64,000 nucleotides of DNA from contig JBOGKQ010000013.1 of NCBI GenBank assembly GCA_050747905.1, positions 3,529 to 67,528 on the forward strand, read 5' to 3'. Positions 1 through 64,000 of this stretch are shown here, one piece after another. Made by a program: the position numbers and the translations under genes. The notes beneath the pieces are model-generated. The model had not been told where the DNA came from. It saw only the letters and a program-made list of their open reading frames with translations, and did no database searches. Position 1 is the first letter of the stretch. Each line of letters begins with the position of its first letter. This stretch comes from Terriglobales bacterium. Lineage in GTDB: Bacteria; Acidobacteriota; Terriglobia; Terriglobales; SCQP01.

Positions 1-3000
1 AGCGGGTGCGTAGGTGGTGGTACCGGGCACCAGGCATTGCTTGCCGTGACTGTTATACACCGACGCGAACGCCGCCGGATTCAGCCACTGGTAGTTGCCC
101 GCCTCGGTTCCGGCGACGGGAGTATTCCTCGAATAGGGGCTGACGCCGGTCAAATAATAGGCCGTGTTGTCCGGGCCGGTTCCGTTGTGCAGGATGTTCA
201 AGCTCGGGCTACCAACAAAGATCGGGTCGCCACCTTGCGAGAACGTGGACCCGGAAATCTGCCAGCCATTGACGATCTGGCCGAGCAGGGCCGAGCCGTG
301 CACATGCCATGGCAGCGCATAAGTATAGTTCGCGCTCAGGACGTTGAACGGCGTGCCCGACTGGTCGCGGTAGGTCTCGCTCACCGGGATGGAATCGAGG
401 AAGGGCGCGTTGGTCTGCAGCGCATGCGCCCAGGCGTAGTTGAGGCCGAGCGTGAAGCCATGATAGCTGCGCCAGGTTGAGCCGAGCTGAAGGCCATTGT
501 AGGTGGTATAGCCATCGTAACGATCCTGGCTGATGGAGGTGAACCGGGCGTCCGGGGTGACGCCGGCGGCCGAATAGTAGAACGGCGCGAAGCAGCCCGA
601 GCAAAGGTTCTGGTACGAGTTCGGGTCCACCGTATCCTCGTTGTGATAGCTGCGGTTGCCAACGTAGTTGGCTTTGACGGAGATGCTCTGTCCAAGTTGG
701 CGTTCAATCCCGAAGCTCCACTCATCCGCATAGGGCGCACTCAGCCCTTGCTGCGGCTGGATGGTCAGCCGCTGCACGGGAACGCAGGCGGTCGGCGGAG
801 CTCCGGGTGCGGTGCAGGAGGGCGCCTTGGCCGCAAAATTTGACTGGAACAGTTGATTCGCCGTGCCCATGGCGCTCACCACGCTGTTGGCCTGGGAGGG
901 ATCGTACAGCGCATAACACTGCGGATTGCCCGCCCCAGCGCCCAGGACCTCGAACGGACAGCCAGCCGCGCTCGGTCCGGTTCCAGTGCCATCGGTGGGA
1001 ATCGTGCCCAAATCGCCTTGGTCATAACCGCCGTTGTAGCTGGGATCGAAAGGGGCGTTGCGCGCCATGTTGTCAATCGCATCCGCCGGCGCCACGGCTT
1101 CAAACATTCCCCAACCGCCAGTAACGAGGGTGTTCTGCCACGGCTGCCATGAAAACGCCAGCCGCGGCTGCGCGAACACAAACGGAACATGGCTGAAAAG
1201 CTTGTTCGAGGGGCCGATGACGTTGGCAGGAGAGATACCCAGCGAATGCGTCATCAGCTCCCAGTCCTGCGGGTTGCCCAGTACCCCGGCGGGATCATGC
1301 GGATTGCTGTTATTGGTCAGGCGCACGCCGTAGATGAAGGTAAAGTTGCGGCTCATCTGCCAGGTGTCGCCGGCATAGGCCTCGATCGAATAGATGCGCA
1401 CCGGCTGGTCGGGATTGACGGGTACCGAGATGCTCGCGTCGGGCGCCACGCCGTAGTCGAACTCCGCCAGGCTGCCGGCGCTAATGTTGGGCTTTTCGCT
1501 GCCCTCGAAGTCATAATCGGTAATCCACTCGCGCAGGAAGTTGACGCCCACGCGGAACTGGTGGCTGCCCTTCACTATGCTCAGGTTGTCAATGACGCCG
1601 AAATTGGTGACGTTGCGTCCCTGTGGGAACGAGGTCGAGCCCAAAGTGTCCCACGGCGTGTTGAAGCGCAAGGGCTGCACCGCGTCCACCACGGACTGAT
1701 CGGCGTACTCGAACGGGGCGCTGTACCAGAGCTGGCTGAAGCTCAAGTCGTTCACGACGTCGGGGGAGAAGATGTGCGTCCAGTCGCCGTTGGTGCCCCA
1801 CTCGGGCTGGAACGAGTCCTGGTTGAAGATGGGGTTGATGGCGCTCAGCCCGGTGGCCTGCAAGCCGCGGTCGTTCGTGTAGCTGAACCAGAAGGTGTTG
1901 TTTTCGCCGGGGTGCCAGTCCACGCGTGTAATCAGCTTGTTTTCCCACGTCAGATTGCTGCCGCTGAAGGTTACCTGGTTGGCGCAGCCGCTGTCGGTGG
2001 GTATGAAGTTGGCGTCGCCCTTCGCCTGACCGCCGGCCACTTGCGGGTTGAAGGTAGCGTCCAGGCTGCCGTTGGGCAGGAGGTTGCAGCCAAACATGGG
2101 ATACGGCGTGGACTGCAGGGCGGGGTTGTTGATTTTATACAGGGAGAGCTCATGCGACTGGAACGCGGCTTCCTGCGGCTGGGGAGGTAGGTAAAGATAG
2201 TTGCCGTTTTCGCCACTGGCCACGCCCGGCTGCGTCGCACCGCTCACGGCGCAGTTACCCGTCGCCGGCGCGGTGCCGCCCCCGGACGTGGGATTGAAAT
2301 ACGTGGGATCGGTTTCACATCCGCCGACCAGGAGCTGCTGCTTGGCATATTGTTCGTAGCCTGCCGTGGGCATCAGCACCCCGGTGTCCACGACCGGCAA
2401 ATCAATCCGCGCGCCTTCGTCGTCCACGAAAAAGAACACTTTGCTGTGCGCGATAGGACCACCCACGCTGCCAGTGTAAAAGTTGACGTTGTCGAAGGGC
2501 TTGGGCCCCACCGGCGACGTCATCTTCTGGAAAGTGTCGTAGGCGTTGAGCACGCGGCCGTTCCACTGCTCGCTGAGGTTGCCGTGCCAACTGTTGGTGC
2601 CGTGCTTGCTGACGTAGTTGACGTTGGCGCCCTCGGAATGGCCCTGGTCCACCGAATAGGGGTTGGTGGCGACCGTCACCTCGGAGATATCATTGGCGCC
2701 CATCGAGAGGTTGGTGGGGCCGGAGTTGTTGATGCCCAGGTAGGGGTCATTGTAGCTGCCGCCGTCAATGGTGAAATTGCTGGTTGTGCCCGGCAGGCCA
2801 TTGTAGGTGGCATTGTAGTAGCTGCCATTTTTCGTGATCGTCGCCCCCGGCGTCAACTGCGCCAGGTAGGTCAAGTCGTTGCCCGGATTGGGCAGGTTTT
2901 CGATGGCTTGCGCGTTGAGCGTGGTCGAGATGTTCGGATTTTCCGGCTGCAGCAGCGGCGCCTGGCCGGTGACCTCGACAGTTTGCGAGGTCTGGCCGAT

Positions 3001-3339
3001 CGCCAGCTTGAAGTTCAACCCGATATTGCTGGTCACCGCCACCGCCACAGCCACTTGCTTGGCGGTGCTGAAACCGGGGTGGGTGACGGTCACGGTGTAG
3101 CTGCCCGGTTGCAGCAGCGGAATGATGTAGCCGCCGTTGGGCTGGGTCACGGCGCGATAGGCGCCGCCAGTCTGCAGATTGATGGCCAGCACCGTGGCGG
3201 CGGGCACGGAGGCGCCGCTGGGATCGGTGACTTTTCCGCTGATCGCGCCGGTGGTGGCGTTTTGCGCCCAAGCTGCCCCCGCGCTCAACATCAGAGACAG
3301 CATCACCTGAATAAGAACCCTCACAGTTGGACGGATCAT
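1..3339 (-). CDS. TonB-dependent outer-membrane receptor with N-terminal carboxypeptidase-regulatory-like domain (C-terminus runs off the window)
   Basis: Hand translation from ATG (cat at 3337-3339): MIRPTVRVLIQVMLSLMLSAGAAWAQNATTGAISGKVTDPSGASVPAATVLAI... This gives a signal peptide followed by the SGKVTD..G..V motif typical of acidobacterial CarboxypepD_reg/TonB receptors. Every ORF listed in 1-3342 lies in the other frames, consistent with this frame staying open to the window edge. Confidence 0.75.
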   Translation of the reverse strand, partial: MIRPTVRVLIQVMLSLMLSAGAAWAQNATTGAISGKVTDPSGASVPAATVLAINLQTGGAYRAVTQPNGGYIIPLLQPGSYTVTVTHPGFSTAKQVAVAVAVTSNIGLNFKLAIGQTSQTVEVTGQAPLLQPENPNISTTLNAQAIENLPNPGNDLTYLAQLTPGATITKNGSYYNATYNGLPGTTSNFTIDGGSYNDPYLGINNSGPTNLSMGANDISEVTVATNPYSVDQGHSEGANVNYVSKHGTNSWHGNLSEQWNGRVLNAYDTFQKMTSPVGPKPFDNVNFYTGSVGGPIAHSKVFFFVDDEGARIDLPVVDTGVLMPTAGYEQYAKQQLLVGGCETDPTYFNPTSGGGTAPATGNCAVSGATQPGVASGENGNYLYLPPQPQEAAFQSHELSLYKINNPALQSTPYPMFGCNLLPNGSLDATFNPQVAGGQAKGDANFIPTDSGCANQVTFSGSNLTWENKLITRVDWHPGENNTFWFSYTNDRGLQATGLSAINPIFNQDSFQPEWGTNGDWTHIFSPDVVNDLSFSQLWYSAPFEYADQSVVDAVQPLRFNTPWDTLGSTSFPQGRNVTNFGVIDNLSIVKGSHQFRVGVNFLREWITDYDFEGSEKPNISAGSLAEFDYGVAPDASISVPVNPDQPVRIYSIEAYAGDTWQMSRNFTFIYGVRLTNNSNPHDPAGVLGNPQDWELMTHSLGISPANVIGPSNKLFSHVPFVFAQPRLAFSWQPWQNTLVTGGWGMFEAVAPADAIDNMARNAPFDPSYNGGYDQGDLGTIPTDGTGTGPSAAGCPFEVLGAGAGNPQCYALYDPSQANSVVSAMGTANQLFQSNFAAKAPSCTAPGAPPTACVPVQRLTIQPQQGLSAPYADEWSFGIERQLGQSISVKANYVGNRSYHNEDTVDPNSYQNLCSGCFAPFYYSAAGVTPDARFTSISQDRYDGYTTYNGLQLGSTWRSYHGFTLGLNYAWAHALQTNAPFLDSIPVSETYRDQSGTPFNVLSANYTYALPWHVHGSALLGQIVNGWQISGSTFSQGGDPIFVGSPSLNILHNGTGPDNTAYYLTGVSPYSRNTPVAGTEAGNYQWLNPAAFASVYNSHGKQCLVPGTTTYAPA

Positions 3340-3423
3340 TAATGACCTCCCCTGACCGGACAGATACTTTATACGCCCAACCACTGGAGGATGCAACCCC
3401 CTAATTTGCACGAAGTTACATAG

Positions 3424-3503
3424 GGTGGCGCGGGCCCTGCGCGGCTGCTGCGCGCGGCCCTGCGCGCCGATTTTGCCCACGGTGCCAAGCGGCGTGAACC
3501 CCT
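3424..3503 (+). repeat. Dispersed intergenic repeat family, short copy (modules i+iv)
   Basis: ggtggcgcgggccctgcgcggctgc...gcgccgattttgcccacggtgccaagcggcgtgaacccc shares both terminal motifs with the long copies at 3562, 27628, 55181 and 62397. Confidence 0.7.
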
Positions 3504-3561
3504 CGATATGATCATGCTATCATTTTCTTACCTCCGGCGACCGCGTTTCGCGGCAACTTTA

Positions 3562-3812
3562 GGTTGGCGCGGAACTCAGCCCGGCTGCTTCGCCCTGCTG
3601 GAGTTGCGCCGGGCGGCTTGCTCGCGTCGGGTTGCCCGCCCTGTTGTGAGTGCGCAGGGCGGGTTGGGAGCCCTTGGCCCCAACCCGACGCTGCGCCTCG
3701 CCGGGGCCGCGCCCGCGCATTTCCCTGGGGCGCTCGCTGGGACACTCGCCCGTGCGGAATTCCGCAGCCCTGCGCGCCGATTTTGCCCACGGTGCAAGGC
3801 GGCGCGACCCCC
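3562..3812 (+). repeat. Dispersed intergenic repeat family, long copy
   Basis: Starts ggttggcgcgg, contains gggttgggagcccttggccccaacccgacgctgcgcctcgcc, and ends gattttgcccacggtgcaaggcggcgcgacccc. Collinear with 27628-27859 and with the reverse complements of 55181-55431 and 62397-62685. Confidence 0.8.
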
Positions 3813-3843
3813 GCACCGCGGCGCTTGCTACACTGAGCCTGAC

Positions 3844-4872
3844 ATGGCGCAGCGATGGCTGGTTACCGGAGGCGCGGGATTCATCGGTTCCAATTTCCTC
3901 CGCCTCGTGCTGGCCTCGCAGCCGGATGTGCACCTGGTCAACCTCGATGCCCTGACTTATTCGGGAAGGCGTGAGAACCTGGCGGATTTGGAAAAGCGGC
4001 CTGGTTACGAGTTTGTTCAGGGCGACATCTGCCGGCCCGCCGCAGTGCGGCAAGCGCTGGCGCGGCTGGGCGGAGGGGCGGAGGCCATCATCCACTTCGC
4101 CGCCGAGAGCCACGTGGACCGCAGCATCCACGACGCCTCCGCCTTCATCCGTACCAATGTGCAGGGCACGCAGACACTGCTGGACGAGGCGCGCGCGCAC
4201 GGGGTTGGCCGCTTCCTGCACGTTTCCACCGATGAAGTCTACGGCAGCCTGGGGCCGGAGGGGCGTTTCCGCGAGGACTCGCCCCTGGCTCCTAACTCCC
4301 CCTATGCCGCCTCCAAAGCCGCCAGCGACCTGCTGGTGCGCGCCGCCTTCCACACCCACGGATTGCCGGCGATCATCACCCGCGCTTCCAACAACTACGG
4401 GCCCTACCAGTTTCCCGAAAAACTGATGCCTCTGGCGATAAGCAACGCCGCCGCGGACCAGCCCGTGCCCATGTATGGCCAGGGCGAAAACGTCCGCAAC
4501 TGGATTTACGTGGACGACCACGCGCGCGGCATCCTGGCGGCGCTGCAGCGCGGGCAGCCGGGGCAGGTCTACAACCTCGGCGGCAACGACGAAGTCGACA
4601 ACCGCACTTTGCTGCATACCCTGCTGCAGCTCATGGGCAAACCCAGCAGCTTGATCCGCAGCGTCACCGACCGGCCTGGCCATGACTTGCGCTACGCGCT
4701 CGATTCCCGCCGCGCCCATGAGGAACTGGGCTGGGCGCCTCAAGTATCGCTGCGGCAAGGGATGCTCGCCACGGTGGAGTGGTACCGGACGCATGCGGAT
4801 TGGCTGGCCAGCGCGCGCGACCGGCAATTCCGGGAGTATTACCAACGGCAATACGCGGAGGCCGAGGTATGA
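3844..4872 (+). CDS. rfbB: dTDP-glucose 4,6-dehydratase
   Basis: MAQRWLVTGGAGFIGSNF (Rossmann GxxGxxG), YAASKAASD (YxxxK), extended SDR fold. Start moved from the 3508 ORF start to ATG 3844 because 3508-3843 is repeat DNA. Confidence 0.9.
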   Translation: MAQRWLVTGGAGFIGSNFLRLVLASQPDVHLVNLDALTYSGRRENLADLEKRPGYEFVQGDICRPAAVRQALARLGGGAEAIIHFAAESHVDRSIHDASAFIRTNVQGTQTLLDEARAHGVGRFLHVSTDEVYGSLGPEGRFREDSPLAPNSPYAASKAASDLLVRAAFHTHGLPAIITRASNNYGPYQFPEKLMPLAISNAAADQPVPMYGQGENVRNWIYVDDHARGILAALQRGQPGQVYNLGGNDEVDNRTLLHTLLQLMGKPSSLIRSVTDRPGHDLRYALDSRRAHEELGWAPQVSLRQGMLATVEWYRTHADWLASARDRQFREYYQRQYAEAEV

Positions 4873-5624
4873 AGGGTGTGGTGCTGGCCGGCGGGCTGGG
4901 CACGCGGCTGCTACCGTTGACGAAGATCACCAACAAACACCTGCTCCCGGTCTACGACCGCCCGATGGTGTATTTTCCCATTCAGATGCTGGTGGACGCC
5001 GGCATCGAAGACGTGCTGCTGGTGACGGGCGGCAACAACGCCGGCGACTTCCTGCGCCTGCTGGAAAACGGGGAGGCGTTCGGTTGTTCGCTGCGCTACT
5101 CCTATCAGCGCGGCGAGGGCGGCATCGCCGCCGCCCTGCGGCTGGCGCGCGACTTTGCCGGCGGCGAAGCGCTTGCGGTCCTGCTCGGCGACAACCTCTA
5201 CGAACACGGGATCGCGGGCGCCGCGCGCGATTTCGAGCGGCAGCAGCGCGGGGCGCGCGTGCTGCTGAAACAGGTACCCGATCCGCAGCGCTTCGGGGTG
5301 CCCGCGTGGGAGGGCACGCATATCGCCAGGATTGTGGAAAAGCCCACGCATCCGCCCTCGCCCTATGCGGTGACGGGATGCTATTTCTATGACGCCTCGG
5401 TGTTTGACAAAATTGAGCGCTGCCAGCCCTCGGCGCGCCACGAGCTTGAAATCACCGATGTCAATAATCTCTATCTGGCGGAGGGGACGCTCGAATATAG
5501 CCTGGTCGAGGGCTGGTGGGCCGATGCCGGCACGGTCGAGTCGCTGCATCGGGCGGCCGGGCTGGTTGAGGTGGCCATGCGCACCGCACAGGGCGCCAAA
5601 CGCGGCGACTTGCCCACGCCCTGA
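4869..5624 (+). CDS. rfbA: Sugar-phosphate nucleotidyltransferase (glucose-1-phosphate thymidylyltransferase-like, short form)
   Basis: MKGVVLAGGLGTRLLPLTKITNKHLLPVYDRPMVYFPI matches the G-x-G-T-R-L nucleotidyltransferase signature. ATGA overlap with the rfbB stop at 4869-4872. Confidence 0.8.
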   Translation: MKGVVLAGGLGTRLLPLTKITNKHLLPVYDRPMVYFPIQMLVDAGIEDVLLVTGGNNAGDFLRLLENGEAFGCSLRYSYQRGEGGIAAALRLARDFAGGEALAVLLGDNLYEHGIAGAARDFERQQRGARVLLKQVPDPQRFGVPAWEGTHIARIVEKPTHPPSPYAVTGCYFYDASVFDKIERCQPSARHELEITDVNNLYLAEGTLEYSLVEGWWADAGTVESLHRAAGLVEVAMRTAQGAKRGDLPTP

Positions 5625-5643
5625 GCGCCAAATGACGCGAGAC

Positions 5644-6879
5644 TCAATCGCCGCCGCCGCGGCGAGTTGACAACCTGGGCAGCCGCGTGCGGGCCAGCAG
5701 CAGGGCGCCGGCCAGCATGAGCGCGGCGGCGGAGGCAAACGCCAGCGGCGGGGAGACCGCCCACAGCGAGCCCACCAGGGCGCTGGCGACAAAATCGCCG
5801 ACGCCGTCCACCGTGCCCAGGGCGCCATAGCCGGTGGCGCGCGCCGGAGCCTCCAGCAGTTCCGCCGAGATTGTTCCTTCCAGCGGGTCCTGGATGGCCA
5901 CGTAGGCGCCCGCGCCGGCAAATACCAGCGCCAACCCCAGCAGGCTGGAACTGTGCCGCGCCAGGAGAACCGCCAGCCCGGCCGCCGTCGCTGCGCCCAG
6001 CACATAGCCGCCCACCAGCAGCCGCGGCTTGGAGACGCGGTCGGCGAGCACCCCCACAGGAAACGCGCCGGCGGCATAGACGAGGTTATGAAGCACGTAC
6101 AGTAGCGCCGCCCCCTGCGCCGCATGGATGGCCCCGAGGCGCGGCGTCAGCATTTGCACGCCGGCGAGAATCAGCAACGTGTGGGAGAAGTCACCCAGAC
6201 CGAACAACCCCACCGCCCGCACAAAGCGGCCAAAATCGCCGGGTAGCGCGCGCACCGCATGCACCAGTCCGAGGCCGTGGCGCGCCGGATGGCTGCGCTC
6301 ACCCACCAGCAGCAACCATGCCGCCACCGCCGCCAGCCCGGGAATAAGCGCCAGCAGGAAAATCCAGCGATAGGGCTGCGCCAGCGACGGCCGTGGCAGC
6401 ACCGCCAGCAGCCCCACCCCCGCCAGCGGGCCCAGCACCGCGCCCAGCGTGTCGCCGGCACGATGCAGCCCAAACGCCTTGCCTCGCACCTCGGGCGCCA
6501 CCGCTTCCGCCAGCATCGCCTTGCGTAGCGGCGAGCGCACGCCCCGGCCCATCCAGGCGACGACGCGCCCGATTAAAATCAGCGGCCAGCTCACGGCCGC
6601 CGCCATGATCGCCAGCGCGGCCGTGGTGACGAAGTAGCCGCCCGCCACCAACGGCTTGCGCCGACCCACGCGGTCGGAAATCCATCCTCCTCCCAGCTTG
6701 ACGAAGCTCGAAGACGCGTCCGCCGTGCCCTCGATCCACCCCAGCGCCGCCGCGCTCAGCCCCAGGGCGCGGAAAAAACCCGGCAGCACGGCGGTCACCA
6801 TCTCGTGTCCGGCGTCGGACAAAAAACTGGTAAGCGTCATGCCCACGACGTCGCGGTTCAGCCAGCCCGGCCATCGCAT
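5644..6879 (-). CDS. MFS transporter
   Basis: 411 aa and multi-TM. Contains the DRVGRRKPL loop motif between TM2 and TM3 and FLSDAGHEM near the N-terminus. Alternative start at 6840. Confidence 0.8.
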   Translation of the reverse strand: MRWPGWLNRDVVGMTLTSFLSDAGHEMVTAVLPGFFRALGLSAAALGWIEGTADASSSFVKLGGGWISDRVGRRKPLVAGGYFVTTAALAIMAAAVSWPLILIGRVVAWMGRGVRSPLRKAMLAEAVAPEVRGKAFGLHRAGDTLGAVLGPLAGVGLLAVLPRPSLAQPYRWIFLLALIPGLAAVAAWLLLVGERSHPARHGLGLVHAVRALPGDFGRFVRAVGLFGLGDFSHTLLILAGVQMLTPRLGAIHAAQGAALLYVLHNLVYAAGAFPVGVLADRVSKPRLLVGGYVLGAATAAGLAVLLARHSSSLLGLALVFAGAGAYVAIQDPLEGTISAELLEAPARATGYGALGTVDGVGDFVASALVGSLWAVSPPLAFASAAALMLAGALLLARTRLPRLSTRRGGGD

Positions 6880-6907
6880 AACAGGGATATGATAGTAGGT
6901 GCAGCTC

Positions 6908-6961
6908 GGGCGTTGGAGTTCGCCTGACCCAACCGCTCCTCACGAGCAGATGACTCCTACC
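6908..6961 (+). promoter_or_regulatory. Fluoride riboswitch (crcB RNA motif) aptamer
   Basis: GGGCGUUGGAGUUCGCCUGACCCAACCGCUCCUCACGAGCAGAUGACUCCUACC aligns with the B. cereus crcB aptamer GGCGAUGGAGUUCGCCAUAAACGCUGCUUAGCUAAUGACUCCUACC. It sits directly upstream of crcB. Confidence 0.85.
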
Positions 6962-6987
6962 GAATTTTTCGCGTCAGGAGTCTCGCC

Positions 6988-7422
6988 ATGCCCGTCCCTG
7001 CTTCCGAACAAACCGAACTTGTCCGCCATGCGCTTTCCGGTCGCGTGCTGGCACTCGGCATTGCCCTGGCAGGCGCCCTGGGCGCGCTCAGCCGCTGGGG
7101 CCTGGGACAGTTCTTCGAAACCCTGGCGGGCGGGCGCTATCCCTGGGGCACGCTGGCGGCCAACCTGATCGGCTGCTTTATGCTGGGCCTGGTCATGGAG
7201 GCGGGAGCGCGCAGCCACTGGATGAGCGGCCCGGTGCGCCTCATCCTGTCAGTCGGCTTCATCGGCGCCCTGACCACGTTCTCCACCTGGGAATTCGAGA
7301 CCCTGCACATGGCCCGCGGTGGCGATGTGCTGCTGGCCGCCGGCAACTTCGCCGTCAATGTCTTCTTCGGTTTCCTGCTGCTGTGGGCCGGCGCCCGCCT
7401 AGCCGCGGTGTGGATGCCGTAG
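6988..7422 (+). CDS. crcB: Fluoride ion channel CrcB/FluC
   Basis: 144 aa with 4 TM segments. PWGTLAANLIGCFMLG and GFIGALTTFSTWEFE are typical CrcB motifs. AGGAG at 6976-6980 precedes the ATG. Confidence 0.9.
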   Translation: MPVPASEQTELVRHALSGRVLALGIALAGALGALSRWGLGQFFETLAGGRYPWGTLAANLIGCFMLGLVMEAGARSHWMSGPVRLILSVGFIGALTTFSTWEFETLHMARGGDVLLAAGNFAVNVFFGFLLLWAGARLAAVWMP

Positions 7423-7477
7423 CTGCAAGCGGCGGCCTCCCACCGTCTGCAGCCCGGCGGGCCTGCCTGCGATCAAT

Positions 7478-7750
7478 CTAAAGAGCGACGACCGACTGCA
7501 ATCCCGTAATTTCAAACGTCTTGCGGCAGCGCGGGTTGGAGCAGGCCAACTTGTCGTCGCGCCGCACCATGTAGCTCGACAGCTTGATGAATTTGGCGCG
7601 GTCGAGCGAATCGGCGCGAGGCGGGGGCGCAGGTTTCTTGCGCCGCACCACCCAGGTCACGGCGTATTCAGCCTCGGCGCGGCAATGCGGACAGATGAGG
7701 CGCGCCTTTCTGGCCTCGTTGGACTCGTTGAAAAACTCTCGCTCTTCCAT
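7478..7750 (-). CDS. Small zinc-ribbon protein (hypothetical)
   Basis: CPHC...CSNPRC forms a pair of CxxC motifs. Start taken at MEEREFF, which avoids overlap with the mrp stop at 7764. Confidence 0.45.
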   Translation of the reverse strand: MEEREFFNESNEARKARLICPHCRAEAEYAVTWVVRRKKPAPPPRADSLDRAKFIKLSSYMVRRDDKLACSNPRCRKTFEITGLQSVVAL

Positions 7751-7763
7751 ATTATCCAAGCCC

Positions 7764-8594
7764 TCAAGCGCGCACGTGCAGTACATCGCCCCCGCTGCTC
7801 AGCTCCCCCACCGCCGCCAGCATGCGCCGCGCCACCTCGAAAAATGGCCGCGCCGCCTCAGCGTCGGCGCCCTCGGTGGCCACCGGCTGACCGCTGTCGC
7901 CGCCGCGGCGCACCGCGGGCAGCAGGGGCAGGGCGCCCAGAAAGGGCACGCCGAACTTTTCGGCCGTCTGCTCGCCGCCGCCATGGCTGAAAATATCCAC
8001 TCCGTAGTGGCAGTGCGGGCAGGTGAAATAGCTCATGTTCTCGATCACGCCCAGCACGGGAATGCGCAACTGCTGGAACATGTTGAGCGCCTTGCGCCCG
8101 TCCTGGAGCGCCACATCGGAGGGAGTGGTCACCACAATAGCGCCCTCCAGCGGCACGCTTTGCGCCAGACTGAGGGCGATGTCGCCCGTGCCCGGCGGCA
8201 AGTCAATCAGCAGAAAGTCCAACTCGCCCCACTGCACCTGCCGCAAGAACTGCTGCATGGCGCTGTGCAGCATGGGCCCACGCCAGATCACCGGCTTGTC
8301 GCCGGGGTTGAGCAGCCCCATGGACATGAATCGCACCCCAAACTGCGACAGGGGCTGGATCTGGTTGCCCTCGAGCACTCGCGGCATCTCGGTTTTGCCC
8401 ATCATCAGGGGGACGTTGGGGCCATACACGTCGGCGTCCAGCAGGCCCACCATCTGTCCCAACTCGGCCAGGGCCACGGCCATATTCACGGCCACGGTGG
8501 TTTTGCCTACCCCGCCCTTGCCGCTGCCGATCGCCACCAAATGCTTCACGCCCGGCAGCGACTGGCTGGGCGCGGCTTGCGGAGGATGTGCCAT
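7764..8594 (-). CDS. apbC: Mrp/NBP35/ApbC family ATP-binding Fe-S cluster carrier
   Basis: VAIGSGKGGVGKTTVAVNMAVAL is a deviant Walker A; also LLIDLPPGTGD and CPHC. Start moved to MAHPPQ (cat 8592-8594). Confidence 0.9.
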   Translation of the reverse strand: MAHPPQAAPSQSLPGVKHLVAIGSGKGGVGKTTVAVNMAVALAELGQMVGLLDADVYGPNVPLMMGKTEMPRVLEGNQIQPLSQFGVRFMSMGLLNPGDKPVIWRGPMLHSAMQQFLRQVQWGELDFLLIDLPPGTGDIALSLAQSVPLEGAIVVTTPSDVALQDGRKALNMFQQLRIPVLGVIENMSYFTCPHCHYGVDIFSHGGGEQTAEKFGVPFLGALPLLPAVRRGGDSGQPVATEGADAEAARPFFEVARRMLAAVGELSSGGDVLHVRA

Positions 8595-8615
8595 AACAGC
8601 TTTATTATAGACGCT

Positions 8616-9548
8616 GTGATTTGCTCGGTTTCGCTCAACCCTGCGGTGGACAAATACCTGCGCCTGTCGCGCTTGCGCCGCGGCGAGCATCTGGAAGTGC
8701 AGGAGGTGGTATCCTCAGCCGGCGGCAAGGGCATCAACGTCGCCGGCGTGCTGCGCGTGCTGGGCGAGACGGTCGAGCTGATCGGCTTTTTCGGCGGCTA
8801 CACCGGCGACTATATCCTCGATGAGATTGCCCGCGAGGGCATCCACACCGATGCCGTGCGCATTCGCGCCACCACGCGCACCGCCTTTGTGCTGGTCGAG
8901 GAGGACGGTAGCGAGACCGAAGTGGTGGAACCCGGGGGCGCGGTCAGCGCGAGCGAAATTGACGCGCTGCGCAGCCGCCTGCGGCTGGCGGCGCGCCGGG
9001 CTGCCGTGGTGGTGCTCAGCGGCAGCGTCCCGCCGGGCTGCCCCGATGACATTTACGTGCAATTGCTGGGGGACTGCGGCGGCCATTGTCCGGTGATTGT
9101 GGACACCAGCCGCCGCTGGCTGGACGCCCTGCTGCAGGCGCGCCCCCAGCCCGGCGCGGCGGTCATCAAGCCCAACCGCCGCGAAGCCGAGTGGGTCCTG
9201 AATGAATCCCTCGGCGACGAATTCGCCATGCAGCGCGGGCTGCGGCGCCTGGCTGGCGCGGGCGTGGCCATGCCGATAATTTCCAATGGCGCCGACGGGT
9301 TCTACGCCTTCGCCGGCGGGCGCATGTGGCACGCCCGCATGCCCGCGCTGGAGCGGGTCAACTCCGTCGGTTCCGGCGATGCCACCGTCGCGGGCCTGGC
9401 CGCCGGCTTGGCGCGCGGCCTCCCGCCGGAAGCCATGCTCCGTCTCGCCGCCGCCTGCGGTGGCGCCAACGTCCTCACCAAGGAGTGCGCCCGCGTCCGC
9501 CCCGAAGACGTCGCCCGCCTCCTCGACCGGATTACAATCCGGAGCTAG
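8616..9548 (+). CDS. PfkB-family 1-phosphofructokinase/hexose-phosphate kinase
   Basis: ICSVSLNPAVDKYL, SAGGKGINVA and GSGDATVAG match the PfkB signatures. Only the C-terminal 310 aa of the 654-aa ORF are plausible. The GTG at 8616 avoids overlap with the divergent mrp. Confidence 0.8.
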   Translation: MICSVSLNPAVDKYLRLSRLRRGEHLEVQEVVSSAGGKGINVAGVLRVLGETVELIGFFGGYTGDYILDEIAREGIHTDAVRIRATTRTAFVLVEEDGSETEVVEPGGAVSASEIDALRSRLRLAARRAAVVVLSGSVPPGCPDDIYVQLLGDCGGHCPVIVDTSRRWLDALLQARPQPGAAVIKPNRREAEWVLNESLGDEFAMQRGLRRLAGAGVAMPIISNGADGFYAFAGGRMWHARMPALERVNSVGSGDATVAGLAAGLARGLPPEAMLRLAAACGGANVLTKECARVRPEDVARLLDRITIRS

Positions 9549-9563
9549 CGGGCGCGCGAGCAA

Positions 9564-10730
9564 TCACAGTTCGGTTCCCAGGTGAATCGGCACCTGGATT
9601 TTGCGGCCCTTTCTCTCGACCGTCAGCGTCAGCGTGCTGCCCGGCTTCTGCAGCAGCAGGATGTTGCCGAGCTGCCCCTGGTCCTGGACCGGCTCGCCGT
9701 TTACCGCCAGGATGATGTCGCCGCCGAAATGCACCGGGGTGTTGCCGATGTAGCCCGGCTCACTGCCGGCGCGCAGCCCCGCCGAGGCCGCCAGCCCGCC
9801 CCGCCGCACCCCCAGCACCAGCAGGCCGCGGGAGACGCGCAGACCGAGCTGCTGCGCCACGCTTGGCGACAGGGCAAACGTCATCATCCCCAGCGAAACC
9901 GCCTGCACATGCCCGGCCGTGATCAACTGCTGCAGGACGGCCTTGATGCTGTTGATCGGGATGGCAAAGCCGATGCCGATGTTGGATCCGGTCTGGGAAT
10001 AGATCATCGTATCCATGCCGATCACCTCGCCCAGAGAATTCAGCAGCGGGCCGCCGCTGTTGCCAGGGTTGATGGGGGCGTCGGTCTGAATGGCGTTTTC
10101 AATATCGGCGCCCGGCCCGCCGGTGTCGGTTTGGGCCTCATGCACGGTGCGGATGGAGCTGATGATGCCGGAGGTCATCGTGCCCGGCAGGCCGTAGGGG
10201 TTGCCGATGGCGAGCACGCGCTGGCCCACCTGCAGGTTGCCGCTGTCGCCCAGCGTCACCGGCGGCACCGGCTGGTGGGCGCTGATCTTGATCACCGCCA
10301 AATCCAGCTCCGGCGCCGTGCCCACCACGGTGGCCGGAAACTGCTGCGAGTCATCTTTTTTCGGCGTCCAGGTGACCGTCAGTTTTTGCGCGTTGGCGAT
10401 GACGTGATAGTTGGTGAGGATATAGCCGTTGGTATTGATGAAAAAGCCCGAGCCCTGCCCGGATTCCGGCACCGGACCCCAGAGCAGATTGTAGGCGATG
10501 ATCCGCGAGGTGACGTTGACCACGGCGGGCGATACGCGGCGGTAAATGCCGATGTCGCGGCGCTCGCCGGGCGAGAATTGGGTCTGCGGCGGCGCCTCCG
10601 CCAGCACCACGGGATGCCCCACCCCGGAGGGAAGTCCCAGTGCGGTGCGGAAGCCGGCGCGGGTGGAGACATAGAAGAAAAATCCGCCCGCCAGAATCAG
10701 CGCCAGCGCCAGCACCGGACGCAACCTCAT
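9564..10730 (-). CDS. HtrA/DegP-type S1C serine protease with PDZ domain
   Basis: TNYHV, DLAVIK and GNSGGPLLN carry the catalytic His/Asp/Ser. N-terminal TM anchor and C-terminal PDZ-like region. The ATG at 10730 overlaps the coaE stop (ATGA); alternative start at 10757. Confidence 0.85.
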   Translation of the reverse strand: MRLRPVLALALILAGGFFFYVSTRAGFRTALGLPSGVGHPVVLAEAPPQTQFSPGERRDIGIYRRVSPAVVNVTSRIIAYNLLWGPVPESGQGSGFFINTNGYILTNYHVIANAQKLTVTWTPKKDDSQQFPATVVGTAPELDLAVIKISAHQPVPPVTLGDSGNLQVGQRVLAIGNPYGLPGTMTSGIISSIRTVHEAQTDTGGPGADIENAIQTDAPINPGNSGGPLLNSLGEVIGMDTMIYSQTGSNIGIGFAIPINSIKAVLQQLITAGHVQAVSLGMMTFALSPSVAQQLGLRVSRGLLVLGVRRGGLAASAGLRAGSEPGYIGNTPVHFGGDIILAVNGEPVQDQGQLGNILLLQKPGSTLTLTVERKGRKIQVPIHLGTEL

Positions 10731-11305
10731 GCGCCCTCCCGGGCGCCGAGTTGCCACAGCATGCGCTCGACCTGCGGCAGGAGCGCGGATTCAGGGCCGT
10801 TGTTGTCAATCACGATATCAGCTTGCTCCACTTTGGCCGCATCCGGCAACTGGTGTGCCATCCGCGCCAACGCCTGCGCGCGCGTGCCACCGCGCTGGAG
10901 GTAACGCTGCACGCGCAGCTCCGCACCGGCGGCCACCACCACCACCCGGTCAAAGCCCGCCAACAGTCCCGCTTCGATCAACAGCGCCGCTTCCACGCCC
11001 GCCATCGCCTTGCCGGCGCACTCCCACTGCCGCAACTGCTCCCCCGCCTTGGCCATGATGCGCGCATGCAGAATGCGGTTCAGCTGTTCGAGTCGCGCGC
11101 CGGCGCCAGGCGCAAACACCAGCTCGGCCAGCGCCGCCGGCTCGGCCGTGCCAAACTGCTCCCGCACCTCGTCCCGGGCTTCGTTCTGCAGCAGCTCGTG
11201 TCCCAGCCGGTCGGCATCCACCACCGGCACCCCCCGGCCGCGCAGCAAGGCCGAAACGGTGCTCTTGCCGCTGCCCAAACCGCCGGTAATCGCCAGGCGC
11301 AGCAT
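10727..11305 (-). CDS. coaE: Dephospho-CoA kinase
   Basis: MLRLAITGGLGSGKSTVSALL (P-loop), 192 aa. The N-terminal extension of the 368-aa ORF was rejected because it overlaps folD. Confidence 0.9.
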   Translation of the reverse strand: MLRLAITGGLGSGKSTVSALLRGRGVPVVDADRLGHELLQNEARDEVREQFGTAEPAALAELVFAPGAGARLEQLNRILHARIMAKAGEQLRQWECAGKAMAGVEAALLIEAGLLAGFDRVVVVAAGAELRVQRYLQRGGTRAQALARMAHQLPDAAKVEQADIVIDNNGPESALLPQVERMLWQLGAREGA

Positions 11306-11310
11306 CCGGG

Positions 11311-12243
11311 TCAGGGCGCGGCGAGGGGCTGGCGCTGGCGGCGGGCGGCGGCCAATGCGACCGTGTTGCTCATCAGCATGGCGATGGTGAGGGGGCCCAC
11401 CCCGCCGGGCACGGGCGTATAGGCGGAGGCCAGGCTGCATGCCGCCCGTGGATCCACATCGCCGATCAGGGTGCGGCCGCGGCGCTCGAACTCTTCCCGG
11501 CGCTTGGCATTGCCGGGGAAATACGTTTCGACCTCCTGGGCGCGGCTCAGCGCGTTCATACCGACATCCACCACCACGGCGCCGCGCCGGACGTGGCGCT
11601 CGTTGAGCATGGCCGGTCGTCCGATGGCGGCAAACAGCAGGTCGGCGCGCTGGCACACCGCGGTCAGGTTGCGCGTGCGCGAGTGACAGATGGTCACGGT
11701 GGCGTGCGCGTGCAGCAGCAGCAGCGCCAGCGGCTTGCCCACGATGTCGCTGCGGCCCACCACGACCGCTTCCCTGCCCTCCACCTCGATCTGATTGCGC
11801 CGCAGCAGCTCCATGATTCCGGCCGGCGTGCATGGCCGCGGCCCCGGACGCCCGCTCATCAGCTTGCCCAGGTTGAACGGGTGGAACCCATCCACATCCT
11901 TTTCTGGCGCCACCGCCAACAGCACCGCCGCCGCGTCCACCTGCGGCGGCAGCGGCAGTTGCACCAGGATGCCGTCAATGTCCTCGCGCGCGTTCAGCGC
12001 CGCCACGTGCGCCAGCAGCGCGGTGGTTGTGACCGCGGCGGGTGGCCGGACTTGCTCGGAAACTATACCCAGTTCGTGGCAGGCCCGCACCTTCGAGCGG
12101 ACGTAGAGGGCCGAGGCGGAGTCGTCGCCGGCCAGGATCACCGCCAGCCCCGGCGGACGAGCGCCGAAGCTGCGCACCCGCTCCGCCACCTCCGCGCGTA
12201 TGGCCGCGCCCACCGCGGTACCGTCCAAGGTTTTCGCACTCAC
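11311..12243 (-). CDS. folD: Bifunctional methylenetetrahydrofolate dehydrogenase/cyclohydrolase
   Basis: LAVILAGDDSASALYVRSK, GILVQLPLP, VVGRSDIVGKP and TPVPGGVGP are classical FolD motifs. Confidence 0.95.
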   Translation of the reverse strand: MSAKTLDGTAVGAAIRAEVAERVRSFGARPPGLAVILAGDDSASALYVRSKVRACHELGIVSEQVRPPAAVTTTALLAHVAALNAREDIDGILVQLPLPPQVDAAAVLLAVAPEKDVDGFHPFNLGKLMSGRPGPRPCTPAGIMELLRRNQIEVEGREAVVVGRSDIVGKPLALLLLHAHATVTICHSRTRNLTAVCQRADLLFAAIGRPAMLNERHVRRGAVVVDVGMNALSRAQEVETYFPGNAKRREEFERRGRTLIGDVDPRAACSLASAYTPVPGGVGPLTIAMLMSNTVALAAARRQRQPLAAP

Positions 12244-12288
12244 CCTTCAAGTCTAAACGAGCATGGTGGGCGCGTGCCCAGGGGACGG

Positions 12289-14148
12289 TTACGCCGGATC
12301 AATCATGGCCGGGGCGGCCGCGGGCATGGCGGCGGCGTAGTCGGCAAACTGCAGGTCATAAAGCCGCCGGTAAAGGCCGTGGGCGGCGTGCAGTTCGTCG
12401 TGGCTGCCGGCTTCGACAATCGCGCCGGCATCCAGCACCAGAATGCGGTCGGCGTTGCGCACCGTCGAAAGCCGGTGGGCGATCACGATCACCGTGCGGT
12501 GGCTCATCAGGTTGGCGAGCGCCCGCTGCACCAGCATTTCGCTCTCGTTGTCGAGCGCGCTGGTGGCCTCGTCCAGGATGAGGACGGGCGCATTCTTGAG
12601 AATTGCCCGCGCGATGGCGATGCGCTGGCGTTGCCCACCCGACAGGCGCAGCCCGCGTTCGCCCAGGCGGGTGTTGTAAGCCTGCGGAGTGGCGGCGATG
12701 AACTCGTCTGCCAGCGCCGCCTGCGCCGCCGCCCGGATGGCCGCCGGGGTGGCGGCGGGGCTGCCGTAGGCAATGTTGTTGGCGACCGTTTCGTTGAACA
12801 GAATCGTATCCTGGGTGACGTAGGCAATCTGCGAGCGCAGCGAGCGCAGGGTGCACTCGCGCACATCCACCCCGTCCACCAGCACCGCTCCGGCGGTGAC
12901 GTCGAACAGGCGCGGGATCAAGTTGATCAGCGTGCTCTTGCCCGCCCCGCTGGATCCGACCAGAGCCACGACCTCCCCGCGCCGCAGCTCGAAATCGAGA
13001 TCGTGCAGCAGCGGCTCCCCGGGATGATAGGCAAACGCCACCCCGGCGAAACGGATGCCGGAGTGGAAGGGCGCCAGCGCGCGCGCCCCCGGGCGCTCGT
13101 GGATTTCCTCATTCACATCCATGAACTCGAACACCCGCTGCGCGCAGCCGGCGGCGGTCTGGAAGTTGTTATAAATGCCCGCCATCCGCCGCAGGGGCTC
13201 ATACAGTTTGATCAGGGCATAGAGAAACCCGACCACCATGCCGGTGGTCATGATGCCCGCGCCCACAATGCCGCGCGCGTAGAGCAGGAACAGGATGATG
13301 GTGATGGCGCCCAGGATTTCCATCAGCGGCGAGGCGATGCTCTGCTGCAGGATGTAGCGCAGGTTGGAGCGCAGCAGGCGGTGGGCGGCGGCGCGGAAGC
13401 GGCTGATTTCCCGCGCCTCCATGCTGAACGCCTTCACGATGCCGTGGCCGGTGATGGTCTCGTACAGAATGTGCTGGACATCCGCCATTTCGTCCTGGCC
13501 GCGGCGGGCGGTGTGGCGCACATGCTTGCCCAACCAGGCCGTCGGCAGAATCACCGCCGGCGTCAGGATGAGGGCGAACAGGGTCAGCTTCCAGTCCAGC
13601 ACCAGCAACACCGCCACAAAGGCGAGGAGCGTGAATCCCTGCTGCACGCTGTCGGCCAGCGAGGCCGAGGCCGCCACCGAGATTCGCTCCAGATCGTTGA
13701 CCACGGTGGACATAAGTTTGCCGGTGGCCTGGCGGGAAAAAAAGGCGGCCGACTGGTGGATCAACTTGGCATAGACCGCGTTGCGCAGATCGGTGATGGC
13801 GCCGTAGCCGACGTAGTTGATCAGGTAGGTGCCCAGGTACTCGCCCACCGCCTTGCCCGCGACCAACACGATCAGCGCCAGGGCAATGATGGAGGCGGGG
13901 TTGTGGGAAAACCCCGGCGGCATGAAGCTGTTGAGGTAAATGGGGTGGTTGAGCAGGGGGGGGCGCGCCTGGGTCAGCAGGATGGCCCCGCCGCCGCTGG
14001 CGGGCTTGAGCAGCTTGTCCACCACCGGCGCCAGCACCAGCGCCACCGCGGCATCAAGGGCGCTGGCCACCGCCATGAGCACCAGTGCCACCGCGAACTG
14101 CAGCCAGTAGCGGCCAACGTAGCGCAGCAGGCGGTAAAACGGCCGCAT
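12289..14148 (-). CDS. ABC transporter, fused permease/ATPase (MsbA-like lipid exporter)
   Basis: Six-TM N-terminal domain, GSSGAGKST (Walker A), LSGGQRQRIAIARA (signature), LILDEATSALD (Walker B). Confidence 0.9.
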   Translation of the reverse strand: MRPFYRLLRYVGRYWLQFAVALVLMAVASALDAAVALVLAPVVDKLLKPASGGGAILLTQARPPLLNHPIYLNSFMPPGFSHNPASIIALALIVLVAGKAVGEYLGTYLINYVGYGAITDLRNAVYAKLIHQSAAFFSRQATGKLMSTVVNDLERISVAASASLADSVQQGFTLLAFVAVLLVLDWKLTLFALILTPAVILPTAWLGKHVRHTARRGQDEMADVQHILYETITGHGIVKAFSMEAREISRFRAAAHRLLRSNLRYILQQSIASPLMEILGAITIILFLLYARGIVGAGIMTTGMVVGFLYALIKLYEPLRRMAGIYNNFQTAAGCAQRVFEFMDVNEEIHERPGARALAPFHSGIRFAGVAFAYHPGEPLLHDLDFELRRGEVVALVGSSGAGKSTLINLIPRLFDVTAGAVLVDGVDVRECTLRSLRSQIAYVTQDTILFNETVANNIAYGSPAATPAAIRAAAQAALADEFIAATPQAYNTRLGERGLRLSGGQRQRIAIARAILKNAPVLILDEATSALDNESEMLVQRALANLMSHRTVIVIAHRLSTVRNADRILVLDAGAIVEAGSHDELHAAHGLYRRLYDLQFADYAAAMPAAAPAMIDPA

Positions 14149-14165
14149 GCGGTCTTAAACCCCCC

Positions 14166-15107
14166 TCATCGCCGCAGGTCGCGGTGCGTGAGCGTGGGGG
14201 GATAACCCAGCTTGCGCAGCTCGCGCCGCAGCGCCTCGGCGATATACACGGAGCGATGCCGTCCGCCGGTGCACCCAATGGCGATGTTGAGGTAGCTCTT
14301 GCCCTCCTTGATGTAATGCGGGATGAGATAGGCGAGCAGGCTGCGGATACGGAAGAGGAACTCCTCGGTCTGCGGAAACGACCGGATGTAGTCGGCGACC
14401 TTGCGGTCCCGGCCGGAATGCATGCGCAACGCGGGTATGTAGTTGGGGTTGGGCAGAAAGCGTACGTCAAACACCAGGTCGGCGTCGCTCGGCAGCCCGT
14501 TGCGGAATCCGAAGCTGGTCACCGCCAACTGCAGGCTGGGCGCAAGCCCGCTGGCGATCACCTGCTCGCGCAGATAATCACGCAGCTCATGCACGTTGAA
14601 GCGCGAGGTGTCCACCACCAGGTCGGCGGCGGAACGGATTTTCGCCAGTGCCTTGCGCTCCTCCTGGATGCCGTGGCGCAGCTCGCTTTCGCCCTTCAGG
14701 TGCTCGCGGCGGCCGCCCTCGCGCTCCGCCAGCGGATGCGGCCGCCGCGTCTCGCTGAAGCGCCGGAGGATGACTTCGTCGCTGGCCTCCAAAAACAGCA
14801 GCGTCAGCTTCAGCGGGCTGTCGCGCAGGTTCTGCAGCAGCCCCGGCAGGGGGTCCAAGCGGTGGCCCTCGCGGATGTCCACCACTACCGCCGCGCGCTG
14901 TACATCTCCCCCCGGCGCCGCCTGGCGCACCAGCTCCACAAAGGGCGCCAGCAGGCCCATCGGCAGGTTGTCCACGCAGTAATAGCCGGAATCCTCGAAG
15001 ACTTTGACCGCCGAGCCTTTGCCGCTGCCGCTCAGCCCGGTGATCACCACCAGGTGCAGGTCCCGGCGCGCGGACGGGGAGGGCCGGCGCCGCTCGCGCT
15101 TGCTCAT
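14166..15107 (-). CDS. rapZ: RNase adapter protein RapZ (YhbJ family P-loop NTPase)
   Basis: LVVITGLSGSGKGSAVKVFEDSGYYCVDNLP and GCTGGRHRSV. Start at MSKRERR (15107) directly abuts the rpoN stop. Confidence 0.9.
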   Translation of the reverse strand: MSKRERRRPSPSARRDLHLVVITGLSGSGKGSAVKVFEDSGYYCVDNLPMGLLAPFVELVRQAAPGGDVQRAAVVVDIREGHRLDPLPGLLQNLRDSPLKLTLLFLEASDEVILRRFSETRRPHPLAEREGGRREHLKGESELRHGIQEERKALAKIRSAADLVVDTSRFNVHELRDYLREQVIASGLAPSLQLAVTSFGFRNGLPSDADLVFDVRFLPNPNYIPALRMHSGRDRKVADYIRSFPQTEEFLFRIRSLLAYLIPHYIKEGKSYLNIAIGCTGGRHRSVYIAEALRRELRKLGYPPTLTHRDLRR

Positions 15108-16717
15108 CGCATCCGCCGCTGGTGGGTGGAGGGAATGTGCAGGTCTTCGCGGTACTTGGCAATGGTGCGGCGCGTGACCTGAATGCCCTGCTGACACAGA
15201 ACCGCCGCCACCTTATCGTCGGTGAGCGGGTGCTTGGGATCCTCCTCCTCGATCAATTTCTTCACCCGCCGCTTGAGGATCAGCAGCGAGGTCTCGATAC
15301 CCCGCGTCCCCATCACCGCCTCGGTGAAAAAGAACCGCAGCTCGAACACTCCCTGCAGGGTGTGCACGTATTTGTTGGCCACCGCGCGGCTGACGGTGGA
15401 GGGGTGCACGCCGATTTCCTCGGCCACTTCCTTGATCATCATGGGCTTGAGAAAGTCCATGCCGAAATCCAGAAAATCCGTCTGGCGCGCGATAATCGAA
15501 TGGCAAACGCGGGCAATGGTCTGCTTGCGCTGCTCGAGGTTGCGCAAAAACTGGATGGCGCTGGCGTAGCGTTCCTTGATGTAGCGGCTGGCGTCGCGCT
15601 GGTCGCGCCCGAACTTCATTTCCCGATACTCACGGTTGAGGTGCAGGCTGGGCAGACCGTCGTCGTTCATGATGATCTGGTAACGGTTCGGACACGACTC
15701 CGATCCGCACACCGGACAGCGGTCCCCATGCCCCTTCACGAAGGCCACGTCCGGCTCGATCAGGCGCGTGTTGGCGGGGTTGTAGCGCCGCCCCGGAAAC
15801 GGATCCAGCTTGCGGATCTCGGCCAGGGCGCCGGCGATCTCCTCCTCGCTTACGTTCAGCACCCGCGCCAACTCCTGCCGCCGCGCGTTCTGCAAATCCG
15901 ACAAATGCTCGCTCACCAGCGCAATCGCCAGAATCTGCACGCTCGGCAACTGAAAGAGCTGCACCAGCAGGCATTCGCGCAAATCCCGGGCGCCCACCCC
16001 GGCCGGATCAAAGCGCTGGACCAGGCTCAGCGCCTCGCGCACCAATTGCTCGGGCATGCCCTCGCTGGCGGCAATCTCCTCGACCCGCAAGGGCCGCCGC
16101 CCCTTGTCGTCTTCGGCGGTCAAATAACCGTCCTCATCTAGGTTGCCGATGATCGCCTCGGCCGCCGCCCGCAGGTCCAGCTCGATGGGCTCCACGCTGA
16201 GCTGCCAGCGCAGGTGATCGGTCAGGGTGACCGGCGCGCTGATAAAGTTGTCAAAAGACGGCCGCTCCCCAGCCTCCTCCATCTGCGCGGGCTGATAGCC
16301 AGGGTCGAGATAGTCCTTGAAAAAGTCGCCGTAGTCAATTTCCTCGAACGCATCGCCGGCGGGCGCCTCCAGGCTGCTTTCCGGCACCTCGACCCCCGCC
16401 GCATTGTTTTCTGAAATGCCGCCCCCCCCCTCCGCTGCACCCCCCTCGCCCGCTGCCGCGGCGGCTTCCTCGACCCCTGCGCCTCGCTCCGATTCGGTTT
16501 GCTGACGCAGCTCTTGTTCCAACCGCCCCAGCTCGTCCAGCCCGGGCCCGCTGTCTTCCGCAACTTCATCCAAAAGCGGGTTCTCGAGCAGTTCCTGGCT
16601 GATCGCGTCCTGCAGCTCCAGCTTGTTCATGGCCAAAATGTTGACCATTTGCACAAGCCCCGGCGTCAGCGTCTGCTTCAACGACAGTTTTTGGATCAGC
16701 TTGGGGCCCAGGTTCAT
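15104..16717 (-). CDS. rpoN: RNA polymerase sigma-54 factor
   Basis: N-terminal MNLGPKLIQKLSLKQTLTPGLVQ; HTH segment GVHPSTVSRAV; RpoN box TRRTIAKYRE near the C-terminus. Confidence 0.95.
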   Translation of the reverse strand: MNLGPKLIQKLSLKQTLTPGLVQMVNILAMNKLELQDAISQELLENPLLDEVAEDSGPGLDELGRLEQELRQQTESERGAGVEEAAAAAGEGGAAEGGGGISENNAAGVEVPESSLEAPAGDAFEEIDYGDFFKDYLDPGYQPAQMEEAGERPSFDNFISAPVTLTDHLRWQLSVEPIELDLRAAAEAIIGNLDEDGYLTAEDDKGRRPLRVEEIAASEGMPEQLVREALSLVQRFDPAGVGARDLRECLLVQLFQLPSVQILAIALVSEHLSDLQNARRQELARVLNVSEEEIAGALAEIRKLDPFPGRRYNPANTRLIEPDVAFVKGHGDRCPVCGSESCPNRYQIIMNDDGLPSLHLNREYREMKFGRDQRDASRYIKERYASAIQFLRNLEQRKQTIARVCHSIIARQTDFLDFGMDFLKPMMIKEVAEEIGVHPSTVSRAVANKYVHTLQGVFELRFFFTEAVMGTRGIETSLLILKRRVKKLIEEEDPKHPLTDDKVAAVLCQQGIQVTRRTIAKYREDLHIPSTHQRRMR

Positions 16718-16729
16718 AAGCGGCAGTGA

Positions 16730-17455
16730 CTAAGCGAGACTGAACCTGTCTCCCAGATAGACCCTTTGCACGTCGGCATCGTCGCCCAGCTCGGCGGGCG
16801 TGCCCATGCGGAATATGCGCCCGTCATGCATGATGTAGGCCCTGTCGGTCACGCTCAGCGTCTCCCGTACATTGTGGTCGGTGATCAATACCCCTATGTT
16901 ATCGGCGCGTAGCTGGGAAATGATGTGTTGTAAATCCAACACAGCCAGAGGGTCAATGCCGCTAAAGGGCTCATCCAGCAGCATGAACGCCGGCTCCAGC
17001 ACCAATCCCCGCGCGATTTCCACCCGCCGCCGCTCGCCCCCCGACAACGCGTAGCCCAGCGTCCGCCTGACTTTTCCCAGCCCCAGCACCTCCAGCAGCT
17101 TTTCCAGCCGCTCTTTGCGCTGCACCGGCGACAGCGGCGATACTTCCAGTATTGCCGCCAGGTTCTGCTCCACGCTCAGCTTGCGGAATATAGACGGCTC
17201 TTGCGGCAGGTAGCTGATCCCGAGCTCTGCCCGCTGGTACATCGGCAGCGACGTGATGTCGTGCTCGTCAAGCAGAATACGCCCCATATCCGGAGCGATC
17301 TGCCCAACAATCATGTGAAACGTCGTGGTCTTGCCTGCTCCGTTAGGCCCCAGCAAGCCCACCACCTCGCCCCGCGCCATCGTGATACTGACGCCATTGA
17401 CCACAGCCCTGCCCTTGTAAAGCTTGCAAAGCTGATCGGTTGAGAGGCGCTCCAT
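16730..17455 (-). CDS. lptB: LPS export ABC transporter ATP-binding protein
   Basis: [27 protein letters not shown] and [12 protein letters not shown]. Position upstream of rpoN is the canonical context. Start taken at MERLS. Confidence 0.9.
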
Positions 17456-17527
17456 AGGTTCACGGAGTGAAAAAGTGGAAACCCGGTTCCAAGTCAGGGA
17501 GTAATCGGTAAGCTCATGAAAAGACAA

Positions 17528-19837
17528 TCATTTATGTCCGTGAGTCTGACCGAAAGCGCGGGTCCCATGCTTGCCACCAACCTGAATTTCATCACTCGCC
17601 AAAGAAAAAGTCAAGGGATCCCCACTGATTTTGCCATGTTCGGCATCAAAAATGCTAGGAGGTCCGCCGGTCAGCTCCAGCCGGTTGCGTACGAAGTCAA
17701 AGCTCAACTGTTGGGCGCTGGCGTGGCGCCCCGGCTGCACCACACTGACCCCGCCGGAGGCCACGGCGCGCTGCAGCGCCGCCGTTTTCGCCGCGCCACC
17801 GAAATAAAGAGTCAGCTCGGGTGCGCTCAGGGTCGCATCATTGACCTGCATCCTGACCCCGCCGGAGTAGCGGGCAAGCTGCTGCGGCTGCGAGTAGTTC
17901 AAGGTTTGCGCCAGCACACGCACCGCCTGCACCGCCGCGCCCCGAGTCAGCGGCGCCCGCCCGGCGGCGTGAACTTCACCGGTGTTAAGAAACTCGGTTT
18001 GGACGTGACCGCTTGCCTGCAGGTGCGCGGCCTGAGTGCCGCTTTCGGCGCTGATGGTGAGCTGGTCCGCGCGCAGCAGATCGGGGGCTTGGAGCAGCCG
18101 CACCGCGCCGGTGAACACCGCCCGGCCACGGAATCCGCCGGGTCCACCCGCGCCCGCCGGTTGCGCCCAGCTCAGCCGTTGCGCGGTGATCACCACCGGA
18201 CGGCTGGCCGCCGGGGTGCCCGCCGCCGCCGGCAGCGCCACCCCCGCGCCCGGCAGCAAGCTCACCGTCAACGCCCTGCCGTTCCCGTCGTCAGCCGCCA
18301 CCGCGCTCAGCGTGGCGCTGCCGTTGGGGCGGCCGACCCAGGCCGCCGACGCCGCCGTTAACCGCGCCTGCGGATCGGAGACGACCACCGCACCGCTGAG
18401 CACGGCCCGGTCCTGCGCCGGCGTGTACACCAACTGTTGCGCGCGGGCGCTGCGTTCGCCTTGCTGCAGGCGCACCCCGCCGCTTTCGCGCACCAGCGCG
18501 GGGCGCGCGTTCGCCCCCGCGGCAAATTGAATGGCGAGCACCTGGCATTCGCTGCGGCGTTCCCCTCCCGCCGCCTGCTCGCGCACCTGAACCTGGCCAC
18601 GGGCCACGGCCCAACGCGGCTGCTGGTCCGCGCGCAGGAAAATCTGCACCGCATCGGCCTGCGCCTGCAAGCTCGGCCCCCGCTCCAGGCGCGTGCGCCC
18701 GCGCGTGGCAATCGCGCTTAGGGCGGCCACGCCCGCCGCGCCCCCGCCGGGACCGAAGCTGAAGTCAATTTCGGGAGCGGCCAGCACTCCCGCCGCCGCT
18801 CCCGACGCGGTCAGAACCGCTCCCTGGCTGGCCACCAGCGACCGCAGCGCGTCGCCCGCGGCAAAGTGCAGGGCCAGCTGCCCGGCCTGCAGCCGCCGCG
18901 CGATCGTCGCTCCCGGCGCACCCGCAGTTTGCATTGCATCCACCCGGCCCGCCAGCACCAGCGACTCAATCTGCTGCCCGGCAGGGTTGAAATCGGCATG
19001 CGCGGCCTGGGCGCGAACCTGCAGCGCGTCGGCGGCCGACCGCTGGTCAGCCTCCACATGCCCGAAAGCATCCAGATGCCGCAAGGTGTGGCCAGGCGTG
19101 ACCTGCGCCAGCAAACGGTCCGCAGCCAGGCTCTCGCTGCCCTGGCGCAGGCGCGCCTCGCCTTGCAGCTCCACCTGCACCACCCCGCCCGCCTGGCGCC
19201 GCAGCTCCGCCTGCTGACTCTGCAGATCCAATGCGCCCTGGCCGGGACGCGCCCACTGCAACTCGACGCCACCGGAAAAATCCGCCACCCCGGTGCGGCT
19301 GTTCAGCGCCGCGGCCCCGGCGCTTCCCGCGGCCGATCCCAACGCAAACTTCACCCCGGCGGCAATGGTTCCCGTACCCTGCTTGACGTTATAGCGCAGG
19401 CCGTGCGCCGTCACCTGGATCTGATCCTCGAGTTGAATATGCACATCCCCGTCGGCGTAGAGGCTGCCGCTGGCTTCGTCGTAGCGAAACGAGTTGCCGG
19501 TGATCGCATCGGCGTGCTGCCCCTGCTGGTCGTAGACCAGAATGCGCACCTGCCGCAGCTCGTCCAGTCCTCCCAGACGCAGCTTGTCGGCACTCGCCGC
19601 AAAAATCCGGAACACCGGCCGGCCGTTCACCGACTTGGATACATCCACGCCCGCCGCGCTTTGCTGCACCTGGATGCCCAAAACCGGCGCCTGCGGGGCA
19701 GGCGCGTGCCGGCGCCGCAGCAGATAGAGCGCAATCACCACTCCGGTTCCCGCCACCAGCGCCGCGGCTACCGTCCGGCGCAGGCGCACCAGCCACCGCA
19801 CGCGGCGGGTGTAGGGATTGGCCGTGGGTGCCGCCAT
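17528..19837 (-). CDS. Large membrane-anchored LptA/OstA-like repeat protein (possible LptC-LptA fusion)
   Basis: 769 aa with an N-terminal TM anchor (VAAALVAGTGVVIALYLL). Ala/Gly/Gln-rich segments recur in an OstA-like beta pattern. Sits directly upstream of lptB. Assignment rests on context and composition only. Confidence 0.45.
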   Translation of the reverse strand: MAAPTANPYTRRVRWLVRLRRTVAAALVAGTGVVIALYLLRRRHAPAPQAPVLGIQVQQSAAGVDVSKSVNGRPVFRIFAASADKLRLGGLDELRQVRILVYDQQGQHADAITGNSFRYDEASGSLYADGDVHIQLEDQIQVTAHGLRYNVKQGTGTIAAGVKFALGSAAGSAGAAALNSRTGVADFSGGVELQWARPGQGALDLQSQQAELRRQAGGVVQVELQGEARLRQGSESLAADRLLAQVTPGHTLRHLDAFGHVEADQRSAADALQVRAQAAHADFNPAGQQIESLVLAGRVDAMQTAGAPGATIARRLQAGQLALHFAAGDALRSLVASQGAVLTASGAAAGVLAAPEIDFSFGPGGGAAGVAALSAIATRGRTRLERGPSLQAQADAVQIFLRADQQPRWAVARGQVQVREQAAGGERRSECQVLAIQFAAGANARPALVRESGGVRLQQGERSARAQQLVYTPAQDRAVLSGAVVVSDPQARLTAASAAWVGRPNGSATLSAVAADDGNGRALTVSLLPGAGVALPAAAGTPAASRPVVITAQRLSWAQPAGAGGPGGFRGRAVFTGAVRLLQAPDLLRADQLTISAESGTQAAHLQASGHVQTEFLNTGEVHAAGRAPLTRGAAVQAVRVLAQTLNYSQPQQLARYSGGVRMQVNDATLSAPELTLYFGGAAKTAALQRAVASGGVSVVQPGRHASAQQLSFDFVRNRLELTGGPPSIFDAEHGKISGDPLTFSLASDEIQVGGKHGTRAFGQTHGHK

Positions 19838-19887
19838 TGCCTTCAGTGTATCGCCACCGCGTGATCCCGATCACATCCCGCCGCGGG

Positions 19888-22332
19888 CTACTCCTGCCGC
19901 AGCGCCCGCAGCGGGTCCACGCGCGCGGCGCGCAGCGCAGGCACCAGGCTGGCGAGAGCCGTGACCACGAGCAGCAGCGCCGCCGCGGCGATATAACTGA
20001 CCGGGTCCGCCGGGCTCATGCCGTACAGCAGCGCGGTCATGGAGCGCGTCAGCAGCGCCGCAAGAATCACACCCGCGAGAATCCCCCAGCCGGCCAGCCG
20101 CAGACCCTGGCTCAGCACCAGCCGCAGCAGCGCCCCGGCATCGGCGCCGAGCGCCAGGCGGATGCCGAACTCGCGCGTGCGCCGCGCCACCGTCGTCGCC
20201 ATCACGCCGTAAAGCCCCACCACCGCCAACAGCAGCGCCAGCAGGCCGAAGCCGGCGAGCAGCACCCCGATCATGCGGGCGGTGAACAGCGGCGCCTGCA
20301 TGAACTCGGCGCCGGTTTCAATATCGGTGTTGAGCAAGTTGGGGTCGAGCTTTTGCAACTTGGCCCGCACCGGACCGATGAAGGCCTGCGGATCGCCGGC
20401 CACATGCATCAGCAGGGACGCGGGGCTGGCCACTGCCTGCAATTCGTAAAAGTACGGCCGCGGGGCTTCATCCAACGTATGGTACTTGCCATCGGCGGCG
20501 ACGCCGACGACCGTGGCGGGGGCGCGGCTGCCGCCAGGAAAAACCACGCTGCGGCCCACCGCACCGCCCTGCGGCCAGAAGTGCCGGGCCAGGGTCTCAT
20601 TGAGCACCACCAGATGGCGGCCCGAGGCGAGGTCGGCATCGGTGAAGCCGCGCCCGGCATCGAGCGGCGTGCCCGTGGCACGGAAAAACTCCGGCGAAAC
20701 ATCCGTGTACTCGCTGCGGTAGCCGCGCCCCTGCGCGTCGGGCGCCACCCCCGAGGGCAGCAACTCCGTATCCGACTCGCCCACCTGGAGCTGAGGCGAA
20801 GTGGTATAGGCGGCGGCGGTCACGCCCGGCACCGCCTCCACCGCCGCCCGCAGGTTCTGCAGAAACTGATGCGCGTCCGCGCCGCTGTGCCCGAGCGCTT
20901 CCGGGTCTACGTCGCTCACCACCACCAAGTGCTGCGTGTCAAAGCCAGGATTGATGCCGCGCGCCCGGGCCAGCGAGCGCAGGCACAGCGCCGCGCCCAC
21001 CAGCACCACCACGCACAAGGCGATCTGCGCCGTGATGAAGCCGCTGCGGGTGCGCGAGCGCGCCGCGCCCGAACCAGGCGTGCCGTCCTTGATGTAGTCC
21101 AGCACCCGCACCCGCGCCGCCTGCAGCGCCGGCGCCAGGCCAAACAATATACCGATCACCAGCGCCAGGCCAAAGGTGAACCACACCACCGCGGCATTCA
21201 GCGCCGCGGGCATGGCCACCGGCGTTCCCGCCGGCGCCAGCTGCAGCAGCAGCGGCTTCAGCAGTTGCGCAATGCCCAGCGCCAGCCCGCCGGCTATAAG
21301 CGCCAGCACCACACTGTGCACCAACCCCTGGCGCACCAGGCGTCCGCGCCCGGCGCCCAGCGCCGAGCGCAGCGCCCACTCCCGCTGCCGCCCCAGCGCC
21401 TCGGCTAAAAGGACCAAGGCAGCGTTCGCGCAGGCGATCAACAGCACCAGTCCCACCACCACCTCCAGCAGCAAAATGCCTTCGGTCGCAAACCCGCGAA
21501 ATGGCAGCGGGATGGCGCCAATCGGCGCCGCCAGTGCCCCAAACGTCGGCGATTCCTGTTTGGGGTACTCGCGGTCCAGCCGGTGCTGCACCGCATCCAA
21601 CTGGGCGCTGGCAGCAGCTACGGTCACCCCTGGTTTCAGCCGTCCCACGGCAAACAGGCCGCGGCTGCCGCGTTGGTCCAAAACCCCGGGCCCGCCCAGG
21701 CCCTCCGACATGGTCACGGGCGCCCAAAAATCGCACTTCACTCCGTCGAACAGGCCCTTAAACCCGCGCGGTGCAACTCCAATCACGACATACGGTGCGC
21801 CGTTCAGCGTCACCGTGCGGCCCAGGATGCCGGGCTCGCCGCCGAAGCTCGTCTTCCACTTCGCCCACGAAAGCACCACAACCGCGCTGGCTCCCTTCAC
21901 CGCTCCCTCACCCGGCAAAAACCACCGCCCCAGCGCCGGATGAATGCCGAGTACATCGAAGTAGTTGGCGGAGACCAGTTGCCCGGTCCAGGGTTGTGGC
22001 GCCGAATCCGGCGAGATGATGGCGTTAGGCCGGCTGAGCGGGCTGTAGACGAGCAACCCGGACAGGCTGGTGCCCTGGCGGACATAATCGAGATAATCCA
22101 GATAGCTGAGCGGGTAGTCGCCGTTAAGCGCGGCGCGCGGGGTAGGATCGTGGGTGTACACCTCGACCAGTTGCGCCGGGCTGGCCACGGCCGGCTTTTG
22201 CAGCAGCAAGCCATGGGCGACGCTGAAAATGGTGGTGTTCACGCCCAGCCCCAGCGCCAGCGACACAACCGCAATCAGTGACAGCCAGGGGCTTTTGGCG
22301 ATCAGACGCAACGCATAACGCAGGTCTCGCAT
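19888..22332 (-). CDS. ADOP-family duplicated FtsX/MacB-type ABC permease
   Basis: MRDLRYALRLIAKSPWLSLIAVVSLALGLGVNT is the typical ADOP N-terminus. 814 aa with two FtsX-like 4-TM modules (LLIACANAA... and a C-terminal repeat). Confidence 0.85.
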   Translation of the reverse strand: MRDLRYALRLIAKSPWLSLIAVVSLALGLGVNTTIFSVAHGLLLQKPAVASPAQLVEVYTHDPTPRAALNGDYPLSYLDYLDYVRQGTSLSGLLVYSPLSRPNAIISPDSAPQPWTGQLVSANYFDVLGIHPALGRWFLPGEGAVKGASAVVVLSWAKWKTSFGGEPGILGRTVTLNGAPYVVIGVAPRGFKGLFDGVKCDFWAPVTMSEGLGGPGVLDQRGSRGLFAVGRLKPGVTVAAASAQLDAVQHRLDREYPKQESPTFGALAAPIGAIPLPFRGFATEGILLLEVVVGLVLLIACANAALVLLAEALGRQREWALRSALGAGRGRLVRQGLVHSVVLALIAGGLALGIAQLLKPLLLQLAPAGTPVAMPAALNAAVVWFTFGLALVIGILFGLAPALQAARVRVLDYIKDGTPGSGAARSRTRSGFITAQIALCVVVLVGAALCLRSLARARGINPGFDTQHLVVVSDVDPEALGHSGADAHQFLQNLRAAVEAVPGVTAAAYTTSPQLQVGESDTELLPSGVAPDAQGRGYRSEYTDVSPEFFRATGTPLDAGRGFTDADLASGRHLVVLNETLARHFWPQGGAVGRSVVFPGGSRAPATVVGVAADGKYHTLDEAPRPYFYELQAVASPASLLMHVAGDPQAFIGPVRAKLQKLDPNLLNTDIETGAEFMQAPLFTARMIGVLLAGFGLLALLLAVVGLYGVMATTVARRTREFGIRLALGADAGALLRLVLSQGLRLAGWGILAGVILAALLTRSMTALLYGMSPADPVSYIAAAALLLVVTALASLVPALRAARVDPLRALRQE

Positions 22333-22433
22333 GATTACAGAATATACGGACCATCCACGCCTTTGTTCCTGCCATTCACACCGAATATAGTGACAAGCCG
22401 CGGCTTTACAGGCACACTGTCTGGGATCGAACC

Positions 22434-23462
22434 ATGGCCATGACCAAGGCCCGCCGCAAACCGCTCGCCCGCCGCCTGCGCGAGCTGCGCCAGCTCTGGC
22501 ACGGGGTGCGCTCGACCGAGCACCCCGTGCAAGTCCACATGGTTCCCATGCGGCGGTGCAATCTCGCCTGCGCTTATTGCAACGAATACGACGACCACTC
22601 CCAGCCCGTCCCGCTGGAGGAAATGCGCCGCCGCGTGGACCACCTCGCCCGGCTCGGCAGCTCGCTGGTGACCATCAGCGGGGGTGAACCGCTGCTGCAC
22701 CCCGATCTGGATGAGATCATCGTGCGTATCCGCGAGCGCGGCATGCTGGCCGGCTGCATCACCAACGGCTACCTGTTGGTCGCCGAACGCATCCAGCGCT
22801 TGAACCGCGCCGGCCTCGATTACCTGCAAATCTCGATCGATAACGTCCAACCCGACGACATTTCCGTCAAAAGCCTCAAGGTGCTGGACAAAAAGCTGGC
22901 GCTGCTGGCCGAGCACGCCCGCTTCAGCGTCAACATCAACTCCGTGCTGGGCTCGGGCGTCAGCAACCCCGAAGACGCGCTCACGATCGCCCGCCGTGCC
23001 GTCGCCTATGGCTTTGCCACCACGGTGGGCATCATCCACGATGGCCACGGCCAGCTCCGGCCGCTCGACGCACGCGAGATGGCGATTTACGCGCAGGTGC
23101 GCCGTCTCGGCAAGCGCGAGTTTTTCCGCCTCAACAAATTCCAGGACCATATCGCCCGCGGCCTACCCAACCACTGGAAATGCCGCGCCGGCAGCCGCTA
23201 CCTTTATATTTGCGAGCAAGGCCTGGTGCATTACTGCTCGCAGCAGCGCGGCACACCCGGCGTCCCGCTGGCCGACTACACCCTGGCCGACATCCGCCGC
23301 GAGTACCTGCAGAAAAAGGCCTGCGCCCCCTTCTGCACCGTCGCCTGCGCGCATTACACCTCGATCATGGACTTCTGGCGCGACGAGCAGCAGGAAGCCT
23401 CCGGGGCCGCAGCGCCGACCGCCGCGCTGCCCGACCCGGCGCAGCTCGTGCAGATAAAATAA
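22434..23462 (+). CDS. Radical SAM protein (unknown substrate; Cys-rich C-terminal region)
   Basis: CNLACAYCNEY (CxxxCxxC) and ISGGEPLLHPD. Additional Cys cluster in the C-terminal part: CRAGSRYLYICEQGLVHYC...CAPFCTVAC. Confidence 0.8.
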   Translation: MAMTKARRKPLARRLRELRQLWHGVRSTEHPVQVHMVPMRRCNLACAYCNEYDDHSQPVPLEEMRRRVDHLARLGSSLVTISGGEPLLHPDLDEIIVRIRERGMLAGCITNGYLLVAERIQRLNRAGLDYLQISIDNVQPDDISVKSLKVLDKKLALLAEHARFSVNINSVLGSGVSNPEDALTIARRAVAYGFATTVGIIHDGHGQLRPLDAREMAIYAQVRRLGKREFFRLNKFQDHIARGLPNHWKCRAGSRYLYICEQGLVHYCSQQRGTPGVPLADYTLADIRREYLQKKACAPFCTVACAHYTSIMDFWRDEQQEASGAAAPTAALPDPAQLVQIK

Positions 23463-23469
23463 ACTCGCC

Positions 23470-25194
23470 GTGGACAGTTGCCAGTTGCCAGTTCGAGCGG
23501 CCGGGCGCTTTCAGGTGGCGTTGGGCGTTTCGCCCCTGTTGGCCCGCCTGCTCGCGGCCCGCGGCTGGAGCGAAATCGCAGCGCTCACCGCCTTCCTCTA
23601 CCCGCGCCTGGAGCACACCCACTCGCCCTGGCTGCTGCACGGCATGGAGGCTGCCGTGGCACGCACCCTGGCTGCCGTCGCCGCCGGCGAGCGCATCCTG
23701 ATTTTGGGCGACTACGACGCCGACGGCACCCTCGCCACCGTGATCCTGCGCCAGGCGCTGCGCGCCCTGGGGGCCGAGGTCAGCTATGCCCTGCCCGAGC
23801 GGCTGCGCGCCGGCTACGGCCTGCAGACTGATTGCATCGAGCGCTCGGTGCGGGCCGGCGTTCAGCTCGCCATAACCGTGGACACCGGCATCCGCGAGTT
23901 CGAACCCCTGGGGCGTGCGCGCGAGCTGGGGCTCGACGTCATCATCACCGATCACCACCTGCCGGGCGAGCAACTGCCGCCGGCCTACGCCATCATCAAT
24001 CCCCATCAGCCCGCCTGCGCCTATCCCGACAAGGGCCTGTGCGGTTCCGCCCTCGCCTTCAAGCTGGCCCATGCGCTGCTGGAGCGCGCCGGCAAGCTCG
24101 ACGGCGCCTGGCCGCCAGCGCTGCGCTCCTACCTGAAGCTGGTCGCCATCGCCACCGTGGCTGATGCCGCTCCCCTGTTGGGCGAAAATCGTGTGCTGAC
24201 GCACTTTGGTTTGGCAGGCCTGGAAAACCCCGTCAACCTCGGCCTGCGCGCCCTGCTGGCCCACGCGCTGCCCGCCGGCTCGCAGGGCGTCAGCAGCCAG
24301 ACGGTGGCGTTTCGCATTGCCCCGCGCCTCAACGCGGCCGGACGCATGGGCGCCGCCGACCGCGTCGTCGAGCTGTTCTCGGCCCCGCCTGCCGAGGCCG
24401 AAGCCATTGCCACCTCACTCGAGCTGCTCAACCAGCAGCGCCAGCAACTGTGCGCCCGCATCCTGGCCGACATCGAAGCCCGCCCGCCCAGCCCGGGCGC
24501 GATTCAGCTGCTGGCCGGCGAGGGCTGGCATCGCGGCGTGCTGGGCATTGTTGCCAGCCAGATCCTGCAGCGCTCCGGCCGCGCCGCCGTGATCGTTAGC
24601 CTGGACAACGGCCTCGCCCATGGCTCCGGCCGCGCGCCCCAAGGCCTGCATCTGCTGCAGGCCCTCGAGGGCTGTCAGGAGCTGTTTGACCGCTTCGGCG
24701 GCCACGCCCAGGCCGTCGGTTTCTCCATGTCCGCCAGCAAACTCGACGCCTTGCGCTCCTGCCTCGATCAGGTCCAGGTCACGGCTGCCCCGCCTGCGCA
24801 GGACTGCTTCGAGCTCAGCCTCGCCGAGTTGACGCCGGCCTCGTGCCGTGAGCTGGCCCGCCTCGAACCGTTTGGCGAGGCCAACCCCCAGCCCTTGTTT
24901 CGCGCCCGCGGGGTGCGCCTCGCGCAGGCGCCCACGGTCCTGAAGCAGCGCCATCTTAAGCTGCTGCTGGAAGATGCCCAGGGCAGTCGCCGCCACACGG
25001 CGCTGTTCTGGAACCTATGGCGCGATGGGCTGTACCAAAGCGCCCCGCGCCGCCCCGCCTGCGCCGCCCTCGTACCCGGGGCGGAGCTGGAGATCGTCTT
25101 CCGCCTCGAAACCACTCGCCATGCTCAATACGGCGAGCAGACGCAGCTCATTCTGTGCGAGTTTTTTATCACCGCCGCGGCGGCCAGCCACTAG
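23470..25194 (+). CDS. recJ: Single-stranded-DNA-specific exonuclease RecJ
   Basis: ILILGDYDADGTLAT, VDTG, IITDHH and ATVADAAPL are the DHH family motifs I-IV. Confidence 0.9.
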   Translation: MDSCQLPVRAAGRFQVALGVSPLLARLLAARGWSEIAALTAFLYPRLEHTHSPWLLHGMEAAVARTLAAVAAGERILILGDYDADGTLATVILRQALRALGAEVSYALPERLRAGYGLQTDCIERSVRAGVQLAITVDTGIREFEPLGRARELGLDVIITDHHLPGEQLPPAYAIINPHQPACAYPDKGLCGSALAFKLAHALLERAGKLDGAWPPALRSYLKLVAIATVADAAPLLGENRVLTHFGLAGLENPVNLGLRALLAHALPAGSQGVSSQTVAFRIAPRLNAAGRMGAADRVVELFSAPPAEAEAIATSLELLNQQRQQLCARILADIEARPPSPGAIQLLAGEGWHRGVLGIVASQILQRSGRAAVIVSLDNGLAHGSGRAPQGLHLLQALEGCQELFDRFGGHAQAVGFSMSASKLDALRSCLDQVQVTAAPPAQDCFELSLAELTPASCRELARLEPFGEANPQPLFRARGVRLAQAPTVLKQRHLKLLLEDAQGSRRHTALFWNLWRDGLYQSAPRRPACAALVPGAELEIVFRLETTRHAQYGEQTQLILCEFFITAAAASH

Positions 25195-25247
25195 CCACTG
25201 GCAACTCTTGTGTGCTAGCGTAACCGGGTAGCAGGAGGAGAACCCGG

Positions 25248-25544
25248 ATGGAAGCTTTGGGATTGATTGAAACCAGGGGTCTGGTGGGCTCGATCGAGGC
25301 TGCCGATGCCATGGTGAAGGCCGCCAACGTGGTCCTGCTGGGCAAGGAATACATCGGTGCCGGCTACGTCACGGTGATGGTGCGCGGGGACGTGGGCGCG
25401 GTCAAGGCCGCCACCGACGCCGGCGCCGCCGCCGCCCGCCGGGTGGGCGAGCTGGTGAGCGTGCATGTGATCCCGCGCCCGCACAGCGAAGTCGAAAAGA
25501 TCCTGCCGAACAAAGGCGTCGTCGCCGCCGACAGTAAAAAGTAG
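25248..25544 (+). CDS. Bacterial microcompartment shell protein, BMC-H (PduA/EutM/CcmK-like)
   Basis: [59 protein letters not shown] is a canonical Pfam00936-type sequence. AGGAGG lies upstream. Confidence 0.9.
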
Positions 25545-25559
25545 CGCGCCTGAGGCACG

Positions 25560-27254
25560 ATGGGAGACCCATCCCAGCCGGTCGCCGAGGCCCGCGAGCT
25601 GATCGAGCGGGCGCACGCCGCCTGGCAGACCTACCGCGAGTTTTCTCAGACCCAGGTGGACGCCATCGTGGACGCCATGGCGCAGGCCGCCACCGCCCAC
25701 GCCGAGCGCCTGGCGAAGCTGGCGGTGGCAGAGACCACCTATGGCAAGGTGGCCGACAAGACCCAGAAAAACCTCTTCGCCTCCGAACGTGTCTACGCCG
25801 CCATTCGCGGCATGCGCACCGTCGGGGTGCTGCGCGAGGACCGCGCCGCGGGCATCCTCGAGCTGGGGGTTTCCATGGGCGTGGTGGCGGCCATTCTGCC
25901 CTGCACCAACCCCACCTCCACCGCCATCTACAAAATCCTGATCGCCCTCAAGGCCGGCAACGCCATCGTGCTCAGCCCCCATCCCTCCGCCCTGCGCTGC
26001 ATTTGCGAAACCGTCGGCCTGATGCGCCAGGCGGCCATCGCCCAGGGCGCGCCCGATGGCCTCATTGGCTGTTTCTCCATGCCCACCCGCGAGGGTACGC
26101 AGGCGATGATGTCGCACCCCAGCTCGAAGGTGATCCTCGCCACCGGCGGCATGGGTATCGTCAAAGCCGCCTACAGCTCGGGCAAACCCGCCTTCGGGGT
26201 CGGGCCGGGCAACGTTCCCGCCTTCGTGGATCGTTCCGCGGATGTGCCCGATGCGGTCGCCAAGGTGGTCGCCGGCAAAAGCTTCGACTGGGGCACCCTC
26301 TGCTCCTCCGAACAGTCACTGGTGGCCGAAACCGCCCTGCGTGACGCCGTTCTGGCGGAACTGAAAAAGCAAAATGTCTACCTGATGTCCGCCGAGGAGG
26401 CGGAGAAACTCGCCGCCCTGCTGATCCACAAAGAGACGTTTTCGGTCAATCCCAAATGCGTGGGCCAATCGCCGCAGAAGCTCGCCGCCATGGCGGGCTT
26501 TGGCGGTCGCGTGGGAGCGGACCTGCGGGTGCTCGCGGCCGAGCTGGCGGGCATGGGCAAGGCGCATCCGCTCTCGGCGGAAAAACTTTCGCCGGTGCTG
26601 GCGCTGTTTTTTCTTCCCGACCGCGTCCGCGCGATGGAGCGCTGCCGCGACTTGCTGCACTTTGGCGGTCTCGGCCACACCTGCGTCATTCACGCCCGCG
26701 ACGAGGCGGTCATCCGCGATTACGGGGCCCGCATGCCCGCCTATCGCGTGGTGGTGAACTCGCCCGCTCCGCAAGGCTCCATCGGCCTGACCACGAACCT
26801 GTTTCCGGCGATGACGCTCGGCTGCGGCGCCCTCGGCGGCAACATCACCAGCGACAATATCGGGCCCCAGCATTTGATGAACATCAAGCGCATCGCCTGG
26901 GATCGCGGTTCCCTGCCCGCGGCGGCGGCGGGGAGGGAGGCGGAGCCCTCCACCTGCACCTGCCCGCACGCGGCGCCCCAGGATGACCTGCGCGCCAACA
27001 TTGAACGCATCCTCGCCGAGCGCGGGATACTCCCGCCCGGCCAGCCCGAGGCAGGCTCAGGCCCTCAGACGGCGCCGCCTGCCTTTACACCCCCGCCGCT
27101 GCCTCCCGCGCCCGCTCCCGTCCCCTTTGTCTGCGAAGCCGACGTCCGCGATGCGATCCAGTCCGGCAAAAAAATCGCGATCGGCCCCAAGACCATCATC
27201 ACCCCCGCGGCCCGCGACCTCGGCCGCGAGCGCAACGCCTTCGAAACGGTGTGA
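25560..27254 (+). CDS. CoA-acylating aldehyde dehydrogenase (PduP/EutE-like) with about 120-aa C-terminal extension
   Basis: [14 protein letters not shown] and GTLCSSEQS (catalytic Cys context). The extension holds the amphipathic [17 protein letters not shown], a Pro-rich linker, then [33 protein letters not shown]. Confidence 0.85.
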
Positions 27255-27284
27255 TCCCGAAACCCTATTGAGCGTTAGCAGGAC

Positions 27285-27566
27285 CTAAGCCGCGTGTACC
27301 TGCGGAATCGGGTCCAGGTAATCGCTGTCCACATAGCACCAGGCCCAGTCCTCGCCCGCCTTAAAGGCTCGCATGACGGGGTGCTGTGTCTGGTGAAAAT
27401 GCGCCGTAGCGTGCTTGTTTTTCGACGAGTCGCAGCAGCCGACATGGCCGCAGACCATACACGCACGCAACTGCACCCAACGATCGCCCGTCTGGAGGCA
27501 CTCCTCGCAGCCCTCGCTGCGCGGCCGTACATCCTGAATTTGATCCACATGCGAACAGGTAGTCAT
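27285..27566 (-). CDS. UBP-type zinc-finger domain protein
   Basis: CSHV...CEEC...WVQLRACMVCGHVGCCDSSKNKHATAHF shows the ZnF-UBP Cys/His pattern. 93 aa. Confidence 0.8.
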   Translation of the reverse strand: MTTCSHVDQIQDVRPRSEGCEECLQTGDRWVQLRACMVCGHVGCCDSSKNKHATAHFHQTQHPVMRAFKAGEDWAWCYVDSDYLDPIPQVHAA

Positions 27567-27627
27567 GGCGGTAGGCTCCTAAGGGGAGTCTACCAAGCAT
27601 CCCGAGCCGTTGCGCTCACCCGTCAAT

Positions 27628-27859
27628 GTTGGCGCGGGCCCCAGCGCGGCTGCGCCGCGCGCCCCGCTTATGCTCGCGTCGGGTTGGGGGCCCTTGGCCC
27701 CAACCTGACGCTGCGCCTCGCTCCCACCCCAAGGCGCAGGCGCCTTGGGGGCCCCGGGGGTGGGGCCGCGCCTGCATGTCTCCCCGGGGGCGGGCCGCCG
27801 TGCCGAATTTCGCAGCCCTTCGCGCCGCTTTTGCCCACGGTGCAAAGCGGCGCGACCCC
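27628..27859 (+). repeat. Dispersed intergenic repeat family, long copy
   Basis: gttggcgcgggccccagcgcggctgc ... gggttgggggcccttggccccaacctgacgctgcgcctcgc ... gaatttcgcagcccttcgcgccgcttttgcccacggtgcaaagcggcgcgacccc. Confidence 0.85.
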
Positions 27860-27922
27860 TGCGAACTGACAATTCGCCGCATGCTAAACTGGCTACGTCT
27901 CCGGCGCCTTGGCGCGTGCCGC

Positions 27923-28000
27923 GTCCCCGTCGTCTAGCCCGGCCTAGGACACCGCCCTTTCACGGCGATAACACGGGTTCGAATCCCGTCGGGGACGCCA
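27923..28000 (+). tRNA. tRNA-Glu (anticodon UUC), CCA encoded
   Basis: GTCCCCGTCGTCTAGCCCGGCCTAGGACACCGCCCTTTCACGGCGATAACACGGGTTCGAATCCCGTCGGGGACGCCA. The acceptor stem pairs GTCCCCG with CGGGGAC. Anticodon loop CUUUCAC; T-arm GGTTCGAATCC. Close to E. coli tRNA-Glu. Confidence 0.9.
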
Positions 28001-28017
28001 ACAAAATAAAGAGCTTA
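27954..28017 (+). repeat. 64-bp direct repeat, left copy (tRNA-Glu 3' 47 nt plus 17 nt downstream); attL-like
   Basis: gccctttcacggcgataacacgggttcgaatcccgtcggggacgccaacaaaataaagagctta is identical (64/64 by eye) to 31198-31261. Confidence 0.9.
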
Positions 28018-28250
28018 CTCTGGCTTTCGCTTTTCCTTCATGGTCCATTATGGTCCAATAAGCCCGCAACCCCTTTAGTTGCCATGGGCCATGGTCCAAT
28101 CTTGGTCCATCTGGAATGGCCCGCCGTATCGCTAGCGGGCCGGCGCCGTTCCACGCACCAGGCTGGCGAACCGACCTTGTGCTTCCCGTTTCTGGTGGCT
28201 GACCGCTTGCATGTAGACGTCGGTCGTCACCTTCAGGCCGCTCGTCGCGG

Positions 28251-29012
28251 GTGCTTCGCGTTCTTCTCGAACGACAGCAGGAGTGGTCGGTCAAAGGCAT
28301 TGCTGACGAATTGGCTCGCGAAGCGGACCGGCTGGCGGCGGAGGTGCCCCAATGGCAATTCGATCTTCGGGTCAGCATGGGAACCGTTTCAAAGGTCATC
28401 ACCAGCCTGGAGGAATAGCTTTGGATTCGCCGCCAGGGGAACAAAATCGTTGTTCCCGAGCCGGCGCGCCTACTCCAGCAATGGGCGGAAAAATACAAGG
28501 AGCGGTATCGGTGGCGATTGCGTGGGGCTGTTCAGACCGTGAACCCATTCGGAGCGAATATCAGCGCAATCGCAGAGGGTCTTCTGCCCGCGGTGTCGGT
28601 ACCCTGTGCGGCTTCGGGTGCCCTTGCCGTTCAAGATGTGGCGCCATGGGTTGAGGCGGACATCGTTGATCTTTTCATCCCGTCGGCGATACCAGACGCG
28701 AAAGCGCTGGCCAAGCAGTTGAGCAGCTTCGACGGCGAGGGATCAGGGAACGGCACGGGGTTCGGTCCCGGCTCAGGTAGCGGGCGCGGATTCGGCGATG
28801 GCACAGGTTCTGACGGAGACAGGGGCAGTCGCCTGCGATTCATTGTTCCCTTCGACATCGGCGTGTTCATTTACTGTCGTCGAAGGGGCGCGGCCATTGA
28901 GGTGTCGCTCGTTCAGGCGTACCTTGACCTCTATGCGCGCGGCGGACGCGATTTGAAGCAGGCGGAACATTTGCTGGCGCAAGCCATCGAGCCCCGGTGG
29001 AGGAAGCCATGA
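28251..29012 (+). pseudogene. AbiEi-like transcriptional regulator/antitoxin homolog interrupted by in-frame TAG (28416-28418)
   Basis: Single frame reads VLRVLLERQQEWSVKGIADELA...VSMGTVSKVITSLEE*LWIRRQGNKIVVPEPARLLQQWAEKYKERY..., a wHTH followed by the LL..WA..Y pattern of this family. Also contains a Gly-rich low-complexity insert, GEGSGNGTGFGPGSGSGRGFGDGTGSDGD. Confidence 0.4.
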
Positions 29013-29087
29013 TCCCTGAACCGCAAAAAGCCTGTTCATTTTGCATTGCTGTTCACGAATAGTGAACAGCAATGCAAGCGTAATCGT

Positions 29088-29474
29088 CTAATGCTTTTTC
29101 GACTCGAATAGCCTTTTGATCGCCTCCAGGCCGGCTTTTTGTCTCTTGACTTCCGCATCGCTGGCGCCGTCGATCGTAAGCTCGGCGTTAACGTCAAAGT
29201 CCTTTGGACGCCCATCCCTCTGCCACGCGGCGTGTAGCTCGGCGTGTCGAGCCCGTGCACTAACCAAACCGTGCAGGGCGACTGGCGCTGCCGGGCACAG
29301 ATTGCACAGTGGTTGGAGTGTGAAATATGGGGCGACGTCCCATCCTGCCTGGAACGCAGCGTCAGCGCTTTCGAATATTTCGGCATAACCGCAACAGAGA
29401 CATGTATACGTTGGCACGACTTCGGCACCTCGTCTTCTAGGCTTCTTCAGACCCAGGGACCGCCCGGGCTCCAC
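29088..29474 (-). CDS. Hypothetical Cys-rich protein
   Basis: 128-aa ORF with CLCCGY...CNLC. Overlaps the AbiEii 3' end by 28 nt, so the true start is probably internal. No recognisable family. Confidence 0.3.
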   Translation of the reverse strand: MEPGRSLGLKKPRRRGAEVVPTYTCLCCGYAEIFESADAAFQAGWDVAPYFTLQPLCNLCPAAPVALHGLVSARARHAELHAAWQRDGRPKDFDVNAELTIDGASDAEVKRQKAGLEAIKRLFESKKH

Positions 29475-30364
29475 TGCGCAGAAAACGGCTCCGCGGACCT
29501 GGCATATGCGAAGGGTTCGTAAAGGAAGCTCTGCAATTCTCGTACCACCTGCTCCAGGGATTCGAACTCGCTCTGTCGGCTTTTCATCACGAATGCCTTC
29601 CAGTTCGCCTGAGCCTTCGCATCCCGAATAAACCTCTCGCTGAGCGCCACAATCTCGCCATCCGGGAGAGGGGTGGCGCGGCGGCGAAACGTAGCACGGA
29701 GAGCAATGGCCAGCGATTCACCCTCAAAGGCAACGCGGCGGGCAGCCATGGCGAGGTCGCAAAAATCCTTCATCCGGCTATTCGAGATGCCGAGATCGAC
29801 CATGGCTTCGGCTTTCTCGGCCACGATAGTTTCTGTGGGATACGCGAGAACATGCGGCGCCACCATATCGGGGAGGAGTGTCGGAAATGCCAAGTCCAAT
29901 GCCGCAGGGGTGATCGCGTCGCCAAATCCGACGTCAATCTGGAGGTGGATGCGGGCGTCGGCAAGATTGGCCTGAATGACGGCACGCAGCCCGCCATAGC
30001 GATTGTCTTCCCGGATCGGATGCACCGCCAGAGTATTTGCATCGAAAACGAGTCCATCGTCATCAGCGCCCACGGAGACGATCTCGCGGAGTGCCGTATC
30101 GATGGCTGTCGCAGTGGTTTCACCCAAGCCGAGGAGATCAAGGTCTCTTGTGGCCCGATACTGTTCCCCGATGCGCACCGCGAATAGCATGGCACCCTTG
30201 AGGACAAACCGATCGCGGTACTTCGATATGGAAAGCCGATAGAGGAAACGCTCGGCGCCGTAGTTCATCAGCGTCAACGTAAAATCTTCGCGGCGCTCCT
30301 TGGCAATGTTCAAAAGGCGCGCCCTTACAGACGCGGAAACGTTCACCGGCGTCTTCCGTTTCAT
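29447..30364 (-). CDS. AbiEii/AbiGii-type nucleotidyltransferase toxin (type IV TA, DUF1814)
   Basis: SVRARLLNIAKERREDFTLTLMNYGAERFLYRLS...FVLKGAMLF...RATRDLDLL...IDVGFGD is the typical AbiEii N-terminal and NTase pattern. Confidence 0.85.
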   Translation of the reverse strand: MKRKTPVNVSASVRARLLNIAKERREDFTLTLMNYGAERFLYRLSISKYRDRFVLKGAMLFAVRIGEQYRATRDLDLLGLGETTATAIDTALREIVSVGADDDGLVFDANTLAVHPIREDNRYGGLRAVIQANLADARIHLQIDVGFGDAITPAALDLAFPTLLPDMVAPHVLAYPTETIVAEKAEAMVDLGISNSRMKDFCDLAMAARRVAFEGESLAIALRATFRRRATPLPDGEIVALSERFIRDAKAQANWKAFVMKSRQSEFESLEQVVRELQSFLYEPFAYARSAEPFSAQWSPGGPWV

Positions 30365-30957
30365 GACATCCCGTCCCAGTAAGGGCGCATGACTTTGGCA
30401 ACCCTCAGTCGATGCGCCTCACGCCACAGATCATCAACCGTGCCCTTGCGCAGGCGGCGATAGTCTCTAAGGGCCTCGACGGCGACATCAATGCCAATTC
30501 TGTTGCGGAACTTGAAGCAGTCCGCCACCGTCCTTGCCGGACTCGTCACGCGCACCTTGACACCGTCGATATTGTGGACTTCGATGCCCCCCGCTAGGGC
30601 TGCGCCCGAGACTCGGACAGTTCGGACCGGCGTGAAGTCTACTCGTGGTATTCCTGCGCGTCTGTCTACCGCGAGCCAAACCTCACGGGGATTCTCGGTA
30701 CCGAGGCTATGAAACCGAAGCGCGGTGAGCAGACAGAACGTGGCTTTAGGGACGCGTTTCGCCACTTCTGCCAGTGTGTGGTGTTCGGTCAGCTTAATGG
30801 TAGGTAGTGCATACAGTCCGCGCCCGACCCGCGTCAGTTCCCCCCGGCGCGTCAGCCGACGAACATGCTCGGGGTGGACGCCAACGGCTGTGGCTTCGGA
30901 CAGCCGAAACAGCCGTTTTTTTTGAGCCAGCCGAAGAATGCGTGCCTGGGGCTCCAT
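30361..30957 (-). CDS. AbiEi-family antitoxin/transcriptional regulator
   Basis: VRRLTRRGELTRVGRGLYAL...CLLTALRFHSLGT...ITSPARTVADCF. 4-nt overlap with the AbiEii start. Start taken at MEPQARIL. Confidence 0.85.
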   Translation of the reverse strand: MEPQARILRLAQKKRLFRLSEATAVGVHPEHVRRLTRRGELTRVGRGLYALPTIKLTEHHTLAEVAKRVPKATFCLLTALRFHSLGTENPREVWLAVDRRAGIPRVDFTPVRTVRVSGAALAGGIEVHNIDGVKVRVTSPARTVADCFKFRNRIGIDVAVEALRDYRRLRKGTVDDLWREAHRLRVAKVMRPYWDGMS

Positions 30958-31197
30958 CGCAATGTGTAATATTACTACCATTTGAATTTAAATGGTAGCG
31001 ATTCGACACGTCCGACCGGACGCCGGTTCGTCGAAACGGATTCCGCCCACATCGGAGCACCAACCTTGGTTACCACCCCGCAAAGGCGGTAACCGTTCAT
31101 GGTCCATTCATGGTCCAGTAGCCGTTCCCCAGGGTGCCAAACACGGTTTTGGGAGCCACCCGTGCCGTTGATTGTCAATGGGTTACGTGCAGTGGCG

Positions 31198-31261
31198 GCC
31201 CTTTCACGGCGATAACACGGGTTCGAATCCCGTCGGGGACGCCAACAAAATAAAGAGCTTA
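31198..31261 (+). repeat. 64-bp direct repeat, right copy (tRNA-Glu 3' fragment); attR-like
   Basis: Identical to 27954-28017. Lacks the tRNA 5' half, so it is not a functional tRNA. Confidence 0.9.
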
Positions 31262-31262
31262 A

Positions 31263-31302
31263 GTTGGGGACCCTTGGCCCCAGCCCGGCGCTGCGCCTCG
31301 CT
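31263..31302 (+). repeat. Dispersed repeat family, core-module fragment
   Basis: gttggggacccttggccccagcccggcgctgcgcctcgc matches module ii (gggttgggggcccttggccccaacccgacgctgcgcctcgc). Confidence 0.6.
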
Positions 31303-31310
31303 GAGCGCGG

Positions 31311-32196
31311 TCAGGGCGTGGCCAGGGCGATATCGAGCGTGCGCAGGCGCTCTGGAGTGCCGATGACCTCCATGGCGGCGATGCGGTCGCCGGCAAAGGT
31401 GAAGCGCAGCACGCGTGCCAGCTTGCCGCGAGGAGCGACGACGGCGCCGATTTCGCCATTCACCAGCGCCGGACGTGTGAAGCGCGTGCCGGCGCGGTAT
31501 GTCATGGCCTGCGCCGCCCAGGCGCGCGCGCCGTGGACGGCGGCGCCGGCCGCGGCAGCGCCGCCGGGCAGATCGGCGGTCACGGCGAAATTGGGATCGA
31601 GCACCGCGACCACGGCTTCGAGGTCGCCGGCGCGAAGCGCCGCAAGAAAGGTTTCCACCAGACGGCGCTGGCGGCCGAGTGGCGCCGAACCGGGGCGCGG
31701 ACCGACGCGAACACGGCGGCGGGCGCGGCTGGCGAGCTGGCGCGCCGCTTCGGGGGAACGGCCCAGGACGGAGGCGATTTCGGCGAACGAGACGGCGAAC
31801 AGATCGTGCAGCACGAACGCCAGCCGCTCAGCGGGCGCAAGGCGGTCGAGCACGACCATCAACGCAAGCCCGACGGCGTCGGCCAGCGCCGCTTCCTGCT
31901 CGGGGTCGCGGCGCCCGGCCTTGGGTTTCGCGCTCGGGCGCGCCTTCGAGCGCGGTTTCGCGCCGGCCGGCGCGGCCGCGCAACTGGTCGAGACAGATGC
32001 GGGACACCACGGTGGTAAGCCAGGCGGAGAGGTTCTCGATCCCCGGCGCGTCGGCCCGGCTGAGACGCAGCCAAGCCTCCTGCACCGCGTCGTCGGCTTC
32101 GGTGCCCGAGCCCAGCAGACGGTAGGCCACGCCGTGCAACCGGGCGCGGTTCTGCTCGAATTGCTGGGCGAGAAAATCTGCCCCCGCGCCGGTCAC
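31311..32196 (-). pseudogene. ECF sigma-70 factor (SigJ/ECF41-like with SnoaL-like C-terminal domain), frameshifted
   Basis: The N-terminal ORF (31828-32196) reads AQQFEQNRARLHGVAYRLLGSGTEADDAVQEAWLRL...LTTVVSRICLDQLR. The C-terminal ORF (31311-31862), in the +1 frame, reads DPEQEAALADAVGLALMVVLDRLAPAERLAFVLHDLF...SPEAARQLASRARRRV. The frame switch maps to about 31905-31947. Confidence 0.75.
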
Positions 32197-32290
32197 AGTT
32201 GCCTTCCCGGTTTCGTCATCCTCATGTAATCAAGACGCAGGCCAGCCGACGGGCGTGACCGCCGGCGGCAAGAAAAAGGAGACCATCGCC

Positions 32291-32779
32291 ATGGAAGCCC
32301 GCCTTAAGAATGCCATCTACCAGATCCCCGGCGCGCTGGACACGCTGCAAGCCTTCGGCAAGCTGCCGGAAAAAGCCGGGTTGCCCCTGCACATCGCCCA
32401 CGTGGTGCACTTGCGCGCCAGCCAGATCAACGGTTGCAGCGTGTGCGTGGACATGCACTGGCGCGAGGCCAAGCAGACGGGCGAGACCGACGAGCGCCTG
32501 TTCGCCGTCGCCGCCTGGCGCGACGCGCCCTATTTCACCGACGCCGAGCGGGCGGCGCTCGCGCTTACCGAAGCGGTAACGCGGATCGCGGACAGCAGCG
32601 ATCCCGTGCCCGACGCCGTTTGGAACGAAGCGGCACGCCACTTCGACGATCACGCGCTCGCCGGCCTCGTGCTCGCCATCGCCGTCATCAACACCTTCAA
32701 CCGCATCAACGTCGCGACGCGCCAAGTGGCCGGCGAATGGATCAAGGCGCAGCAAGCCCGCAAGCCCTCCGCCGCCTAG
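32291..32779 (+). CDS. Carboxymuconolactone decarboxylase (AhpD-like) family protein
   Basis: HLRASQINGCSVCVDMH carries the CxxC of the AhpD/CMD fold. Also FTDAERAALALTEAVT. Start taken at MEARLKN. Confidence 0.85.
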   Translation: MEARLKNAIYQIPGALDTLQAFGKLPEKAGLPLHIAHVVHLRASQINGCSVCVDMHWREAKQTGETDERLFAVAAWRDAPYFTDAERAALALTEAVTRIADSSDPVPDAVWNEAARHFDDHALAGLVLAIAVINTFNRINVATRQVAGEWIKAQQARKPSAA

Positions 32780-32920
32780 CTAGTACTACTGCGTTACAAG
32801 AAGCCACGGAGACAACCAGGACAGCGGGGCAGGGCGTGGGCGAGTTGGAGACCCCCGCGTATCCACCCAGCGGCGAAGGGTAGGGGCGCTGGGCGGCCAA
32901 TTGGCCGGCAGCGCGAGGCT

Positions 32921-33655
32921 TCACGCCGCTTGGGGTTGCAGCGGAAGCGGGCGGCCGGGGATGGCGGCTGACGCGGACCGCCAATTCTCGAACGGAGCGC
33001 GGCGGCTGAGGCGGACGGATTCGAGCAGGTCGCGGACGATGGCCCGGCGGGTGAGGATGCAGGCTTCAAGGCACGCTAATTCGTCGGCGGCTGCCCACTC
33101 CGGCGGAATCGCCGCCATGACTGCGTGCAACTTGGCCTCTGAGAACTGCTCGATCCGGGACAGCCACGGCTCGAACGCATCCCAGCCGGTGATGGTCTGA
33201 TAGGCACCGTTGCGCGAGTAGACGCCGCGAAGCTGGCTATCTGGGAACGTCCAGTCGCCGGCGTTGAATACGAATCCCCAATCAATGAAGTAGGCCAGCA
33301 TACGGGCGCGCGGTTTGGGGCGGCAAAACACTACCTGGCGTCCGTCGCATTGGCACAGCCATTTGTCCACGGCCAGCACGCCGGCAAACTCGGTCAGGTT
33401 GTGGACGGATTCCATGTGCGCTTCGGGCAGGTAATCGTATTTCGGGGCATCGGGATTGCCGGTCGGCACCCGCGAGGCAAATGCCAGTCCAGCCACGGGC
33501 CGTTCTTCTCTCCTGCTGCTACAGCGGAATACCATCGCGGAATTCCGCTCAATCATGTCCGGCGAAGCGTCCATGATCTCGAAGTCCAGCACGGTCGCTG
33601 TCCTCGGATAGAAGCTGGGCTTGCGAGCCGCCGCGCATGGGACGGATGTATTCAT
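32921..33655 (-). CDS. HipA-like kinase family protein (putative)
   Basis: VLAVDKWLCQCDGRQ...AYFIDWGFVFNAGDW...IPPEWAAA resembles the F-D-x-W-x-x-N-x-D-R ... IDHG pattern of HipA-like kinases, but key residues differ. No HipB partner seen. Confidence 0.4.
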   Translation of the reverse strand: MNTSVPCAAARKPSFYPRTATVLDFEIMDASPDMIERNSAMVFRCSSRREERPVAGLAFASRVPTGNPDAPKYDYLPEAHMESVHNLTEFAGVLAVDKWLCQCDGRQVVFCRPKPRARMLAYFIDWGFVFNAGDWTFPDSQLRGVYSRNGAYQTITGWDAFEPWLSRIEQFSEAKLHAVMAAIPPEWAAADELACLEACILTRRAIVRDLLESVRLSRRAPFENWRSASAAIPGRPLPLQPQAA

Positions 33656-33734
33656 TGGCGCGAATCATGGAATGCCTCCCCGGCCCGCTGCGGTCCGTGA
33701 TGCAGGACCGCAACAAGCCGCTGGAAATCGGGCG

Positions 33735-34670
33735 TTAGTTGGCCTTGGTCTCGGTAAGCGCCGCGATGATTTGGGAGGCAACGCGGGTGATGGATTCCAG
33801 CGATTCGCGGAGGGTGTCGCGGTCGCCATCGTAAAGGCTGATGTAGTCGGCGGAAGCGGTATTCATGTCCAAACCGACAGACAGTCCCACCGCGTAGGCC
33901 ACGGCCTCGGCTTCGGTTTCCTTGACCTTGCGGCTCAGTTCCTTTCGCCGTTCCCCGTCGTGCAGCAGTTCGTGTGCGAGTTCATGCACCAGCACGGAGA
34001 ATTCGCGGGCCGGTTCCAAGCCAGCGAGAATGTAGACCTTGCCCTTGGCGCTCAGCCCTTCCGCGCCGTCCAGGTTCTCCTTGTACTCCAGCGCGATGCC
34101 CTTCCGCTCGTACAGCGCCCTGATTCCTTCGAGGTCGCCTTCGAGGTTGGCCCCCGGATCGCCTTCCGCCTGGGGCGCGGATGGCAGCGGCTCCCCCACG
34201 GTCTGCGCCACATCGAACACATAGGCCACGCGGAAGCCGCACACCCGCTGCGAAGAGCCTTCCTGCGCATCTTCGGGGTCCGGCCGCTTTGTCAGGATGG
34301 GAGCCAAAATGTGGATGGCCCTTTCGTCCTTGCAAACCTGCCGTCCCAACGCCTGCCAGCGTTGGTACCCGGCGACATGGGTTGACTCGGGCCGCTGCGC
34401 GAGGATCAGAAGCTGGTTGCAAAAGCTGTAGCGATGAAACCGCGACATGACGCCCAGGTACTGCTGTATGGCATCGCTCCGGCCAGCTTCCAGCGCGTCC
34501 GCCAGCCGGTTGATAGCCTCTTCGCAGAGGATTTGCGCCTTGCTCTTTTTCTCAGGGGCATTTCTCTCAGCGCCCCCGCGCGCGCCGCCTGTGGACTCCG
34601 CCGGAAGCGTTGAGCCCGTGGCGGGCTGGAAGGAAGAAGTGCTTTCGGTGGTGATGATTTGAGAATTCAT
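33735..34670 (-). CDS. ardC: ArdC-like antirestriction protein (ssDNA-binding N-domain plus HExxH metalloprotease)
   Basis: RFHRYSFCNQLLILAQRP...GYQRWQALGRQVCKDERAIHILAP is a DUF1738-type N-domain. LVHELAHELLH is the zincin motif. Start MNSQ (cat 34668-34670) is preceded by GGAG. Confidence 0.85.
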   Translation of the reverse strand: MNSQIITTESTSSFQPATGSTLPAESTGGARGGAERNAPEKKSKAQILCEEAINRLADALEAGRSDAIQQYLGVMSRFHRYSFCNQLLILAQRPESTHVAGYQRWQALGRQVCKDERAIHILAPILTKRPDPEDAQEGSSQRVCGFRVAYVFDVAQTVGEPLPSAPQAEGDPGANLEGDLEGIRALYERKGIALEYKENLDGAEGLSAKGKVYILAGLEPAREFSVLVHELAHELLHDGERRKELSRKVKETEAEAVAYAVGLSVGLDMNTASADYISLYDGDRDTLRESLESITRVASQIIAALTETKAN

Positions 34671-34953
34671 GGTGTGCTCCTTTTTCTGCCCCGAAGCCTT
34701 TGGTGCGGGGCGCCCAAGGGCGAAGCGGGCCGCTCCCAAGGCCAAGGGCTGCATTCTTGGGGGGACCAGCGCAGCGTATGGGGGAGCCAAGAAAGCAGAA
34801 GCCCGCCGTGCCGCCAGGGCGCGGCAGTAGTCCGCTGAAGCCAGCGCCGCACCGGAGAGCGCAGGGGCGGGAGGGCACACCAGTCTCAATCACCGGCCGA
34901 AATCAACTGGATTGTCGGTCGCAGGAGGCACGGGCTGGATATCGGGGGGATCT

Positions 34954-35085
34954 CAAAAGCTGTAGTGATGAAACTGCGACATGACGCCGAAGAAATGCAG
35001 CATGGCATCGTGCTGGTCGGCTTCCATCGCATCCGCCCGCCGCTTGATCGCCGTTTCGCAGAGGATTTGCGCCTTGCTCGTTTTC
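34954..35085 (-). pseudogene. Truncated second ArdC N-terminal fragment
   Basis: About three quarters identical by eye to 34420-34550. Reads ...KAQILCETAIKRRADAMEADQHDAMLHFFGVMSQFHHYSF* and ends abruptly. Confidence 0.6.
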
Positions 35086-35184
35086 ACAGCGCCCCTTTCG
35101 GGGGCAAAGCCAAAGGCGCTCGCTTGCGACGCATCGAGATCGAGGTCCCGGTTGAGGTGGCGGGCTATACTGCCACTACCGCCA

Positions 35185-35841
35185 ATGAGCCTGATCAGGT
35201 CAAAGAAACGTGTTGCCGATCATGGAGAGGTTTTCACCCCTCCGTGGCTGGTCGAGGCGATGCTCGACCTCGTCAAGGGTGAGTCCGAGCGCATTGACTC
35301 GCGCTTCCTGGAGCCGGCGTGCGGTAGCGGAAACTTCCTCGTCCGGATTCTGCGACGCAAGCTCGCCGCCGTACAGATCAAGTACGGCAAGTCGGACTTC
35401 GAGCGCCGGAACTACGCCCTGCTCGCACTGATGTGCATCTACGGCATCGAGTTGTTGGGGGACAACGTTGCCGAATGCCGCGCGAACCTGCTCGAGATTT
35501 TCGCTGATTACCTGAACTTGGATGAACCGGGCGAACTATCCCGCGCAGCGTGCTGCGTACTGTCGCAGAATGTCGTGCATGGCGACGCGCTGGCGATGCG
35601 TGCCTCCGATGGCCAACCAATAACCTTTGCCGAGTGGGGCTACCTCGGCGCGGGCAAGTTTCAGCGGCGCGATTTCCGGCTCGACATCCTTACCGGTGCG
35701 TCCGCCTTCAGCGCGGAGGGCTCCCTCTTCGCCCACTTGGGCAAGCATGAAATCTTCACCCCGGATAAGACCTACCCGCCAATGACCGTGAGCGAGCTGG
35801 CCGCCGCCGCACACGGCGGCACGCCGAAGGAGGCCGCATGA
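35185..35841 (+). CDS. Methyltransferase-like SAM-binding protein lacking the NPPY catalytic motif
   Basis: GEVFTPPWLVEAMLDL (motif X), FLEPACGSGNFL (motif I), IYGIELL. No (D/N/S)PP(Y/F) anywhere in the 218 aa. ATGA overlap with the next gene. Confidence 0.6.
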   Translation: MSLIRSKKRVADHGEVFTPPWLVEAMLDLVKGESERIDSRFLEPACGSGNFLVRILRRKLAAVQIKYGKSDFERRNYALLALMCIYGIELLGDNVAECRANLLEIFADYLNLDEPGELSRAACCVLSQNVVHGDALAMRASDGQPITFAEWGYLGAGKFQRRDFRLDILTGASAFSAEGSLFAHLGKHEIFTPDKTYPPMTVSELAAAAHGGTPKEAA

Positions 35842-37445
35842 GCACGCAGGTTGGTTTTGCGCTGCGCGGCCGCAATCCGGATGTGCTTACGTGCATCGCG
35901 AACCTCTCAAATGACGAGGTGTTCACGCCCCCCGAGTTTGCGAACCGGATGCTGGACACGTTGACCGAGGCATGGGCCGCGAACCACAGTGGCGCGGATA
36001 TTTGGGCGGACGGGACGGCGACGTTCCTCGATCCGTGCACGAAATCAGGCGTCTTCCTGCGCGAGATCACCAGCCGCCTTAACAAGGGTTTGGCCGGTGA
36101 AATCCCGAACAGTCAGGAGCGCGTCGATCACATCCTGAACAAGCAGGTGTTCGGCATCGGGATCACGTATCTCACAAGCTTGCTGGCGCGTCGCAGCTTG
36201 TATTGCTCGAAACACGCCAACGGCGAGCATTCGATCACGAGGGGCTTCGAGAGCGACGCCGGCAACATTTGGTTCGAGCGTATCGAGCACGCGTGGGCGG
36301 GTGGCAAATGCAGGTACTGCGGGGCGAGCCAGAAGGCATTGGACCGCGGCGAGGCGCTCGAGACCCACGCCTACGGTTTTATTCACACCGGCGAAATCAA
36401 AGCTCGGATCGCCGAGCTGTTTGGAGGCGAAATGCAGTTCGACGTGATCATCGGCAACCCGCCGTACCAATTGGACGACGGCGGCTATGGCACAAGCGCG
36501 GCGCCGATTTACCAGTTGTTCGTGGAGAAGGCGCTCGAGCTCGATCCGCGCTACGCTGTGTTTGTGACGCCGTCGCGCTGGATGGCCGGGGGTAAGGGGC
36601 TCGACAAATACCGCGAGCGGATGCTCTCCGACAAGCGGATACGGCGTATCGTTGACTACCCGAAACTCTACGAGGGATTTCCGGGAGTGAAAATTCGCGG
36701 CGGCATTTCCTATTTTTTGTGGGACCGCGAACACCGCGGGCCGTGCATGGTGCAGACGATTTGGGACGGCCAGCCGACTGGCCCGGCGGTTGCGCGCCAC
36801 CTGGACGAGTTCGACGTCCTCGTTCGGCGCAACGAGGCTGTGCCAATTCTGAAAAAGATTAGGGCCAGAGGCGAGCCCACGCTCGATCGGAGCGTCTCCA
36901 GCCGTAAGCCGTTCGGATTCGCCACGAATTTCAGAGGGAAGCCGTCCGCGGCGGGTTTGAAGAGGCCCGTAAAGCTCTTCGAGAACCAGCGGGTCGGCTG
37001 GGTCGAACGAAAGGCTATTGCCGTTAACTCCGAATGGATTGACGACTGGAAGGTTCTCATGACGGCTGTCCAGGGGACGAGCGCGGCCGTCGAGACCAAG
37101 TTTTTGAGCAAGCCAGTCATCGCCGAGCCGGGAACAGCGTGTAGCGAGACGTATCTTGTCGCTGGCCATTTTGAGACCGAGAAAGAAGCGACCAACTTTG
37201 CGCGCTACCTGCGTGCTCGGCTTGTGCGCTTTCTAGTCTCACTGCGCAAGCCCACCCAGCACGCGACGCGCGACGTTTATTCTTTCGTCCCGCAGCTCCC
37301 GCTCGATCGTGTCTGGACAGACGCCAAGCTCTACAAGAGGTACGGGCTAACCAAGGCCGAGATCGCCTTCATCGAGTCGCAGGTCGCCGAACACGATGGC
37401 GAATTATTCGACGAGGTCGCTGTGGGCGAAACCGAGAATGAGTAG
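35838..37445 (+). CDS. N6-adenine DNA methyltransferase (Eco57I-methylase-domain type, gamma-class order)
   Basis: NDEVFTPPEFANRML, FLDPCTKSGVFL and FDVIIGNPPYQ (motif IV). Long C-terminal domain, presumably for target recognition. GAAGGAGG lies upstream. Confidence 0.85.
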   Translation: MSTQVGFALRGRNPDVLTCIANLSNDEVFTPPEFANRMLDTLTEAWAANHSGADIWADGTATFLDPCTKSGVFLREITSRLNKGLAGEIPNSQERVDHILNKQVFGIGITYLTSLLARRSLYCSKHANGEHSITRGFESDAGNIWFERIEHAWAGGKCRYCGASQKALDRGEALETHAYGFIHTGEIKARIAELFGGEMQFDVIIGNPPYQLDDGGYGTSAAPIYQLFVEKALELDPRYAVFVTPSRWMAGGKGLDKYRERMLSDKRIRRIVDYPKLYEGFPGVKIRGGISYFLWDREHRGPCMVQTIWDGQPTGPAVARHLDEFDVLVRRNEAVPILKKIRARGEPTLDRSVSSRKPFGFATNFRGKPSAAGLKRPVKLFENQRVGWVERKAIAVNSEWIDDWKVLMTAVQGTSAAVETKFLSKPVIAEPGTACSETYLVAGHFETEKEATNFARYLRARLVRFLVSLRKPTQHATRDVYSFVPQLPLDRVWTDAKLYKRYGLTKAEIAFIESQVAEHDGELFDEVAVGETENE

Positions 37446-39969
37446 ACCCATCGATGAGATCCTCGCACCGAAGCCGATTGCGCGGCCGAAGATCTACGCC
37501 TACTCGATTGCCGACGAGGCGCACGAGGGCCTCCTTAAAGTCGGACAAACCACCCGCGACGTGAAACTACGTGTGGCCGAACAGGTAAGGACCGCCGCCA
37601 TCAAGAACTACCGCATCGAGCTCGCCGAACCTGCCGAGCGCGACGTTGGGTCAGTCTTCACCGATCACGAGGTGCGTGCGGCTCTCGTAAGGAAGCGCTT
37701 CGAAAACGCCGACTTGGAATGGATGCGCTGCACCGTCGACGACGTGAAGACGGTTCTCGCCGAGCTTCGCGCCGGCCAAGAATTCACCGGGAGGCATTTT
37801 GCAACGTTCAAAATGCGCCGCGAGCAGACGGAGGCGGTGAAGAAAACCCACGCCTACTACCACTCGATCTGGAAGGAGGACATGCACGCCGTCCCGCGCT
37901 TCCTCTGGAACGCGAAGATGCGCTTCGGCAAGACTTTTACTGCCTATCAGCTCGCCAAGAAACTTGGCGCCAAGCGCGTGCTGGTCGTGACGTTCAAGCC
38001 CGCCGTCGAGGATTCCTGGCAGACCGAACTCGATGGCCATACGGACTTCGAAGGCTGGCAGTACCTCTCGAACTCCTCCGGCCGCGACCCGACGCAGGTC
38101 GAGCGTGGGAAGCCGGTCGTCTATTTCGGCTCGTTCCAGGACCTGCTCGGGCGCGATGCCGTCGGCAATATCAAGCCCAAGAATGAGTGGCTCCACGAGG
38201 TGAATTGGGACCTCGTGGTTTTCGATGAATACCATTTCGGAGCGTGGCGCGAGACCGCCAAGGAACTGTTCGAGGGCGAGGAGGATTCGAAGACCGAGGC
38301 CAAGCTCGAATACGACACCGGACTTGAGGAGGTGAATGAGGACCTTACTGTCCTGTCGGAGAAAGAGAGAGAGTTTCTCCCCATCACGACTAAGGCCTAT
38401 CTGTATCTCTCCGGGACGCCGTTCAAGGCGCTGGCCACGGGCGAATTCATCGAAGAGCAGATCTTCAACTGGACGTATACGGACGAGCAGCGCGCGAAAG
38501 AGGATTTCGCGAACGGGAACCCTGGAAAATGGAACCCTTACGGCGCGCTGCCGCAGATTCGACTGATGACGTACCAGATGCCGGATGAGCTGGTGGCGAC
38601 AGCGAGCGCCGGAGAGTTCGACGAGTTCGATCTCAACGAGTTCTTTGCCGCGACCGGCGCGGACAAAGGGGCACACTTTAAGCATCAGAGCGACGTGCAG
38701 AAGTGGTTGGACATCATCCGGGGCCAGTACGTGCCGAAGGCCGTCGAGAGCCTCAAGACCGGCACACGGCCGCCGTTCCCCTATTCGGACGTGCGCCTGC
38801 TGCCGTACCTGCAACACTCGTTCTGGTTCCTGCCCAATGTCGCCGCATGCCACGCCATGAAGAACCTGCTGGCCGAGAAGCACAACACTTTCTGGCGCGA
38901 ATACAAAGTAGTCGCTGCGGCCGGGGCTTCGGCGGGGATCGGACTTCAGGCACTGCCGCCGGTGCGGAAGGCGATTGCGAGCGGGTTCGACACCAAGACG
39001 ATCACGCTCTCGTGCGGCAAGCTCACCACCGGTGTCACTGTGCCGCAGTGGTCATCCATCCTGATGCTGCGCAACCTGAAATCGCCTGAGACCTATTTCC
39101 AGGCGGCGTTCCGCGTGCAGTCGCCGTGGTCCATCAAGAATCCGAATGGTGACGACCCGGGCGAGGAAGAGATTCTCAAGCCCGTGTGCTTCGTTTTTGA
39201 TTTCGCGCCCACGCGTGCGCTTCGTCAACTCTCCGAATACGGTATCCGGCTCTCGCCCAACGAATCGAATCCGGAAAACGCCATCAAAGATCTCGTGTCG
39301 TTCCTGCCAGTGCTGGCCTACGACGGCGCGAACATGACGCAGATTGATGCGGGCGGCATTCTCGACATCGCGATGGCGGGCACCTCGGCCACGCTGCTGG
39401 CGCGCAAATGGGAGAGCGCACTGTTGGTGAACGTGGACAACGAAACGCTGGGCCGCATCCTGAAAAATCCTGAAGCTATGGCAGCGGTGGAACGCATAGA
39501 GGGCTGGCGCGCGCTGGGTGACAACATCATTGAGACCATTATCAACAAAAGCGTAAAGGTCAAGGACCTCAAGAACAAGGCCAGAGACAAGGAGTTGACG
39601 AAGAAGGAGAAGAGCGTCCTCACCGAGGAGGAGAAGGAATACAAGTCCAAGCGCAAACTGGTGCAGGAGAAGCTGATCAAGTTCGCGGCACGCATCCCGG
39701 CGTTCATGTACTTGACGGACTTCCGCGAGAACACACTACAGGACGTCATCACCAAGTTGGAGCCGGATCTGTTCCTGGCTGTCACCGGTCTGACGGTCAA
39801 GGACTTCCATCTGCTCGTGCGCCTCAAGGTGTTTAACACCGAGCAAATGAACCAGGCGGTTTTCGCGTTCCGCCGCTATGAGGACGCTTCGCTGCGGTAC
39901 GCCGGCATCGAAAGCCACGAAGGGCTCTCCCATTACGGGCTGTACGATACCGTGGTGGGAAGGGAGTGA
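37438..39969 (+). CDS. GIY-YIG/T5orf172 nuclease domain fused to an SF2 (ResIII/SNF2-like) helicase; putative restriction subunit
   Basis: N-terminus KIYAYSIADEAHEGLLKVGQTTRDVKLRVAEQ is T5orf172-like. MRFGKTFTAYQLA is Walker A; VVFDEYHFGA is the DExH box. C-terminal helicase lobe. 8-nt overlap with the methyltransferase stop. Confidence 0.8.
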   Translation: MSRPIDEILAPKPIARPKIYAYSIADEAHEGLLKVGQTTRDVKLRVAEQVRTAAIKNYRIELAEPAERDVGSVFTDHEVRAALVRKRFENADLEWMRCTVDDVKTVLAELRAGQEFTGRHFATFKMRREQTEAVKKTHAYYHSIWKEDMHAVPRFLWNAKMRFGKTFTAYQLAKKLGAKRVLVVTFKPAVEDSWQTELDGHTDFEGWQYLSNSSGRDPTQVERGKPVVYFGSFQDLLGRDAVGNIKPKNEWLHEVNWDLVVFDEYHFGAWRETAKELFEGEEDSKTEAKLEYDTGLEEVNEDLTVLSEKEREFLPITTKAYLYLSGTPFKALATGEFIEEQIFNWTYTDEQRAKEDFANGNPGKWNPYGALPQIRLMTYQMPDELVATASAGEFDEFDLNEFFAATGADKGAHFKHQSDVQKWLDIIRGQYVPKAVESLKTGTRPPFPYSDVRLLPYLQHSFWFLPNVAACHAMKNLLAEKHNTFWREYKVVAAAGASAGIGLQALPPVRKAIASGFDTKTITLSCGKLTTGVTVPQWSSILMLRNLKSPETYFQAAFRVQSPWSIKNPNGDDPGEEEILKPVCFVFDFAPTRALRQLSEYGIRLSPNESNPENAIKDLVSFLPVLAYDGANMTQIDAGGILDIAMAGTSATLLARKWESALLVNVDNETLGRILKNPEAMAAVERIEGWRALGDNIIETIINKSVKVKDLKNKARDKELTKKEKSVLTEEEKEYKSKRKLVQEKLIKFAARIPAFMYLTDFRENTLQDVITKLEPDLFLAVTGLTVKDFHLLVRLKVFNTEQMNQAVFAFRRYEDASLRYAGIESHEGLSHYGLYDTVVGRE

Positions 39970-40099
39970 GGGGTGCGGGCCTTGCCTCAATAGAGCAATG
40001 TCGAGGTACCGGGACTCCCGAGCGGTGCCTTGCCTGAACATCTTGGTGGAATATGCCGATCGCAGCAACGTGGCGGCCTGTTATGGTCGAAGCCGGCAG

Positions 40100-40698
40100 T
40101 CACGGCGGCGCTGGTCGAGACCACCGCCTACACCGTCTGGTTCAGCGATTTGCTGGCAGGGTTGAAGGTGTAGCTGATCTTCGGCGACGCCGCCAAACTG
40201 GCGGCGATCGGGGTGCTGTAGGTGAAGGCCGACCGCCGCGTCGCCGAGCAAATGCTGGAAGCCTATCTGCGAGGCCAGTTTCCGGAGGTGAAGATGGCGT
40301 GGCCGGAACAGCGCGGCCTGCGGGAGCTGCTGCTGCTGCACCGGAACCGGCTGGTGTGGACCCGAACCCGGTTCAAGGACGGGCCACACCTGCTGGCCAT
40401 GAGACGGGGGATCAACCGCAAAGCTGGGCTGTTCAGCCCGGCGTGGCGGCAGGTGCTGAACCAGTTGCGGTTGAGCCGATGGGAGAGCGAGGCGCGCAGC
40501 GATCTGTTGCTGGCGCCGGATGCCTTGAAGCCCCGCATCGGGGAACTGGACCAGGCGGTGAAAGAGGCGGTGCGTGCCAATGCCCTGGCCGAGCGCTTGC
40601 GCACTCATCCCGGAGCCGGGCCAGTGACGACGCTAGCTTGGGTGCAGATCATGGGCGATTGCCGGGATGCTACGATTGTGGGGTTTCAAGAGGCTTGA
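40100..40698 (+). pseudogene. IS110-family transposase relic (both ends missing, two in-frame TAG codons)
   Basis: Frame reads AALVETTAYTVWFSDLLAGLKV*LIFGDAAKLAAIGVL*VKADRRVAEQMLEAYLRGQFPEV...LLLLHRNRLVWTRTRFK...HPGAGPVTTLAWVQIMGD. TAG codons at 40171-40173 and 40219-40221. No DEDD N-terminus or C-terminal Transposase_20 region. Confidence 0.7.
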
Positions 40699-40704
40699 GC
40701 GCCA

Positions 40705-41319
40705 ATGGGCTGTTTTCTCTGCTCTCCCGATCCGGCGTTGGTCTACGCAGCGAACGCCGAGGCTTTCGCGCTGTGCGGACTGGGGCCCCTCGTGCGCGGT
40801 TATAGCATCGTTGCGACGCGAGCCCACGTCCGATCCTGCGCCGACTCTGCCACGGAATCCCCGTCGCTCTTAGAATTCACCGAGCAGATCAGGGGATTTT
40901 TGGGCTCGATCTACGGGTCCTGCTTGGTCACGGAGCACGGGCGCCTGCCGGTCTGCGCCAGGTCAGAGGGCTCGGGGGGACACTGCTTCCACGCACATTT
41001 CCTGCTATTTCCCCGAGCCCCCGACATTGTCAATGCCTGCCGGCCCTATTTTGGACTGGCAGAGGCCACCAGCGGCCTCGGGCCCACAATGGCCCTTGCC
41101 TGCGGACGACAAGAATATTTTCTTGTGGCACCGACGCCCACCGAGTGCTGGATCATGACTCGGCCACTCCTCCTATGCCGCCAGTTCGCACGCCGGATGG
41201 TCGCCGATCGGCTTGGCATCCCCGAGGAGGCGGACTGGGCGATGCACCCCAAAGCCAACGCCGCAGAGTCGGAGGCCGAACACCTCCGGCGCCGCGTGCT
41301 AACGTGGGCGACGCCGTGA
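40705..41319 (+). CDS. HIT-like (histidine-triad fold) protein
   Basis: N-terminal CFLC. GLGPLVRGYSIVATRAHV parallels D..P...GH.LV.PK.HV. GGHCFHAHFLLFPR parallels the HxHxHxx-PR triad. Confidence 0.6.
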   Translation: MGCFLCSPDPALVYAANAEAFALCGLGPLVRGYSIVATRAHVRSCADSATESPSLLEFTEQIRGFLGSIYGSCLVTEHGRLPVCARSEGSGGHCFHAHFLLFPRAPDIVNACRPYFGLAEATSGLGPTMALACGRQEYFLVAPTPTECWIMTRPLLLCRQFARRMVADRLGIPEEADWAMHPKANAAESEAEHLRRRVLTWATP

Positions 41320-42530
41320 ACCAGAACAGGGTGGCCGTTCTGCTTGAAAAGCTTGCGGAGAAATTCGACACCGCCATCCAACAGGAAGGAGGCGCGACGT
41401 CCCAGTGGGGATGGGGGCAGTTCCTGGACGATTCAAAAGAACGGAGGCAGATCGGGCCCTACGGCACGTCAGCTGGCATGATCGTGAGGGCCCTTGCCCA
41501 GGGCGTAGGCGCAGCACCTGACGCGAGGCCTTCGGCGATCATAACCAGCTGGTGGCGCGAGTGGAAATCCGGGAGCGGGAGCGGGCGCAAGGTGTTCTGC
41601 CAGAACCTTCGGCTCGCATTCTTCCTGCTCGCGCTCCGCCTGTCTTCAATTGATGCTGCCCTCTCAGCCGAGGCCGAAGAGGAACTCCTAAAGCGAAACC
41701 TGGGCGACGACATGTGGGGGGATTACTGGGAATCCGATACGGACCACGACATGACCCCAAGCCATCTCGTTACATCTACGGTTGTGCTCGCATTTACGCT
41801 ATGCCAGCCAAGCCCCGAAGGGCAGACGGTATCGCGGCTGAGAAGATCCGTTGTTCGGCTCGAGCAGCGCTTGCTCGGCGACCCGCAGATGCCGGCCCTC
41901 CAAGCCTCATTCGCGGCCGCAGCAATAATGGCCCTTGGACCCCAAAACGCAAGAGCCATCAGAAAGCAAATCGCGCGATTTGCCATGTCGCGCGATTTTT
42001 CGCTCGCCGACCTCGGGGTGTACTTTTACGAGTACAAGTGTGACGGCAAGGCCGGCACGGATTACTTCATAGCGCCCCCGGCCATTGTCCTGGCGACCGG
42101 GGCATTCAGCTCGTCTTCCCCGATCCTTCTCCGGCAATTTGGCGAACAAGTTGCCGCACGCCTGGCGAAGAGCTTAGAAAAAAGCGACTACGGCTTCAAG
42201 CCGGACGCCGAGCAGAGAGTGTCAACGAAGAATCAGGCTTGGGCCGCGCTCCTGCTTAAGGCCTCGTTATCGCCAAACGCCAATCCGACCAGCCTCGCCG
42301 GCATGGTGTGGTACGGACTACTGCGGGAGCGTCCGGGTAACTGGTGGACCGAAATTGTCTTCCCAGTGGCTTTGATCGCGGCCAGCGCCACCGAGGCGAC
42401 ATTCATAGGTAAGCTCGGCATCGGTTGGCTCTTCGCGGCCGCGACCCTTGGCCAGGCGGCCGTCTTCGGTATTGCAATTCGCCACCTCCTCCCGTACTGG
42501 GACCGACTGTTCCCCACGGCACGCTCATGA
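41316..42530 (+). CDS. Hypothetical helical-repeat protein with C-terminal TM helices
   Basis: GTG start inside a GTGA overlap with the upstream stop. SQWGWGQF...GPYGTSAGMIVRAL and MWGDYW...HLVTSTVVLAF resemble alpha/alpha-toroid (prenyltransferase/terpene-cyclase-like) repeats. The C-terminus WWTEIVFPVALIAASA...IGWLFAAATLGQAAVFGIAI is hydrophobic. Confidence 0.55.
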   Translation: MNQNRVAVLLEKLAEKFDTAIQQEGGATSQWGWGQFLDDSKERRQIGPYGTSAGMIVRALAQGVGAAPDARPSAIITSWWREWKSGSGSGRKVFCQNLRLAFFLLALRLSSIDAALSAEAEEELLKRNLGDDMWGDYWESDTDHDMTPSHLVTSTVVLAFTLCQPSPEGQTVSRLRRSVVRLEQRLLGDPQMPALQASFAAAAIMALGPQNARAIRKQIARFAMSRDFSLADLGVYFYEYKCDGKAGTDYFIAPPAIVLATGAFSSSSPILLRQFGEQVAARLAKSLEKSDYGFKPDAEQRVSTKNQAWAALLLKASLSPNANPTSLAGMVWYGLLRERPGNWWTEIVFPVALIAASATEATFIGKLGIGWLFAAATLGQAAVFGIAIRHLLPYWDRLFPTARS

Positions 42531-43795
42531 CCATTTTCGACCCGATCTACGGACCCTGCGATCTGGCGCCGAGGCTCGCCGAGCTGGCGCTTGCCCCGGA
42601 GGTTCGGCGCCTCACCCAAATTCGACTGCTAAATACATCCAGCCCAACTCTTGCCACCCTGGGGGAGCTGCGGCGATACTCCCACACTCTGGGCGTCCTC
42701 AGGCTCGCTCTGATCAACGGGCAACCCGGATACTCCCCGGAGGAAAGGGCCGCCTTTGCCGCGTCCGTTTTGATACACGACATTGGGACCCCGCCCTTCG
42801 GTCACCTGATGGAATACCACCTCCGCGAGCAGCTTAGCTGGAGCCATGAGGAGGTCGTTGCCCGCATGCTTTGGGGTCTGCACACCGACGAGAATCTTTC
42901 CCACCAGATATTCGCCGGTATGACTCTGGAGGTGCGACGCATACTGAAAAGGCGGAGGATTTCTCTCGACATTGTTCGGAAGATACTTACGAAAGACCAC
43001 CCGCTGTCCCGGTTGCTGTTCGGGAGCATCGATCTCGACAATCTCGACAACGTCGCGAGAATGGCCTGGGCCGTCGGCATCACCTGTGTGGACTCAACCC
43101 TGGCCCTTGCGGCCGCTCTCTCGGTCTCCAGAGACGGTCGGCTGCTGCTCCCTGAATCGTGCCGACCTGCGGTGGAGCGTTGGGCAGGAACGCGGCGCAG
43201 CGTCTACGAAATTCTTCTTTTCGATCCCGCCACGGTAGCGAGTCAAGCGGTGCTCTCAAAGGCCATTGGCATCGCCATGACGGCAGGTGACATCGGCGGC
43301 GCGGACTGGTGCATGTACGACGAGACGCTTCTGGAGAAGCTCCGCCAATCACCGGGCACCCGCAAGCTCGTTACGTCTTTCCTCGGGCGCCTGCCAGGCC
43401 CTATATACGCGTTGAATTTGCGGGGGACTCTGGCGAGCTATGGCCTCGGGAACCGAGCGGCCGCGGTCGGGGCCGCCCTTTCGTCCCTGGGAGCACATCG
43501 GAGCGGCGACTGCATCGCGTATGCATTTGTGGACAAGGGCGCGACTGCCAAGGCCCTTGAATTTGCGGATCCTGCGTCGGGCAGAACGTGGTGCTTTGGC
43601 GAAACCTCCGAGAGCGTGGTATTCTCCGTGTTCTCATACGGTCGCCCCGAGAGAAAGGAGGCTACTGCGGCCGCCTCGCGGCTACTCCGCACCCTCGGCG
43701 CGCGGCCAGATGACGTGATCCGCGTGCAAATTGGTCGTGACCGTCCGGCATATAGCTCTGGCAATGACAAACAGCTTACTCTCCAGGCTCTCTAA
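42527..43795 (+). CDS. HD-domain phosphohydrolase, SAMHD1/dGTPase-like
   Basis: MTIFDPIYGPCDL, RYSHTLGVLRLA, VLIHDIGTPPFGHLMEY and GSIDLDNLDNVARMA follow the H...HD...D order of dNTP triphosphohydrolases. ATGA overlap upstream. Confidence 0.8.
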   Translation: MTIFDPIYGPCDLAPRLAELALAPEVRRLTQIRLLNTSSPTLATLGELRRYSHTLGVLRLALINGQPGYSPEERAAFAASVLIHDIGTPPFGHLMEYHLREQLSWSHEEVVARMLWGLHTDENLSHQIFAGMTLEVRRILKRRRISLDIVRKILTKDHPLSRLLFGSIDLDNLDNVARMAWAVGITCVDSTLALAAALSVSRDGRLLLPESCRPAVERWAGTRRSVYEILLFDPATVASQAVLSKAIGIAMTAGDIGGADWCMYDETLLEKLRQSPGTRKLVTSFLGRLPGPIYALNLRGTLASYGLGNRAAAVGAALSSLGAHRSGDCIAYAFVDKGATAKALEFADPASGRTWCFGETSESVVFSVFSYGRPERKEATAAASRLLRTLGARPDDVIRVQIGRDRPAYSSGNDKQLTLQAL

Positions 43796-44918
43796 AATCG
43801 ATTGGGACTTCGCCGGCTACATGAGCGAGTCGTCGTTTTCGGCGGTCCATTTCCACCCTAGCCGCTTCGCCTCCCAAATTCCAGCGGCTCTGATCGGGCT
43901 TATGAGCAGACCCGGAGACCTCGTTATGGATCCGTTCTGCGGCTCTGGCACCACCCTCGTCGAAGCGCAGCGCCTGGGTAGAAGGTCAATCGGGATAGAA
44001 CTCAACCCGGTTGCCGCGATGGTTAGCCGCGCTAAGACCCAGTGCAAATCCGCGAAGCGAATCGGTGCCGTCATCAGAGACCTCAAGGAGCAGGCGGAGG
44101 CAACAATTCGGGCAGGCCACATCTTCGTCCGCTCGGGGCCAGCGACCACTCCGGCTACGGTGCAGGCAAGCAAGTGGTACGGCCCCAAGGTCGCGCGGGA
44201 CTTGGGCTTGCTCTGGGCAGCGAATCTGAAGCTTACTGGCGTCCACCGGCTGCTCGCCGACACGGCCTTCTCCGCCATCCTTTTGACGGTCTGCAGGGAG
44301 ACGCGACACTGGGGCTACGTCTGTGACAACACGACCCCAAAGGGCCAGCGCAATGCAGACGTGCTAAGAGAATACTGTGCCCTGCTTGAGCGCCTTGCCC
44401 GGGCATATCGCGACCGGGACGAAGAGATGGAGGTCGCCGGGCACACGCTCCCAGCCGCCACGGTACTGTCAGGCGACGCATTGCAGGTGATGGAAGGCAT
44501 AACTAAGTCGACCGTAGATTTGGTCGTGACATCGCCGCCGTACTTCGGCGTCTGCGATTACATAAAGGCGCAGCGGCTCACGATGGAGTGGCAGGGCACC
44601 AAAATTGAGCCGCTCCGAGCCGAGGAGATTGGGGCTAGAAGCAAGCGCCACAGGAAGACCGCCGCTTGCGAATACATCGAAGCAATCAGTCGGGCTTTCC
44701 AATCCATGGCCCGTTGCGTGCGGCCTGGCGGGGGTCTCGCGATCGTGCTGGGCCAGTCCGACACCCGCGATGAGGTACTGAATGATCTCAGGGCGGCAAT
44801 CTCAGCGGCCAAGATGTCAATCGAGCAAGAGCTAAACCGCACGGTATCGACCCAGCGGCGACTCGCACCCAGCTTGCGGGGCGAACATCTGTTTATCCTG
44901 TCGGCGAGGCAACGATGA
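43764..44918 (+). CDS. SAM-dependent methyltransferase (DPFCGSGTT motif I followed by SPPY motif IV)
   Basis: IDWDFAG...VHFHPSRFASQIPAALIGLMSRPGDLVMDPFCGSGTTLVEAQRLGRRSIGIELNP, then VDLVVTSPPYFG. The start is uncertain (43764 or 43821). Confidence 0.75.
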   Translation: MTNSLLSRLSKIDWDFAGYMSESSFSAVHFHPSRFASQIPAALIGLMSRPGDLVMDPFCGSGTTLVEAQRLGRRSIGIELNPVAAMVSRAKTQCKSAKRIGAVIRDLKEQAEATIRAGHIFVRSGPATTPATVQASKWYGPKVARDLGLLWAANLKLTGVHRLLADTAFSAILLTVCRETRHWGYVCDNTTPKGQRNADVLREYCALLERLARAYRDRDEEMEVAGHTLPAATVLSGDALQVMEGITKSTVDLVVTSPPYFGVCDYIKAQRLTMEWQGTKIEPLRAEEIGARSKRHRKTAACEYIEAISRAFQSMARCVRPGGGLAIVLGQSDTRDEVLNDLRAAISAAKMSIEQELNRTVSTQRRLAPSLRGEHLFILSARQR

Positions 44919-45943
44919 CCCTTCGAGATTTGGGCGAGAGGCGCATTCTGAGGGAGGTCCTGCCAGAGTTCTGCCCGCTTGCGGGCGACGATTGCACCTT
45001 CCTAGCCCGCGACCTCTCCGGCATTGTGATCACCACGGACCCAGCCCCAGAGCCAGCCGCCAAGCTAATCGGCCGAGATGCGGACCCGTATTGGCTCGGC
45101 TGGCTGCATGTCACAATCAACGCTTCAGATATAGCCGCGGCCGGGGCGGCGCCCCTAGCCTTCGTTAGCGCGCTCGAGTTGCCGCCTGACTATGAGTTGC
45201 CCGATCTGAAGAGGCTCCTCGCAGGCACCAGGGAGTGCTGCGCGTTGCACGGGTTCACCTACGCCGGCGGGAACCTGAAAGAGGCCACCCGGGTTTCGGC
45301 CGTGGGGACTGCAATCGGCGCCGCAGAACCCCGGCGTGTGTTGGGCCGGGGCGGGGCACGGGCGGGCGACGTCGTCGTTAGCGTCGGCGAGTGCGGGATC
45401 TTCTGGCGGGACGCGCTGGCTGCGCATTCGGGCAAGGAAGTTGCGGACAAGGCACGCTCCCCGTTGTTCGCCCCTCGCGCCCAAACAGGGCCGATGCGGG
45501 CGCTTGCGGCGCAGGGTCTCATTACCGCAGCGATCGACAACAGCGACGGGCTACTCCCGTCACTTGAGCAGCTCGCTATAAGCAGCCGTGTCGACATCAC
45601 CGTCAATCTGGAGAACCTCGTCCCCCCTCCTGACGCTCCTGCCGGCCTCGATCCCGCTCGGCTTTGGCTAGGCTGGGGTGACTGGAACGTGGTCGCCACG
45701 ATGCGGGTCGGCGACCTGGCGAGCGCTAAACGGCTGGTTGCGCACGAGGGCGTGCCGGTTACGCCGATCGGCTACTGCTCGCCGGGCACCGGTAGCGTAG
45801 TCCTAGAGAGGGCAGGAAGGCGCTCTATCGCGCCCCGCCTTGAGTCCGAACGGTTCGCGGCAGATTCGTGGTTCGGAACCGGCGTAGACGGCTACATTAA
45901 ACTGATAAGGACGGTCGAATTACCCTCGCCCCCGACCCTGTAA
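44915..45943 (+). CDS. PurM/ThiL-fold ATP-utilising enzyme (AIR-synthase-related protein)
   Basis: LGERRILREVL...GDDCTFL...VITTDPAPEP...GWLHVTINASDIAAAGAAP...YAGGNL...GARAGDVVV follows the ThiL/PurM pattern. ATGA overlap upstream. Confidence 0.8.
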   Translation: MTLRDLGERRILREVLPEFCPLAGDDCTFLARDLSGIVITTDPAPEPAAKLIGRDADPYWLGWLHVTINASDIAAAGAAPLAFVSALELPPDYELPDLKRLLAGTRECCALHGFTYAGGNLKEATRVSAVGTAIGAAEPRRVLGRGGARAGDVVVSVGECGIFWRDALAAHSGKEVADKARSPLFAPRAQTGPMRALAAQGLITAAIDNSDGLLPSLEQLAISSRVDITVNLENLVPPPDAPAGLDPARLWLGWGDWNVVATMRVGDLASAKRLVAHEGVPVTPIGYCSPGTGSVVLERAGRRSIAPRLESERFAADSWFGTGVDGYIKLIRTVELPSPPTL

Positions 45944-46363
45944 GGCGCGAATCCAAGGCGGAGCTCGTGCAAAGGACGGTCCTCGCGTTTAGAGAGCCGT
46001 CATTTTCGATGGATGGCGACGACGTTCCATTCTGCCCGAGACTGGTATGTATAAGTGCTTGAGCCAAAACGATTGCGCAACGCTGCCCAGGAACAGGTCC
46101 GCGATACTGCCAAGATGGCCGGAGCCGGGCTAGATCAAGCCGAGGGACTGCAAAAGCCTTGCCTGACATTGTGGTCGGCACTTCGCGGGATTTCAACACG
46201 ATCCTTGAAGTGGGTGGGGCCGATGCCGTGTTCGTCAGTATACGCCCGCCACCGCCGCGCTCGCATGGCTGAGCAGCGTCGAACCTGCGTGATCGGCAGG
46301 CCAGCGGTCAAGACACCGCATGCGAAAGTGCCCCGCTGCCGATGCGCATCGCGGGCCATGCCA

Positions 46364-47185
46364 TTATCCCGAAAGCGCCCTTGTCACGGTACGCTCTGCA
46401 TAGTACGCGGGATCGTGCTTGTCCTGCCGGCATTCGGCAAGTGCCTGCTTTACCTTCTCTGGGGACATGCCGGCCCGGAGCTGGTCACGCACCCAAGCCC
46501 AGTCGCGCTCGGACTGGCTCAGAAGTCGCGCATCGCGCCGAAATCTCCCAGGGGCGGCCTGCCGACTGGCCGGTCGGTCTAGGGGCCAATCCGCTGGCAG
46601 AGCGGCGAAGTCACCTCGCTGGTAGACAGCTTCGGCGAGGCGATGCCCCTGAACACCGACCGGCTCATTGAACTTCTTGTTGTGGAATCCGGGCAGGCGC
46701 AACACACGGGCAGCGTCTGTTGCGGCAGGATCGCCACCAAACGCGGCGGCCATGCGGTGCAGGGCGACCTCGGCTTGCTCAAGCGTGAAACCTTCGACCT
46801 TCCAGATGACCTGGCGTTTGGCGGGCGAAGTGTCCAGGACGAAGTTCGGCTGGGGCAGCGCGGGACTGTCGAGGATTTGCTGGAGCCTTGCATCGCCCTC
46901 TTCGTCGAGGTCAAGGTAGAGATGGCGGATATCGGCGATGTCCGCTTTGGCGCGACCCCTGGCTTCGGACTTGAGCGTATTCATGGAGACGTAAATGTCT
47001 GAGCCGTGGGCGTTCTCGTAACGGAGGAAGCGCTGGATGCGGGGCGAAGCTGCATCCTGGGCTGACAGCAGCCGCTGGAGGGTGTAGTCCTCGGCACGGT
47101 TGCGGATCACGATGGCTATCCGGTCATGGGGGCGGTAGTTTTCCTTGATGAAGTCCCACGAAGTGACGGGCGCATTGGATTCCAT
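46364..47185 (-). CDS. RepB/TraC-type primase (AEP primase-polymerase fold) of a plasmid or ICE
   Basis: DIYVSMNTL, LYLDLDEEG and LRLPGFHNKK, plus a C-terminal helical domain. Start MESNAPV (cat 47183-47185) is preceded by AAGGAGG. Confidence 0.7.
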   Translation of the reverse strand: MESNAPVTSWDFIKENYRPHDRIAIVIRNRAEDYTLQRLLSAQDAASPRIQRFLRYENAHGSDIYVSMNTLKSEARGRAKADIADIRHLYLDLDEEGDARLQQILDSPALPQPNFVLDTSPAKRQVIWKVEGFTLEQAEVALHRMAAAFGGDPAATDAARVLRLPGFHNKKFNEPVGVQGHRLAEAVYQRGDFAALPADWPLDRPASRQAAPGRFRRDARLLSQSERDWAWVRDQLRAGMSPEKVKQALAECRQDKHDPAYYAERTVTRALSG

Positions 47186-47199
47186 GTATGCCTCCTTGC

Positions 47200-48264
47200 T
47201 CACTCGCATTGGTAGAGCGGGTTGAACTGATGCCGGTCGGATTCGGCATCGACTCCGGCAAGCTCGATAATCTCGGCGACCCGGCGCCTGCCGGACGCAC
47301 GCTCCAGGTGAACGATGACCTGGATCGCGTCAACGATTTGCGTCTGGAGCGCGCGGTGCGGAATATCGAGGCCAGCCTGCAGAATGCAGCTTCGCAGGCG
47401 CGTAATCGCCTGCCGGGCCGTGTTGGCGTGGACTGTAGAGAGGCTCCCGGAATGGCCAGTATTCAGCGCCTGCAGCAGGTCGTAGGCTTCCTCGCCCCGT
47501 ATCTCGCCCACGATCAACCGGTCCGGCCGGTGGCGGAGGCTGGCGCGTACCAAGTCGCGAATCGCGACGGCCGGCAGGCCCATCTATTCGCGGCGGGCTT
47601 CGAAACGGACAAGGTTGGGTTTCGCGGCATGAATCTGCGCCGTGTCCTCGATCAGCACGATCCGGTCGCCATCGGGGATGGCCGCCGCCAGGATGCCCAA
47701 CAGTGTCGTCTTGCCGGTGCCGGTTCCACCGCTGATGAGGATATTCTGCCGACGGGCGATGCGTTCCCGCAGTATCTCCGCGGCCTGGCGCGGAACCGAG
47801 CCGCGCTTGATTAGGTCGTCCATAGTGAAGTGCCGCGTGTCAAATTTTCGGATCGTCAGCGAGATGCCGTCCACGCTGCAAGGCGGTAGGACGGCGGCGA
47901 CGCGGCTCCCGTCCGGCAGGCGCGAGTCGAGAATGGGCTTTTCCTCCGAGATTTCATCGCCTAGGCTGCGGGCGATGATCTTCAGGCCGGTGAGCAGTTG
48001 CCGCTCCTCGATTGCGATCCCCGGCGCTTCCTGCAGAAGCCCGTCGCGCTCGATAAAGACGCGCCGCCCGCCGTTGACCATGATCTCGCTGATGCCTGGG
48101 TCCTCGATCAGGTGCCGGATCGGCTCCAAGAACGGGAGAATCAGCTCGAACCGGGACGCTTGTGCGTCGGCGACTCGGGGGTTATTGCCCCCGGCGCTCC
48201 CGTTGGTCGCTACGCGATTCGGCAAAATCGCGGGCATGCTCAACTCTCCTCCGGCATCGTTCAT
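47200..48264 (-). pseudogene. VirB11/TrbB-type type IV secretion ATPase interrupted by one in-frame TAG (47584-47586)
   Basis: Upstream part: ILISGGTGTGKTTLL (Walker A), IVLIEDTAQI. After RRE* the same frame continues MGLPAVAIRDLVRASLRHRPDRLIVGEIRGEEAYDLLQALNTGHSGSLSTVHA. Confidence 0.8.
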
Positions 48265-49280
48265 AGCTCTCCGGCGCGCAACTGCGCCCAGTAGGACTTC
48301 TCCCGATCCAGGTACCAGGGCTTGAGGTAGCAGTAGGTGGCCTCGTGCTGGTTCACGCCGTCAAATGGGATGACGATGCACTCGGCGTTGCGGAGCAGCG
48401 TAAAGCTGCGCTCGTCGAAGATGAAGTCCTTCTGGGTGGCGTAGGTCTTGGTCGCGCTGATTGTGTCCTTGTTCGACACGGTCTTGCCGGTAAGCAGGCT
48501 GACGCGGGCGTCGGTGGACGCCTCGGACAGCCCATAGCTGACCTTGAGCCGGTCTTCCTTGCCGCACAGCGTAGCCGCCGTCTGGATCGAGAACTCGTCC
48601 GATTGGGCGAGGAAGATCTTGGTGCGGAAGGTCTGGAGCAGCGTCCGCCAGCCTTCGCCGGCGAGGGCCTCCTTGAGCGAGGAGATGCTTTGGGTGGCGA
48701 TGATCGGGATGCAGCGGGCCTGGCGCGACATGCTAAAGAACTTCTCATCGCCGTTCGGGTCGTTCCCGCCGACGGTGGCGAAGTTCTGGTACTCGTCACA
48801 GACGAAGAACGTGTCGCGGTGATGGCGATGCCGCTCCCGCTCCATGGCGGGAATGCGCAGCAGCACCGCACGCTGGAAGTCGAGCTTCATCATGGTGCCA
48901 ATGGCCTTGGCCAGTCCGGGGTTGAGCGCCATGGGGAAGTTCAGGGCGCAAACCTTGCCCTGCTCGACCAGTGCCGCAAACGGTGGCAGCGGAATGCCCT
49001 CGGGATCGTCGGGGGTGGACCCGTTTGTATACACCTCTCTGGGTGGGCAGAAGATGCGCTTCACGTCGGGGTTGTTGTCGAAGAGCGACAGGAAGACCGA
49101 GATGCCCTCGACGATGGAGGTCCTGAGCTTGTGGTCAATGGCCAGCCAGTCGTCGTGGAACCAGCGGCGCACCGCCTCGAACTGGGCTCGCTTGTATTCC
49201 TGGGCCGGCTCCAGCGGCTTCGGGACAGCCTCGACCGCGTCGTCGAATTGGTGCTCGGCGAGGACGCCTTCGGCCTCCAT
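48261..49280 (-). pseudogene. Type IV coupling protein (VirD4/TraG/TraD-like), C-terminal part only
   Basis: FFVCDEYQNF (Walker B region), IIATQSISSL. No TM segments or Walker A. The frame is closed by a stop about 90 nt upstream of 49280. ATGA overlap with the VirB11 start. Confidence 0.65.
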
Positions 49281-49407
49281 CCCGAGCGCTTCCTCCGGCG
49301 GGCGCCGTGCCCGCCGGACCCGCCCTCCCAGGTCTGGATCAATCCGCCAAAAAAGGAGGTAAAAGCTCTCTAAACTCCCACCTCAGGTGTCTCACTCTCA
49401 TTGACAC

Positions 49408-49468
49408 GCGCCGCCGACTTTCGCGTCGGCTTTGCCCACGGGGCAAACGGCGCGACCCCCGCGAGCGG
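49408..49468 (+). repeat. Dispersed repeat family, module iv copy
   Basis: gccgactttcgcgtcggctttgcccacggggcaaacggcgcgacccccgcgagcgg. Confidence 0.65.
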
Positions 49469-49565
49469 ATGGCCTGCATTTGCCGCAATTCGCCGGGGGT
49501 CACCCTAGCGGTCTACCGCCGCACCCGCCGCCGGGCAACTAGCCGCCGACGAAACTGGCCGCCGG

Positions 49566-52500
49566 TTACGGCATGTAGATTATAGATTGCACGGCATAGT
49601 TGCCGTTGCTGTCCTCGATCGAGATCTGCCAGATGTAGGTCCCTCCGCTGGTCAGGCTTGCCACGGAAGGCGTATTGGAGCTGTCTCCGGTCGGATCGGT
49701 CCCCCAGACGATTTGCGTGATCGAGCTGGAGAAGTAGCTGCTGTTGGAGTTCTGGCTCGGGATCTGCCAGATCGTGTTGTTGTTCGAATCCACAATCTGG
49801 AACGAATAGGTGTAATTGCTGGCATCGGTCGGATCGGTCCAGGTGAAGGTCGGCGTGGTGCCGCCGGTCGCCGACAGGTTGGTCGGGAACTCGGTGATCA
49901 GGGCCGTAACCTTGGTGGTGAGCGTGTCCGATGTGCCGTCACTGTAGTTGATCTGGAAGCTGTAGGTGTCGCCGACGACCGGAGCGATGGGGATGTTGAG
50001 GTTGTACTCGAACCCCCCGCCGCAATAGTTGCCGCAAACGCTGACGTCCACGGGAACCACGTTCGGGCCGGACTCCAAATACACCGACACCGGCAGTTTG
50101 ATATTTCCCGTCACCGTGAATTGAAGGCTGTAGTTTTGCCCGATCTGGCTGCCGCTCTGGTTCTCGGACTGATAGTTCTGGGTGGCCACCGCGGCGGTGG
50201 CGTTGGCGCTGGCCAGCGTCAGGTTCAAGGTGGTGGCTCCAGTAATCGTCTGGCTCGCCTTCACGCCGCTGCCGCCGACGTTGGTGATATCGCCGGCGTC
50301 CACCACGCCGTCTTTGTTGTTGTCCAGAATGCCGACCGCGGAGCAGTTGGAGCCACTGGGCACTTGGACTGTGTAGGCTTGCGGGCTGACCGGAGAGGCG
50401 ATGTAATCGCCGTAGAATTGGCCCGCTTTCTGATCGTAGCAGCCGGCGTAGAGAGGGCCGGTAGCGGTTCCGGTGAAGGTGACCGCGCCGGATACCGTGT
50501 CGGCGCCGGTGGGCGCGCCGACCGTCACCGCGCTGGAGACCGCGGAATAGGAACTGGTCGAGCTTCCGGCGGTGCCGGAGGCGCGGAAATAATAGGTGCC
50601 GTTGGCGAGGCCGTTCACCAGCCAGACGGTGCTGCTATCGGGGCCGGTCGCGGGGAAGGTCTTGCTGCCGGTGACGGTGCCGAACGAGGAGTCCGTGCTC
50701 CACTGCAGGGTGTAGGAGGTTGCCAGCTCGAGGCCGTTGTTGTCTACCTGGGGATTGTAAATCACCAGCGCGCCGGTGTTGACGCCGGCTAGCGTTGCCA
50801 GTTCGGGGCCGAGGGTGAGGGTTACCGCCGCGGCAGGGGTCATGGTGACGGACGCGCCGGTTACGTCCGCGTTGGAGACCGTAATGCCGGTGGTGCTGCC
50901 GCTCGGGTTGGACGCGTTCGGGGCGCCGTAGCCCAAGTTGTCCATGCGCGCCTGCAGGGTATAGGTGCCGGGCGCCACGCCGCGGATGGTGAAGGCGCCC
51001 GTCGAGGAAATGCTGGTGCCGGGGACGGTGTAACTGGGGCAGCTGTTGTTGCTCAGGGTGAGGTAAATCCGGCCCGTGTCCGAGCCGCTGTAGCTGACCG
51101 TGCCGGAGACGGTGTAGCCCAGGCCGACGCTGAAGTTCTCGCTGGTGAGGTTGGCGGTGGCGATGGTGACCGCCTGGGTGGCGGGCGAGAAGGTCGTAGT
51201 TGCGGAACCGGGCGCGCTGTAGGTTGGCGTCAGCGTATAGGCGCCGGTGGCGAGGCCGGTGATGGTGAAGTTTCCGCTGCCGTCGGTGGTGGCCGTCCCC
51301 ACCGTTTTGTTGTTCGAGTCGGTGGCGGTGATGGTGACGCCGGAGACGGAATTGCTGCCGGTGCAGCTGGCGAACGTTTGCACCGACCCGCTAGCCGAAT
51401 AGCTCGTGGTGACGGCGATGGTGTAGGTCTTCGGCCCGACGGTGGCGCCGTTGCTATCGGTCACCGACGCGGTGAAGGTGACGGTGCCGGTCGCGGTGGG
51501 CGTTCCGGTGACGTTCAGGGTGCTGGTGCCGGTGTTGGAGACGCTGAGGCCCAAGCCGTTGGTGAGGGCGACGGCGGCGCCGGTGGTGGCGAGGGCGGCG
51601 CCGTTGACCGTCCAGGTGTAGCCCGGTACGCCGCCGGCGGCGTTGATGGCGCCGGTGTATGCGCCGCTGGTGGAGGCGGCGGGCAGCGAAGCCGGGTTCG
51701 GCGCCGGCAGCGCCAGCGCGGCATAGGCCGCGAGGTTCAGGCTGGCGGTGCCGGCCGCGCCGCTGGAATCCTTCACCTGGAAGGTGACGCTGCCGCTGCC
51801 GGTGGCCGTGGGCGTGCCCGAGAGCACACCCGCGCTCGATAGCGTCAGGCCGATCGTGGTCAGCGTGCTCTGGCCCGCAGTGACCGACCAGGCGTAGGGG
51901 GCGCCGCTGCCGCCGCTGGCCGCCAGCGTGGTTGTATATGCGGTGCCGACGTAGGCGGGCGGGAGGGTGGCAGTGGTGACTGAGGGCGCATTGCTGACGG
52001 TGAGCGAGAGCGCCTGGGCGGCCGAGGTGACCCCGCCGATGGTCACCGTGACGGAAAAGTTGAACGGCCCGCCGGTCGCGGTGGGCGTGCCGCTGATGAT
52101 GCCGGTCGCCGGAGCCAGGGTGAACGGCGCGGGCAGGGTGCCGCTGGACACCGCCCACGTCGCCGCGCCGGTCTGGCCATCGGCATTCGCAGTAAGCGTG
52201 GTGGTGTAGAGGACTCCGACCGAAGCCGTCGGAATCGAGGTCGTGGTCACGTCCGGCGCGCCGGCGCCGAGGGTGAGCGTCAGCGACGCCTGCTGGGTTT
52301 GTTTCGGCGTGCCCGCGTCGCTGACGGTGAAGGCGATGGCGCCGGTATTGGTCGCCGTGGGCGTGCCCGAGATGGCGCCGGTGGCCGCGTTCAGGGTCAG
52401 ACCGGCCGGCAACGTGCCCGACGACCAGACATAGGGGGTCACGCCGCCGCTGGCCGCCAGCGTGGCCGAATAGGCGACGCCGGCGGTGCCTGCGGGCAGC

Positions 52501-53444
52501 GTCGTGGTGGTGAGCGCCAGGGTCGGGATCACGGTCAGGCTGAGCGCCGCGGTCGCCTTGGTTTGCTGGAAGGCCCCGGCGCCGGAGTCGGTTGCGGTGA
52601 CCACGAGGTTGGCGATGGCGCCGGAGGCGGTGGGCGTGCCGCCGATGACGCCGCTGGAGGCGCCGATGCTGAGGCCGGCGGGCAGCCCGGTGGCGCTCCA
52701 GGTGACGGCGCCGGTGCCGCCGGTGCTGGTGAACGCCGGCGAGGTGTAGGCGGTGCCCTGCACGGCGTTCGCCAGCGCCGGCGCGGTCACCACGAGCGGG
52801 GCGGGATTGATGGTGAGGCTCAAGCTTCCGGAGGTGGCGGCGACCGGCGTTGCCGCCGAGGCGTCGGTGACGGTGACGGTGAAGGTGTAGTTGCCGGCCG
52901 TGGTGGGCGTGCCTGAGATGGCGCCGGCGGCGCTGAGCGCCAGCCCGGCGGGCAGGGTCGAGCCGCTGGGCAGGCTCCAGGCCAGCGTGCCCGAGCCGCC
53001 GCTGGCGGCGAGGGTGGCCGAATAGACCGTGCCCGCCGTGCCGGCGCTGAGGGCGCCGCTGCTGGTGACCACCGGGGGCGGATTCACCACGATGGCATGG
53101 GCCGCCATCGCGCCGGTGGAGGCGTTCGAGGTGGCGGTCACGGTGACGTTGGTGGCCGCAGTGACTGTGGCCGGCGCGTTATAGGTGGCGGCACTGATGC
53201 TGGTGCCGCTGAGGGTGCCGCCGCCGCTGACGCTCCAGGTCACGCCGGCATTGGTGGAATCATTGGCGACCGCGGCGGTGAGATTGACCGACTGGCCCCC
53301 GTCAATGGACTGGGACGCGCCCGGCACGATGGCGACGGTGATGGCAGGCGGGGTGTTCGAGCCGCCGCTGCTGCCGCAGCCGACCGCGAATCCAAGGGAA
53401 AGTACCAGGCAACCGGTGAGAACGCGTCCAGTCAAATAACGCAC
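49566..53444 (-). CDS. Giant surface lipoprotein with tandem Ig-like (putative Ig / He_PIG-type) and CarboxypepD_reg-like domains
   Basis: The lipobox LSLGFAVGC follows the signal peptide. Repeated units of the form GTAGVAYSATLAASGG..PY.WS..SG.LPAGL.L...TG.ISGTPT. 1292 aa. Confidence 0.8.
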   Translation of the reverse strand: MRYLTGRVLTGCLVLSLGFAVGCGSSGGSNTPPAITVAIVPGASQSIDGGQSVNLTAAVANDSTNAGVTWSVSGGGTLSGTSISAATYNAPATVTAATNVTVTATSNASTGAMAAHAIVVNPPPVVTSSGALSAGTAGTVYSATLAASGGSGTLAWSLPSGSTLPAGLALSAAGAISGTPTTAGNYTFTVTVTDASAATPVAATSGSLSLTINPAPLVVTAPALANAVQGTAYTSPAFTSTGGTGAVTWSATGLPAGLSIGASSGVIGGTPTASGAIANLVVTATDSGAGAFQQTKATAALSLTVIPTLALTTTTLPAGTAGVAYSATLAASGGVTPYVWSSGTLPAGLTLNAATGAISGTPTATNTGAIAFTVSDAGTPKQTQQASLTLTLGAGAPDVTTTSIPTASVGVLYTTTLTANADGQTGAATWAVSSGTLPAPFTLAPATGIISGTPTATGGPFNFSVTVTIGGVTSAAQALSLTVSNAPSVTTATLPPAYVGTAYTTTLAASGGSGAPYAWSVTAGQSTLTTIGLTLSSAGVLSGTPTATGSGSVTFQVKDSSGAAGTASLNLAAYAALALPAPNPASLPAASTSGAYTGAINAAGGVPGYTWTVNGAALATTGAAVALTNGLGLSVSNTGTSTLNVTGTPTATGTVTFTASVTDSNGATVGPKTYTIAVTTSYSASGSVQTFASCTGSNSVSGVTITATDSNNKTVGTATTDGSGNFTITGLATGAYTLTPTYSAPGSATTTFSPATQAVTIATANLTSENFSVGLGYTVSGTVSYSGSDTGRIYLTLSNNSCPSYTVPGTSISSTGAFTIRGVAPGTYTLQARMDNLGYGAPNASNPSGSTTGITVSNADVTGASVTMTPAAAVTLTLGPELATLAGVNTGALVIYNPQVDNNGLELATSYTLQWSTDSSFGTVTGSKTFPATGPDSSTVWLVNGLANGTYYFRASGTAGSSTSSYSAVSSAVTVGAPTGADTVSGAVTFTGTATGPLYAGCYDQKAGQFYGDYIASPVSPQAYTVQVPSGSNCSAVGILDNNKDGVVDAGDITNVGGSGVKASQTITGATTLNLTLASANATAAVATQNYQSENQSGSQIGQNYSLQFTVTGNIKLPVSVYLESGPNVVPVDVSVCGNYCGGGFEYNLNIPIAPVVGDTYSFQINYSDGTSDTLTTKVTALITEFPTNLSATGGTTPTFTWTDPTDASNYTYSFQIVDSNNNTIWQIPSQNSNSSYFSSSITQIVWGTDPTGDSSNTPSVASLTSGGTYIWQISIEDSNGNYAVQSIIYMP

Positions 53445-53568
53445 GGAAAACCTCCGCCCTAGTCAGGGAATTCGGCTGCAGTAACTTATAGACTCCGCGA
53501 TATATCAAAGTCAAGCGTGTGTGCGGGACCAGGTAACTTAGTTGCCAACCCCGGCTGCGCCCAACCCT

Positions 53569-53628
53569 GGGGTCGCGCCGTTTGCGCTGCGGGCAAAGCC
53601 GGCGCGAACAGGCCGCGAAATTCGGAAC
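53569..53628 (-). repeat. Dispersed repeat family, module iv copy (inverted)
   Basis: ggggtcgcgccgtttgcgctgcgggcaaagccggcgcgaa...gaaattcgg is the reverse complement of the module iv consensus. Confidence 0.6.
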
Positions 53629-54674
53629 CGGCAATTGATAGGCGCGGGACTCGGGCGGTCTGCCAGAGCGCCGCTTGGCCGATGTCGCTTGCGTGCTTAT
53701 AGCACTAGGGGCAACGTTGTCTCCGGTGTTGCGGGCGGCACGTTCTGCGGCACACAATTTCATCGAATATGCAATTCTCAATTCCCGGTTAGCTCGCTTG
53801 CATTCTAATCCGGGCTGCCAAACATTAACGGGCACATTCTCCGCTCCCGAGCTTGGACTCGTCTGGTCGTAGCCGGTCCCATACGTCTTCAGTTGACATA
53901 TGCCTTGCACGCCGATCGACCAACGCGCTACGATCTGGGCTATGGAGCCCGCTCCCGATGAGAGCGCGACGCGCCAGCAACATCACCAAGCCCGGCCAAC
54001 CCCAGGGGTCCGCACCGCGGCAGCCCCTCCTGCCAGTGGTCAAGCGGCGGTTGTGCAGCGGCCACGAGCAGGGCGCCTGCTGCAGCCTGGGCCAGCTATT
54101 TCGGCGGCAGCAACGCCCGCGCTGAAGTAACCAGCAATGGCGGCGAACCCGTCGAGGTAACGCTCGGCGACGTACGCGGGCCGAGGATAGCGGCTTGGGC
54201 GACATCGGAACCGAGCGGCATGCTCTCGACCGCGGTCGCCGCTCTCGTCGGCTGTGGGCCGCCGCCCGCCTATCATCTCCGCGGTCATTGGCTCATTCCG
54301 CCGCAAGTTGCGACTCGCCTCAAAATCCAGACAATCCGTCAGTGGGTCGGCTCGCTATTTCGGTTGCGCCAGTAATGGGCAACTTCACTGGCTCGGTGCC
54401 ACATCGCCTGTTCGTCGGCCTGCAGCAATTGCACACGTCACTCGATTCCGCGGTGGCAATGGGCCGCTTGACTCCGCCGGCCGAGCAACGCACTCTTCGC
54501 GGGCCGGGCTGGGGCACGGCAACCGGCGCCGGCGGGATGGCGCGAGGCGTGGCGGCGGCGAGAACTCTGACCGAGGTCTCGCTGAGACGACCGCGCCCGC
54601 TACTGCCGGCTGCGACGAACTTGTACTCGCGCACAACACCGTTTCTTCTTCCTGCTAAGGACGTGGAGCGTGAC

Positions 54675-55025
54675 ATGGCGCTGGTGACCGCCCCCACACG
54701 CGCCGGACTCGATCGCGCCACGCAGGCGATTCTAAGCCGCCCCAATGAATGCCGCTTCCTCACTGTCGGCAGCACCACTTGCGTTCTGGTCTCCCCGCCC
54801 ATGAACCTCGAAGCGCGACTCACGGTCGAGGTCAACGGCCGCACCGTCGCGGTACCGCTACCGGCAACTGTCGAGCAGGCGCTCGCTGCCGCGGGCGCCA
54901 ATGCGCACGCGGCGGTCAGCGTCTGGCGTCCATTTCATGGTCGAGAACGGCGTGTGCTGGCTATCAACCGCGCCGACCTGCTAAAGATGTTGCTCGCTGG
55001 CGGCGAGCACATCGAGACGCACTGA
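54675..55025 (+). CDS. Hypothetical protein
   Basis: 116-aa tail of a 276-aa ORF starting at MALVTAP, with GGAG 8 nt upstream. No recognisable motif. Confidence 0.25.
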   Translation: MALVTAPTRAGLDRATQAILSRPNECRFLTVGSTTCVLVSPPMNLEARLTVEVNGRTVAVPLPATVEQALAAAGANAHAAVSVWRPFHGRERRVLAINRADLLKMLLAGGEHIETH

Positions 55026-55180
55026 AGAGTGCCGGGTTCGGCGGGTCGCGGTGCGACGACCTTGCTTTGCGGGAAGTGAATGGCCTGCGGCGTCAACTCG
55101 GGAGCTTCCGAGCGGGCGAAGTGGTACGAGAGCCGGATGCTTACGGCGCCTTCGGTAATGTCCAGATAGTTTCGCACATT

Positions 55181-55431
55181 GGATCGCGCCGCTTTGCACC
55201 GTGGGCAAACTCGACGCGAAGGGCTGCGAAATTCGGCATGGGCGAGCGTCCCAGCGAGCGCCCCCGGGGAAACATGCAGGCGCGGCCCCAGTCCCGGGGC
55301 CCCCGAGGAGCTTGCGCCTTGGGGTGGGAGCGAGGCGCAGCGTCGGGTTGGGGCCAAGGGCCCCCACCCGCCCTGCGCAGTCCCAGCAGGGCGAAGCAGC
55401 CGCGCTGGGGCCCGCGCCAACATCGATCGCA
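55181..55431 (-). repeat. Dispersed intergenic repeat family, long copy (inverted)
   Basis: The reverse complement reads gttggcgcgggccccagcgcggctgc...gggtgggggcccttggccccaacccgacgctgcgcctcgc...gaatttcgcagcccttcgcgtcgagtttgcccacggtgcaaagcggcgcgatcc. Confidence 0.85.
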
Positions 55432-55549
55432 TCGTTTGCGAGATCCAGTGGCTCCGGTAAATCGTTTCCATCCTCCAGTGAATCATCCTTAAGCCAGCTA
55501 ATATCGAGCCTGTAGGTGCGCTTCTCGATGTCGCTGCGGCGTCACGATC

Positions 55550-55889
55550 GTGAACGTCTTGCCGGTGCCCGTCATCGCGGAGGGTGACTTCGACTTTGAC
55601 GGCTACCGCGCGCCATTCCTTTACTCCACGAACGGTGAAGTGTTCTGGTTCTACGACGCCCGGGATAAGCTCAACCGCTCACGCCAAGTGCCGGACTTCC
55701 ATACGCCAGGGGCGTTGGCAGAGATGCTGGACCGTGATTTGCCCCGAGGACCATGCCGGCCGGCATCCGGTCCGCTTCCGTCCCTACCAGGTGGCGGCGT
55801 GCGCCGCGATCGAGGAGGCTATCGAGAACCGGCGCCGGCGCATGCTCGTCGCGATGGCGCCTGAGTCACGGGGATCTTCAGGGTGCTAA
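55550..55889 (+). pseudogene. Fragment of a type I/III restriction-helicase (HsdR/ResIII-like) N-terminus, frameshifted and truncated
   Basis: APFLYSTNGEVFWFYDARDKLNRSRQVPDFHTPGALAEML in one frame, then RFRPYQVAACAAIEEAIENRRRRMLVAMA in another. It stops just before the expected Walker A. Confidence 0.45.
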
Positions 55890-55916
55890 AGTAGCCGGCC
55901 GAGACGACGCTGTAGT

Positions 55917-56270
55917 TCACCGACGGCAGGCCGCCACCAGCAGAATCAGCCCGACGAGGGCGAGCAACAGCACGCTGGCCCGATGCAATGCGACCGCGGC
56001 GCCGGGGCTGGGCCGGGCCTCCGTTTCCGGGTAAAGGCTGAGCGACATTCCCCGTTCCGTCGCGGGGTATTGGGCCGCCAGCCTCCGCGCCACGACCTGA
56101 AGCGCCGCCGCGGCAGGCGCGGAACTGGGGCGGGTCGGGCGGCTGACGTCCATCCCCTCGACGATCTCGCGCACTGACCGATCGCCTTTGCGCACACGCC
56201 GGAACACAGCCCGGCGGGTGGGATTTACAAGTGCGTCGAACGTCCGCTCAATTCGTTGTGAGGTTGCCAT
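55917..56270 (-). pseudogene. Chimeric ORF: ArsR-type HTH fragment fused to an ADOP-permease internal fragment
   Basis: The N-terminal FDALVNPTRRAVFRRV...SVREIVEGMDVSRP is ArsR-like. The C-terminal VARRLAAQYPATERGMSLSLYPE...ASVLLLALVGLILLVA resembles the ADOP periplasmic/TM junction region (compare VLLIACANAA in 19888-22332). Confidence 0.4.
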
Positions 56271-56413
56271 TGTTCTCTATCGTGAACGTGTCCGACCACA
56301 GAATCCGGCTCGTGTCGATTTGGCACTCGTCGCGATCAAAGACCAGGGGACGAAAATCAAGAAACCGCAAAACTAACACTTGACAACGACCCAAACTACA
56401 CTACCATACGGTT

Positions 56414-56761
56414 GTGAATCAGTTGGGAGCAACCTTTGCGGCTCTGTCGGATCCAACCCGGCGGGCGATGATCGAGCGGCTCTCCCATGGGCCTGCGACT
56501 GTGCATGGGTTGACGGAACCCTTTGCACTCTCGCAGCAGATGATTTCAAAACATGTCGCCTACCTGGTGCGGGCGCGGATTGTAATCAAGACGAAGCGTG
56601 GTCGAGAGAGTATTTGCAGGCTCAGGCCAGAGGCGATAAAAACTGTCAGCGACTGGGCGATCAGCTATCGCCGCTTTTGGGAAGAGAGTTTCGACAAGCT
56701 GGATGTAGTTGTAAATCAAATGAAGAAAGAGGAGTTCCGAGATGGCAAAAAACACGGCTAG
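56414..56761 (+). CDS. ArsR/SmtB-family transcriptional regulator
   Basis: FAALSDPTRRAMIERLSHGPATVHGLTEPFALSQQMISKHVAYLVRARIV. GTG start. Confidence 0.9.
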   Translation: MNQLGATFAALSDPTRRAMIERLSHGPATVHGLTEPFALSQQMISKHVAYLVRARIVIKTKRGRESICRLRPEAIKTVSDWAISYRRFWEESFDKLDVVVNQMKKEEFRDGKKHG

Positions 56762-57251
56762 CGAAATTGAGCGGATGGTTGTTACAAGAGTTTTTGATGC
56801 GCCACGCGCGTTGGTTTGGAAGGCGTGGACTGACCCGAAATGTGTGATGCAGTGGTGGGGGCCGAAGGGCTTTACTGCGCCCGTTTGCCAGATGGATTTT
56901 CGCGTTGGAGGAAAATCTCTCTTCTGCATGAAGGCACCGGATGGGCAAGAGTTCTGGAATGCGTGTGAATACCACGAGATTGTTCCGCACGAGAAGATCG
57001 TTGCCTCCATGTACTTTTCGGACCCGAAGGGAAACAAGATTGACCCTGCGCAGTTGGGAATAGAACATGAGACTATAGACGGTACGTACGACGTAACCAT
57101 CTTTGAGGATCTAGGAAACGGCCAGACGAAACTAACCTTCATCGGAAATGAACCCATGGAGAGCGCGAAAAATAGCGGTCAACTTGAGGGCTGGAACCAG
57201 ATACTCGATAAAGTTGCTGAGGTTATTGCCGGACTGGTGCAGACGCAATAA
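56742..57251 (+). CDS. SRPBCC/AHSA1 (Aha1-like) domain protein
   Basis: VVTRVFDAPRALVWKAWTDPKCVMQWWGPKGFT is typical of the AHSA1 family. The pairing with ArsR is a common arrangement. Confidence 0.85.
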   Translation: MAKNTASEIERMVVTRVFDAPRALVWKAWTDPKCVMQWWGPKGFTAPVCQMDFRVGGKSLFCMKAPDGQEFWNACEYHEIVPHEKIVASMYFSDPKGNKIDPAQLGIEHETIDGTYDVTIFEDLGNGQTKLTFIGNEPMESAKNSGQLEGWNQILDKVAEVIAGLVQTQ

Positions 57252-57295
57252 AAAGCGGAAGCTGTGACAATCGTCGTGCGCGAGATTCAGCTAAG

Positions 57296-57388
57296 GCTGG
57301 CGGCGGGGGCTGGGGCTCATGGCCCCAACCCGACGCTGCGCCTCGATTTTGCCCACGGAGCAAAGCGGCGCGACCCCCGCGAGCGGTT
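57296..57388 (+). repeat. Dispersed repeat family, modules ii+iv
   Basis: ggctggcggcgggggctggggctcatggccccaacccgacgctgcgcctcgattttgcccacggagcaaagcggcgcgacccccgcgagcgg. Confidence 0.75.
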
Positions 57389-57487
57389 TTCAACGGGTTA
57401 GGCGCCATGGCGGCCCGTTCACGTTAGCGTTTCACCTGGCCTCCGCCCCTGCGGTGTGGCATACTCGCCGCCAGGTGGGTTCTTCCG

Positions 57488-58624
57488 ATGGCCAAGCACA
57501 AAGCGCAACGCGTGAAATGCCATGCCTATTTCAAACTGCGCTCCCAGGTAAAGCGAATCGAACGCCTGCGGCCGGGAGCGGCTTCCGCGGCCCCCTGGAC
57601 CGTGCCGAATCTCTGCAAAGCCTATCACTGGCCGAGTGGGTTGGCGGGCGGCGGCTTGATCGCGATTGTGGAACTCGGCGGCGGATGGGTCATGTCGGAC
57701 ATGACTGCGTTCTTTCAGTCTGTGGGCCAACCGGTACCTTCCATCGCCGATGTGTCGGTAGACGGCACGCAGAACACGCCCAACCAGGGAGGCTCCGCGG
57801 GCGATAATGACATCGAGGTCGCGCTCGATATCCAAGTGGCCGCGGCCTCCTATTACGCGGCGACAGGCAAGCCGGCAACCATTCGCATGTACTGGTCGCA
57901 GGACATCGCCTCCGCCGTGGCGAAGGCGACCACAGACGGCTGCGACGTGTGCTCCATATCGTGGGGCGCGGACGAGGCAGTGTGGGGCACGACCGCCGCG
58001 CAGCAAATGGAGACGGCGGCCGTGTCGGCGGTGACCGCGGGCATGATCGTCTTCGCCGCGTCGGGCGACAACGATTCGAGCGATGGCGGCCCGACGCCGG
58101 CCAATGTGGATTGCCCATCTTCGTGCCCGCACGTCGTGGGCTGCGGAGGTAGCTATAAGACAACGAGCGAGGAGACGGTGTGGAACGATAACCCTGGCCA
58201 GACAGACGGCGAGGGCACCGGGGGCGGCTATTCGACTATCTTTGCGGTGCAAACCTTCCAGCTTGGCGCGCCGCCCGCGCCCGCCAACTCGAAGTACGGT
58301 TCCGGGCGCATGGTGCCCGATGCGTGCGCGGACGCGGATCCGAATACCGGGTACGACATCTTTGTGCATGGATCGGGCATGGTGGTGGGAGGAACCAGTG
58401 CCGTGGCGCCGCTTTATGCGGGGCTGTTTGCGGCCTTCGGTGGCAAGTTGGGGTTTGTAACGCCGGCACTTTGGAAGAATCACAAAGCCTTCAACGACAT
58501 CACCCAGGGCGGCAACGGTTTTTACAACGCGGCGGTGGGGCCGGACCCGTGCAGCGGGATCGGTTCGCCGATCGGGGTAAGTATTGCGGCGTTGTTCTCC
58601 CGCCCCCTCACACCTCGACCCTGA
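57488..58624 (+). CDS. S53 (sedolisin/kumamolisin-type) peptidase catalytic domain, without pro-domain or signal peptide
   Basis: LIAIVELGGGW, DIEVALDIQ (Glu/Asp), SWG and VVGGTSAVAPLYAG (the nucleophile Ser context). Confidence 0.75.
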   Translation: MAKHKAQRVKCHAYFKLRSQVKRIERLRPGAASAAPWTVPNLCKAYHWPSGLAGGGLIAIVELGGGWVMSDMTAFFQSVGQPVPSIADVSVDGTQNTPNQGGSAGDNDIEVALDIQVAAASYYAATGKPATIRMYWSQDIASAVAKATTDGCDVCSISWGADEAVWGTTAAQQMETAAVSAVTAGMIVFAASGDNDSSDGGPTPANVDCPSSCPHVVGCGGSYKTTSEETVWNDNPGQTDGEGTGGGYSTIFAVQTFQLGAPPAPANSKYGSGRMVPDACADADPNTGYDIFVHGSGMVVGGTSAVAPLYAGLFAAFGGKLGFVTPALWKNHKAFNDITQGGNGFYNAAVGPDPCSGIGSPIGVSIAALFSRPLTPRP

Positions 58625-58650
58625 GGTTGGCGCGGGCCCCCGCGCCAACC
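58625..58650 (+). terminator. Perfect 12-bp inverted repeat directly after the stop codon (terminator-like hairpin)
   Basis: ggttggcgcggg-cc-cccgcgccaacc begins 1 nt after the TGA at 58622-58624. There is no strong T-tract (ttggg). Its left arm equals the terminal motif of the repeat family. Confidence 0.45.
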
Positions 58651-58699
58651 TTGGGCCAAGTCAAACGCGTTAACAGCGGTCCGCTGCGACCGCAAGGTG

Positions 58700-59185
58700 C
58701 TACACCTGAGCGGGAGGCGACGCAGCCGGCGTGAGACCGTGGCGACTCATGATCCCGGCCAATTTAGCCCGGTCCGGCGGCCCACCGGCCGCAGCATTGA
58801 TGACCTCGGCGCACTCGCGGAAAAACTGCGGACCGAGTGCTGCGGGTGTGACGGCGCAGACTATCTTCGCCGCCTGGGTTGTGTTGTTATCGAACCGGTG
58901 AACGGCACCGCGCGGTATGCAGAGTGCCTGTCCCGGCCCCACCTCGATTTGCTTGCCGCCCACGGTCCACGTCAACACACCCTCGATACCGTAGATGGTT
59001 TCCTCGTAATGGTCGTGGCTATGCGCGGGACCCGCCAGGCGCTGCGCTCCCGGGACAACGACCTCGAAGGCCGCGATGGCGCCAGCCGAGTTCTCGCCCG
59101 TGAGTAGGAAGTGCACCGCAAGCGGTCCCACACGGATGGTTTCATCAGCGGGATTGACGCAGAGATCAATAGCTTGCTGTGTCAT
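58700..59185 (-). CDS. Cupin-domain protein
   Basis: GPAHSHDHYEETIYGIEGVL...GQALCIPRGAVHRF contains the two cupin motifs. 161 aa. Confidence 0.8.
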   Translation of the reverse strand: MTQQAIDLCVNPADETIRVGPLAVHFLLTGENSAGAIAAFEVVVPGAQRLAGPAHSHDHYEETIYGIEGVLTWTVGGKQIEVGPGQALCIPRGAVHRFDNNTTQAAKIVCAVTPAALGPQFFRECAEVINAAAGGPPDRAKLAGIMSRHGLTPAASPPAQV

Positions 59186-59471
59186 ACGGATTTCCCCCTT
59201 TGTTTAGATTCCCAATTGGGTTCGCTATGCCGAGGGAGAGGTACACCTCCGTACCTCGGGGCCGCCGCGAGCGATCGAGCGATTATATCCTGGCCGGCAG
59301 TTCGCGGGGCTCGCGCCGGGTTGGGGCCAGGGGCGGGCAACCCGCCGACGTTATGTCAATCGCCACCCGAAACTCTGCTGCTGAGCTCGGGTTAGTACTT
59401 CCATTGCGCTCAAGTTGGTATTGAAAGCAGATCGAAGAAGTCAGCCACGCCCTCACTTCATTCCAGTCATC

Positions 59472-62336
59472 ATGTCAACCCCTGCATGCTCCCGCAAACA
59501 CTGGCGCCTTTGGGGCGCGGGCTGCACCGGCACGCTCCTGTTGATCACCGCCCTCGGGGCGCAATCAATGCGGCCGTCGGCCCGCATCCAGTCAGCAATC
59601 AATAACACCCGGCGCATGACCGTGCCCGGTTCGCTGCGCCCGCAGGCGCGCGCCCAATTTGACGCCGGCGCCATGCCCGCCAGCGTGCGTCTGCAAGGCA
59701 TCAGTCTGAACTTCAACCTCGCCCCCGCGCAACAAGCTGATTTGGCGGCCTTGCTTGCCGCCCAGCAAAATCCCGCTTCACCCCTTTATCACCATTGGCT
59801 GACCCCGGATCAATTCGGCGCCCGCTTTGGCATGTCCACCGCCGATCTCGACAAGGTCGAGAGCTGGCTGCAGCAGCAAGGTTTCACCCTTGATTCGGTG
59901 TCCCGCAGCCGCACCCGCAGCCGCTTCTCCGGCACCGTAGGTCAGGTCGAATCCGCCTTTGCGGCGCCCATGCACTACTTCAACCTCGGCGGCGTCCGCC
60001 ACTTCGCGCCCGCCAGCGCCTTGTCCCTGCCCGCCGCCATTGCGCCCACCGTGCTCGCGATCGGCAACCTCGACGATTTCCGTCCGCAGCCGCGCGCCCT
60101 TTTCCGCCCCAGCGTCCGGCCGAATCCGCACTTTACCTCGAGCCTCTCCGGAAATGTCTATTTCGCTCCTGGCGACATCGCGACCACCTACGACGTCGCG
60201 CCGCTGCAGGCCGGCGGCGACACCGGCGCCGGCCAGACCATCGCCGTGGTCGGCCAATCCGCCGTGGCCTTGGCCGATATTGAAGACTTCCAAGGCGCCG
60301 CCGGCTTGACCATCAAGGATCCAACCCTCATTCTCACACCCGGTACCGGCACCGCCACCATTTTCAGCGGCGATGAAGCCGAGTCCGACCTTGACCTGGA
60401 GTGGGCCGGAGCGCTCGCCACCGGCGCCACCATCGATTTCGTCTACGTCGGCAGCGACACCAACTCCGACGTGTTCACCGCGTTGACATTTGCGGTGGAC
60501 CAGGATCTGGCGCCCATCATCAGTTCCGGCTACGGCGACTGCGAAGCCGCCGAGGGCTCCGAACCCTCCACGCTCGAACCCGTCCTGCAACAAGCCGCCG
60601 CGCAAGGCCAAACCGTCATCTCGGCCACCGGCGACGAAGGTTCCACCGATTGCTCCGGCGTCACCGGCCTGAGTACCGCCCAACAGGAGGCGCTCGCGGT
60701 CGACTACCCCTCCAGCAGCGCCTACGTGACCGGCGTGGGCGGCACCGAAATTACCGCCGCCAATGCCACCGCCGGCACGAGTTACTGGGCAGCCGCCAGT
60801 TCGGGCTCCGACGTCCTCAGCTCGGCGCTGCAATACATCCCCGAAATCGCCTGGAACGACGACAGCACCGCCAGTGGCCTGAGCGCCGGCGGCGGCGGCG
60901 CCAGCGCGCTCTTCGCCAAGCCAAGTTGGCAAACCGCAGTTCCCGGCATCCCCGCCGATGGTATGCGCGATGTTCCCGATCTCGCCCTGTACGCCTCGCC
61001 CAACTATCCCGGCTATCTTTACTGCACCAGCGATACCACCGCCTGGGCCTCCGGACAGACGGCCAGTTGCGACGACGGCTTCCGCGATGGCGCTACCGGC
61101 TCTCTCACCACCGCTGGCGGCACCAGTTTCGCCGCGCCCATCTTTGCCGGCATGGTGGCCGTGATCAACCAGGCAGCCGGGTACAGTTCCGGCCAGGGCC
61201 TCCTCAACCCTACTCTCTACTCCTTGGCGGCCAACCGTGCCACCTATGCGGCCGCCTTTCACGACATCACCAGTGGCAATAACGATTGCACGGCGGGTTC
61301 AAACTATTGCAGCAGTATCGTCGGCTTTTCCGCCGGCCCCGGCTACGATCAGGTGACCGGACTGGGATCGGTTGATCTCCATCAGTTGGTGCTGGCCTGG
61401 CCGCTCAATCCGGTTCCCGCCCTGGCAGCGACCACCACCACTGTCTCGGCATCGAGTTCTACCCCCGCCCTGAACACCAGCGTCACCTTCACTGTCGCCG
61501 TCAGCTCCAACACCGGCGGCTCCAGTCCCACCGGCACTGTCGCGCTCAACCTTGATGGCACCGCCCTCGCCCCGGTCACCCTCAGCGCCAACGGCACTGC
61601 GGTCTACACCACCACCTTCACCACCATCGGCACGCACCAGCTCCTCGCCATCTATTCCGGCGACAGCACCTACGCCACCTCCAACGGCGTCATATCGGTG
61701 AACGTTCCCGTGGTCAGTTCGGGCACGGGTTCGTTTACGCTCGCCGCCTCCAATCTCACCGTCGCCTCGGGCAATAGCGGGACTTCCACCATCACGGTGA
61801 CGCCGGCCGGCGGCTATACCGGAACGGTCCTGCTGAATATGTCCACTGCCAGCGCCACCGCTCTGGCAAACCTATGCTACGAATTCGCCAACCAGGACAA
61901 CAGTGGCGACGGCGTCGTGACGGTGGGCGGGACTGCCGCGGTCACTACCCAATTGACGCTCGACACCAACGCCGCCGATTGCGGTGCCGCGGCATCCAAA
62001 AACGCCACTGGCAAGCGCGCCTTGCGCTCCCTGCAATCCCTCCACTCCGCCCGCCGCCCCGGCAACGCCGGAATGACGCCCATGCTGATGCTGCTTGGCT
62101 TGGCGGGCTTGCTGCCGATGTGCATCTTCGCTGGCGGATTCCGCCGCCGCCGTGTTTGGGCGGGATTGATCCTCCTGCTCGTGGTCGGGCTGAGCGCGGC
62201 CGGCTGCGGTGGCGGCAGCAGTACCAACAGCACCGGCAATCCCGGCTCCGGGACCTACACCATCACCGTCACGGGACAAGATTCGGCTACGCCAACCATC
62301 ACCGCGACCACTCAATTGACCTTCACCATTCAGTAA
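59472..62336 (+). CDS. Secreted S53 peptidase with pro-kumamolisin activation domain, Ig-like domains and unusual C-terminal tail
   Basis: Signal peptide after MSTPACS. Pro-domain: HHWLTPDQFGARFG...VESWLQQQGF. Catalytic domain: IAVVGQS, ESDLDLEW, GGTSFAAPIFAGM. Ig-like units follow (TGTVALNLDGTAL...YSGDSTY). Confidence 0.85.
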   Translation: MSTPACSRKHWRLWGAGCTGTLLLITALGAQSMRPSARIQSAINNTRRMTVPGSLRPQARAQFDAGAMPASVRLQGISLNFNLAPAQQADLAALLAAQQNPASPLYHHWLTPDQFGARFGMSTADLDKVESWLQQQGFTLDSVSRSRTRSRFSGTVGQVESAFAAPMHYFNLGGVRHFAPASALSLPAAIAPTVLAIGNLDDFRPQPRALFRPSVRPNPHFTSSLSGNVYFAPGDIATTYDVAPLQAGGDTGAGQTIAVVGQSAVALADIEDFQGAAGLTIKDPTLILTPGTGTATIFSGDEAESDLDLEWAGALATGATIDFVYVGSDTNSDVFTALTFAVDQDLAPIISSGYGDCEAAEGSEPSTLEPVLQQAAAQGQTVISATGDEGSTDCSGVTGLSTAQQEALAVDYPSSSAYVTGVGGTEITAANATAGTSYWAAASSGSDVLSSALQYIPEIAWNDDSTASGLSAGGGGASALFAKPSWQTAVPGIPADGMRDVPDLALYASPNYPGYLYCTSDTTAWASGQTASCDDGFRDGATGSLTTAGGTSFAAPIFAGMVAVINQAAGYSSGQGLLNPTLYSLAANRATYAAAFHDITSGNNDCTAGSNYCSSIVGFSAGPGYDQVTGLGSVDLHQLVLAWPLNPVPALAATTTTVSASSSTPALNTSVTFTVAVSSNTGGSSPTGTVALNLDGTALAPVTLSANGTAVYTTTFTTIGTHQLLAIYSGDSTYATSNGVISVNVPVVSSGTGSFTLAASNLTVASGNSGTSTITVTPAGGYTGTVLLNMSTASATALANLCYEFANQDNSGDGVVTVGGTAAVTTQLTLDTNAADCGAAASKNATGKRALRSLQSLHSARRPGNAGMTPMLMLLGLAGLLPMCIFAGGFRRRRVWAGLILLLVVGLSAAGCGGGSSTNSTGNPGSGTYTITVTGQDSATPTITATTQLTFTIQ

Positions 62337-62396
62337 CGCTCGGGTGGCGCGAACCGCTAACCTCAACCGCGGCGGCGGCGTCCCGTCCATTTCGCA

Positions 62397-62685
62397 GGGG
62401 TCGCGCCGCTTTGCACCGTGGGCAAAATCGGCGCGAAAGCCGCGGAACCGAGTGAGGCGGCCCGCCCCCGGTTGGGTAAGCGGCGCGGCCCCTCACGGGC
62501 AGCCGCCTGGCCGCCCACGGCCAAGCGGCGCCCTGGCAGACCGCCGCAAGCGGGCTGAGGGCGGCCGCAGGCCGCCCGAGCCCCGCGCCTATCATTCGGG
62601 GCGGCTCATAAGCGGGGCGCGCGACGCAATTCGCCCTGCGCAGTCTTCCAGCAGGGCGAAGCCGCCGCGCTGGGGCCCGCGCCAA
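62397..62685 (-). repeat. Dispersed intergenic repeat family, long copy (inverted)
   Basis: ggggtcgcgccgctttgcaccgtgggcaaaatcggcgcgaa ... ccgcgctggggcccgcgccaa carries both terminal modules in inverted orientation. Confidence 0.8.
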
Positions 62686-62705
62686 TATTGACGCTCGCCC
62701 GGATT

Positions 62706-63275
62706 TTATCTTTTCCCGTGCTGCAGCGTCAGGCACATCGCCACCGCCGTGGTGGGGTTGATGGCGTCGCCCGAGAACTGAATCTTGCGGATGATTCCCT
62801 GCTTGTCGACCACGAAGGTCGTGCGCTGCGCAAACTGCATGGGGTATCCCGCCATCGTCCGTGGCGGCTCCAGAATCCCGTAGCGCTGCTCCACGATCCC
62901 GCGCATGTCGCTCAGCAGCGGGAACGTCACCCCGATCTGCTTGGCGAAAACGCCATTGGCCGCCGGACTGTCCATGCTGATCCCGAAAATGACCGCGCCG
63001 TTCTGCTGGATTTTAGCCAAATCAACCTGATAGGCCTTGAGTTCCTTCGTTCAACCGGGTGTGAACGCGAGCACGTAAAACGCCAGAATTACGCTCTTCT
63101 TGCCGCGATACTCGCTCAGGTGCACCGGCTTGAACTGGTTACTGGGCAGGGTGAAGTCCGGCGCCATCTGCCCCACCTTCAGTTGCGTGCGTATGAGTTG
63201 CGGCGCTTGCGCCGCGGCCGCCGCCGTCAGCAGCAGGGCCGTCACCAAGGCGGCTAGAAAAGCGGGCTTGCGCAT
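62706..63275 (-). CDS. Secreted peroxiredoxin (AhpC/TSA/Bcp-like) with in-frame TGA at the peroxidatic-Cys position: candidate selenoprotein, or a nonsense pseudogene
   Basis: One continuous frame reads [25 protein letters not shown]...[49 protein letters not shown]... The TGA is at 63051-63053. The family consensus is F(Y)P..FTPGCT.E. GGGAGAA lies upstream of the ATG at 63275. Confidence 0.7.
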
Positions 63276-63357
63276 CGGGTTCTCCCTGCGCAGCAGTATA
63301 ACCCGGCCCGCTCCTTTCGCAGGCAGGAAAAAAAGCGGCACCGGGCGAGGGGCTCGC

Positions 63358-64000
63358 CTACCCCGCCCGCCCCTCCACCAGCGTCACCCGCTCGCGCCGG
63401 ATTACCCGCTCCAGCTTCAATCCCGCCCTCGGCAGCAGCGTCCTGAATTCCTCTTCCGTCCGCTCCCGCCCGGTCCCCAGCACCATCATCAGCAGGTCCA
63501 TCATCGCCGCGGGAGGCTCGCTCTCGGCCGTCAGCACCGTATCGGCAATCAGCACCGTCGCATCCGGCCGCATGGCCCGCCGGACGTTGCTCAGGATCTT
63601 CTCCGCCGCCTCATCATCCCAGTCGTGAATCACGCCCTTGAGCAGGTAGCCGTCCGCGCCCCCGGGCACCTCGCGGAAAAAGTCGCCCCCTACCCTCTCG
63701 CAGCGCTCATGCCTCACCGCTCCTGCCACCACGCCGGGCAAATCGAAAACCACGCCCTGCAGCCGCGGATGGGCGTCGACAATCGCGGCCAGCGTCCGTC
63801 CCTGTCCCCCACCAACGTCCACCAGCCGCCCGAATCGCGAAAACTCATAGGCGCCCATCAGTGCTGCCGTCCACTCCGGCGAGGAGCTCATGGCGGCATG
63901 GAAATAGGCCGCATCGTCGGCGTGTTCATCCATGTGCTCAAAAAAAGATGCGCCGTAGAGCCGCCGAAACGGCGCCTGCCCGCTCATCACCGCCTCGGTC
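63358..64000 (-). CDS. Class I SAM-dependent O-methyltransferase (Methyltransf_2 type), N-terminus beyond the window
   Basis: [16 protein letters not shown] (motif I), [26 protein letters not shown]. The frame remains open to position 64000. Confidence 0.8.

Follow-up and report, generated by a model that had tools for sequence, protein, structure and literature searches.

Several described systems resemble parts of the locus analyzed here. CBASS and Pycsar are compact, mobile systems in which a CD-NTase or a pyrimidine cyclase is combined with interchangeable effectors that are fused to, or encoded beside, a non-catalytic ligand-sensor domain such as SAVED, STING or a cNMP-binding domain. 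Pgl (type 2 BREX) brings together a methyltransferase, a kinase and a phosphatase in a multi-gene, nuclease-less arrangement found in defense islands, and dNTP depletion of the dGTPase/SAMHD1 type is known from single-gene systems. A five-gene cassette (g1-g5; Table 1) in the window, by which we mean the whole 64,000-nucleotide stretch of a Terriglobales contig that was analyzed, shares traits with each of these. Like CBASS and Pycsar, it is compact and mobile, and it carries interchangeable effectors of the same families (patatin, 231 bits; TIR, in the homolog P0292) fused to, or encoded beside, a non-catalytic candidate sensor, but it encodes neither a CD-NTase nor a pyrimidine cyclase; its putative signal enzymes, a PurM-family kinase and a CwfJ-type HIT protein, have unrelated folds, its putative sensor is an (alpha/alpha) toroid, and its canonical form adds a DNA methyltransferase and an HD hydrolase. 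Like Pgl, it lies in defense islands, is nuclease-less and joins an N6/N4-type methyltransferase to kinase and phosphohydrolase genes, but it shows no homology to PglZ, BrxC, BrxL or PglW and only a generic methyltransferase fold in common with PglX, and variant architectures dispense with the methyltransferase. The HD hydrolase, finally, is embedded in a five-gene operon, in contrast to the single-gene dNTP-depletion systems.

Table 1. Coordinates of the five-gene cassette in the window.
Feature	Position	Strand	Description
Five-gene cassette g1-g5	40705-45943	+	ORFs coupled by start/stop overlaps
g1	40705..41319	+	204 aa, two-lobed HIT-superfamily protein, CwfJ/CWF19 C-terminal type
g2	41316..42530	+	404 aa, (alpha/alpha) toroid with two C-terminal hydrophobic helices
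g3	42527..43795	+	422 aa, SAMHD1/EF1143-like HD phosphohydrolase
g4	43764..44918	+	384 aa, permuted SPPY N6/N4 amino-methyltransferase
g5	44915..45943	+	342 aa, ThiL-like PurM-superfamily ATP-dependent kinase

A first-pass annotation of this DNA had described five coupled ORFs on one strand and proposed that they form a single unit, of a composition not known from named systems. The five ORFs and their four junctions all lie where it had placed them: GTGA at 41316-41319 (g1/g2), ATGA at 42527-42530 (g2/g3) and at 44915-44918 (g4/g5), and a 32-nt overlap between the g4 ATG at 43764 and the g3 stop at 43793-43795. The public gene call starts g2 at a GTG at 41304, yielding 408 aa, as opposed to 404 aa from 41316. 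The five genes behave as one co-inherited unit across phyla: at least 21 independent loci, in Acidobacteriota, Alphaproteobacteria and other phyla, show them in the same strict order, far more than chance would give. In these loci the genes overlap or are separated by short gaps, matrices of pairwise identity are correlated between the five genes (r = 0.68-0.88, with g3 and g4 as the most tightly co-evolving pair at r = 0.88), and catalytic motifs are invariant across orthologs throughout the cassette. A survey of 185,579 species genomes yielded only 12 loci, distributed among Acidobacteriota, Alphaproteobacteria, Planctomycetota, Actinomycetota and one unclassified bacterium. One copy resides on an IMG/VR predicted viral contig, the cassette was found in none of 50,697 phage genomes and its canonical form in none of 72,556 plasmids, and most copies occupy chromosomal islands, with a GC3 far lower than that of their flanks. 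The cassette is a real horizontally mobile unit, rare and patchy in its distribution. Neither PADLOC-DB 2.0.0 (2023 copy) nor NCBIfam 20.0 assigned the block to a known system, no core protein is present in the former or named by the latter, and full-text searches, largely of literature outside subscription, returned no paper on it, in keeping with the annotation.

The neighborhood is that of mobile and defense genes, again as first described. In the window, the cassette lies near AbiE, an Eco57I-like gene with a ResIII helicase, and ArdC; of the context claimed earlier, the R-M-like operon, ArdC, RepB primase, split VirB11 and TraG were confirmed, and support for the IS110 relic is only weak (pairwise E 4e-4, no Pfam match). 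Elsewhere the neighbors include integrases, resolvases, transposases, Prim-Pol/AAA_25 and TraG, together with type I and type IV restriction genes, PbeA/PbeC and AriA-like proteins. McrBC is encoded directly upstream of the cassette in L016, ScoMcrA-HNH and NACHT genes are found in L028, HsdM in L005, and Dcm, ArdC and RelE in L010; in L008, L014, L019 and L027 the neighbors are mostly housekeeping genes. A TenA gene is located two genes downstream of the cassette in L016. The metabolic setting named beforehand as evidence against defense was not observed: g5 aside, the 25 commonest Pfam families of the 142 flanking proteins contain no thiamine or purine genes.

The protein classes initially proposed from motifs (a HIT-like protein with a degenerate triad, a helical-repeat protein with two transmembrane helices, a SAMHD1-type HD hydrolase, an SPPY methyltransferase and a PurM/ThiL-fold enzyme) were all borne out by profile and structure comparisons. 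Pfam domains were called in g3 (HD, PF01966), g4 (N6_N4_Mtase) and g5 (AIRS/AIRS_C), and no nuclease domain was detected in the cassette by Pfam, PADLOC or NCBIfam profile searches. The g1 protein, with 97 clusters of homologs, matches no Pfam, PADLOC or NCBIfam family, and its AlphaFold model (pLDDT 93) presents a CWF19/Fhit-type HIT fold, with CWF19L1/L2/Cwf19 as the best Foldseek matches (E 2e-8, TMq 0.69), followed by Fhit, Hint and Apa2. Like the C-terminal CwfJ module of eukaryotic CWF19L1, CWF19L2 and Cwf19 (Drn1), and like the GalT/Apa branch of HIT proteins, g1 is a single two-lobed chain (Foldseek E 2e-8 to 4e-5). Its profile matches CWF19L1 in both CwfJ_C_1-like and CwfJ_C_2-like segments, the C-terminal 'RQFxR...DWR' lobe aligning to a CWF19L1 region that is presumably CwfJ_C_2, but g1 differs from the CWF19 family in being a bacterial, stand-alone protein of 204 aa, outside any spliceosomal context and only 12-15% identical. 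It contains CxxC (C3, C6), EHG (77-79) and HCFHAHFLLFP (93-103) motifs, which are invariant across orthologs as CxxC, EHG and HCxHAHFLLFP. An invariant Leu occupies the third position of the triad (HxHxL), paralleling the HxHxQ of GalT and Apa transferases and phosphorylases, in which the third triad His is lost. Distant g1 homologs on plasmids neighbor a dCTP-deaminase-like protein, MazG and cysteine desulfurases, and in a Lactococcus plasmid relative the HIT protein is paired with an EamA-like transporter.

The g5 kinase (AIRS, 66 bits; AIRS_C, 30 bits) has ThiL as its nearest structures and best PDB matches (E 1e-16), and its close homologs (at least 120 clusters) are auto-annotated as 'thiamine-monophosphate kinase'. 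The GDDC, TTDP, NASD, GGN and DNSDG motifs are invariant, as are C27 and C109. With ThiL it shares the fold and the Mg/ATP-binding Asp motifs, all intact, but it differs in the invariant Cys of GDDC, in GGN instead of GGD, and in a score below that of the thiL equivalog (TIGR01379, 137.5 bits against a cut-off of 184.15). It is encoded on mobile islands, always with HIT and toroid partners, and a paralogous PurM and HIT pair recurs beside the cassette, as a mini-module of 4-TM, PurM and HIT genes in L009 and L027 (4-TM and HIT in L038).

The g3 hydrolase scores 26.2 bits against PF01966 (cut-off 22), and its nearest solved structures are 2q14, EF1143 (2o6i) and SAMHD1. It shares with dGTPase/SAMHD1-type enzymes the HD fold family and metal ligands (RYSHTLGV, HD, DxD; invariant H53, H84, D85 and D171), and its RYSH, HD and IDLDNLDN motifs are invariant, but it falls far below the NCBIfam dGTPase and antiphage_dGTPase equivalog cut-offs (13-25 bits against 383-439), and the residues that we take to be SAMHD1 His210 and Tyr315 are replaced by an invariant Thr and an invariant Asn. 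For g4, the choice left earlier between starts at 43764 and 43821 falls on 43764, because all orthologs share the N-terminal 'LSRLSKIDWDFAG' and, in 12 of 17 loci, g3 and g4 overlap by 14-38 nt. The protein matches PF01555 (72 bits) and PADLOC MTase_II (up to 94 bits, one alignment being full-length), and is circularly permuted relative to the Pfam model, with motif I (DPFCGSGTT, 56-64) first and motif IV (SPPY, 257-260) last, both invariant. Its nearest structures are TTHA0409, M.PvuII (N4-C) and CcrM, the SPPY motif suggests an m4C product, and the middle, target-recognition region is highly conserved, including an invariant RHWGYxCDN (181-189).

The g2 protein matches no family in Pfam, PADLOC or NCBIfam and belongs to a small closed family (313 clusters among 1.84 billion representatives). 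Its AlphaFold model (pLDDT 77.5) is an (alpha/alpha) toroid, a ring of paired helices with weak resemblance (E about 1e-2, TM 0.5) to GH76, terpene cyclases and the C3d TED. The toroid domain, with GWGQF, QIGPYGT and MWGDYW motifs, is cytoplasmic, and is followed by two C-terminal hydrophobic helices (residues 343-398, approximately) that form a hairpin of only moderate hydrophobicity, modeled at low confidence (pLDDT 50-65). This hairpin is present in every g2 ortholog except those of two Bradyrhizobium loci, both of which lack the TM tail and carry, beginning 1 nt past g5, a CapV-like full-length patatin gene that matches the PADLOC CBASS 'Effector Phospholipase' over its full length. A further homolog, P0292, joins a CAP12/Pycsar TIR domain (PF10137, 102.6 bits; CBASS TIR effector, 158 bits; PycTIR, 116 bits) to a toroid that lacks TM helices, in an operon made up of NUDIX, PurM-like, TIR-toroid and CwfJ-HIT genes. 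What accompanies the toroid is therefore swapped between loci and takes the form of a 2-TM hairpin, a TIR domain in the same chain or a separately encoded patatin. The cases are few: both Bradyrhizobium loci belong to one clade, and the single TIR fusion lies on a contig of 4.9 kb. We presume that g2 serves as sensor or scaffold and bears the effector; the HD and membrane proteins had at first been cast as effectors, but these swaps place the interchangeable effector on the toroid protein and not on the HD enzyme.

Gene content varies as well. The methyltransferase is absent, with kinase, HIT and toroid genes retained, from L030, from L006 and L043 (toroid, PPDK_N, HIT and a 196-aa protein, seen twice) and from L022 (HIT, NDT-like protein, toroid and cytidylate-kinase-like protein); in one variant a NUDIX gene takes the place of both HD and methyltransferase genes, and others have neither. 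Hence, the conserved core consists of an ATP-dependent phosphotransferase, which differs between variants and is here the ThiL-like kinase g5, the HIT protein and the toroid protein, to which the canonical form, including that of the window, adds the SAMHD1-like HD (g3) and the N6/N4 methyltransferase (g4), both dispensable in the comparison of variants. The original proposal that the enzymes build or police a modified base finds no support. Taken together with the toroid-borne effector swaps, these variants point to an effector-swapping system of the abortive-infection type rather than to R-M-like modification.

The cassette probably defends the cell by means of an unusual kinase, a HIT enzyme and an effector-carrying ring protein. 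More specifically, and with somewhat less than even confidence, it can be read as an undescribed mobile anti-phage or anti-MGE conflict system of the abortive-infection type, acting through a nucleotide-derived ligand. We infer a defense function, a ligand, roles for g3 and g4 and an order of events that would run as follows. Upon infection, the kinase would produce a nucleotide that bears a phosphoanhydride (X-P to X-PP, as in ThiL), from or to which the HIT enzyme, with its transferase-like HxHxL, would remove or transfer an NMP to yield a ligand of the dinucleoside-polyphosphate or cap-like class. Binding of this ligand by the g2 toroid would trigger the effector, which may disrupt the membrane (the 2-TM hairpin of the window), destroy NAD+ (TIR) or hydrolyze phospholipids (the Bradyrhizobium patatin), leading to abortive infection. 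The g3 enzyme, or NUDIX in the variant, might clear the ligand or deplete (d)NTPs, and g4 would most likely methylate host DNA at one fixed motif, marking self or tuning the triggering. Two observations sit uneasily with such a ligand: the cassette holds no cyclase-type signal synthase, and we know of no PurM-family or HIT enzyme that makes signals in immunity.

A strictly conserved DNA methyltransferase is likewise unexpected in pure signaling or abortive infection and better fits epigenetic self/non-self discrimination. Epigenetic exclusion of the BREX/Pgl type, in which g4 would set the self mark and g5, g3, g1 and g2 would block replication of unmethylated incoming DNA in the absence of a classical nuclease or diffusible signal, is nonetheless unlikely. 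It would account for the presence of g4, which can be aligned over its full length with the Type II MTase models of PADLOC, in all canonical cassettes, for the tight co-evolution and conserved overlap of g3 and g4, for the BREX-like lack of a detected nuclease domain, for the similarity of the enzyme set to that of Pgl, and for the adjoining restriction systems. The core persists, however, in the methyltransferase-free variants, and therefore does not need the self mark; TIR and patatin effectors typify abortive infection rather than exclusion, PglZ, BrxC, BrxL and PglW went unmatched in PADLOC, and the middle region of g4 is near-invariant, whereas R-M and BREX specificities usually diversify.

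In phages, modified bases are made by pathways in which a dNTPase and a dNMP kinase act together with modifying enzymes, and the cassette resembles such a set. It could thus be DNA or nucleotide-pool (hyper)modification cargo of a mobile element, serving anti-restriction or self-protection and not defense, with the HD enzyme removing a canonical dNTP, the kinase and HIT protein building or activating a modified nucleotide or base and the methyltransferase completing the modification. ArdC near the cassette in the window and L010, the plasmid neighbors of distant g1 homologs and the copy on a viral contig agree with this cargo role, which is made quite improbable by the absence of the cassette from phage genomes and of its canonical form from plasmids, by its mostly chromosomal location, by the membrane-anchored toroid and TIR/patatin swaps that it leaves without a role, and by the cost of genome-wide base replacement to a cellular host, for which nothing here speaks.

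Small-molecule metabolism, whether thiamine or nucleotide salvage or the synthesis and export of a nucleotide-type antibiotic with HIT self-immunity, is very improbable: the automatic annotation of g5 as thiamine-phosphate kinase, the TenA gene of L016, the Lactococcus HIT-transporter pair and the immunity to peptide-nucleotide antibiotics that HIT phosphoramidases can confer would all agree with it, but g5 scores below the thiL cut-off, further genes of thiamine or purine metabolism are missing from the 25 commonest flanking families, the cassette has no conserved precursor peptide, exporter or enzyme of the ThiF/MccB kind, its presence in just 12 of the species genomes is not that of a housekeeping function, and the DNA methyltransferase and defense-type TIR and patatin effectors fit it poorly.

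The five forward-strand reading frames described in the first-pass annotation were recovered at exactly the same positions (see the table), and the junctions claimed for them are as described, with GTGA at 41316-41319 and ATGA at 42527-42530 and at 44915-44918. Two starts had been offered for the methyltransferase gene (g4), at 43764 and at 43821. The former, 32 nt ahead of the g3 stop, is the true start, since the N-terminal peptide of g4, LSRLSKIDWDFAG, is kept in all orthologs and since a g3/g4 overlap (14-38 nt) was found again in 12 of the 17 loci compared. Ten of these 17 also show the 4-nt overlap between g2 and g3. A scan for promoters and terminators did not place the operon boundaries convincingly.

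Coordinates of the five cassette genes (g1-g5) and of other genes in the window
Feature	Position	Strand	Description
g1	40705-41319	+	ORF, CwfJ-type HIT protein
g2	41316-42530	+	ORF, toroid plus two C-terminal hydrophobic helices
g3	42527-43795	+	ORF, HD (Pfam), SAMHD1-like
g4	43764-44918	+	ORF, N6_N4_Mtase (Pfam), permuted
g5	44915-45943	+	ORF, AIRS + AIRS_C (Pfam), ThiL-like
RepB primase gene	46364-47209	-	adjoins split VirB11-type ATPase
Region with VirB11/T2SSE-type ATPase, split in two ORFs (127 aa, 226 aa)	47200-48264, 48261-49280	-	beside TraG/TrwB coupling-protein gene
ArdC-like gene	33735-34889	-	holds one copy of 136-nt repeat
N6-methyltransferase fragment	34981-35841		precedes Eco57I-like gene
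AbiEii toxin	29447-30364	-	inside tRNA-Glu islet
AbiEi antitoxin	30361-30981	-	inside tRNA-Glu islet

The cassette is one conserved unit, co-inherited across phyla. The order g1-g2-g3-g4-g5 was constant in every homolog lookup, with g2, g1 or g5 as query, and the same order was obtained from scans of species genomes, viral contigs and metagenomes and from HMM mapping. All five genes stand together in at least 21 independent loci (L001, L003, L005, L008-L010, L012-L014, L016-L019, L023, L024, L027-L029, L032, L033, L038), and about ten further loci show as much of the block as their contigs cover. Orthologs share 30-56% identity with the window proteins, and the pairwise-identity matrices of the five genes correlate (r = 0.68-0.88), indicating that the genes travel and diverge together; the HD (g3) and methyltransferase (g4) genes are the most tightly co-evolving pair (r = 0.88). 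The cassette is rare and patchy, with only 12 loci among 185,579 species genomes, distributed over Acidobacteriota, Bradyrhizobium, Rhodospirillales, Acidocella, Paracoccaceae, a planctomycete and, as a variant, Solirubrobacterales. The metagenome scan used an alignment of eight g2 sequences. Peptide patterns of g2 gave no match in the first genome scan, and g1 patterns replaced them because g2 evolves too fast.

The motifs noted earlier in g3, g4 and g5 are real, and the catalytic motifs of these three proteins and of g1 are all invariant across 14 orthologs. The structures nearest to g3 are 2q14, EF1143 and SAMHD1, with the metal ligands kept. Its scores fall far under every dGTPase equivalog (NF041026, 13.3 bits vs 400; NF002205, 24.8 vs 439; PADLOC dGTPase, 17.3 bits over 26 residues), which places it outside the anti-phage dGTPases and dNTP triphosphohydrolases, and its membership extends only to the HD superfamily and the SAMHD1-like metal site. 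The g4 protein is an N6/N4 amino-methyltransferase of DNA type (PF01555, 72.4 bits, cut-off 26.7) with invariant DPFCGSGTT (AdoMet motif I) and SPPY (catalytic motif) in the permuted order motif I, conserved middle region, SPPY; its nearest matches are TTHA0409, M.PvuII and CcrM, together with PADLOC Type II MTase models. Because the middle region is nearly invariant, a single specificity is suggested, and the likeliest activity of g4 is DNA methylation at one fixed motif, with SPPY suggesting m4C as the product. The g5 protein belongs to the PurM (AIR synthase-related) superfamily (PF00586, 66.3 bits, cut-off 24; PF02769, 30.3 bits, cut-off 23.1) and is ThiL-like by nearest match, scoring 137.5 bits against the ThiL equivalog (TIGR01379), whose trusted cut-off is 184.15. 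At least 120 protein clusters of its clade are auto-annotated as 'thiamine-monophosphate kinase' by the JGI and NCBI pipelines, though they lie under the thiL equivalog cut-off. This naming is a systematic mis-annotation, and hundreds of such calls in soil metagenomes in fact belong to this cassette.

Neither g1 nor g2 has a match in Pfam, PADLOC or NCBIfam, and the Pfam HIT model is among those that do not match g1. The best Foldseek matches of the g1 AlphaFold model (pLDDT 93) are to the C-terminal two-lobed HIT-like module of the spliceosomal proteins CWF19L1, CWF19L2 and Cwf19 (E 2e-8 to 4e-5, TMq up to 0.69), followed by Fhit, Hint and the Ap4A phosphorylase Apa2. The CWF19 proteins, Fhit and Hint were matched at probability 1.0, and the g1 sequence profile aligns to two separate CWF19L1 segments. 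With the HIT alpha+beta fold and an HxHxH/Q-type nucleotide-binding motif, g1 is a member of the HIT superfamily; the label 'HIT-like' attached to it earlier was right, and bacterial CwfJ-type HIT is the more precise term. CxxC, EHG and HCxHAHxLxFP are invariant in an alignment of 40 of 97 homolog clusters. H96 and H98 never vary; the third residue of the triad is always Leu (HxHxL) in the canonical cassette, and HxHxH is retained in more distant relatives. Loss of the third triad His marks the transferase/phosphorylase branch of HIT proteins (GalT, Apa: HxHxQ). The g2 model (pLDDT 77.5) consists of an (alpha/alpha) toroid, a ring of paired helices, followed by two long C-terminal hydrophobic helices, with weak fold matches to GH76, terpene cyclases and C3d TED (E about 1e-2, TM about 0.5). 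Residues conserved in g2 are W33, G34, Q35, F36, Q45, G47, Y49, G50, R99, D249 and W309. Only 313 relatives, nearly all of about 400 aa, were returned by an exhaustive profile search of 1.84 billion representatives, and g2 forms a small, closed family.

Variant architectures retain a constant theme, an ATP-dependent phosphotransferase plus a CwfJ-type HIT plus a membrane or effector-bearing protein, and the HD and methyltransferase pair is an add-on of the canonical form. In both Bradyrhizobium loci, g2 is without its two-helix tail (2-TM) and a sixth gene, starting 1 nt after g5, encodes a patatin aligned over its entire length to the model of the CBASS phospholipase effector (231 bits). Locus L030 (1070-4943 of a 4.9-kb JGI contig) encodes a NUDIX protein, a PurM-like kinase (232 bits to the g5 HMM), a TIR-toroid protein and a CwfJ-type HIT, without HD or methyltransferase. 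The TIR-toroid protein, P0292, is a CAP12/Pycsar-type TIR (PF10137, 102.6 bits; CBASS TIR effector, 158 bits; PycTIR, 116 bits) fused to the N-terminus of a g2 toroid without TM helices. In L006 and L043 a toroid-2TM protein is found with a PPDK_N-type phosphotransferase, a HIT protein and a conserved 196-aa protein, and in L022 g1 is found with a nucleoside-deoxyribosyltransferase-like protein, a distant toroid-2TM protein and a cytidylate-kinase-like protein. More distant g1-type HIT proteins are encoded on Lactococcus lactis pUC06C (L025, 6751-9458), with a class-V aminotransferase/cysteine desulfurase and an EamA-like membrane protein, and on Streptomyces sp. Mg1 pSMg1-2 (L026, 7363-10659), with a dCTP-deaminase-like protein and a class-V aminotransferase/cysteine desulfurase. 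Both pairings may link these HIT proteins to sulfur chemistry. The 196-aa (L006) and 313-aa (L026) partner proteins had no PDB sequence match. Beside the canonical cassette, and convergent to it, three loci carry a mini-module (L009, 15374-17583; L027, 11056-13323; L038, 6274-7499; all on the reverse strand) in which a small 4-TM protein and a paralogous PurM-like enzyme accompany a CwfJ-type HIT with the full HxHxH triad; the PurM-like gene is split in L009 and absent in L038, which has the 4-TM and HIT genes only.

The earlier claim that the block belongs to no named system agrees with PADLOC-DB v2.0.0 (2023), NCBIfam and the full-text literature searched. None of the 5,027 PADLOC-DB models and no antiphage NCBIfam model matches g1, g2, g5 or their variant counterparts, and no description of the cassette was found in full-text literature, a review of lactococcal Abi systems included, much subscription literature lying outside the search. 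PADLOC returned only MTase_II/oMTase for g4 and nothing for g1, g2 and g5. Relative to the PADLOC 2023 models and the searchable literature, the cassette is a new kind of system. Classical restriction-modification was rejected because the nuclease is absent: a Type II system would encode a cognate restriction endonuclease with its methyltransferase, but g1, g2, g3 and g5 match none of the nuclease or REase models of Pfam, PADLOC and NCBIfam, and g4 keeps the same nuclease-free set of partners in at least 21 loci. BREX/Pgl, DISARM, MADS, Dnd/Ssp and Dpd were rejected because their signature proteins (PglZ/BrxC/BrxL, DrmA/B, MAD1-8, DndC/D or SspB-D, and DpdA, respectively) are missing, with NCBIfam MAD2 at 14.9 bits vs 720. 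CBASS and Pycsar, defined by a CD-NTase or pyrimidine cyclase gene together with a nucleotide-activated effector, were rejected too: no cyclase model matches in the cassette, in the genes after the patatin in L008 and L016, or in L030, and the likeness to these systems is limited to the effector modules (patatin, TIR).

Upstream of the block in the window are an Eco57I-like methyltransferase, a T5orf172/ResIII helicase and, further upstream, ArdC; downstream are RepB primase, the VirB11-like ATPase, probably a pseudogene given that it is split in two ORFs, and TraG. The RepB, VirB11-type and TraG/TrwB genes are conjugative-element remnants. The first-pass annotation had placed the operon among such remnants, an R-M-like operon and ArdC, all of which are present, and beside an IS110 relic, for which a weak IS110-like fragment was found upstream. 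In other loci, neighbors include integrases (at least five loci), resolvases, transposases and Prim-Pol/AAA_25, McrBC directly upstream of the cassette in L016, ScoMcrA-type HNH and NACHT in L028, HsdM in L005, and Dcm, ArdC, SSB and RelE in L010, with PbeA/PbeC, AriA-like and Old-like proteins as further examples; in some loci the flanks are mostly housekeeping. Cassette GC3 is typically 0.15-0.35 under that of flanking genes. In L009 the ATP synthase beta-subunit gene, atpD, is interrupted by 9.18 kb of inserted DNA made up of the cassette and mini-module. Direct repeats of about 850 nt (8566-9417 and 17753-18600; 89-95% identity) bound the insertion, duplicating the atpD 3' end and the atpC start, and no integrase lies inside.

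The apparent g2-g3 fusion P0350 (668 aa) was rejected as Rosetta-stone evidence because its contig, L031, carries a decayed, fragmented cassette. The copy (7385-12299) includes truncated methyltransferase and AIRS fragments and adjoins IS66 and Tn5-type transposases; P0350 probably reflects either a frameshift artefact or a pseudogene.

Taken with the defence-type effector swaps, the mobile and defence neighbors make a conflict or defence role for the cassette probable. Swapping of 2-TM, TIR and patatin modules around one conserved non-catalytic domain is the signature of abortive-infection systems such as CBASS, Pycsar and Thoeris, in which the place of that domain is taken by the ligand sensor. 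Because effectors swap on or beside it, as they do around these sensors, the g2 toroid may be a receptor or scaffold. In the resulting ligand/effector model, a tentative one that we rate below an even chance, g5 and g1 would make or convert the ligand of g2. ThiL chemistry converts R-phosphate to R-diphosphate, CMP kinase and PPDK-type enzymes also make phosphoanhydrides, and a transferase-type HIT can move an NMP onto a phosphoanhydride acceptor. The two classical families for dinucleoside polyphosphates and cap-like 5'-5' linkages are HIT and NUDIX, so the most economical guess at the ligand is a non-cyclic polyphosphate-linked nucleotide. The HD protein g3 (or NUDIX) may clear the ligand or deplete (d)NTPs, and g4 would methylate its one DNA motif.

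It is on g4 that the main rival, a BREX/Pgl-like epigenetic exclusion system, gives the better account, but it leaves the methyltransferase-less variants and the effector swaps unaccounted for. Modification or anti-restriction cargo of a mobile element fits less well, as no copy of the cassette occurs in 50,697 phage genomes and 72,556 plasmids yielded only distant relatives of g1. A metabolic role also fits less well, and thiamine salvage was rejected, given that g5 fails the thiL family's own threshold, that the cassette is rare, and that no thiamine or purine pathway genes are conserved near it, the sole exception being one TenA gene in L016.

Carried to its fullest form, the ligand/effector model would make the cassette the founder of a new abortive-infection class, in which a PurM-superfamily kinase and a CwfJ/GalT-type HIT make a non-cyclic messenger (dinucleoside-polyphosphate or cap-like) for a new toroid receptor with interchangeable 2-TM, TIR or patatin effectors, with HD or NUDIX as a signal-clearing or nucleotide-depleting arm and the methyltransferase as an added self-marking layer; we consider this full reading rather unlikely. 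If the cassette is a defence system, it would add to prokaryotic immunity a PurM/ThiL-like kinase, a CwfJ-type HIT and an alpha/alpha-toroid effector carrier, to our knowledge all without precedent there, and would point to a new way of making an immune signal or of manipulating nucleotides. The cassette also provides the first functional entry point to the bacterial relatives of the HIT-like module of eukaryotic CWF19/Drn1. Cultured Bradyrhizobium strains carry the six-gene version with the patatin effector, and the hypothesis is therefore directly testable.

Elsewhere in the window, a perfect 64-nt direct repeat (27954-28017 and 31198-31261), covering the 3' half of tRNA-Glu (27923-28000) and a further 17 nt, bounds in att fashion a 3.2-kb low-GC islet at that tRNA. 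Holding AbiEi and AbiEii and no identified integrase-sized ORF, it is a minimal att-flanked defence islet integrated at a tRNA. A 136-nt direct repeat of 84% identity (34420-34555 in the ArdC-like gene; 34954-35089 over the start of the N6-methyltransferase fragment) suggests that the R-M-like operon has been locally rearranged and is decaying. A very GC-rich stretch (49566-53444, reverse strand) encodes a 1292-aa He_PIG/CarboxypepD_reg repeat surface protein; the tRNA-Ser called by ARAGORN on the opposite strand within this gene (51639-51715, +) is probably spurious because Rfam does not confirm it. A fluoride riboswitch (crcB motif, RF01734) lies at 6900-6966 (+), scoring 41.2 bits against a gathering score of 34.

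Follow-up and report, generated by a model that had tools for sequence, protein, structure and literature searches.

Positions 40705 to 45943 of the window (the whole 64,000-nucleotide stretch of Terriglobales DNA analyzed here) carry five genes that form a rare, horizontally mobile operon. At a rough probability of 0.4, our preferred reading is that this cassette is a mobile operon of a modular, undescribed family of conflict systems, most likely anti-phage, that acts by the mechanism proposed below. The anti-phage reading is the most likely one because relatives exist in which the toroid protein carries a TIR immune effector. Taken by itself, a defence function has odds slightly better than even, and the signal-to-effector logic is tentative and rather doubtful. 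The core of the family is a putative ATP-dependent phosphotransferase (ThiL-like, or PPDK_N in one variant), a CwfJ-type HIT protein, and a putative toroid/membrane killer protein.

Operon architecture and genomic context

The cassette and its upstream neighbors, the latter as matched by Pfam, are as follows:
34981..39969, + strand, R-M-like block, upstream neighbor of the cassette
34981-35841 and 35838-37445, + strand, split N6_Mtase/MmeI plus Eco57I-type methylase
37396-39969, + strand, ResIII helicase with T5orf172 domain, 857 aa
40222..40698, + strand, short ORF directly upstream of gene 1, no Pfam match
40705..41319, + strand, gene 1, 204 aa, two-lobed HIT-superfamily protein of the CwfJ C-terminal type
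41316..42530, + strand, gene 2, GTG start, 404 aa, (alpha/alpha)6 toroid plus two-helix membrane hairpin
42527..43795, + strand, gene 3, 422 aa, HD phosphohydrolase of the EF1143/SAMHD1 fold family
43764..44918, + strand, gene 4, 384 aa, SAM-dependent amino-methyltransferase of the N6_N4_Mtase family
44915..45943, + strand, gene 5, 342 aa, ThiL-like PurM superfamily member

Each of the five ORFs in the window overlaps the next. GTGA at 41316 joins genes 1 and 2, ATGA at 42527 joins genes 2 and 3, ATGA at 44915 joins genes 4 and 5, and the ATG of gene 4 at 43764 lies 32 nt before the end of the gene 3 stop codon (TAA, 43793-43795). These same-strand start/stop overlaps had been described in the first-pass annotation and were all recovered on re-reading. 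Of the two gene 4 starts that it offered, 43764 is supported by the homologues, which can be aligned from residue 1 of that start, and 43821 is not; according to locus coordinates, genes 3 and 4 also overlap by 19 to 41 nt in other loci. The idea of a single unit holds in the sense of a co-inherited operon, as the identical five-gene order is found elsewhere. The fold calls made for all five proteins are likewise supported, and the motifs quoted for them are all present and invariant in the respective family alignments. In the Pfam search, genes 3, 4, and 5 matched HD (weakly), N6_N4_Mtase, and AIRS/AIRS_C, respectively, and genes 1 and 2 matched no family.

The short ORF upstream of gene 1 shows 26.7% identity (E = 2e-4, tblastn) to an annotated IS110 family transposase and may be a transposase remnant; the earlier label of an IS110 relic is weakly supported by this match. 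The other contextual claims, namely, the Eco57I-type methylase with the ResIII/T5orf172 helicase, ArdC, the RepB primase, and the T4SS fragments, were confirmed by Pfam.

Recurrence and mobility of the cassette

The five genes recur with their order kept in at least nine other loci at 30 to 57% protein identity, and a five-gene unit of this kind is far beyond chance. The carriers belong to different phyla and include an Acidobacteriota MAG, Xanthomonas bonasiae, and soil metagenomes, with the full order in L001, L002, L004/5, L006, L011, L012, L013, and L015 and a partial order in L009, L010, L016/17, and L030. The cassette is nevertheless rare, being carried by about 3 of 36,145 genera and by a single genome among the 401 sampled from its own phylum, with the same proportion (1/401) around L001. 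Most of the recurrent loci adjoin integrases, transposases, ArdC, toxin-antitoxin, or R-M genes, and the flanks also include Prim-Pol/AAA_25, SSB, RelE/HTH, DUF433/DUF5615 pairs, HNH_2 with DUF2326, and Eco57I-type enzymes. One copy splits an ATP synthase operon, and in a 14-contig plasmid lineage genes 1 to 4 persist but gene 5 has disappeared next to a scrap of IS66. The neighborhood check proposed earlier thus found the block conserved across phyla and in a mobile-element or defence-island setting in most loci. Around L001 and L002, neither defence nor mobile genes occur, which counts against a defence function.

Protein components

Gene 1 carries the motif C94-x-H96-x-H98-x-L100 and lacks the third histidine, and its AF2 model (pLDDT 93.5) is a two-lobed HIT fold, in agreement with the original call of a HIT-like protein with a degenerate histidine triad. 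Its best full-length structural match is the C-terminal CwfJ_C_1 plus CwfJ_C_2 module of the eukaryotic proteins Cwf19, CWF19L1, and CWF19L2 (Drn1); in VIA-align comparisons, the Cwf19/CWF19L chains 8ro1_L1, 6id0_U, 9l5r_U, and 3jb9_c gave Z scores of 14.5 to 18.9 and rmsd values of 2.5 to 3.2 Å across 179 to 193 of the 204 residues, whereas generic HIT proteins reached a Z of about 12 across about 100 to 125 residues. Unlike the Cwf19 proteins, with which it shares only 11 to 14% sequence identity, gene 1 is bacterial and stand-alone, has no spliceosome context, and combines an invariant H-x-H with a Cys cluster, which suggests an active enzyme. The residues invariant in the family alignment are CFLC (N-terminal), EHGR, C84, C94, and H96-A-H98. 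The family search gave 241 matches; CwfJ_C_2, HIT, and CwfJ_C_1 are found below the Pfam thresholds in family members, and a Lactococcus relative scores 26 bits for CwfJ_C_1 against a threshold of 21.

The AF2 model of gene 2 (pLDDT 92.1) places a toroid at residues 1 to 330 and a C-terminal membrane hairpin at about 343 to 398, with hydropathy maxima at 347 to 365 and 369 to 388, as expected from the helical repeats and two C-terminal TM helices noticed at first. VIA-align gave Z scores of about 18 to 21 against AprG, sugar epimerases, GH76, complement TED domains, and both squalene-hopene and class II terpene cyclases; the Atlas neighbors are prenyltransferase/SQHop_cyclase-like. The family comprises 327 clusters at 50% identity, and GWGQF, GPYGT, and WG are invariant in its alignment. 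Acidic or metal-binding motifs from which catalysis or ligand binding by the toroid could be established are not conserved in it.

Gene 3 scores 26 bits for Pfam HD, and its profile matched 2q14 (1e-19), 2o6i, 2hek, and SAMHD1 in the PDB. It shares the HD fold and the RxxH...HD...D metal site with SAMHD1, EF1143, and bacterial dGTPases, including anti-phage dGTPases, through R49R50xSH53, H84D85, and D169xD171, of which H53, H84, D85, and D171 are invariant in the family alignment. Its substrate pocket is diverged from that of the solved SAMHD1/EF1143-type relatives: HDIGTPPFGH stands in place of HDxGHxPFSH and DLDNLDNVARM in place of DxDxxDYxxRD, so that the His becomes Thr and DY..RD becomes DN..RM. 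The earlier label of a SAMHD1-type hydrolase is therefore right for the fold family and not for the conserved histidine and the DY..RD motif. NCBIfam dGTPase models do not call gene 3, falling far under their cut-offs, and the anti-phage dGTPase models give 12 to 13 bits against cut-offs of 383 to 400. Gene 3 also differs from dGTPases in always overlapping a methyltransferase gene.

Gene 4 has a permuted order, with the SAM motif DPFCGSGT followed by an insert of ~170 aa containing the invariant VCRETRHWGYVCDN and then by TSPPYFGV; DPFxGSGT and TSPPYFGV are invariant in the family alignment. It matched PF01555 with 72 bits (residues 26 to 82) and TTHA0409, M.PvuII, and CcrM in the PDB, and its identification as an SPPY methyltransferase is upheld.

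Gene 5 matched both AIRS and AIRS_C and has the ThiL fold. Every aspartate that binds Mg in ThiL is retained, as is the catalytic serine motif DxSDGL, and GDD, TTD, and NxSD are also kept in an alignment with solved ThiL, so the original ThiL/PurM-fold call is sound. GDDC, TDP, NASD, GGN, and DNSDG are invariant in its own family. It differs from ThiL in scoring 137.5 bits for TIGR01379 against a cut-off of 184 and in its own C-terminal motifs, GWGDWNV and PRLESERFAxDSWF. A true thiL (254.5 bits) co-exists elsewhere in the source genome, which indicates that gene 5 is something other than the housekeeping thiL.

Variant operons

Three variants lack the HD and methyltransferase genes. In L029, the product P0203 fuses a PF10137 CAP12-PCTIR_TIR domain (E = 1.7e-29) to a gene 2-type toroid without the membrane hairpin. 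The flanking genes encode a ThiL-like protein, with 31% full-length identity to gene 5, a CwfJ_C_1/DcpS_C/HIT protein, and a NUDIX protein that takes the place of the HD protein and methyltransferase. Elsewhere, PF10137 domains occur as fusions with sensors such as cNMP-binding, TPR, and NUDIX domains, and the toroid occupies the sensor-domain position of TIR effectors. The fusion is represented by one 4.9-kb metagenomic contig, which counts against a defence function, and no second fusion was found among the 120 TIR relatives listed. L007 encodes a toroid-TM protein, PPDK_N, a HIT protein, and a 196-aa TM protein, and a second module in L012 encodes a TM protein, a ThiL-like protein, and a CwfJ-like HIT protein. 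The constant trio in the variants is thus a predicted ThiL-like (or PPDK-like) kinase, a CwfJ-type HIT protein, and a toroid/membrane protein, and the HD and methyltransferase genes are a separable pair, or add-on, which in Rhizobium etli pA accompanies a PNP-like protein. The first-pass annotation had cast the methyltransferase as a self-marking arm and the HD and membrane proteins as effectors; with the HD and methyltransferase genes missing from these variants, that model is unsupported as stated.

Comparison with known systems

PADLOC HMMs gave only a generic Type II MTase match and a faint dGTPase signal in the cassette, with no match to genes 1, 2, and 5, and searches with NCBIfam models and of the literature found no named system like it, in line with the earlier claim. 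The Pycsar/CBASS effectors (PycTM/PycTIR, Cap12) join a signal-binding domain to a TM or TIR killing domain, and the toroid with a TM hairpin (gene 2) or TIR (P0203) mirrors the TM/TIR alternation of the Pycsar effectors. Like Pycsar/CBASS operons, the cassette family encodes nucleotide-handling enzymes. However, both cyclase and CD-NTase are absent from it, a ThiL-like or PPDK-like kinase would make the signal instead, and its presumed sensor is an (alpha/alpha)6 toroid rather than a cNMP-binding, SAVED, or STING domain; signalling by the cassette is inferred. A DNA-type amino-methyltransferase is shared with Type II R-M, BREX, DISARM, MADS, and Hma, and the cassette adjoins other R-M genes, but it has no recognized restriction nuclease, PglZ, helicase, ATPase, or other signature protein of these systems.

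Alternative explanations

A modification-dependent, R-M-like defence is unlikely but is the strongest alternative. Here, marking of host DNA or nucleotides would fall to the methyltransferase, possibly joined by the kinase and HIT protein to produce a bulkier adduct, while unmarked invaders would be attacked by the membrane protein and by the HD protein, the latter acting as a nuclease or dNTPase. Gene 4 belongs over its full length to the DNA N6/N4 methylase family and scores up to 94 bits with PADLOC MTase_II models, genes 3 and 4 overlap by 19 to 41 nt in every locus, and relatives of both genes occur together in R. etli pA at 29 to 31% identity, beside a PNP-like protein; an HD neighbor beside this methylase type is enriched, at 18 of 300 versus fewer than 3 at random places. 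However, Pfam and PADLOC recognize no restriction nuclease fold in the cassette, and gene 3 belongs to the nucleotide-hydrolase EF1143/SAMHD1 fold family rather than to Cas3-type nucleases. The trio without a methyltransferase in L029, L007, and L012 and the plasmid lineage lacking gene 5 also argue against this explanation.

A pathway that makes or salvages a modified nucleoside or nucleotide, for example an antimetabolite or a compound for export, and that travels as cargo of mobile elements with no role in immunity is improbable. The methyltransferase and kinase would tailor a nucleotide, the HD and HIT proteins would trim phosphates or NMP, and the toroid would handle or export the product. 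All four enzyme families act on nucleotide-like substrates, and the defence-free surroundings of L001 and L002 fit. The distant gene 1 relatives in Lactococcus pUC06C and Streptomyces pSMg1-2 neighbor cysteine desulfurases, a dCTP-deaminase-like protein, and an EamA-type exporter, which look like small-molecule biosynthesis and count against defence. A toroid-fused TIR effector, however, has no place in a biosynthetic pathway, and the patchy single-genome distribution and integrase, TA, and R-M neighbors are typical of defence cargo. To our knowledge, PF01555 methylases act on DNA and not on free nucleotides.

Still less probable is end processing, or capping, in which the HD protein would trim a 5' triphosphate, the ThiL-like enzyme would convert the 5' monophosphate to a diphosphate, the HIT protein would transfer NMP to give a cap-like NpppN, and the amino-methyltransferase would methylate the cap base, marking or protecting RNA or DNA ends. 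ThiL chemistry is the phosphorylation of a phosphomonoester, and gene 5 keeps the ThiL catalytic residues. As in HIT enzymes of the transferase type (GalT/Apa2 branch), the third His is missing from gene 1; RNA-associated Cwf19 proteins match it best in structure, its relatives match DcpS_C, and the SPPY region of gene 4 has a sub-threshold Pfam match to the RNA cap guanine-N2 methyltransferase family. This scheme is purely a reaction-class analogy, however; RNA-binding and ligase components are absent, the toroid-TM/TIR protein is left without a role, and gene 4 is far nearer to DNA methylases than to cap methylases.

Housekeeping thiamine or purine salvage lying in the island by chance, named at the outset as a possible refutation and suggested by the ThiL resemblance of gene 5 (137 bits), is contradicted by its score under the family cut-off, the separate true thiL, the absence of thiamine or purine genes nearby, and the 1/401 occurrence, and its probability is negligible.

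Proposed mechanism of the putative conflict system

The preferred reading, a mobile and probably anti-phage conflict system, has to accommodate a DNA-type methyltransferase, which would be more at home in a modification-based system than in signalling, and no phage-sensing component was identified in the cassette. We know of no precedent for a ThiL-like kinase as an immune signal synthase, which counts against defence signalling. The catalytic residues are kept throughout (ThiL Mg-binding Asp and Ser, HIT HxH, HD metal ligands, and SAM/SPPY motifs), and we propose gene 5 as the candidate ATP-dependent phosphotransferase that makes the system's product and gene 2 as the candidate sensor-effector. 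Upon infection, the ThiL-like enzyme, perhaps partnered by the HIT enzyme (a nucleotidyl-transferase or hydrolase that would add or remove NMP), would make a diphosphate by phosphorylating a small molecule that already bears a phosphate and is probably nucleotide-like. The (alpha/alpha)6 toroid of gene 2 would bind the diphosphate product, as proposed because this fold class often binds diphosphate ligands. Binding would activate the attached effector, either the two-helix hairpin of gene 2 or the Cap12/Pycsar-type TIR NADase in L029, and arrest the infected cell. Self-DNA marking, foreign-DNA sensing, and nucleotide methylation are candidate roles for the HD and methyltransferase add-on. The hydrolases (the gene 3 HD protein, the L029 NUDIX protein, and possibly the HIT protein) would provide the precursor or remove the signal, which would keep uninfected cells safe.

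Operon layout and conservation

Five plus-strand ORFs of 204, 404, 422, 384, and 342 codons lie at positions 40705-45943 of the window and encode, in order, a CwfJ-type HIT protein (gene 1), a toroid protein with a membrane hairpin (gene 2), an HD hydrolase (gene 3), an amino-methyltransferase (gene 4), and a ThiL-like kinase (gene 5). Their organization as one operon, described in the first-pass annotation, is confirmed: the overlapping junctions GTGA at 41316, ATGA at 42527, and ATGA at 44915 are all present, and the ATG at 43764 sits 32 nt before the stop codon of gene 3, which gives the 32-nt overlap with gene 4 that had been suggested. The protein that starts at 43764 is matched by gene-4 homologs from its first residue on, and the long overlap is both real and conserved, since one of 19 to 41 nt recurs in all other loci examined. 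Pfam recognizes HD (weakly), N6_N4_Mtase, and AIRS/AIRS_C domains in the cassette proteins, with no match for genes 1 and 2. Promoter and terminator scans upstream of gene 1 and after gene 5 yielded nothing usable.

In gene neighborhood searches, the five-gene block recurs as one conserved unit. Searches with genes 3, 2, and 1 recovered the identical order, with protein identities of 30 to 57%, from an Acidobacteriota MAG (locus L001), Xanthomonas bonasiae (L002), and metagenome contigs from soil or other environments (L004/5, L006, L011, L012, L013, and L015), and partial copies occur at loci L009, L010, and L030. In a plasmid-like lineage with ParA/ParB/RepC (14 contigs), genes 1 to 4 are retained next to an IS66 fragment, and gene 5 is missing. 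A large protein collection contains at least 241 members of the gene-1 family, and the gene-2 family comprises 327 clusters at 50% identity.

Variant operons and modularity

The variant operons are the most informative result. The cassette is a composite of a kinase-HIT-toroid/membrane core and a separable HD-methyltransferase pair, because the core and the pair occur apart in the operons at L029 and L007, in the second module at L012, and on a Rhizobium etli plasmid. In a census of gene-4-type methylases, an HD neighbor was found in 18 of 300 carriers, versus fewer than 3 at random places. Three of the variant operons are as follows.

L029:1070-4943, variant operon on a single 4.9-kb metagenome contig: NUDIX gene, ThiL-like gene, TIR-toroid fusion gene (protein P0203), and CwfJ_C_1/DcpS_C/HIT gene, in this order
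L007:6727-10851, variant operon: toroid-TM protein, PPDK_N-type ATP-dependent phosphotransferase (600 aa), HIT protein, and 196-aa membrane protein
L018:4242-9525, HD-methyltransferase pair on plasmid pA of Rhizobium etli CIAT 652: HD protein 31% identical to gene 3 and methyltransferase 29% identical to gene 4

The ThiL-like gene of L029 shows 31% identity to gene 5 from end to end. P0203 (500 aa) combines an N-terminal Cap12/Pycsar-type TIR domain (PF10137; E value, 1.7e-29) with a gene-2-type toroid at residues 170 to 497 that lacks the membrane hairpin, a fusion known from this one short contig alone; its N terminus shows no relation to gene 1 by hhalign. Elsewhere, PF10137 TIR domains are fused to sensor domains. 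By analogy, the exchange of a TM hairpin for a TIR domain on the toroid may mirror the killing-domain swaps of Pycsar and CBASS effectors, whose architecture would be matched here by toroid plus TM or TIR plus toroid, with a putative ligand-sensing part. At L007, the PPDK_N-type phosphotransferase takes the place of the ThiL-like gene, there is neither an HD gene nor a methyltransferase gene, and a PADLOC HMM search recognized none of the variant proteins. At L012, a second, diverged module lies directly beside the full cassette on the opposite strand; its three genes encode a membrane protein of 175 aa, a ThiL-like protein (with a frameshift), and a CwfJ-like HIT protein. The R. etli pair, whose methyltransferase is of the same permuted type as gene 4, has a PNP_UDP_1 protein of 516 aa in place of the kinase-HIT-toroid trio, and a further protein of 295 aa there bears a GDAAG FAD-like motif. 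These four proteins are all annotated as hypothetical, and hhalign found no relation of the PNP-like and 295-aa proteins to gene 1 or gene 2.

The HIT, toroid, and kinase proteins

The predicted structure of gene 1 (pLDDT, 93.5) consists of a HIT fold, bearing out its earlier assignment as HIT-like, and a second lobe. The model matches Fhit, Hint, Aprataxin, and Apa2 with a Foldseek probability of 1.00, and ordinary HIT proteins align with the first lobe only (VIA Z score, 11 to 12). The C-terminal modules of the spliceosomal proteins Cwf19, CWF19L1, and CWF19L2 match clearly better than any others and share the two-lobed structure over the whole length (Z score, 14.5 to 18.9; root mean square deviation, 2.5 to 3.2 Å; 179 to 193 residues aligned). 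The Pfam CwfJ families PF04677 and PF04676 do not match gene 1 itself; subthreshold CwfJ_C_2 matches occur in 6 of 51 family members, and the relatives in Lactococcus and at L029 reach 26 and 23 bits against CwfJ_C_1 (threshold, 21 bits). Conserved in the family are CFLC, EHGR, C84, C94, and H96-x-H98. The H-x-H-x-H-x-x triad is thus incomplete, reading C94-x-H96-x-H98-x-L100, and alignment with the L007 HIT protein (HAHAH) identifies the leucine as the replacement of the third histidine. The absence of this histidine is typical of the transferase/phosphorylase members (GalT/Apa2 branch) and not of simple hydrolases.

Small operons on the plasmids Lactococcus lactis pUC06C (L023:5751-8458) and Streptomyces sp. 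Mg1 pSMg1-2 (L024:6363-9659) combine distant gene-1 relatives (28 to 31% identical; CwfJ_C_1/HIT) with a class-V aminotransferase/cysteine desulfurase. The Lactococcus operon additionally encodes an EamA-like membrane protein, and the Streptomyces operon encodes a dCTP-deaminase-like protein and an uncharacterized 313-aa protein. These operons hint at sulfur chemistry on nucleotides.

Gene 2 is predicted to form an (α/α)6 toroid (pLDDT, 92.1) followed at its C-terminal side by two hydrophobic helices (residues about 343 to 398). The toroid aligns with SHC, drimenyl-PP synthase, MstE, GH76, epimerases, and complement TED domains at Z scores of about 16 to 21 by VIA-align, on which the fold assignment rests, the Foldseek matches being weak (E value, ≥1.5e-3); its protein-atlas neighbors are prenyltransferase- or squalene-cyclase-like. 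The (α/α)6 toroid is a fold common to many unrelated functions. Although gene 2 shares it with terpene cyclases and prenyltransferases, the near-invariant columns in an alignment of 88 sequences (W33, G34, Q35, F36, Q45, G47, Y49, G50, T51, W134, L182, and Q307) include no catalytic acidic (DxDD-type), Zn-binding, or Cys/His motif.

Gene 5 contains the AIRS and AIRS_C domains of the PurM superfamily and shares the fold of ThiL. GDD25-26, D42, D72, and D208-N-S-D211-G align with solved ThiL and are invariant in the family; all Mg/ATP-binding aspartates and the DxSDGL serine motif of ThiL are intact, but the protein scores below the ThiL equivalog cutoff (TIGR01379; 137.5 versus 184.15 bits). 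A true thiL gene (254.5 bits) is present elsewhere in the same genome, on contig C2, and the identification of gene 5 as the housekeeping ThiL is rejected.

The HD-methyltransferase pair

Gene 3 is a member of the EF1143/SAMHD1/2q14 family. It shares the metal site of antiphage dGTPases and SAMHD1 (ligands H53, H84, D85, and D171) but carries HDIGT and DLDNLDNVARM where 2q14, 2o6i, and 2hek have the second histidine of HDxGH and the DY..RD motif. Its scores are far below the dGTPase cutoffs (NF041026, 13.3 versus 400 bits; TIGR01353, 21.6 versus 152 bits), and the PADLOC dGTPase model matches it with 17 bits over 26 residues. Gene 4 is a permuted N6/N4 amino-methyltransferase by its matches to PF01555 (72 bits) and the PADLOC MTase_II models (up to 94 bits). 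The SAM-binding motif DPFxGSGT and the (D/N/S)PP(Y/F)-type motif TSPPYFGV are invariant in the family, marking it as a putative DNA methyltransferase, and a conserved 170-aa insert bears VCRETRHWGYVCDN. Complex predictions for genes 3 and 4 with family alignments gave 0.00, 0.51, and 0.00 in separate runs and carry no weight for or against an interaction.

Sequences distantly related to the middle and motif-IV part of gene 4 are unusually common in Polyangia, where they occur in 144 of 281 genera, all in the lowest similarity band. An HD neighbor is rare there, so these relatives represent a different, possibly lineage-fixed methylase.

Rarity, mobility, and genomic surroundings

The cassette is rare, with about three convincing carriers among 36,145 genera. 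In the window's own phylum, 1 of 401 genomes carries it, as does 1 of 401 genomes sampled around the Acidobacteriota MAG; a single contig of one 4.8-Mb genome accounts for both hits, which suggests that the organism of the window is likewise an acidobacterium. A tblastn search of phage genomes with genes 1 and 5 gave no match. In the window, the cassette comes after a split Eco57I-type methylase and a ResIII helicase (857 aa) with an N-terminal T5orf172 domain, and ArdC, RepB primase, and VirB11- and TraG-like gene fragments are located nearby. The ORF immediately upstream, previously taken as an IS110 relic abutting the operon, is no more than faintly IS110-like.

Window 34981-37445, split Eco57I/MmeI-type methylase in two overlapping ORFs: 286-aa N6_Mtase/MmeI_Mtase part and 535-aa Eco57I part
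L016:12199-15248, four-gene form of the cassette on a ParAB/RepC plasmid-like contig: adjoins an HNH_2 + DUF2326 pair and a 1611-aa Eco57I-type enzyme

The split methylase may be a type IIG/IIL enzyme with a frameshift, or else its two-gene form is genuine. At other loci, the genes next to the cassette include integrases, Prim-Pol/AAA_25 replication genes, Tn5/IS66/DDE transposases, ArdC, and SSB, along with RelE/HTH and DUF433/DUF5615 pairs, the HNH_2 + DUF2326 pair, and the 1611-aa Eco57I-type enzyme. L016, where a DUF433/DUF5615 pair lies upstream of the four-gene form, is a compact defense island. At L012 (9001-16583), atp genes flank the full cassette, which is inserted within an F-type ATP synthase operon. 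The neighbors at L001 and L002 are uninformative.

The window also contains, on the minus strand at 49566-53444, a 1292-aa ORF that combines five He_PIG Ig-like repeats with CarboxypepD_reg/SpaA-type domains and around which the G+C content climbs to 0.70 to 0.74; it probably encodes a large surface adhesin-like protein.

Comparison with known systems and interpretation

The earlier claim that the system is undescribed stands, as PADLOC HMMs, NCBIfam, and literature searches matched no named system. Apart from a generic Type II methylase and the 26-residue dGTPase-like stretch, the PADLOC HMMs recognized nothing in the cassette; PglZ/BrxC, DrmA/B, DndACDE, SspABCD, DpdA-C, and MAD1-8 gave no match in the PADLOC search apart from the generic MTase_II. 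NCBIfam returned no equivalog, the MAD2 model scoring 14.9 versus 720 bits. Signature proteins of R-M restriction, BREX, DISARM, Dnd/Ssp, Dpd, MADS, CBASS, and Pycsar are absent from the cassette, and neither it nor the L007 variant encodes a CD-NTase or pyrimidine cyclase (Pfam, PADLOC, and NCBIfam). Literature searches on ThiL/PurM/AIR synthase, HIT, CwfJ, and HD plus methyltransferase in a defense context found nothing relevant; the HIT protein in the PADLOC paper is ThsC of Thoeris II, a context unrelated to the cassette.

The cassette is most economically read as a modular conflict system with a toroid effector, and we assign a probability of roughly 0.55 to 0.6 to its being a defense or conflict system. 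On this reading, the toroid protein is the putative effector, and its toroid domain would have the regulatory or ligand-binding role. A molecule that controls this protein would be made or edited by the ThiL-like (or PPDK-like) enzyme together with the HIT enzyme, and the HD or NUDIX proteins may act as supply or clearing hydrolases. The first-pass mechanism is only partly supported. That the cassette acts by a small-molecule signal is a tentative suggestion. More tentative still is a new class of abortive infection, in which the ThiL-like kinase and the CwfJ-type HIT enzyme would make a novel nucleotide-like phosphorylated second messenger, the toroid would read it and fire the membrane or TIR effector, and the HD-methyltransferase pair would be a new sensing or self-marking module. 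To our knowledge, none of the four non-methyltransferase families in the cassette had been linked to immunity.

Modification plus restriction, as proposed in the first-pass annotation with the methyltransferase as the self-marking arm, is unlikely; like Type II R-M, the cassette has a DNA-type methyltransferase, but no restriction endonuclease, PD-(D/E)XK, HNH, GIY-YIG, or PLD domain was detected in genes 1, 2, 3, and 5 by Pfam, PADLOC, or NCBIfam. A nucleotide-metabolite pathway, to which the distant gene-1 relatives beside cysteine desulfurases, a DCD-like protein, and an EamA exporter point, is rather improbable, and an end-capping pathway is very improbable. RNA-repair (Pnkp/Hen1-like) and thiamine-antivitamin readings were dropped as pure analogies without a supporting component.

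If the cassette is a defense system, it would add to prokaryotic immunity classes not yet seen there, namely a ThiL/PurM-type kinase, a CwfJ-type HIT enzyme, an α/α toroid effector scaffold, and an HD-methyltransferase pair, and probably a new signaling or modification chemistry as well. Its modular variants provide natural controls: TM versus TIR on the toroid, ThiL-like versus PPDK-like kinase, and HD plus methyltransferase versus NUDIX. If it is a nucleotide-tailoring pathway instead of an immune system, its product would still be a new modified nucleotide. The gene-1 family is a compact bacterial homolog of the poorly understood C-terminal module of eukaryotic Cwf19/Drn1, and its biochemistry could therefore inform spliceosome and lariat biology; if the abortive-infection reading is true, the bacterial HIT enzyme would offer the first enzymatic indication of what the Cwf19/Drn1 CwfJ domain does.

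Follow-up and report, generated by a model that had tools for sequence, protein, structure and literature searches.

Positions 40705-45943 of the window (the whole 64,000-nucleotide stretch from a Terriglobales bacterium that was analysed) contain five intact ORFs, which we read as a single multi-enzyme conflict system, acquired by horizontal transfer and most probably defensive, with an HD phosphohydrolase and an amino-methyltransferase as its core; we give this account an even chance of being right. The five genes (g1 to g5; Table 1) form, by sequence comparison, one conserved, horizontally mobile unit.

Organisation and genomic setting

ORF calling and translation placed all five genes on the + strand, at the coordinates given in the first-pass annotation, and adjacent genes overlapped at each junction. 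The junctions read directly from the sequence were GTGA at 41316-41319 (g1/g2), ATGA at 42527-42530 (g2/g3) and ATGA at 44915-44918 (g4/g5). Between g3 and g4, ATG 43764 lies upstream of the g3 stop codon (TAA, 43793-43795), with a 32-nt overlap. The predicted g4 start is ATG 43764 rather than ATG 43821, because a family-invariant W14 and a nearly invariant F16 (DWDF motif) precede Met20, encoded by ATG 43821. The collection's gene call used an alternative g2 start (GTG 41304), which gives 408 aa and a 16-nt overlap with g1; the g1-g2 overlap holds with either start.

Table 1. Features of the five-gene block and of the adjoining transposase fragment
Feature	Coordinates	Strand	Length and predicted product
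g1	40705..41319	+	204 aa; two-lobed HIT-superfamily protein, CwfJ/GalT/Apa2-like
g2	41316..42530	+	404 aa; cytoplasmic (alpha/alpha)6 toroid with two C-terminal membrane helices
g3	42527..43795	+	422 aa; SAMHD1-clade HD phosphohydrolase
g4	43764..44918	+	384 aa; SAM-dependent amino-methyltransferase
g5	44915..45943	+	342 aa; ThiL-like PurM-superfamily enzyme, ATP-dependent phosphoryl-transfer fold
Truncated IS110-family transposase fragment	40222..40698	+	Context, outside the system; its end is 7 nt upstream of the g1 start codon

The GC content of the island was lower than that of the rest of the window. Neighbours in the window included ArdC, a split Eco57I-like methylase with a T5orf172-ResIII helicase, a RepB primase and VirB11/TraG fragments. 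The IS110 fragment matched positions 92-245 of 343 of NCBIfam NF033542 (E 1e-11), at 44 bits and below the cut-off of 140, and had no match in a Pfam scan. The neighbourhood first described (ArdC, an R-M-like operon, an IS110 relic and conjugation fragments) was confirmed, as were the five same-strand ORFs and their overlaps.

The five proteins

All motifs quoted in the first-pass annotation were found, and its calls of a SAMHD1-type HD enzyme (g3), an SPPY methyltransferase (g4) and a PurM/ThiL-fold enzyme (g5) held; its calls for g1 and g2 stood in part.

The g3 protein contains RYSHTLG, LIHDIGTPPFGH and IDLDNLDN, and its metal-site residues (H53, H84-D85 and D169) and D-x-D-N-x-D-N-x-x-R motif are intact. 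It matched Pfam HD at 26.2 bits, and its family profile matched 2q14 (E 3e-20), EF1143 (E 1e-12) and SAMHD1 (E ~1e-8). Across all architectures 35 residues of the HD protein were invariant or nearly so, with H53, H84, D85, D169, D171, D174 and R178 invariant in the family. The C-terminal part resembled the HD-associated region of other HD proteins (TM 0.6). With this profile kinship and intact H...HD...D site, g3 is assigned to the SAMHD1/EF1143 clade of HD triphosphohydrolases. The substrate-contacting His210, Lys312 and Tyr315 of SAMHD1 are presumably replaced in g3 by Thr88, Asn172 and Asn175. Assignment of g3 to the Dgt-family antiphage dGTPases was rejected (NF041026, 13.3 bits against a cut-off of 400; NF003701, 11.6 against 383), and the PADLOC dGTPase model gave 17.3 bits. 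Like the agents of dNTP-depletion defences (the bacterial anti-phage dGTPase and animal SAMHD1), g3 belongs to the HD triphosphohydrolase superfamily and has metal and substrate motifs of the SAMHD1 type; unlike the bacterial dGTPase, which is a single-gene system of the Dgt family, it is tied to a methyltransferase, with several of the contact residues presumably changed. To our knowledge, SAMHD1-clade enzymes are known as dNTPases and not as methylation-guided effectors, which speaks against a defensive role.

The g4 protein has motif I (DPFCGSGTT), a conserved middle domain and motif IV (TSPPY, within TSPPYFG), in that order. It matched Pfam N6_N4_Mtase (PF01555) at 72.4 bits and PADLOC MTase_II at 94 bits, and its nearest solved relatives were TTHA0409, M.PvuII and CcrM. 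TSPPY is typical of N4-cytosine methyltransferases, and N6-adenine is also a possible target. Motifs I and IV were invariant in 27 relatives, and the invariant residues of the family included W138, D188-N189, T256-S-P-P-Y260 and E288.G.R292. The region between the two motifs was variable in places and contained a block of 84% column conservation, and the middle domain kept invariant residues across 24-51% identity. The alignments suggest that this domain is not like the hypervariable target-recognition domain of a diversifying R-M-like self-marker, and its conservation is a further point against the defence model.

The g1 protein carries GGHCFHAHFLLFPR, as well as an N-terminal CxxC and an H96-x-H98 motif. 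The third histidine of the triad (H-phi-H-phi-H-phi-phi) is Leu in the window copy (H-A-H-F-L) and His in type B relatives (H-M-H-I-H); the catalytic residues of the family were invariant in the alignment of relatives. Searched alone, g1 had no Pfam match. The profile of 29 relatives matched HIT proteins in the PDB (E 3e-10) and CWF19L1 (E 2e-12), and one relative (L028:7123-7770) cleared Pfam HIT at 34.9 bits. The AF2 model (pLDDT 92.7) had CWF19L1 as its top Foldseek match (TM 0.70, E 1.6e-7), followed by Fhit and Apa2. The proposed HIT identity was therefore right in outline, and a tandem, CwfJ/GalT-like HIT fold is predicted by profile and model in place of a simple degenerate triad. The g1 protein shares this pseudo-dimeric tandem fold with CWF19/Drn1, GalT and Apa2, but differs from them in being bacterial, in its small size and in its CxxC and HxHxL motifs.

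The g2 protein shows the motif GWGQF and two C-terminal hydrophobic helices (343-363 and 369-398), which follow a toroid spanning residues 1 to ~330. Its AF2 model (pLDDT 87.6) aligned in VIA-align with six-hairpin toroids (Z 19-21, rmsd 3.5-3.7, ~264-300 residues), namely AGE-type epimerases, GH76, terpene cyclases and complement TED. Foldseek concurred with the toroid fold, and the ESM Atlas returned prenyltransferase/squalene-cyclase-like clusters. The model thus places g2 among (alpha/alpha)6 toroids of the terpene-cyclase/TED kind; of the helical-repeat membrane protein first described, the two C-terminal helices were retained and the generic repeat was not. No catalytic signature of the terpene cyclase, TED, AGE or GH76 families was identified in g2. 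GQF..Q.G..GT was invariant among its relatives. Mean identity was 28% for g2 and 39-50% for the other four proteins (10 type A loci), and g2 is by this comparison the fastest-evolving component.

The g5 protein contains GDDCTF, TTDP, NASDIAAAGA and GGNL, matched Pfam AIRS (66.3 bits) and AIRS_C (30.3 bits), and was matched by ThiL structures at E 1e-16. A housekeeping ThiL role was rejected, with TIGR01379 at 137.5 bits (cut-off 184.15) and a separate canonical thiL elsewhere in the genome (G000:C2:88431-89288; 254.5 bits). Because of that canonical gene, the block is not regarded as housekeeping.

Distribution, gene orders and relation to named systems

The relatives' loci were retrieved by a search with the HD protein only. 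The same five components occurred in 16 complete loci, in three gene orders, in Acidobacteriota, Alpha-, Beta- and Gammaproteobacteria, Bacteroidota, Binatia and Armatimonadota. In one order the HD and methyltransferase proteins are fused (HD::methyltransferase, ~814 aa), and the toroid of the third is a remote g2 homologue (hhalign probability 93%). Pairwise identity matrices of the five proteins correlated at r = 0.89-0.97 (10 type A loci). With the overlaps at each junction, this recurrence and co-variation bear out the single unit first proposed, and the gene-neighbourhood check gave a five-gene set conserved across phyla. In type C loci (Bacillota and Spirochaetota), the neighbours of the HD-methyltransferase pair are a B12 radical-SAM enzyme and a DUF4062-NACHT STAND NTPase. 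The catalytic residues of the HD, methyltransferase and HIT proteins were invariant across all architectures, a point in favour of active enzymes.

Adjacency or fusion of the HD and methyltransferase genes was the sole feature common to all architectures, which would also fit a functional pair of g3 and g4 only, an unusual type II-like R-M with an HD nuclease and with g1, g2 and g5 as passengers; the fusion resembles type IIG organisation. This is improbable, as at least 16 loci have translationally coupled HIT, toroid and AIRS genes alongside the pair, arranged in three different ways, the divergence of all five proteins co-varies, and the HD protein retains a SAMHD1-type substrate motif and not the Cas3-type nuclease signature. 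Sequence comparison points instead to the HD-methyltransferase pair as an evolutionary core, fused in some genomes, with interchangeable accessory modules.

No match to the system was found in IMG/VR viral contigs, and a search of 72,556 plasmids gave one distant match only; because of these two results, the system is not typical mobile-element self-protection cargo. The same scarcity speaks against a DNA or nucleotide hypermodification pathway without a restriction arm, in which the methyltransferase-like enzyme would flip and modify a base, the ThiL-like enzyme activate an oxygen with ATP, the HIT enzyme transfer a nucleotidyl or phosphoryl group and the HD enzyme trim phosphates, the product shielding the DNA of the carrier element (counter-defence) or serving as an epigenetic mark. 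Self-protective cargo of this kind is expected to be common in viruses and on plasmids; moreover, the STAND NTPase of type C is of an immune-sensor type, and glycosylase, transglycosylase and base-exchange enzymes are all absent. The window copy does adjoin ArdC on the remains of a conjugative element, a common setting for anti-restriction cargo, the non-hypervariable middle domain of g4 suits a fixed chemical task, and in type C a B12 radical-SAM enzyme stands where type A has a kinase-like enzyme. Phage clusters for thymidine hypermodification include kinases as well as radical-SAM enzymes. On balance we consider such a pathway rather unlikely.

Phage_integrase was the most frequent family around 16 type A/D and kindred loci; type B/C flanks included Schlafen-type helicases, TIR_2, AbiEii-like AAA_21, ResIII and Mob proteins, and MmeI, integrases, VapBC and DDE transposases were near other loci (all descriptive). 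With the window's own neighbours and the STAND NTPase of type C, these flanks speak for a conflict system. In L011, thiC is directly upstream of the system, and in L013 thiD-thiE is 3.5 kb downstream. These neighbours, and the proximity of g5 to ThiL, would suit a thiamine or nucleotide salvage locus with a ThiL-like kinase, a HIT nucleotide hydrolase and an HD phosphohydrolase. Such a locus is very improbable: thiamine genes adjoined 2 of the 16 loci scanned, with unrelated genes intervening in L013, g5 fell under the thiL cut-off in a genome with its own thiL, a DNA-type methyltransferase fused to an HD enzyme would be out of place, and the flanks hold integrases and defence-type genes. Furthermore, the window's own genome was the single one to match the HD protein among 41 (0 of 40 relatives) and to match g2 among 401 of the phylum (0 of 400 others). 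Together with the lower GC of the island, this sparse distribution favours mobile accessory cargo.

Searches of PADLOC v2, NCBIfam 20 and the full-text literature did not match the five-gene block to any named system, in agreement with the earlier statement that none has this composition. No PADLOC v2 model matched g1, g2 or g5, and none of the NCBIfam 20 antiphage models was reached by the five proteins. Pfam, PADLOC and NCBIfam gave no nuclease domain in the five proteins, and the lack of a recognised nuclease fold counts against the defence model.

With type IIG and type II R-M the block shares an amino-methyltransferase that has motifs I (FxGxG) and IV ((D/N/S)PP(Y/F)), both recognisable in g4, its coupling and sometimes fusion to a second catalytic protein, and its place in mobile islands. 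The partner in those systems is a PD-(D/E)XK, HNH, GIY-YIG or PLD nuclease, whereas here it is a putative SAMHD1-clade HD phosphohydrolase; the TRD position holds invariant residues, and three further obligatory companion proteins are present. Membership was rejected, as no cognate endonuclease of a recognised restriction fold was found by Pfam, PADLOC or NCBIfam. BREX/Pgl (PglX and the phosphatase PglZ, with the kinase PglW in type 2) is also multi-gene and methylation-linked, with phospho-transfer and phosphohydrolase enzymes whose role is not evident from sequence in either system, but it has no homologous component, the enzymes here having HD, PurM and HIT folds. PADLOC models for PglZ, BrxC, BrxL, PglW and PglX matched none of the proteins; BREX/Pgl membership (PglZ, BrxC/PglY, PglX) was rejected, with no BREX model for g1, g2, g3 or g5, and with the PADLOC matches listed for g4 confined to type II and orphan MTase models. 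MADS, DISARM, Dnd/Ssp and Dpd are likewise modification-associated multi-gene defence islands, but no component matched except for the generic methyltransferase matches of g4 and the weak dGTPase matches of g3. MADS (Mad1-Mad8) was rejected (NCBIfam MADS2, a weak Mad2 match on g4, 14.9 bits against a cut-off of 720; no other Mad model matched), and PADLOC gave no helicase, DUF1998, PLD, DndA-E, SspA-D or 7-deazaguanine enzyme in the five proteins.

Proposed mode of action

The block is most likely a new methylation-linked anti-phage or anti-plasmid system. The methyltransferase would mark the host's own nucleic acid, and the HD enzyme would be the executive arm, coupled to it as the nuclease is to the methylase in type IIG, and may hydrolyse (d)NTPs or nucleic-acid phosphate on meeting unmarked DNA. 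The ThiL-like enzyme and the HIT protein may produce and clear a phosphorylated or nucleotidylated intermediate, which would gate the HD enzyme or extend the mark. The toroid would place the machinery at the membrane, and may be a sensor or specificity part. Why a defence should need the ThiL-like enzyme, the HIT protein and the toroid is left unexplained by this model. In other lineages, a B12 radical-SAM enzyme and a STAND NTPase replace the accessory trio around the same core.

Operon layout and the five proteins

The block put forward by the first-pass annotation as a candidate defence system was compact (5.2 kb) and intact in the window, and comprised g1 (HIT-like), g2 (toroid with membrane helices), g3 (HD), g4 (methyltransferase) and g5 (ThiL-like/AIRS, PurM superfamily). 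The coupling of five ORFs that had been claimed was read directly in the sequence (GTGA at 41316-41319; ATGA at 42527-42530 and 44915-44918), as was the overlap at the g3/g4 junction, where ATG 43764 stood 32 nt ahead of the g3 stop (43793-43795). The g4 start was placed at 43764 or earlier because the invariant Trp14 (DWDF motif) lay upstream of the alternative Met at 43821. The protein collection started g2 at GTG 41304, 12 nt before the start first annotated; both starts overlapped g1. All motifs quoted earlier were found in g1-g5. A promoter and terminator scan, uninformative for a high-GC organism, showed nothing promoter-like ahead of g1 or terminator-like beyond g5.

Features of the operon and its upstream border in the window
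Feature	Coordinates	Strand	Basis
Truncated IS110 transposase	40222-40698		NCBIfam match; ends 7 nt before g1
g1 ORF	40705-41319	+	ORF call and translation
g2 ORF	41316-42530	+	ORF call and translation
g3 ORF	42527-43795	+	ORF call and translation
g4 ORF	43764-44918	+	ORF call and translation
g5 ORF	44915-45943	+	ORF call and translation

The g1 protein itself had no Pfam match; a profile of 29 relatives matched solved HIT proteins (E 3e-10) and CWF19L1 (E 2e-12), and one type B relative exceeded the Pfam HIT threshold. The AF2 model was confident (pLDDT 92.7) and closest to the two-lobed HIT modules of CWF19L1/L2 and Cwf19 (TM 0.70, E 1.6e-7), followed by Fhit and the Ap4A phosphorylase Apa2. 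In outline the HIT call stood by profile, AF2 and Foldseek, and was narrowed to a two-lobed, CWF19L1-like form. Invariant positions were an N-terminal CxxC, His41, Glu77-His78-Gly79, His96, His98, Gln160, Arg163 and Trp178; the third triad histidine was Leu in the subtype of the window and His in type B. One g1 relative (P0196; 340 aa vs. about 204-215 aa typically) carried precomputed Pfam HTH_3 and HTH_31 matches (PF01381, PF13560), which suggests a fusion of a helix-turn-helix with the HIT protein and is a hint of a DNA-binding or regulatory role in some variants.

No library assigned g2 to a family. Its AF2 model (pLDDT 87.6) formed a six-hairpin (alpha/alpha)6 toroid over residues 1 to about 330, with Z of 19-21 in VIA-align against AGE-type epimerases, GH76, terpene cyclases and complement thioester domains; Foldseek and ESM Atlas also returned the toroid. 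The two C-terminal helices claimed earlier were retained (hydrophobic, 343-363 and 369-398), and the helical repeats were specified as this toroid. Because the g2 start had no signal peptide-like sequence, the toroid probably lies in the cytoplasm, anchored to the membrane. It was the most divergent component (mean identity 28% vs. 39-50% for the other four), and its family was rare but widespread (697 clusters at E <= 1e-3 among 1.84 billion representatives). At one Acidobacteriota-like locus (L001:6980-10004) the toroid gene was in two pieces (6980-7960 and 9654-10004), with a 474-aa minus-strand gene without a known family inserted between them.

The HD and methyltransferase calls were upheld by Pfam (HD 26.2 bits; PF01555 72.4 bits). 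The g3 family profile matched 2q14 (E 3e-20), the Enterococcus dNTPase EF1143 (1e-12) and SAMHD1 (about 1e-8), and His53, His84-Asp85, Thr88, His93, Glu96, His107-Glu108, Asp169, Asp171-Asn172, Asp174-Asn175 and Arg178 were invariant in every architecture. The g4 protein was an amino-methyltransferase (PADLOC MTase_II 94 bits) with motif I before motif IV, and its nearest solved relatives were TTHA0409, M.PvuII and CcrM. The g5 protein was closest to ThiL (TIGR01379 137.5 bits, cut-off 184; ThiL structures E 1e-16).

Architectures and distribution

The locus search started from the HD protein only. The protein collection held a family of HD relatives of about 425 aa (42-58% identity across the aligned part), and HD, methyltransferase and AIRS already occurred together on three long contigs. 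The HD profile scan gave 35 loci (one genome per species), which sorted into four architectures when all their ORFs were clustered and the five proteins were searched against them by tblastn. Type A (HIT-toroid-HD-methyltransferase-AIRS) occurred in the window, several Acidobacteriota, Bradyrhizobium, Xanthomonas, Stenotrophomonas, Thiohalobacter and Acidocella; a Gallionellales locus had the type A order without the AIRS gene. Type B (HIT-AIRS-toroid-HD::methyltransferase), with HD and methyltransferase as a single fused protein of about 814 aa, occurred in Bacteroidota, Binatia, Methylobacter and Fimbriimonadaceae. Type C (B12 radical-SAM-HD-methyltransferase-DUF4062/NACHT STAND NTPase), often with a small membrane protein in front, occurred in Lachnospiraceae, other Clostridia, Acetobacterium and a Treponemataceae genome. 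Type D (HD-methyltransferase-F17-AIRS-HIT), where F17 was a remote toroid homologue (hhalign probability 93%, E 3e-7), occurred in two Acidobacteriaceae. The gene-neighbourhood check proposed at first pass found the block recurring across phyla, with the type A order beyond Acidobacteriota.

A further architecture was seen on Rhizobium etli CIAT 652 plasmid pA (118320-123603), where two hypothetical genes (516 and 295 aa) that matched none of the other accessory proteins stood ahead of an HD-methyltransferase pair of distant kinship (31% and 29% identity). With this pair and the four architectures, the HD-methyltransferase pair is therefore the core, and the HIT/toroid/AIRS trio is one among several accessory modules. 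For ten type A loci, pairwise identity in each of the five proteins tracked that in the others (matrix correlation r = 0.89-0.97), a figure to which two close pairs contribute. A Phycisphaerales type B copy (L038:5540-12344) was a decayed system in many short ORFs. Two loci had another methyltransferase, a paralogue from the same family, beside the system (L013:4949-6298(-), the Gallionellales locus; L014:12542-13864).

The HD protein was found in 1 of 41 related genomes (that of the window only), and of 401 sampled genomes of the phylum one had a match to the toroid family. This sparse distribution, together with a g5 score under the TIGR01379 cut-off and a canonical thiL elsewhere in the genome (254.5 bits), made a role in thiamine or nucleotide salvage very unlikely. 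Two loci had thiamine genes nearby: thiC lay directly upstream of the system in Thiohalobacter (L011:6133-8022), and thiD-thiE lay 3.5 kb downstream in the Gallionellales genome (L013:9843-11459). A thiamine link was judged incidental given that canonical thiL; two such neighbours of a ThiL-like gene are still notable.

Genomic context

The island in the window (about 28-50 kb) was poorer in GC than the DNA on its left. Surrounding the block were ArdC, a split Eco57I-type methylase, a T5orf172-ResIII helicase, RepB primase and VirB11 and TraG fragments; the defence-cargo neighbours described earlier (ArdC, R-M-like genes, an IS110 relic, conjugation fragments) were all identified. The IS110 fragment was missed by Pfam and by PDB sequence search. 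An overlapping ORF (40053-40805) was probably no gene; tblastn against plasmids was empty. Neighbours at other loci included MmeI, tyrosine integrases, VapBC and DDE transposases. Phage_integrase was the commonest family in 130 ORFs flanking 16 loci of type A/D or related to them, and 119 type B/C flanking ORFs included Schlafen-type helicases, TIR_2, AbiEii-like AAA_21, ResIII, resolvases and Mob proteins. This picture of island and defence context is purely descriptive.

Three consecutive ORFs (34981-39969; 286, 535 and 857 aa) resembled a type IIG enzyme split into genes. The ORFs 35838-37445 and 37396-39969, the latter starting with a T5orf172 domain, matched separate parts of the 1359-aa PADLOC type IIG model PDLC03626, and ORF 34981-35841 matched other type IIG and methyltransferase models. 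Two identical 64-nt direct repeats (27954-28017 and 31198-31261), each covering the 3' part of tRNA-Glu(ttc) and a further 17 nt, flanked a 3.2-kb low-GC insert (GC 0.58-0.60; ORFs 29447-30364(-) and 30361-30981(-)). The stretch 27923-31261 looks like a small element integrated at tRNA-Glu, its attL and attR both preserved; no third copy of the repeat, which might mark a boundary of the larger island, was found. A 1292-aa protein (49566-53444(-)) combined five He_PIG Ig-like repeats with carboxypeptidase-regulatory-like domains. The DNA encoding it was internally repetitive, and the tRNA-Ser(gga) called by ARAGORN inside it on the opposite strand (51639-51715) was probably false.

Named systems and proposed function

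No PADLOC v2 model matched g1, g2 or g5; g3 had just a 17-bit dGTPase match and g4 generic methyltransferase matches. Matches to the NCBIfam 20 antiphage models fell far under their cut-offs, and the gene set was undescribed in the full-text literature searched, whose coverage excluded most subscription journals. To our knowledge no named system has this composition, and the same claim at first pass was borne out within these sources. The system is real, conserved, mobile and of five genes, and fits no named system in the libraries used.

The gene set, its conservation, the fusion of HD and methyltransferase, the intact catalytic motifs, and the mobility and context of the system were observed. 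A defence function was the best-supported reading, with about even confidence. The main rival, a hypermodification pathway without restriction, gains support from the ArdC neighbourhood and the enzyme types present, and loses some through the STAND partner in type C and the scarcity of relatives in phages and plasmids (no confirmed relative in IMG/VR viral contigs by HD profile scan; just one distant relative among 72,556 plasmids).

For a defence function, the HD enzyme and the methyltransferase would act as a complex, because they are fused in type B (a Rosetta-stone argument); complex prediction scored 0.00, which gives no verdict either way. The methyltransferase would mark self DNA and the HD enzyme would be the effector. 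The ThiL-like and HIT enzymes may handle a phosphorylated or nucleotidylated intermediate: by superfamily chemistry, the former would phosphorylate an oxygen or a phosphate with ATP, and the latter would transfer or hydrolyse a nucleoside monophosphate via histidine. The toroid could tether the machinery to the membrane or sense the trigger. Caution on mechanism is advised by the g4 middle domain, which, unlike a diversifying recognition domain, kept invariant residues across very distant relatives, and by the lack of a nuclease fold in any of g1-g5.

A bolder proposal, put forward tentatively and rather unlikely, is a previously unrecognised immune class. The methyltransferase would direct or license a SAMHD1-type HD enzyme, and the pair would be controlled by, or help build, a new product (a phosphorylated or nucleotidylated small molecule, or a DNA mark) made at the membrane by the ThiL-like and HIT enzymes; the core could be plugged into the radical-SAM/STAND module in other phyla.

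Whichever reading holds, the radical-SAM/STAND module offers a natural comparison for the role of the core pair. If the five-gene system is defensive, it would be linked to methylation, with an executive enzyme of the same family as SAMHD1, a human antiviral factor, and it would join dNTP- or phosphate-directed chemistry to self/non-self marking, a combination not known from any described system. With a ThiL-like enzyme, a tandem HIT protein and a membrane toroid as obligatory partners, the system points to nucleotide chemistry new to immunity.
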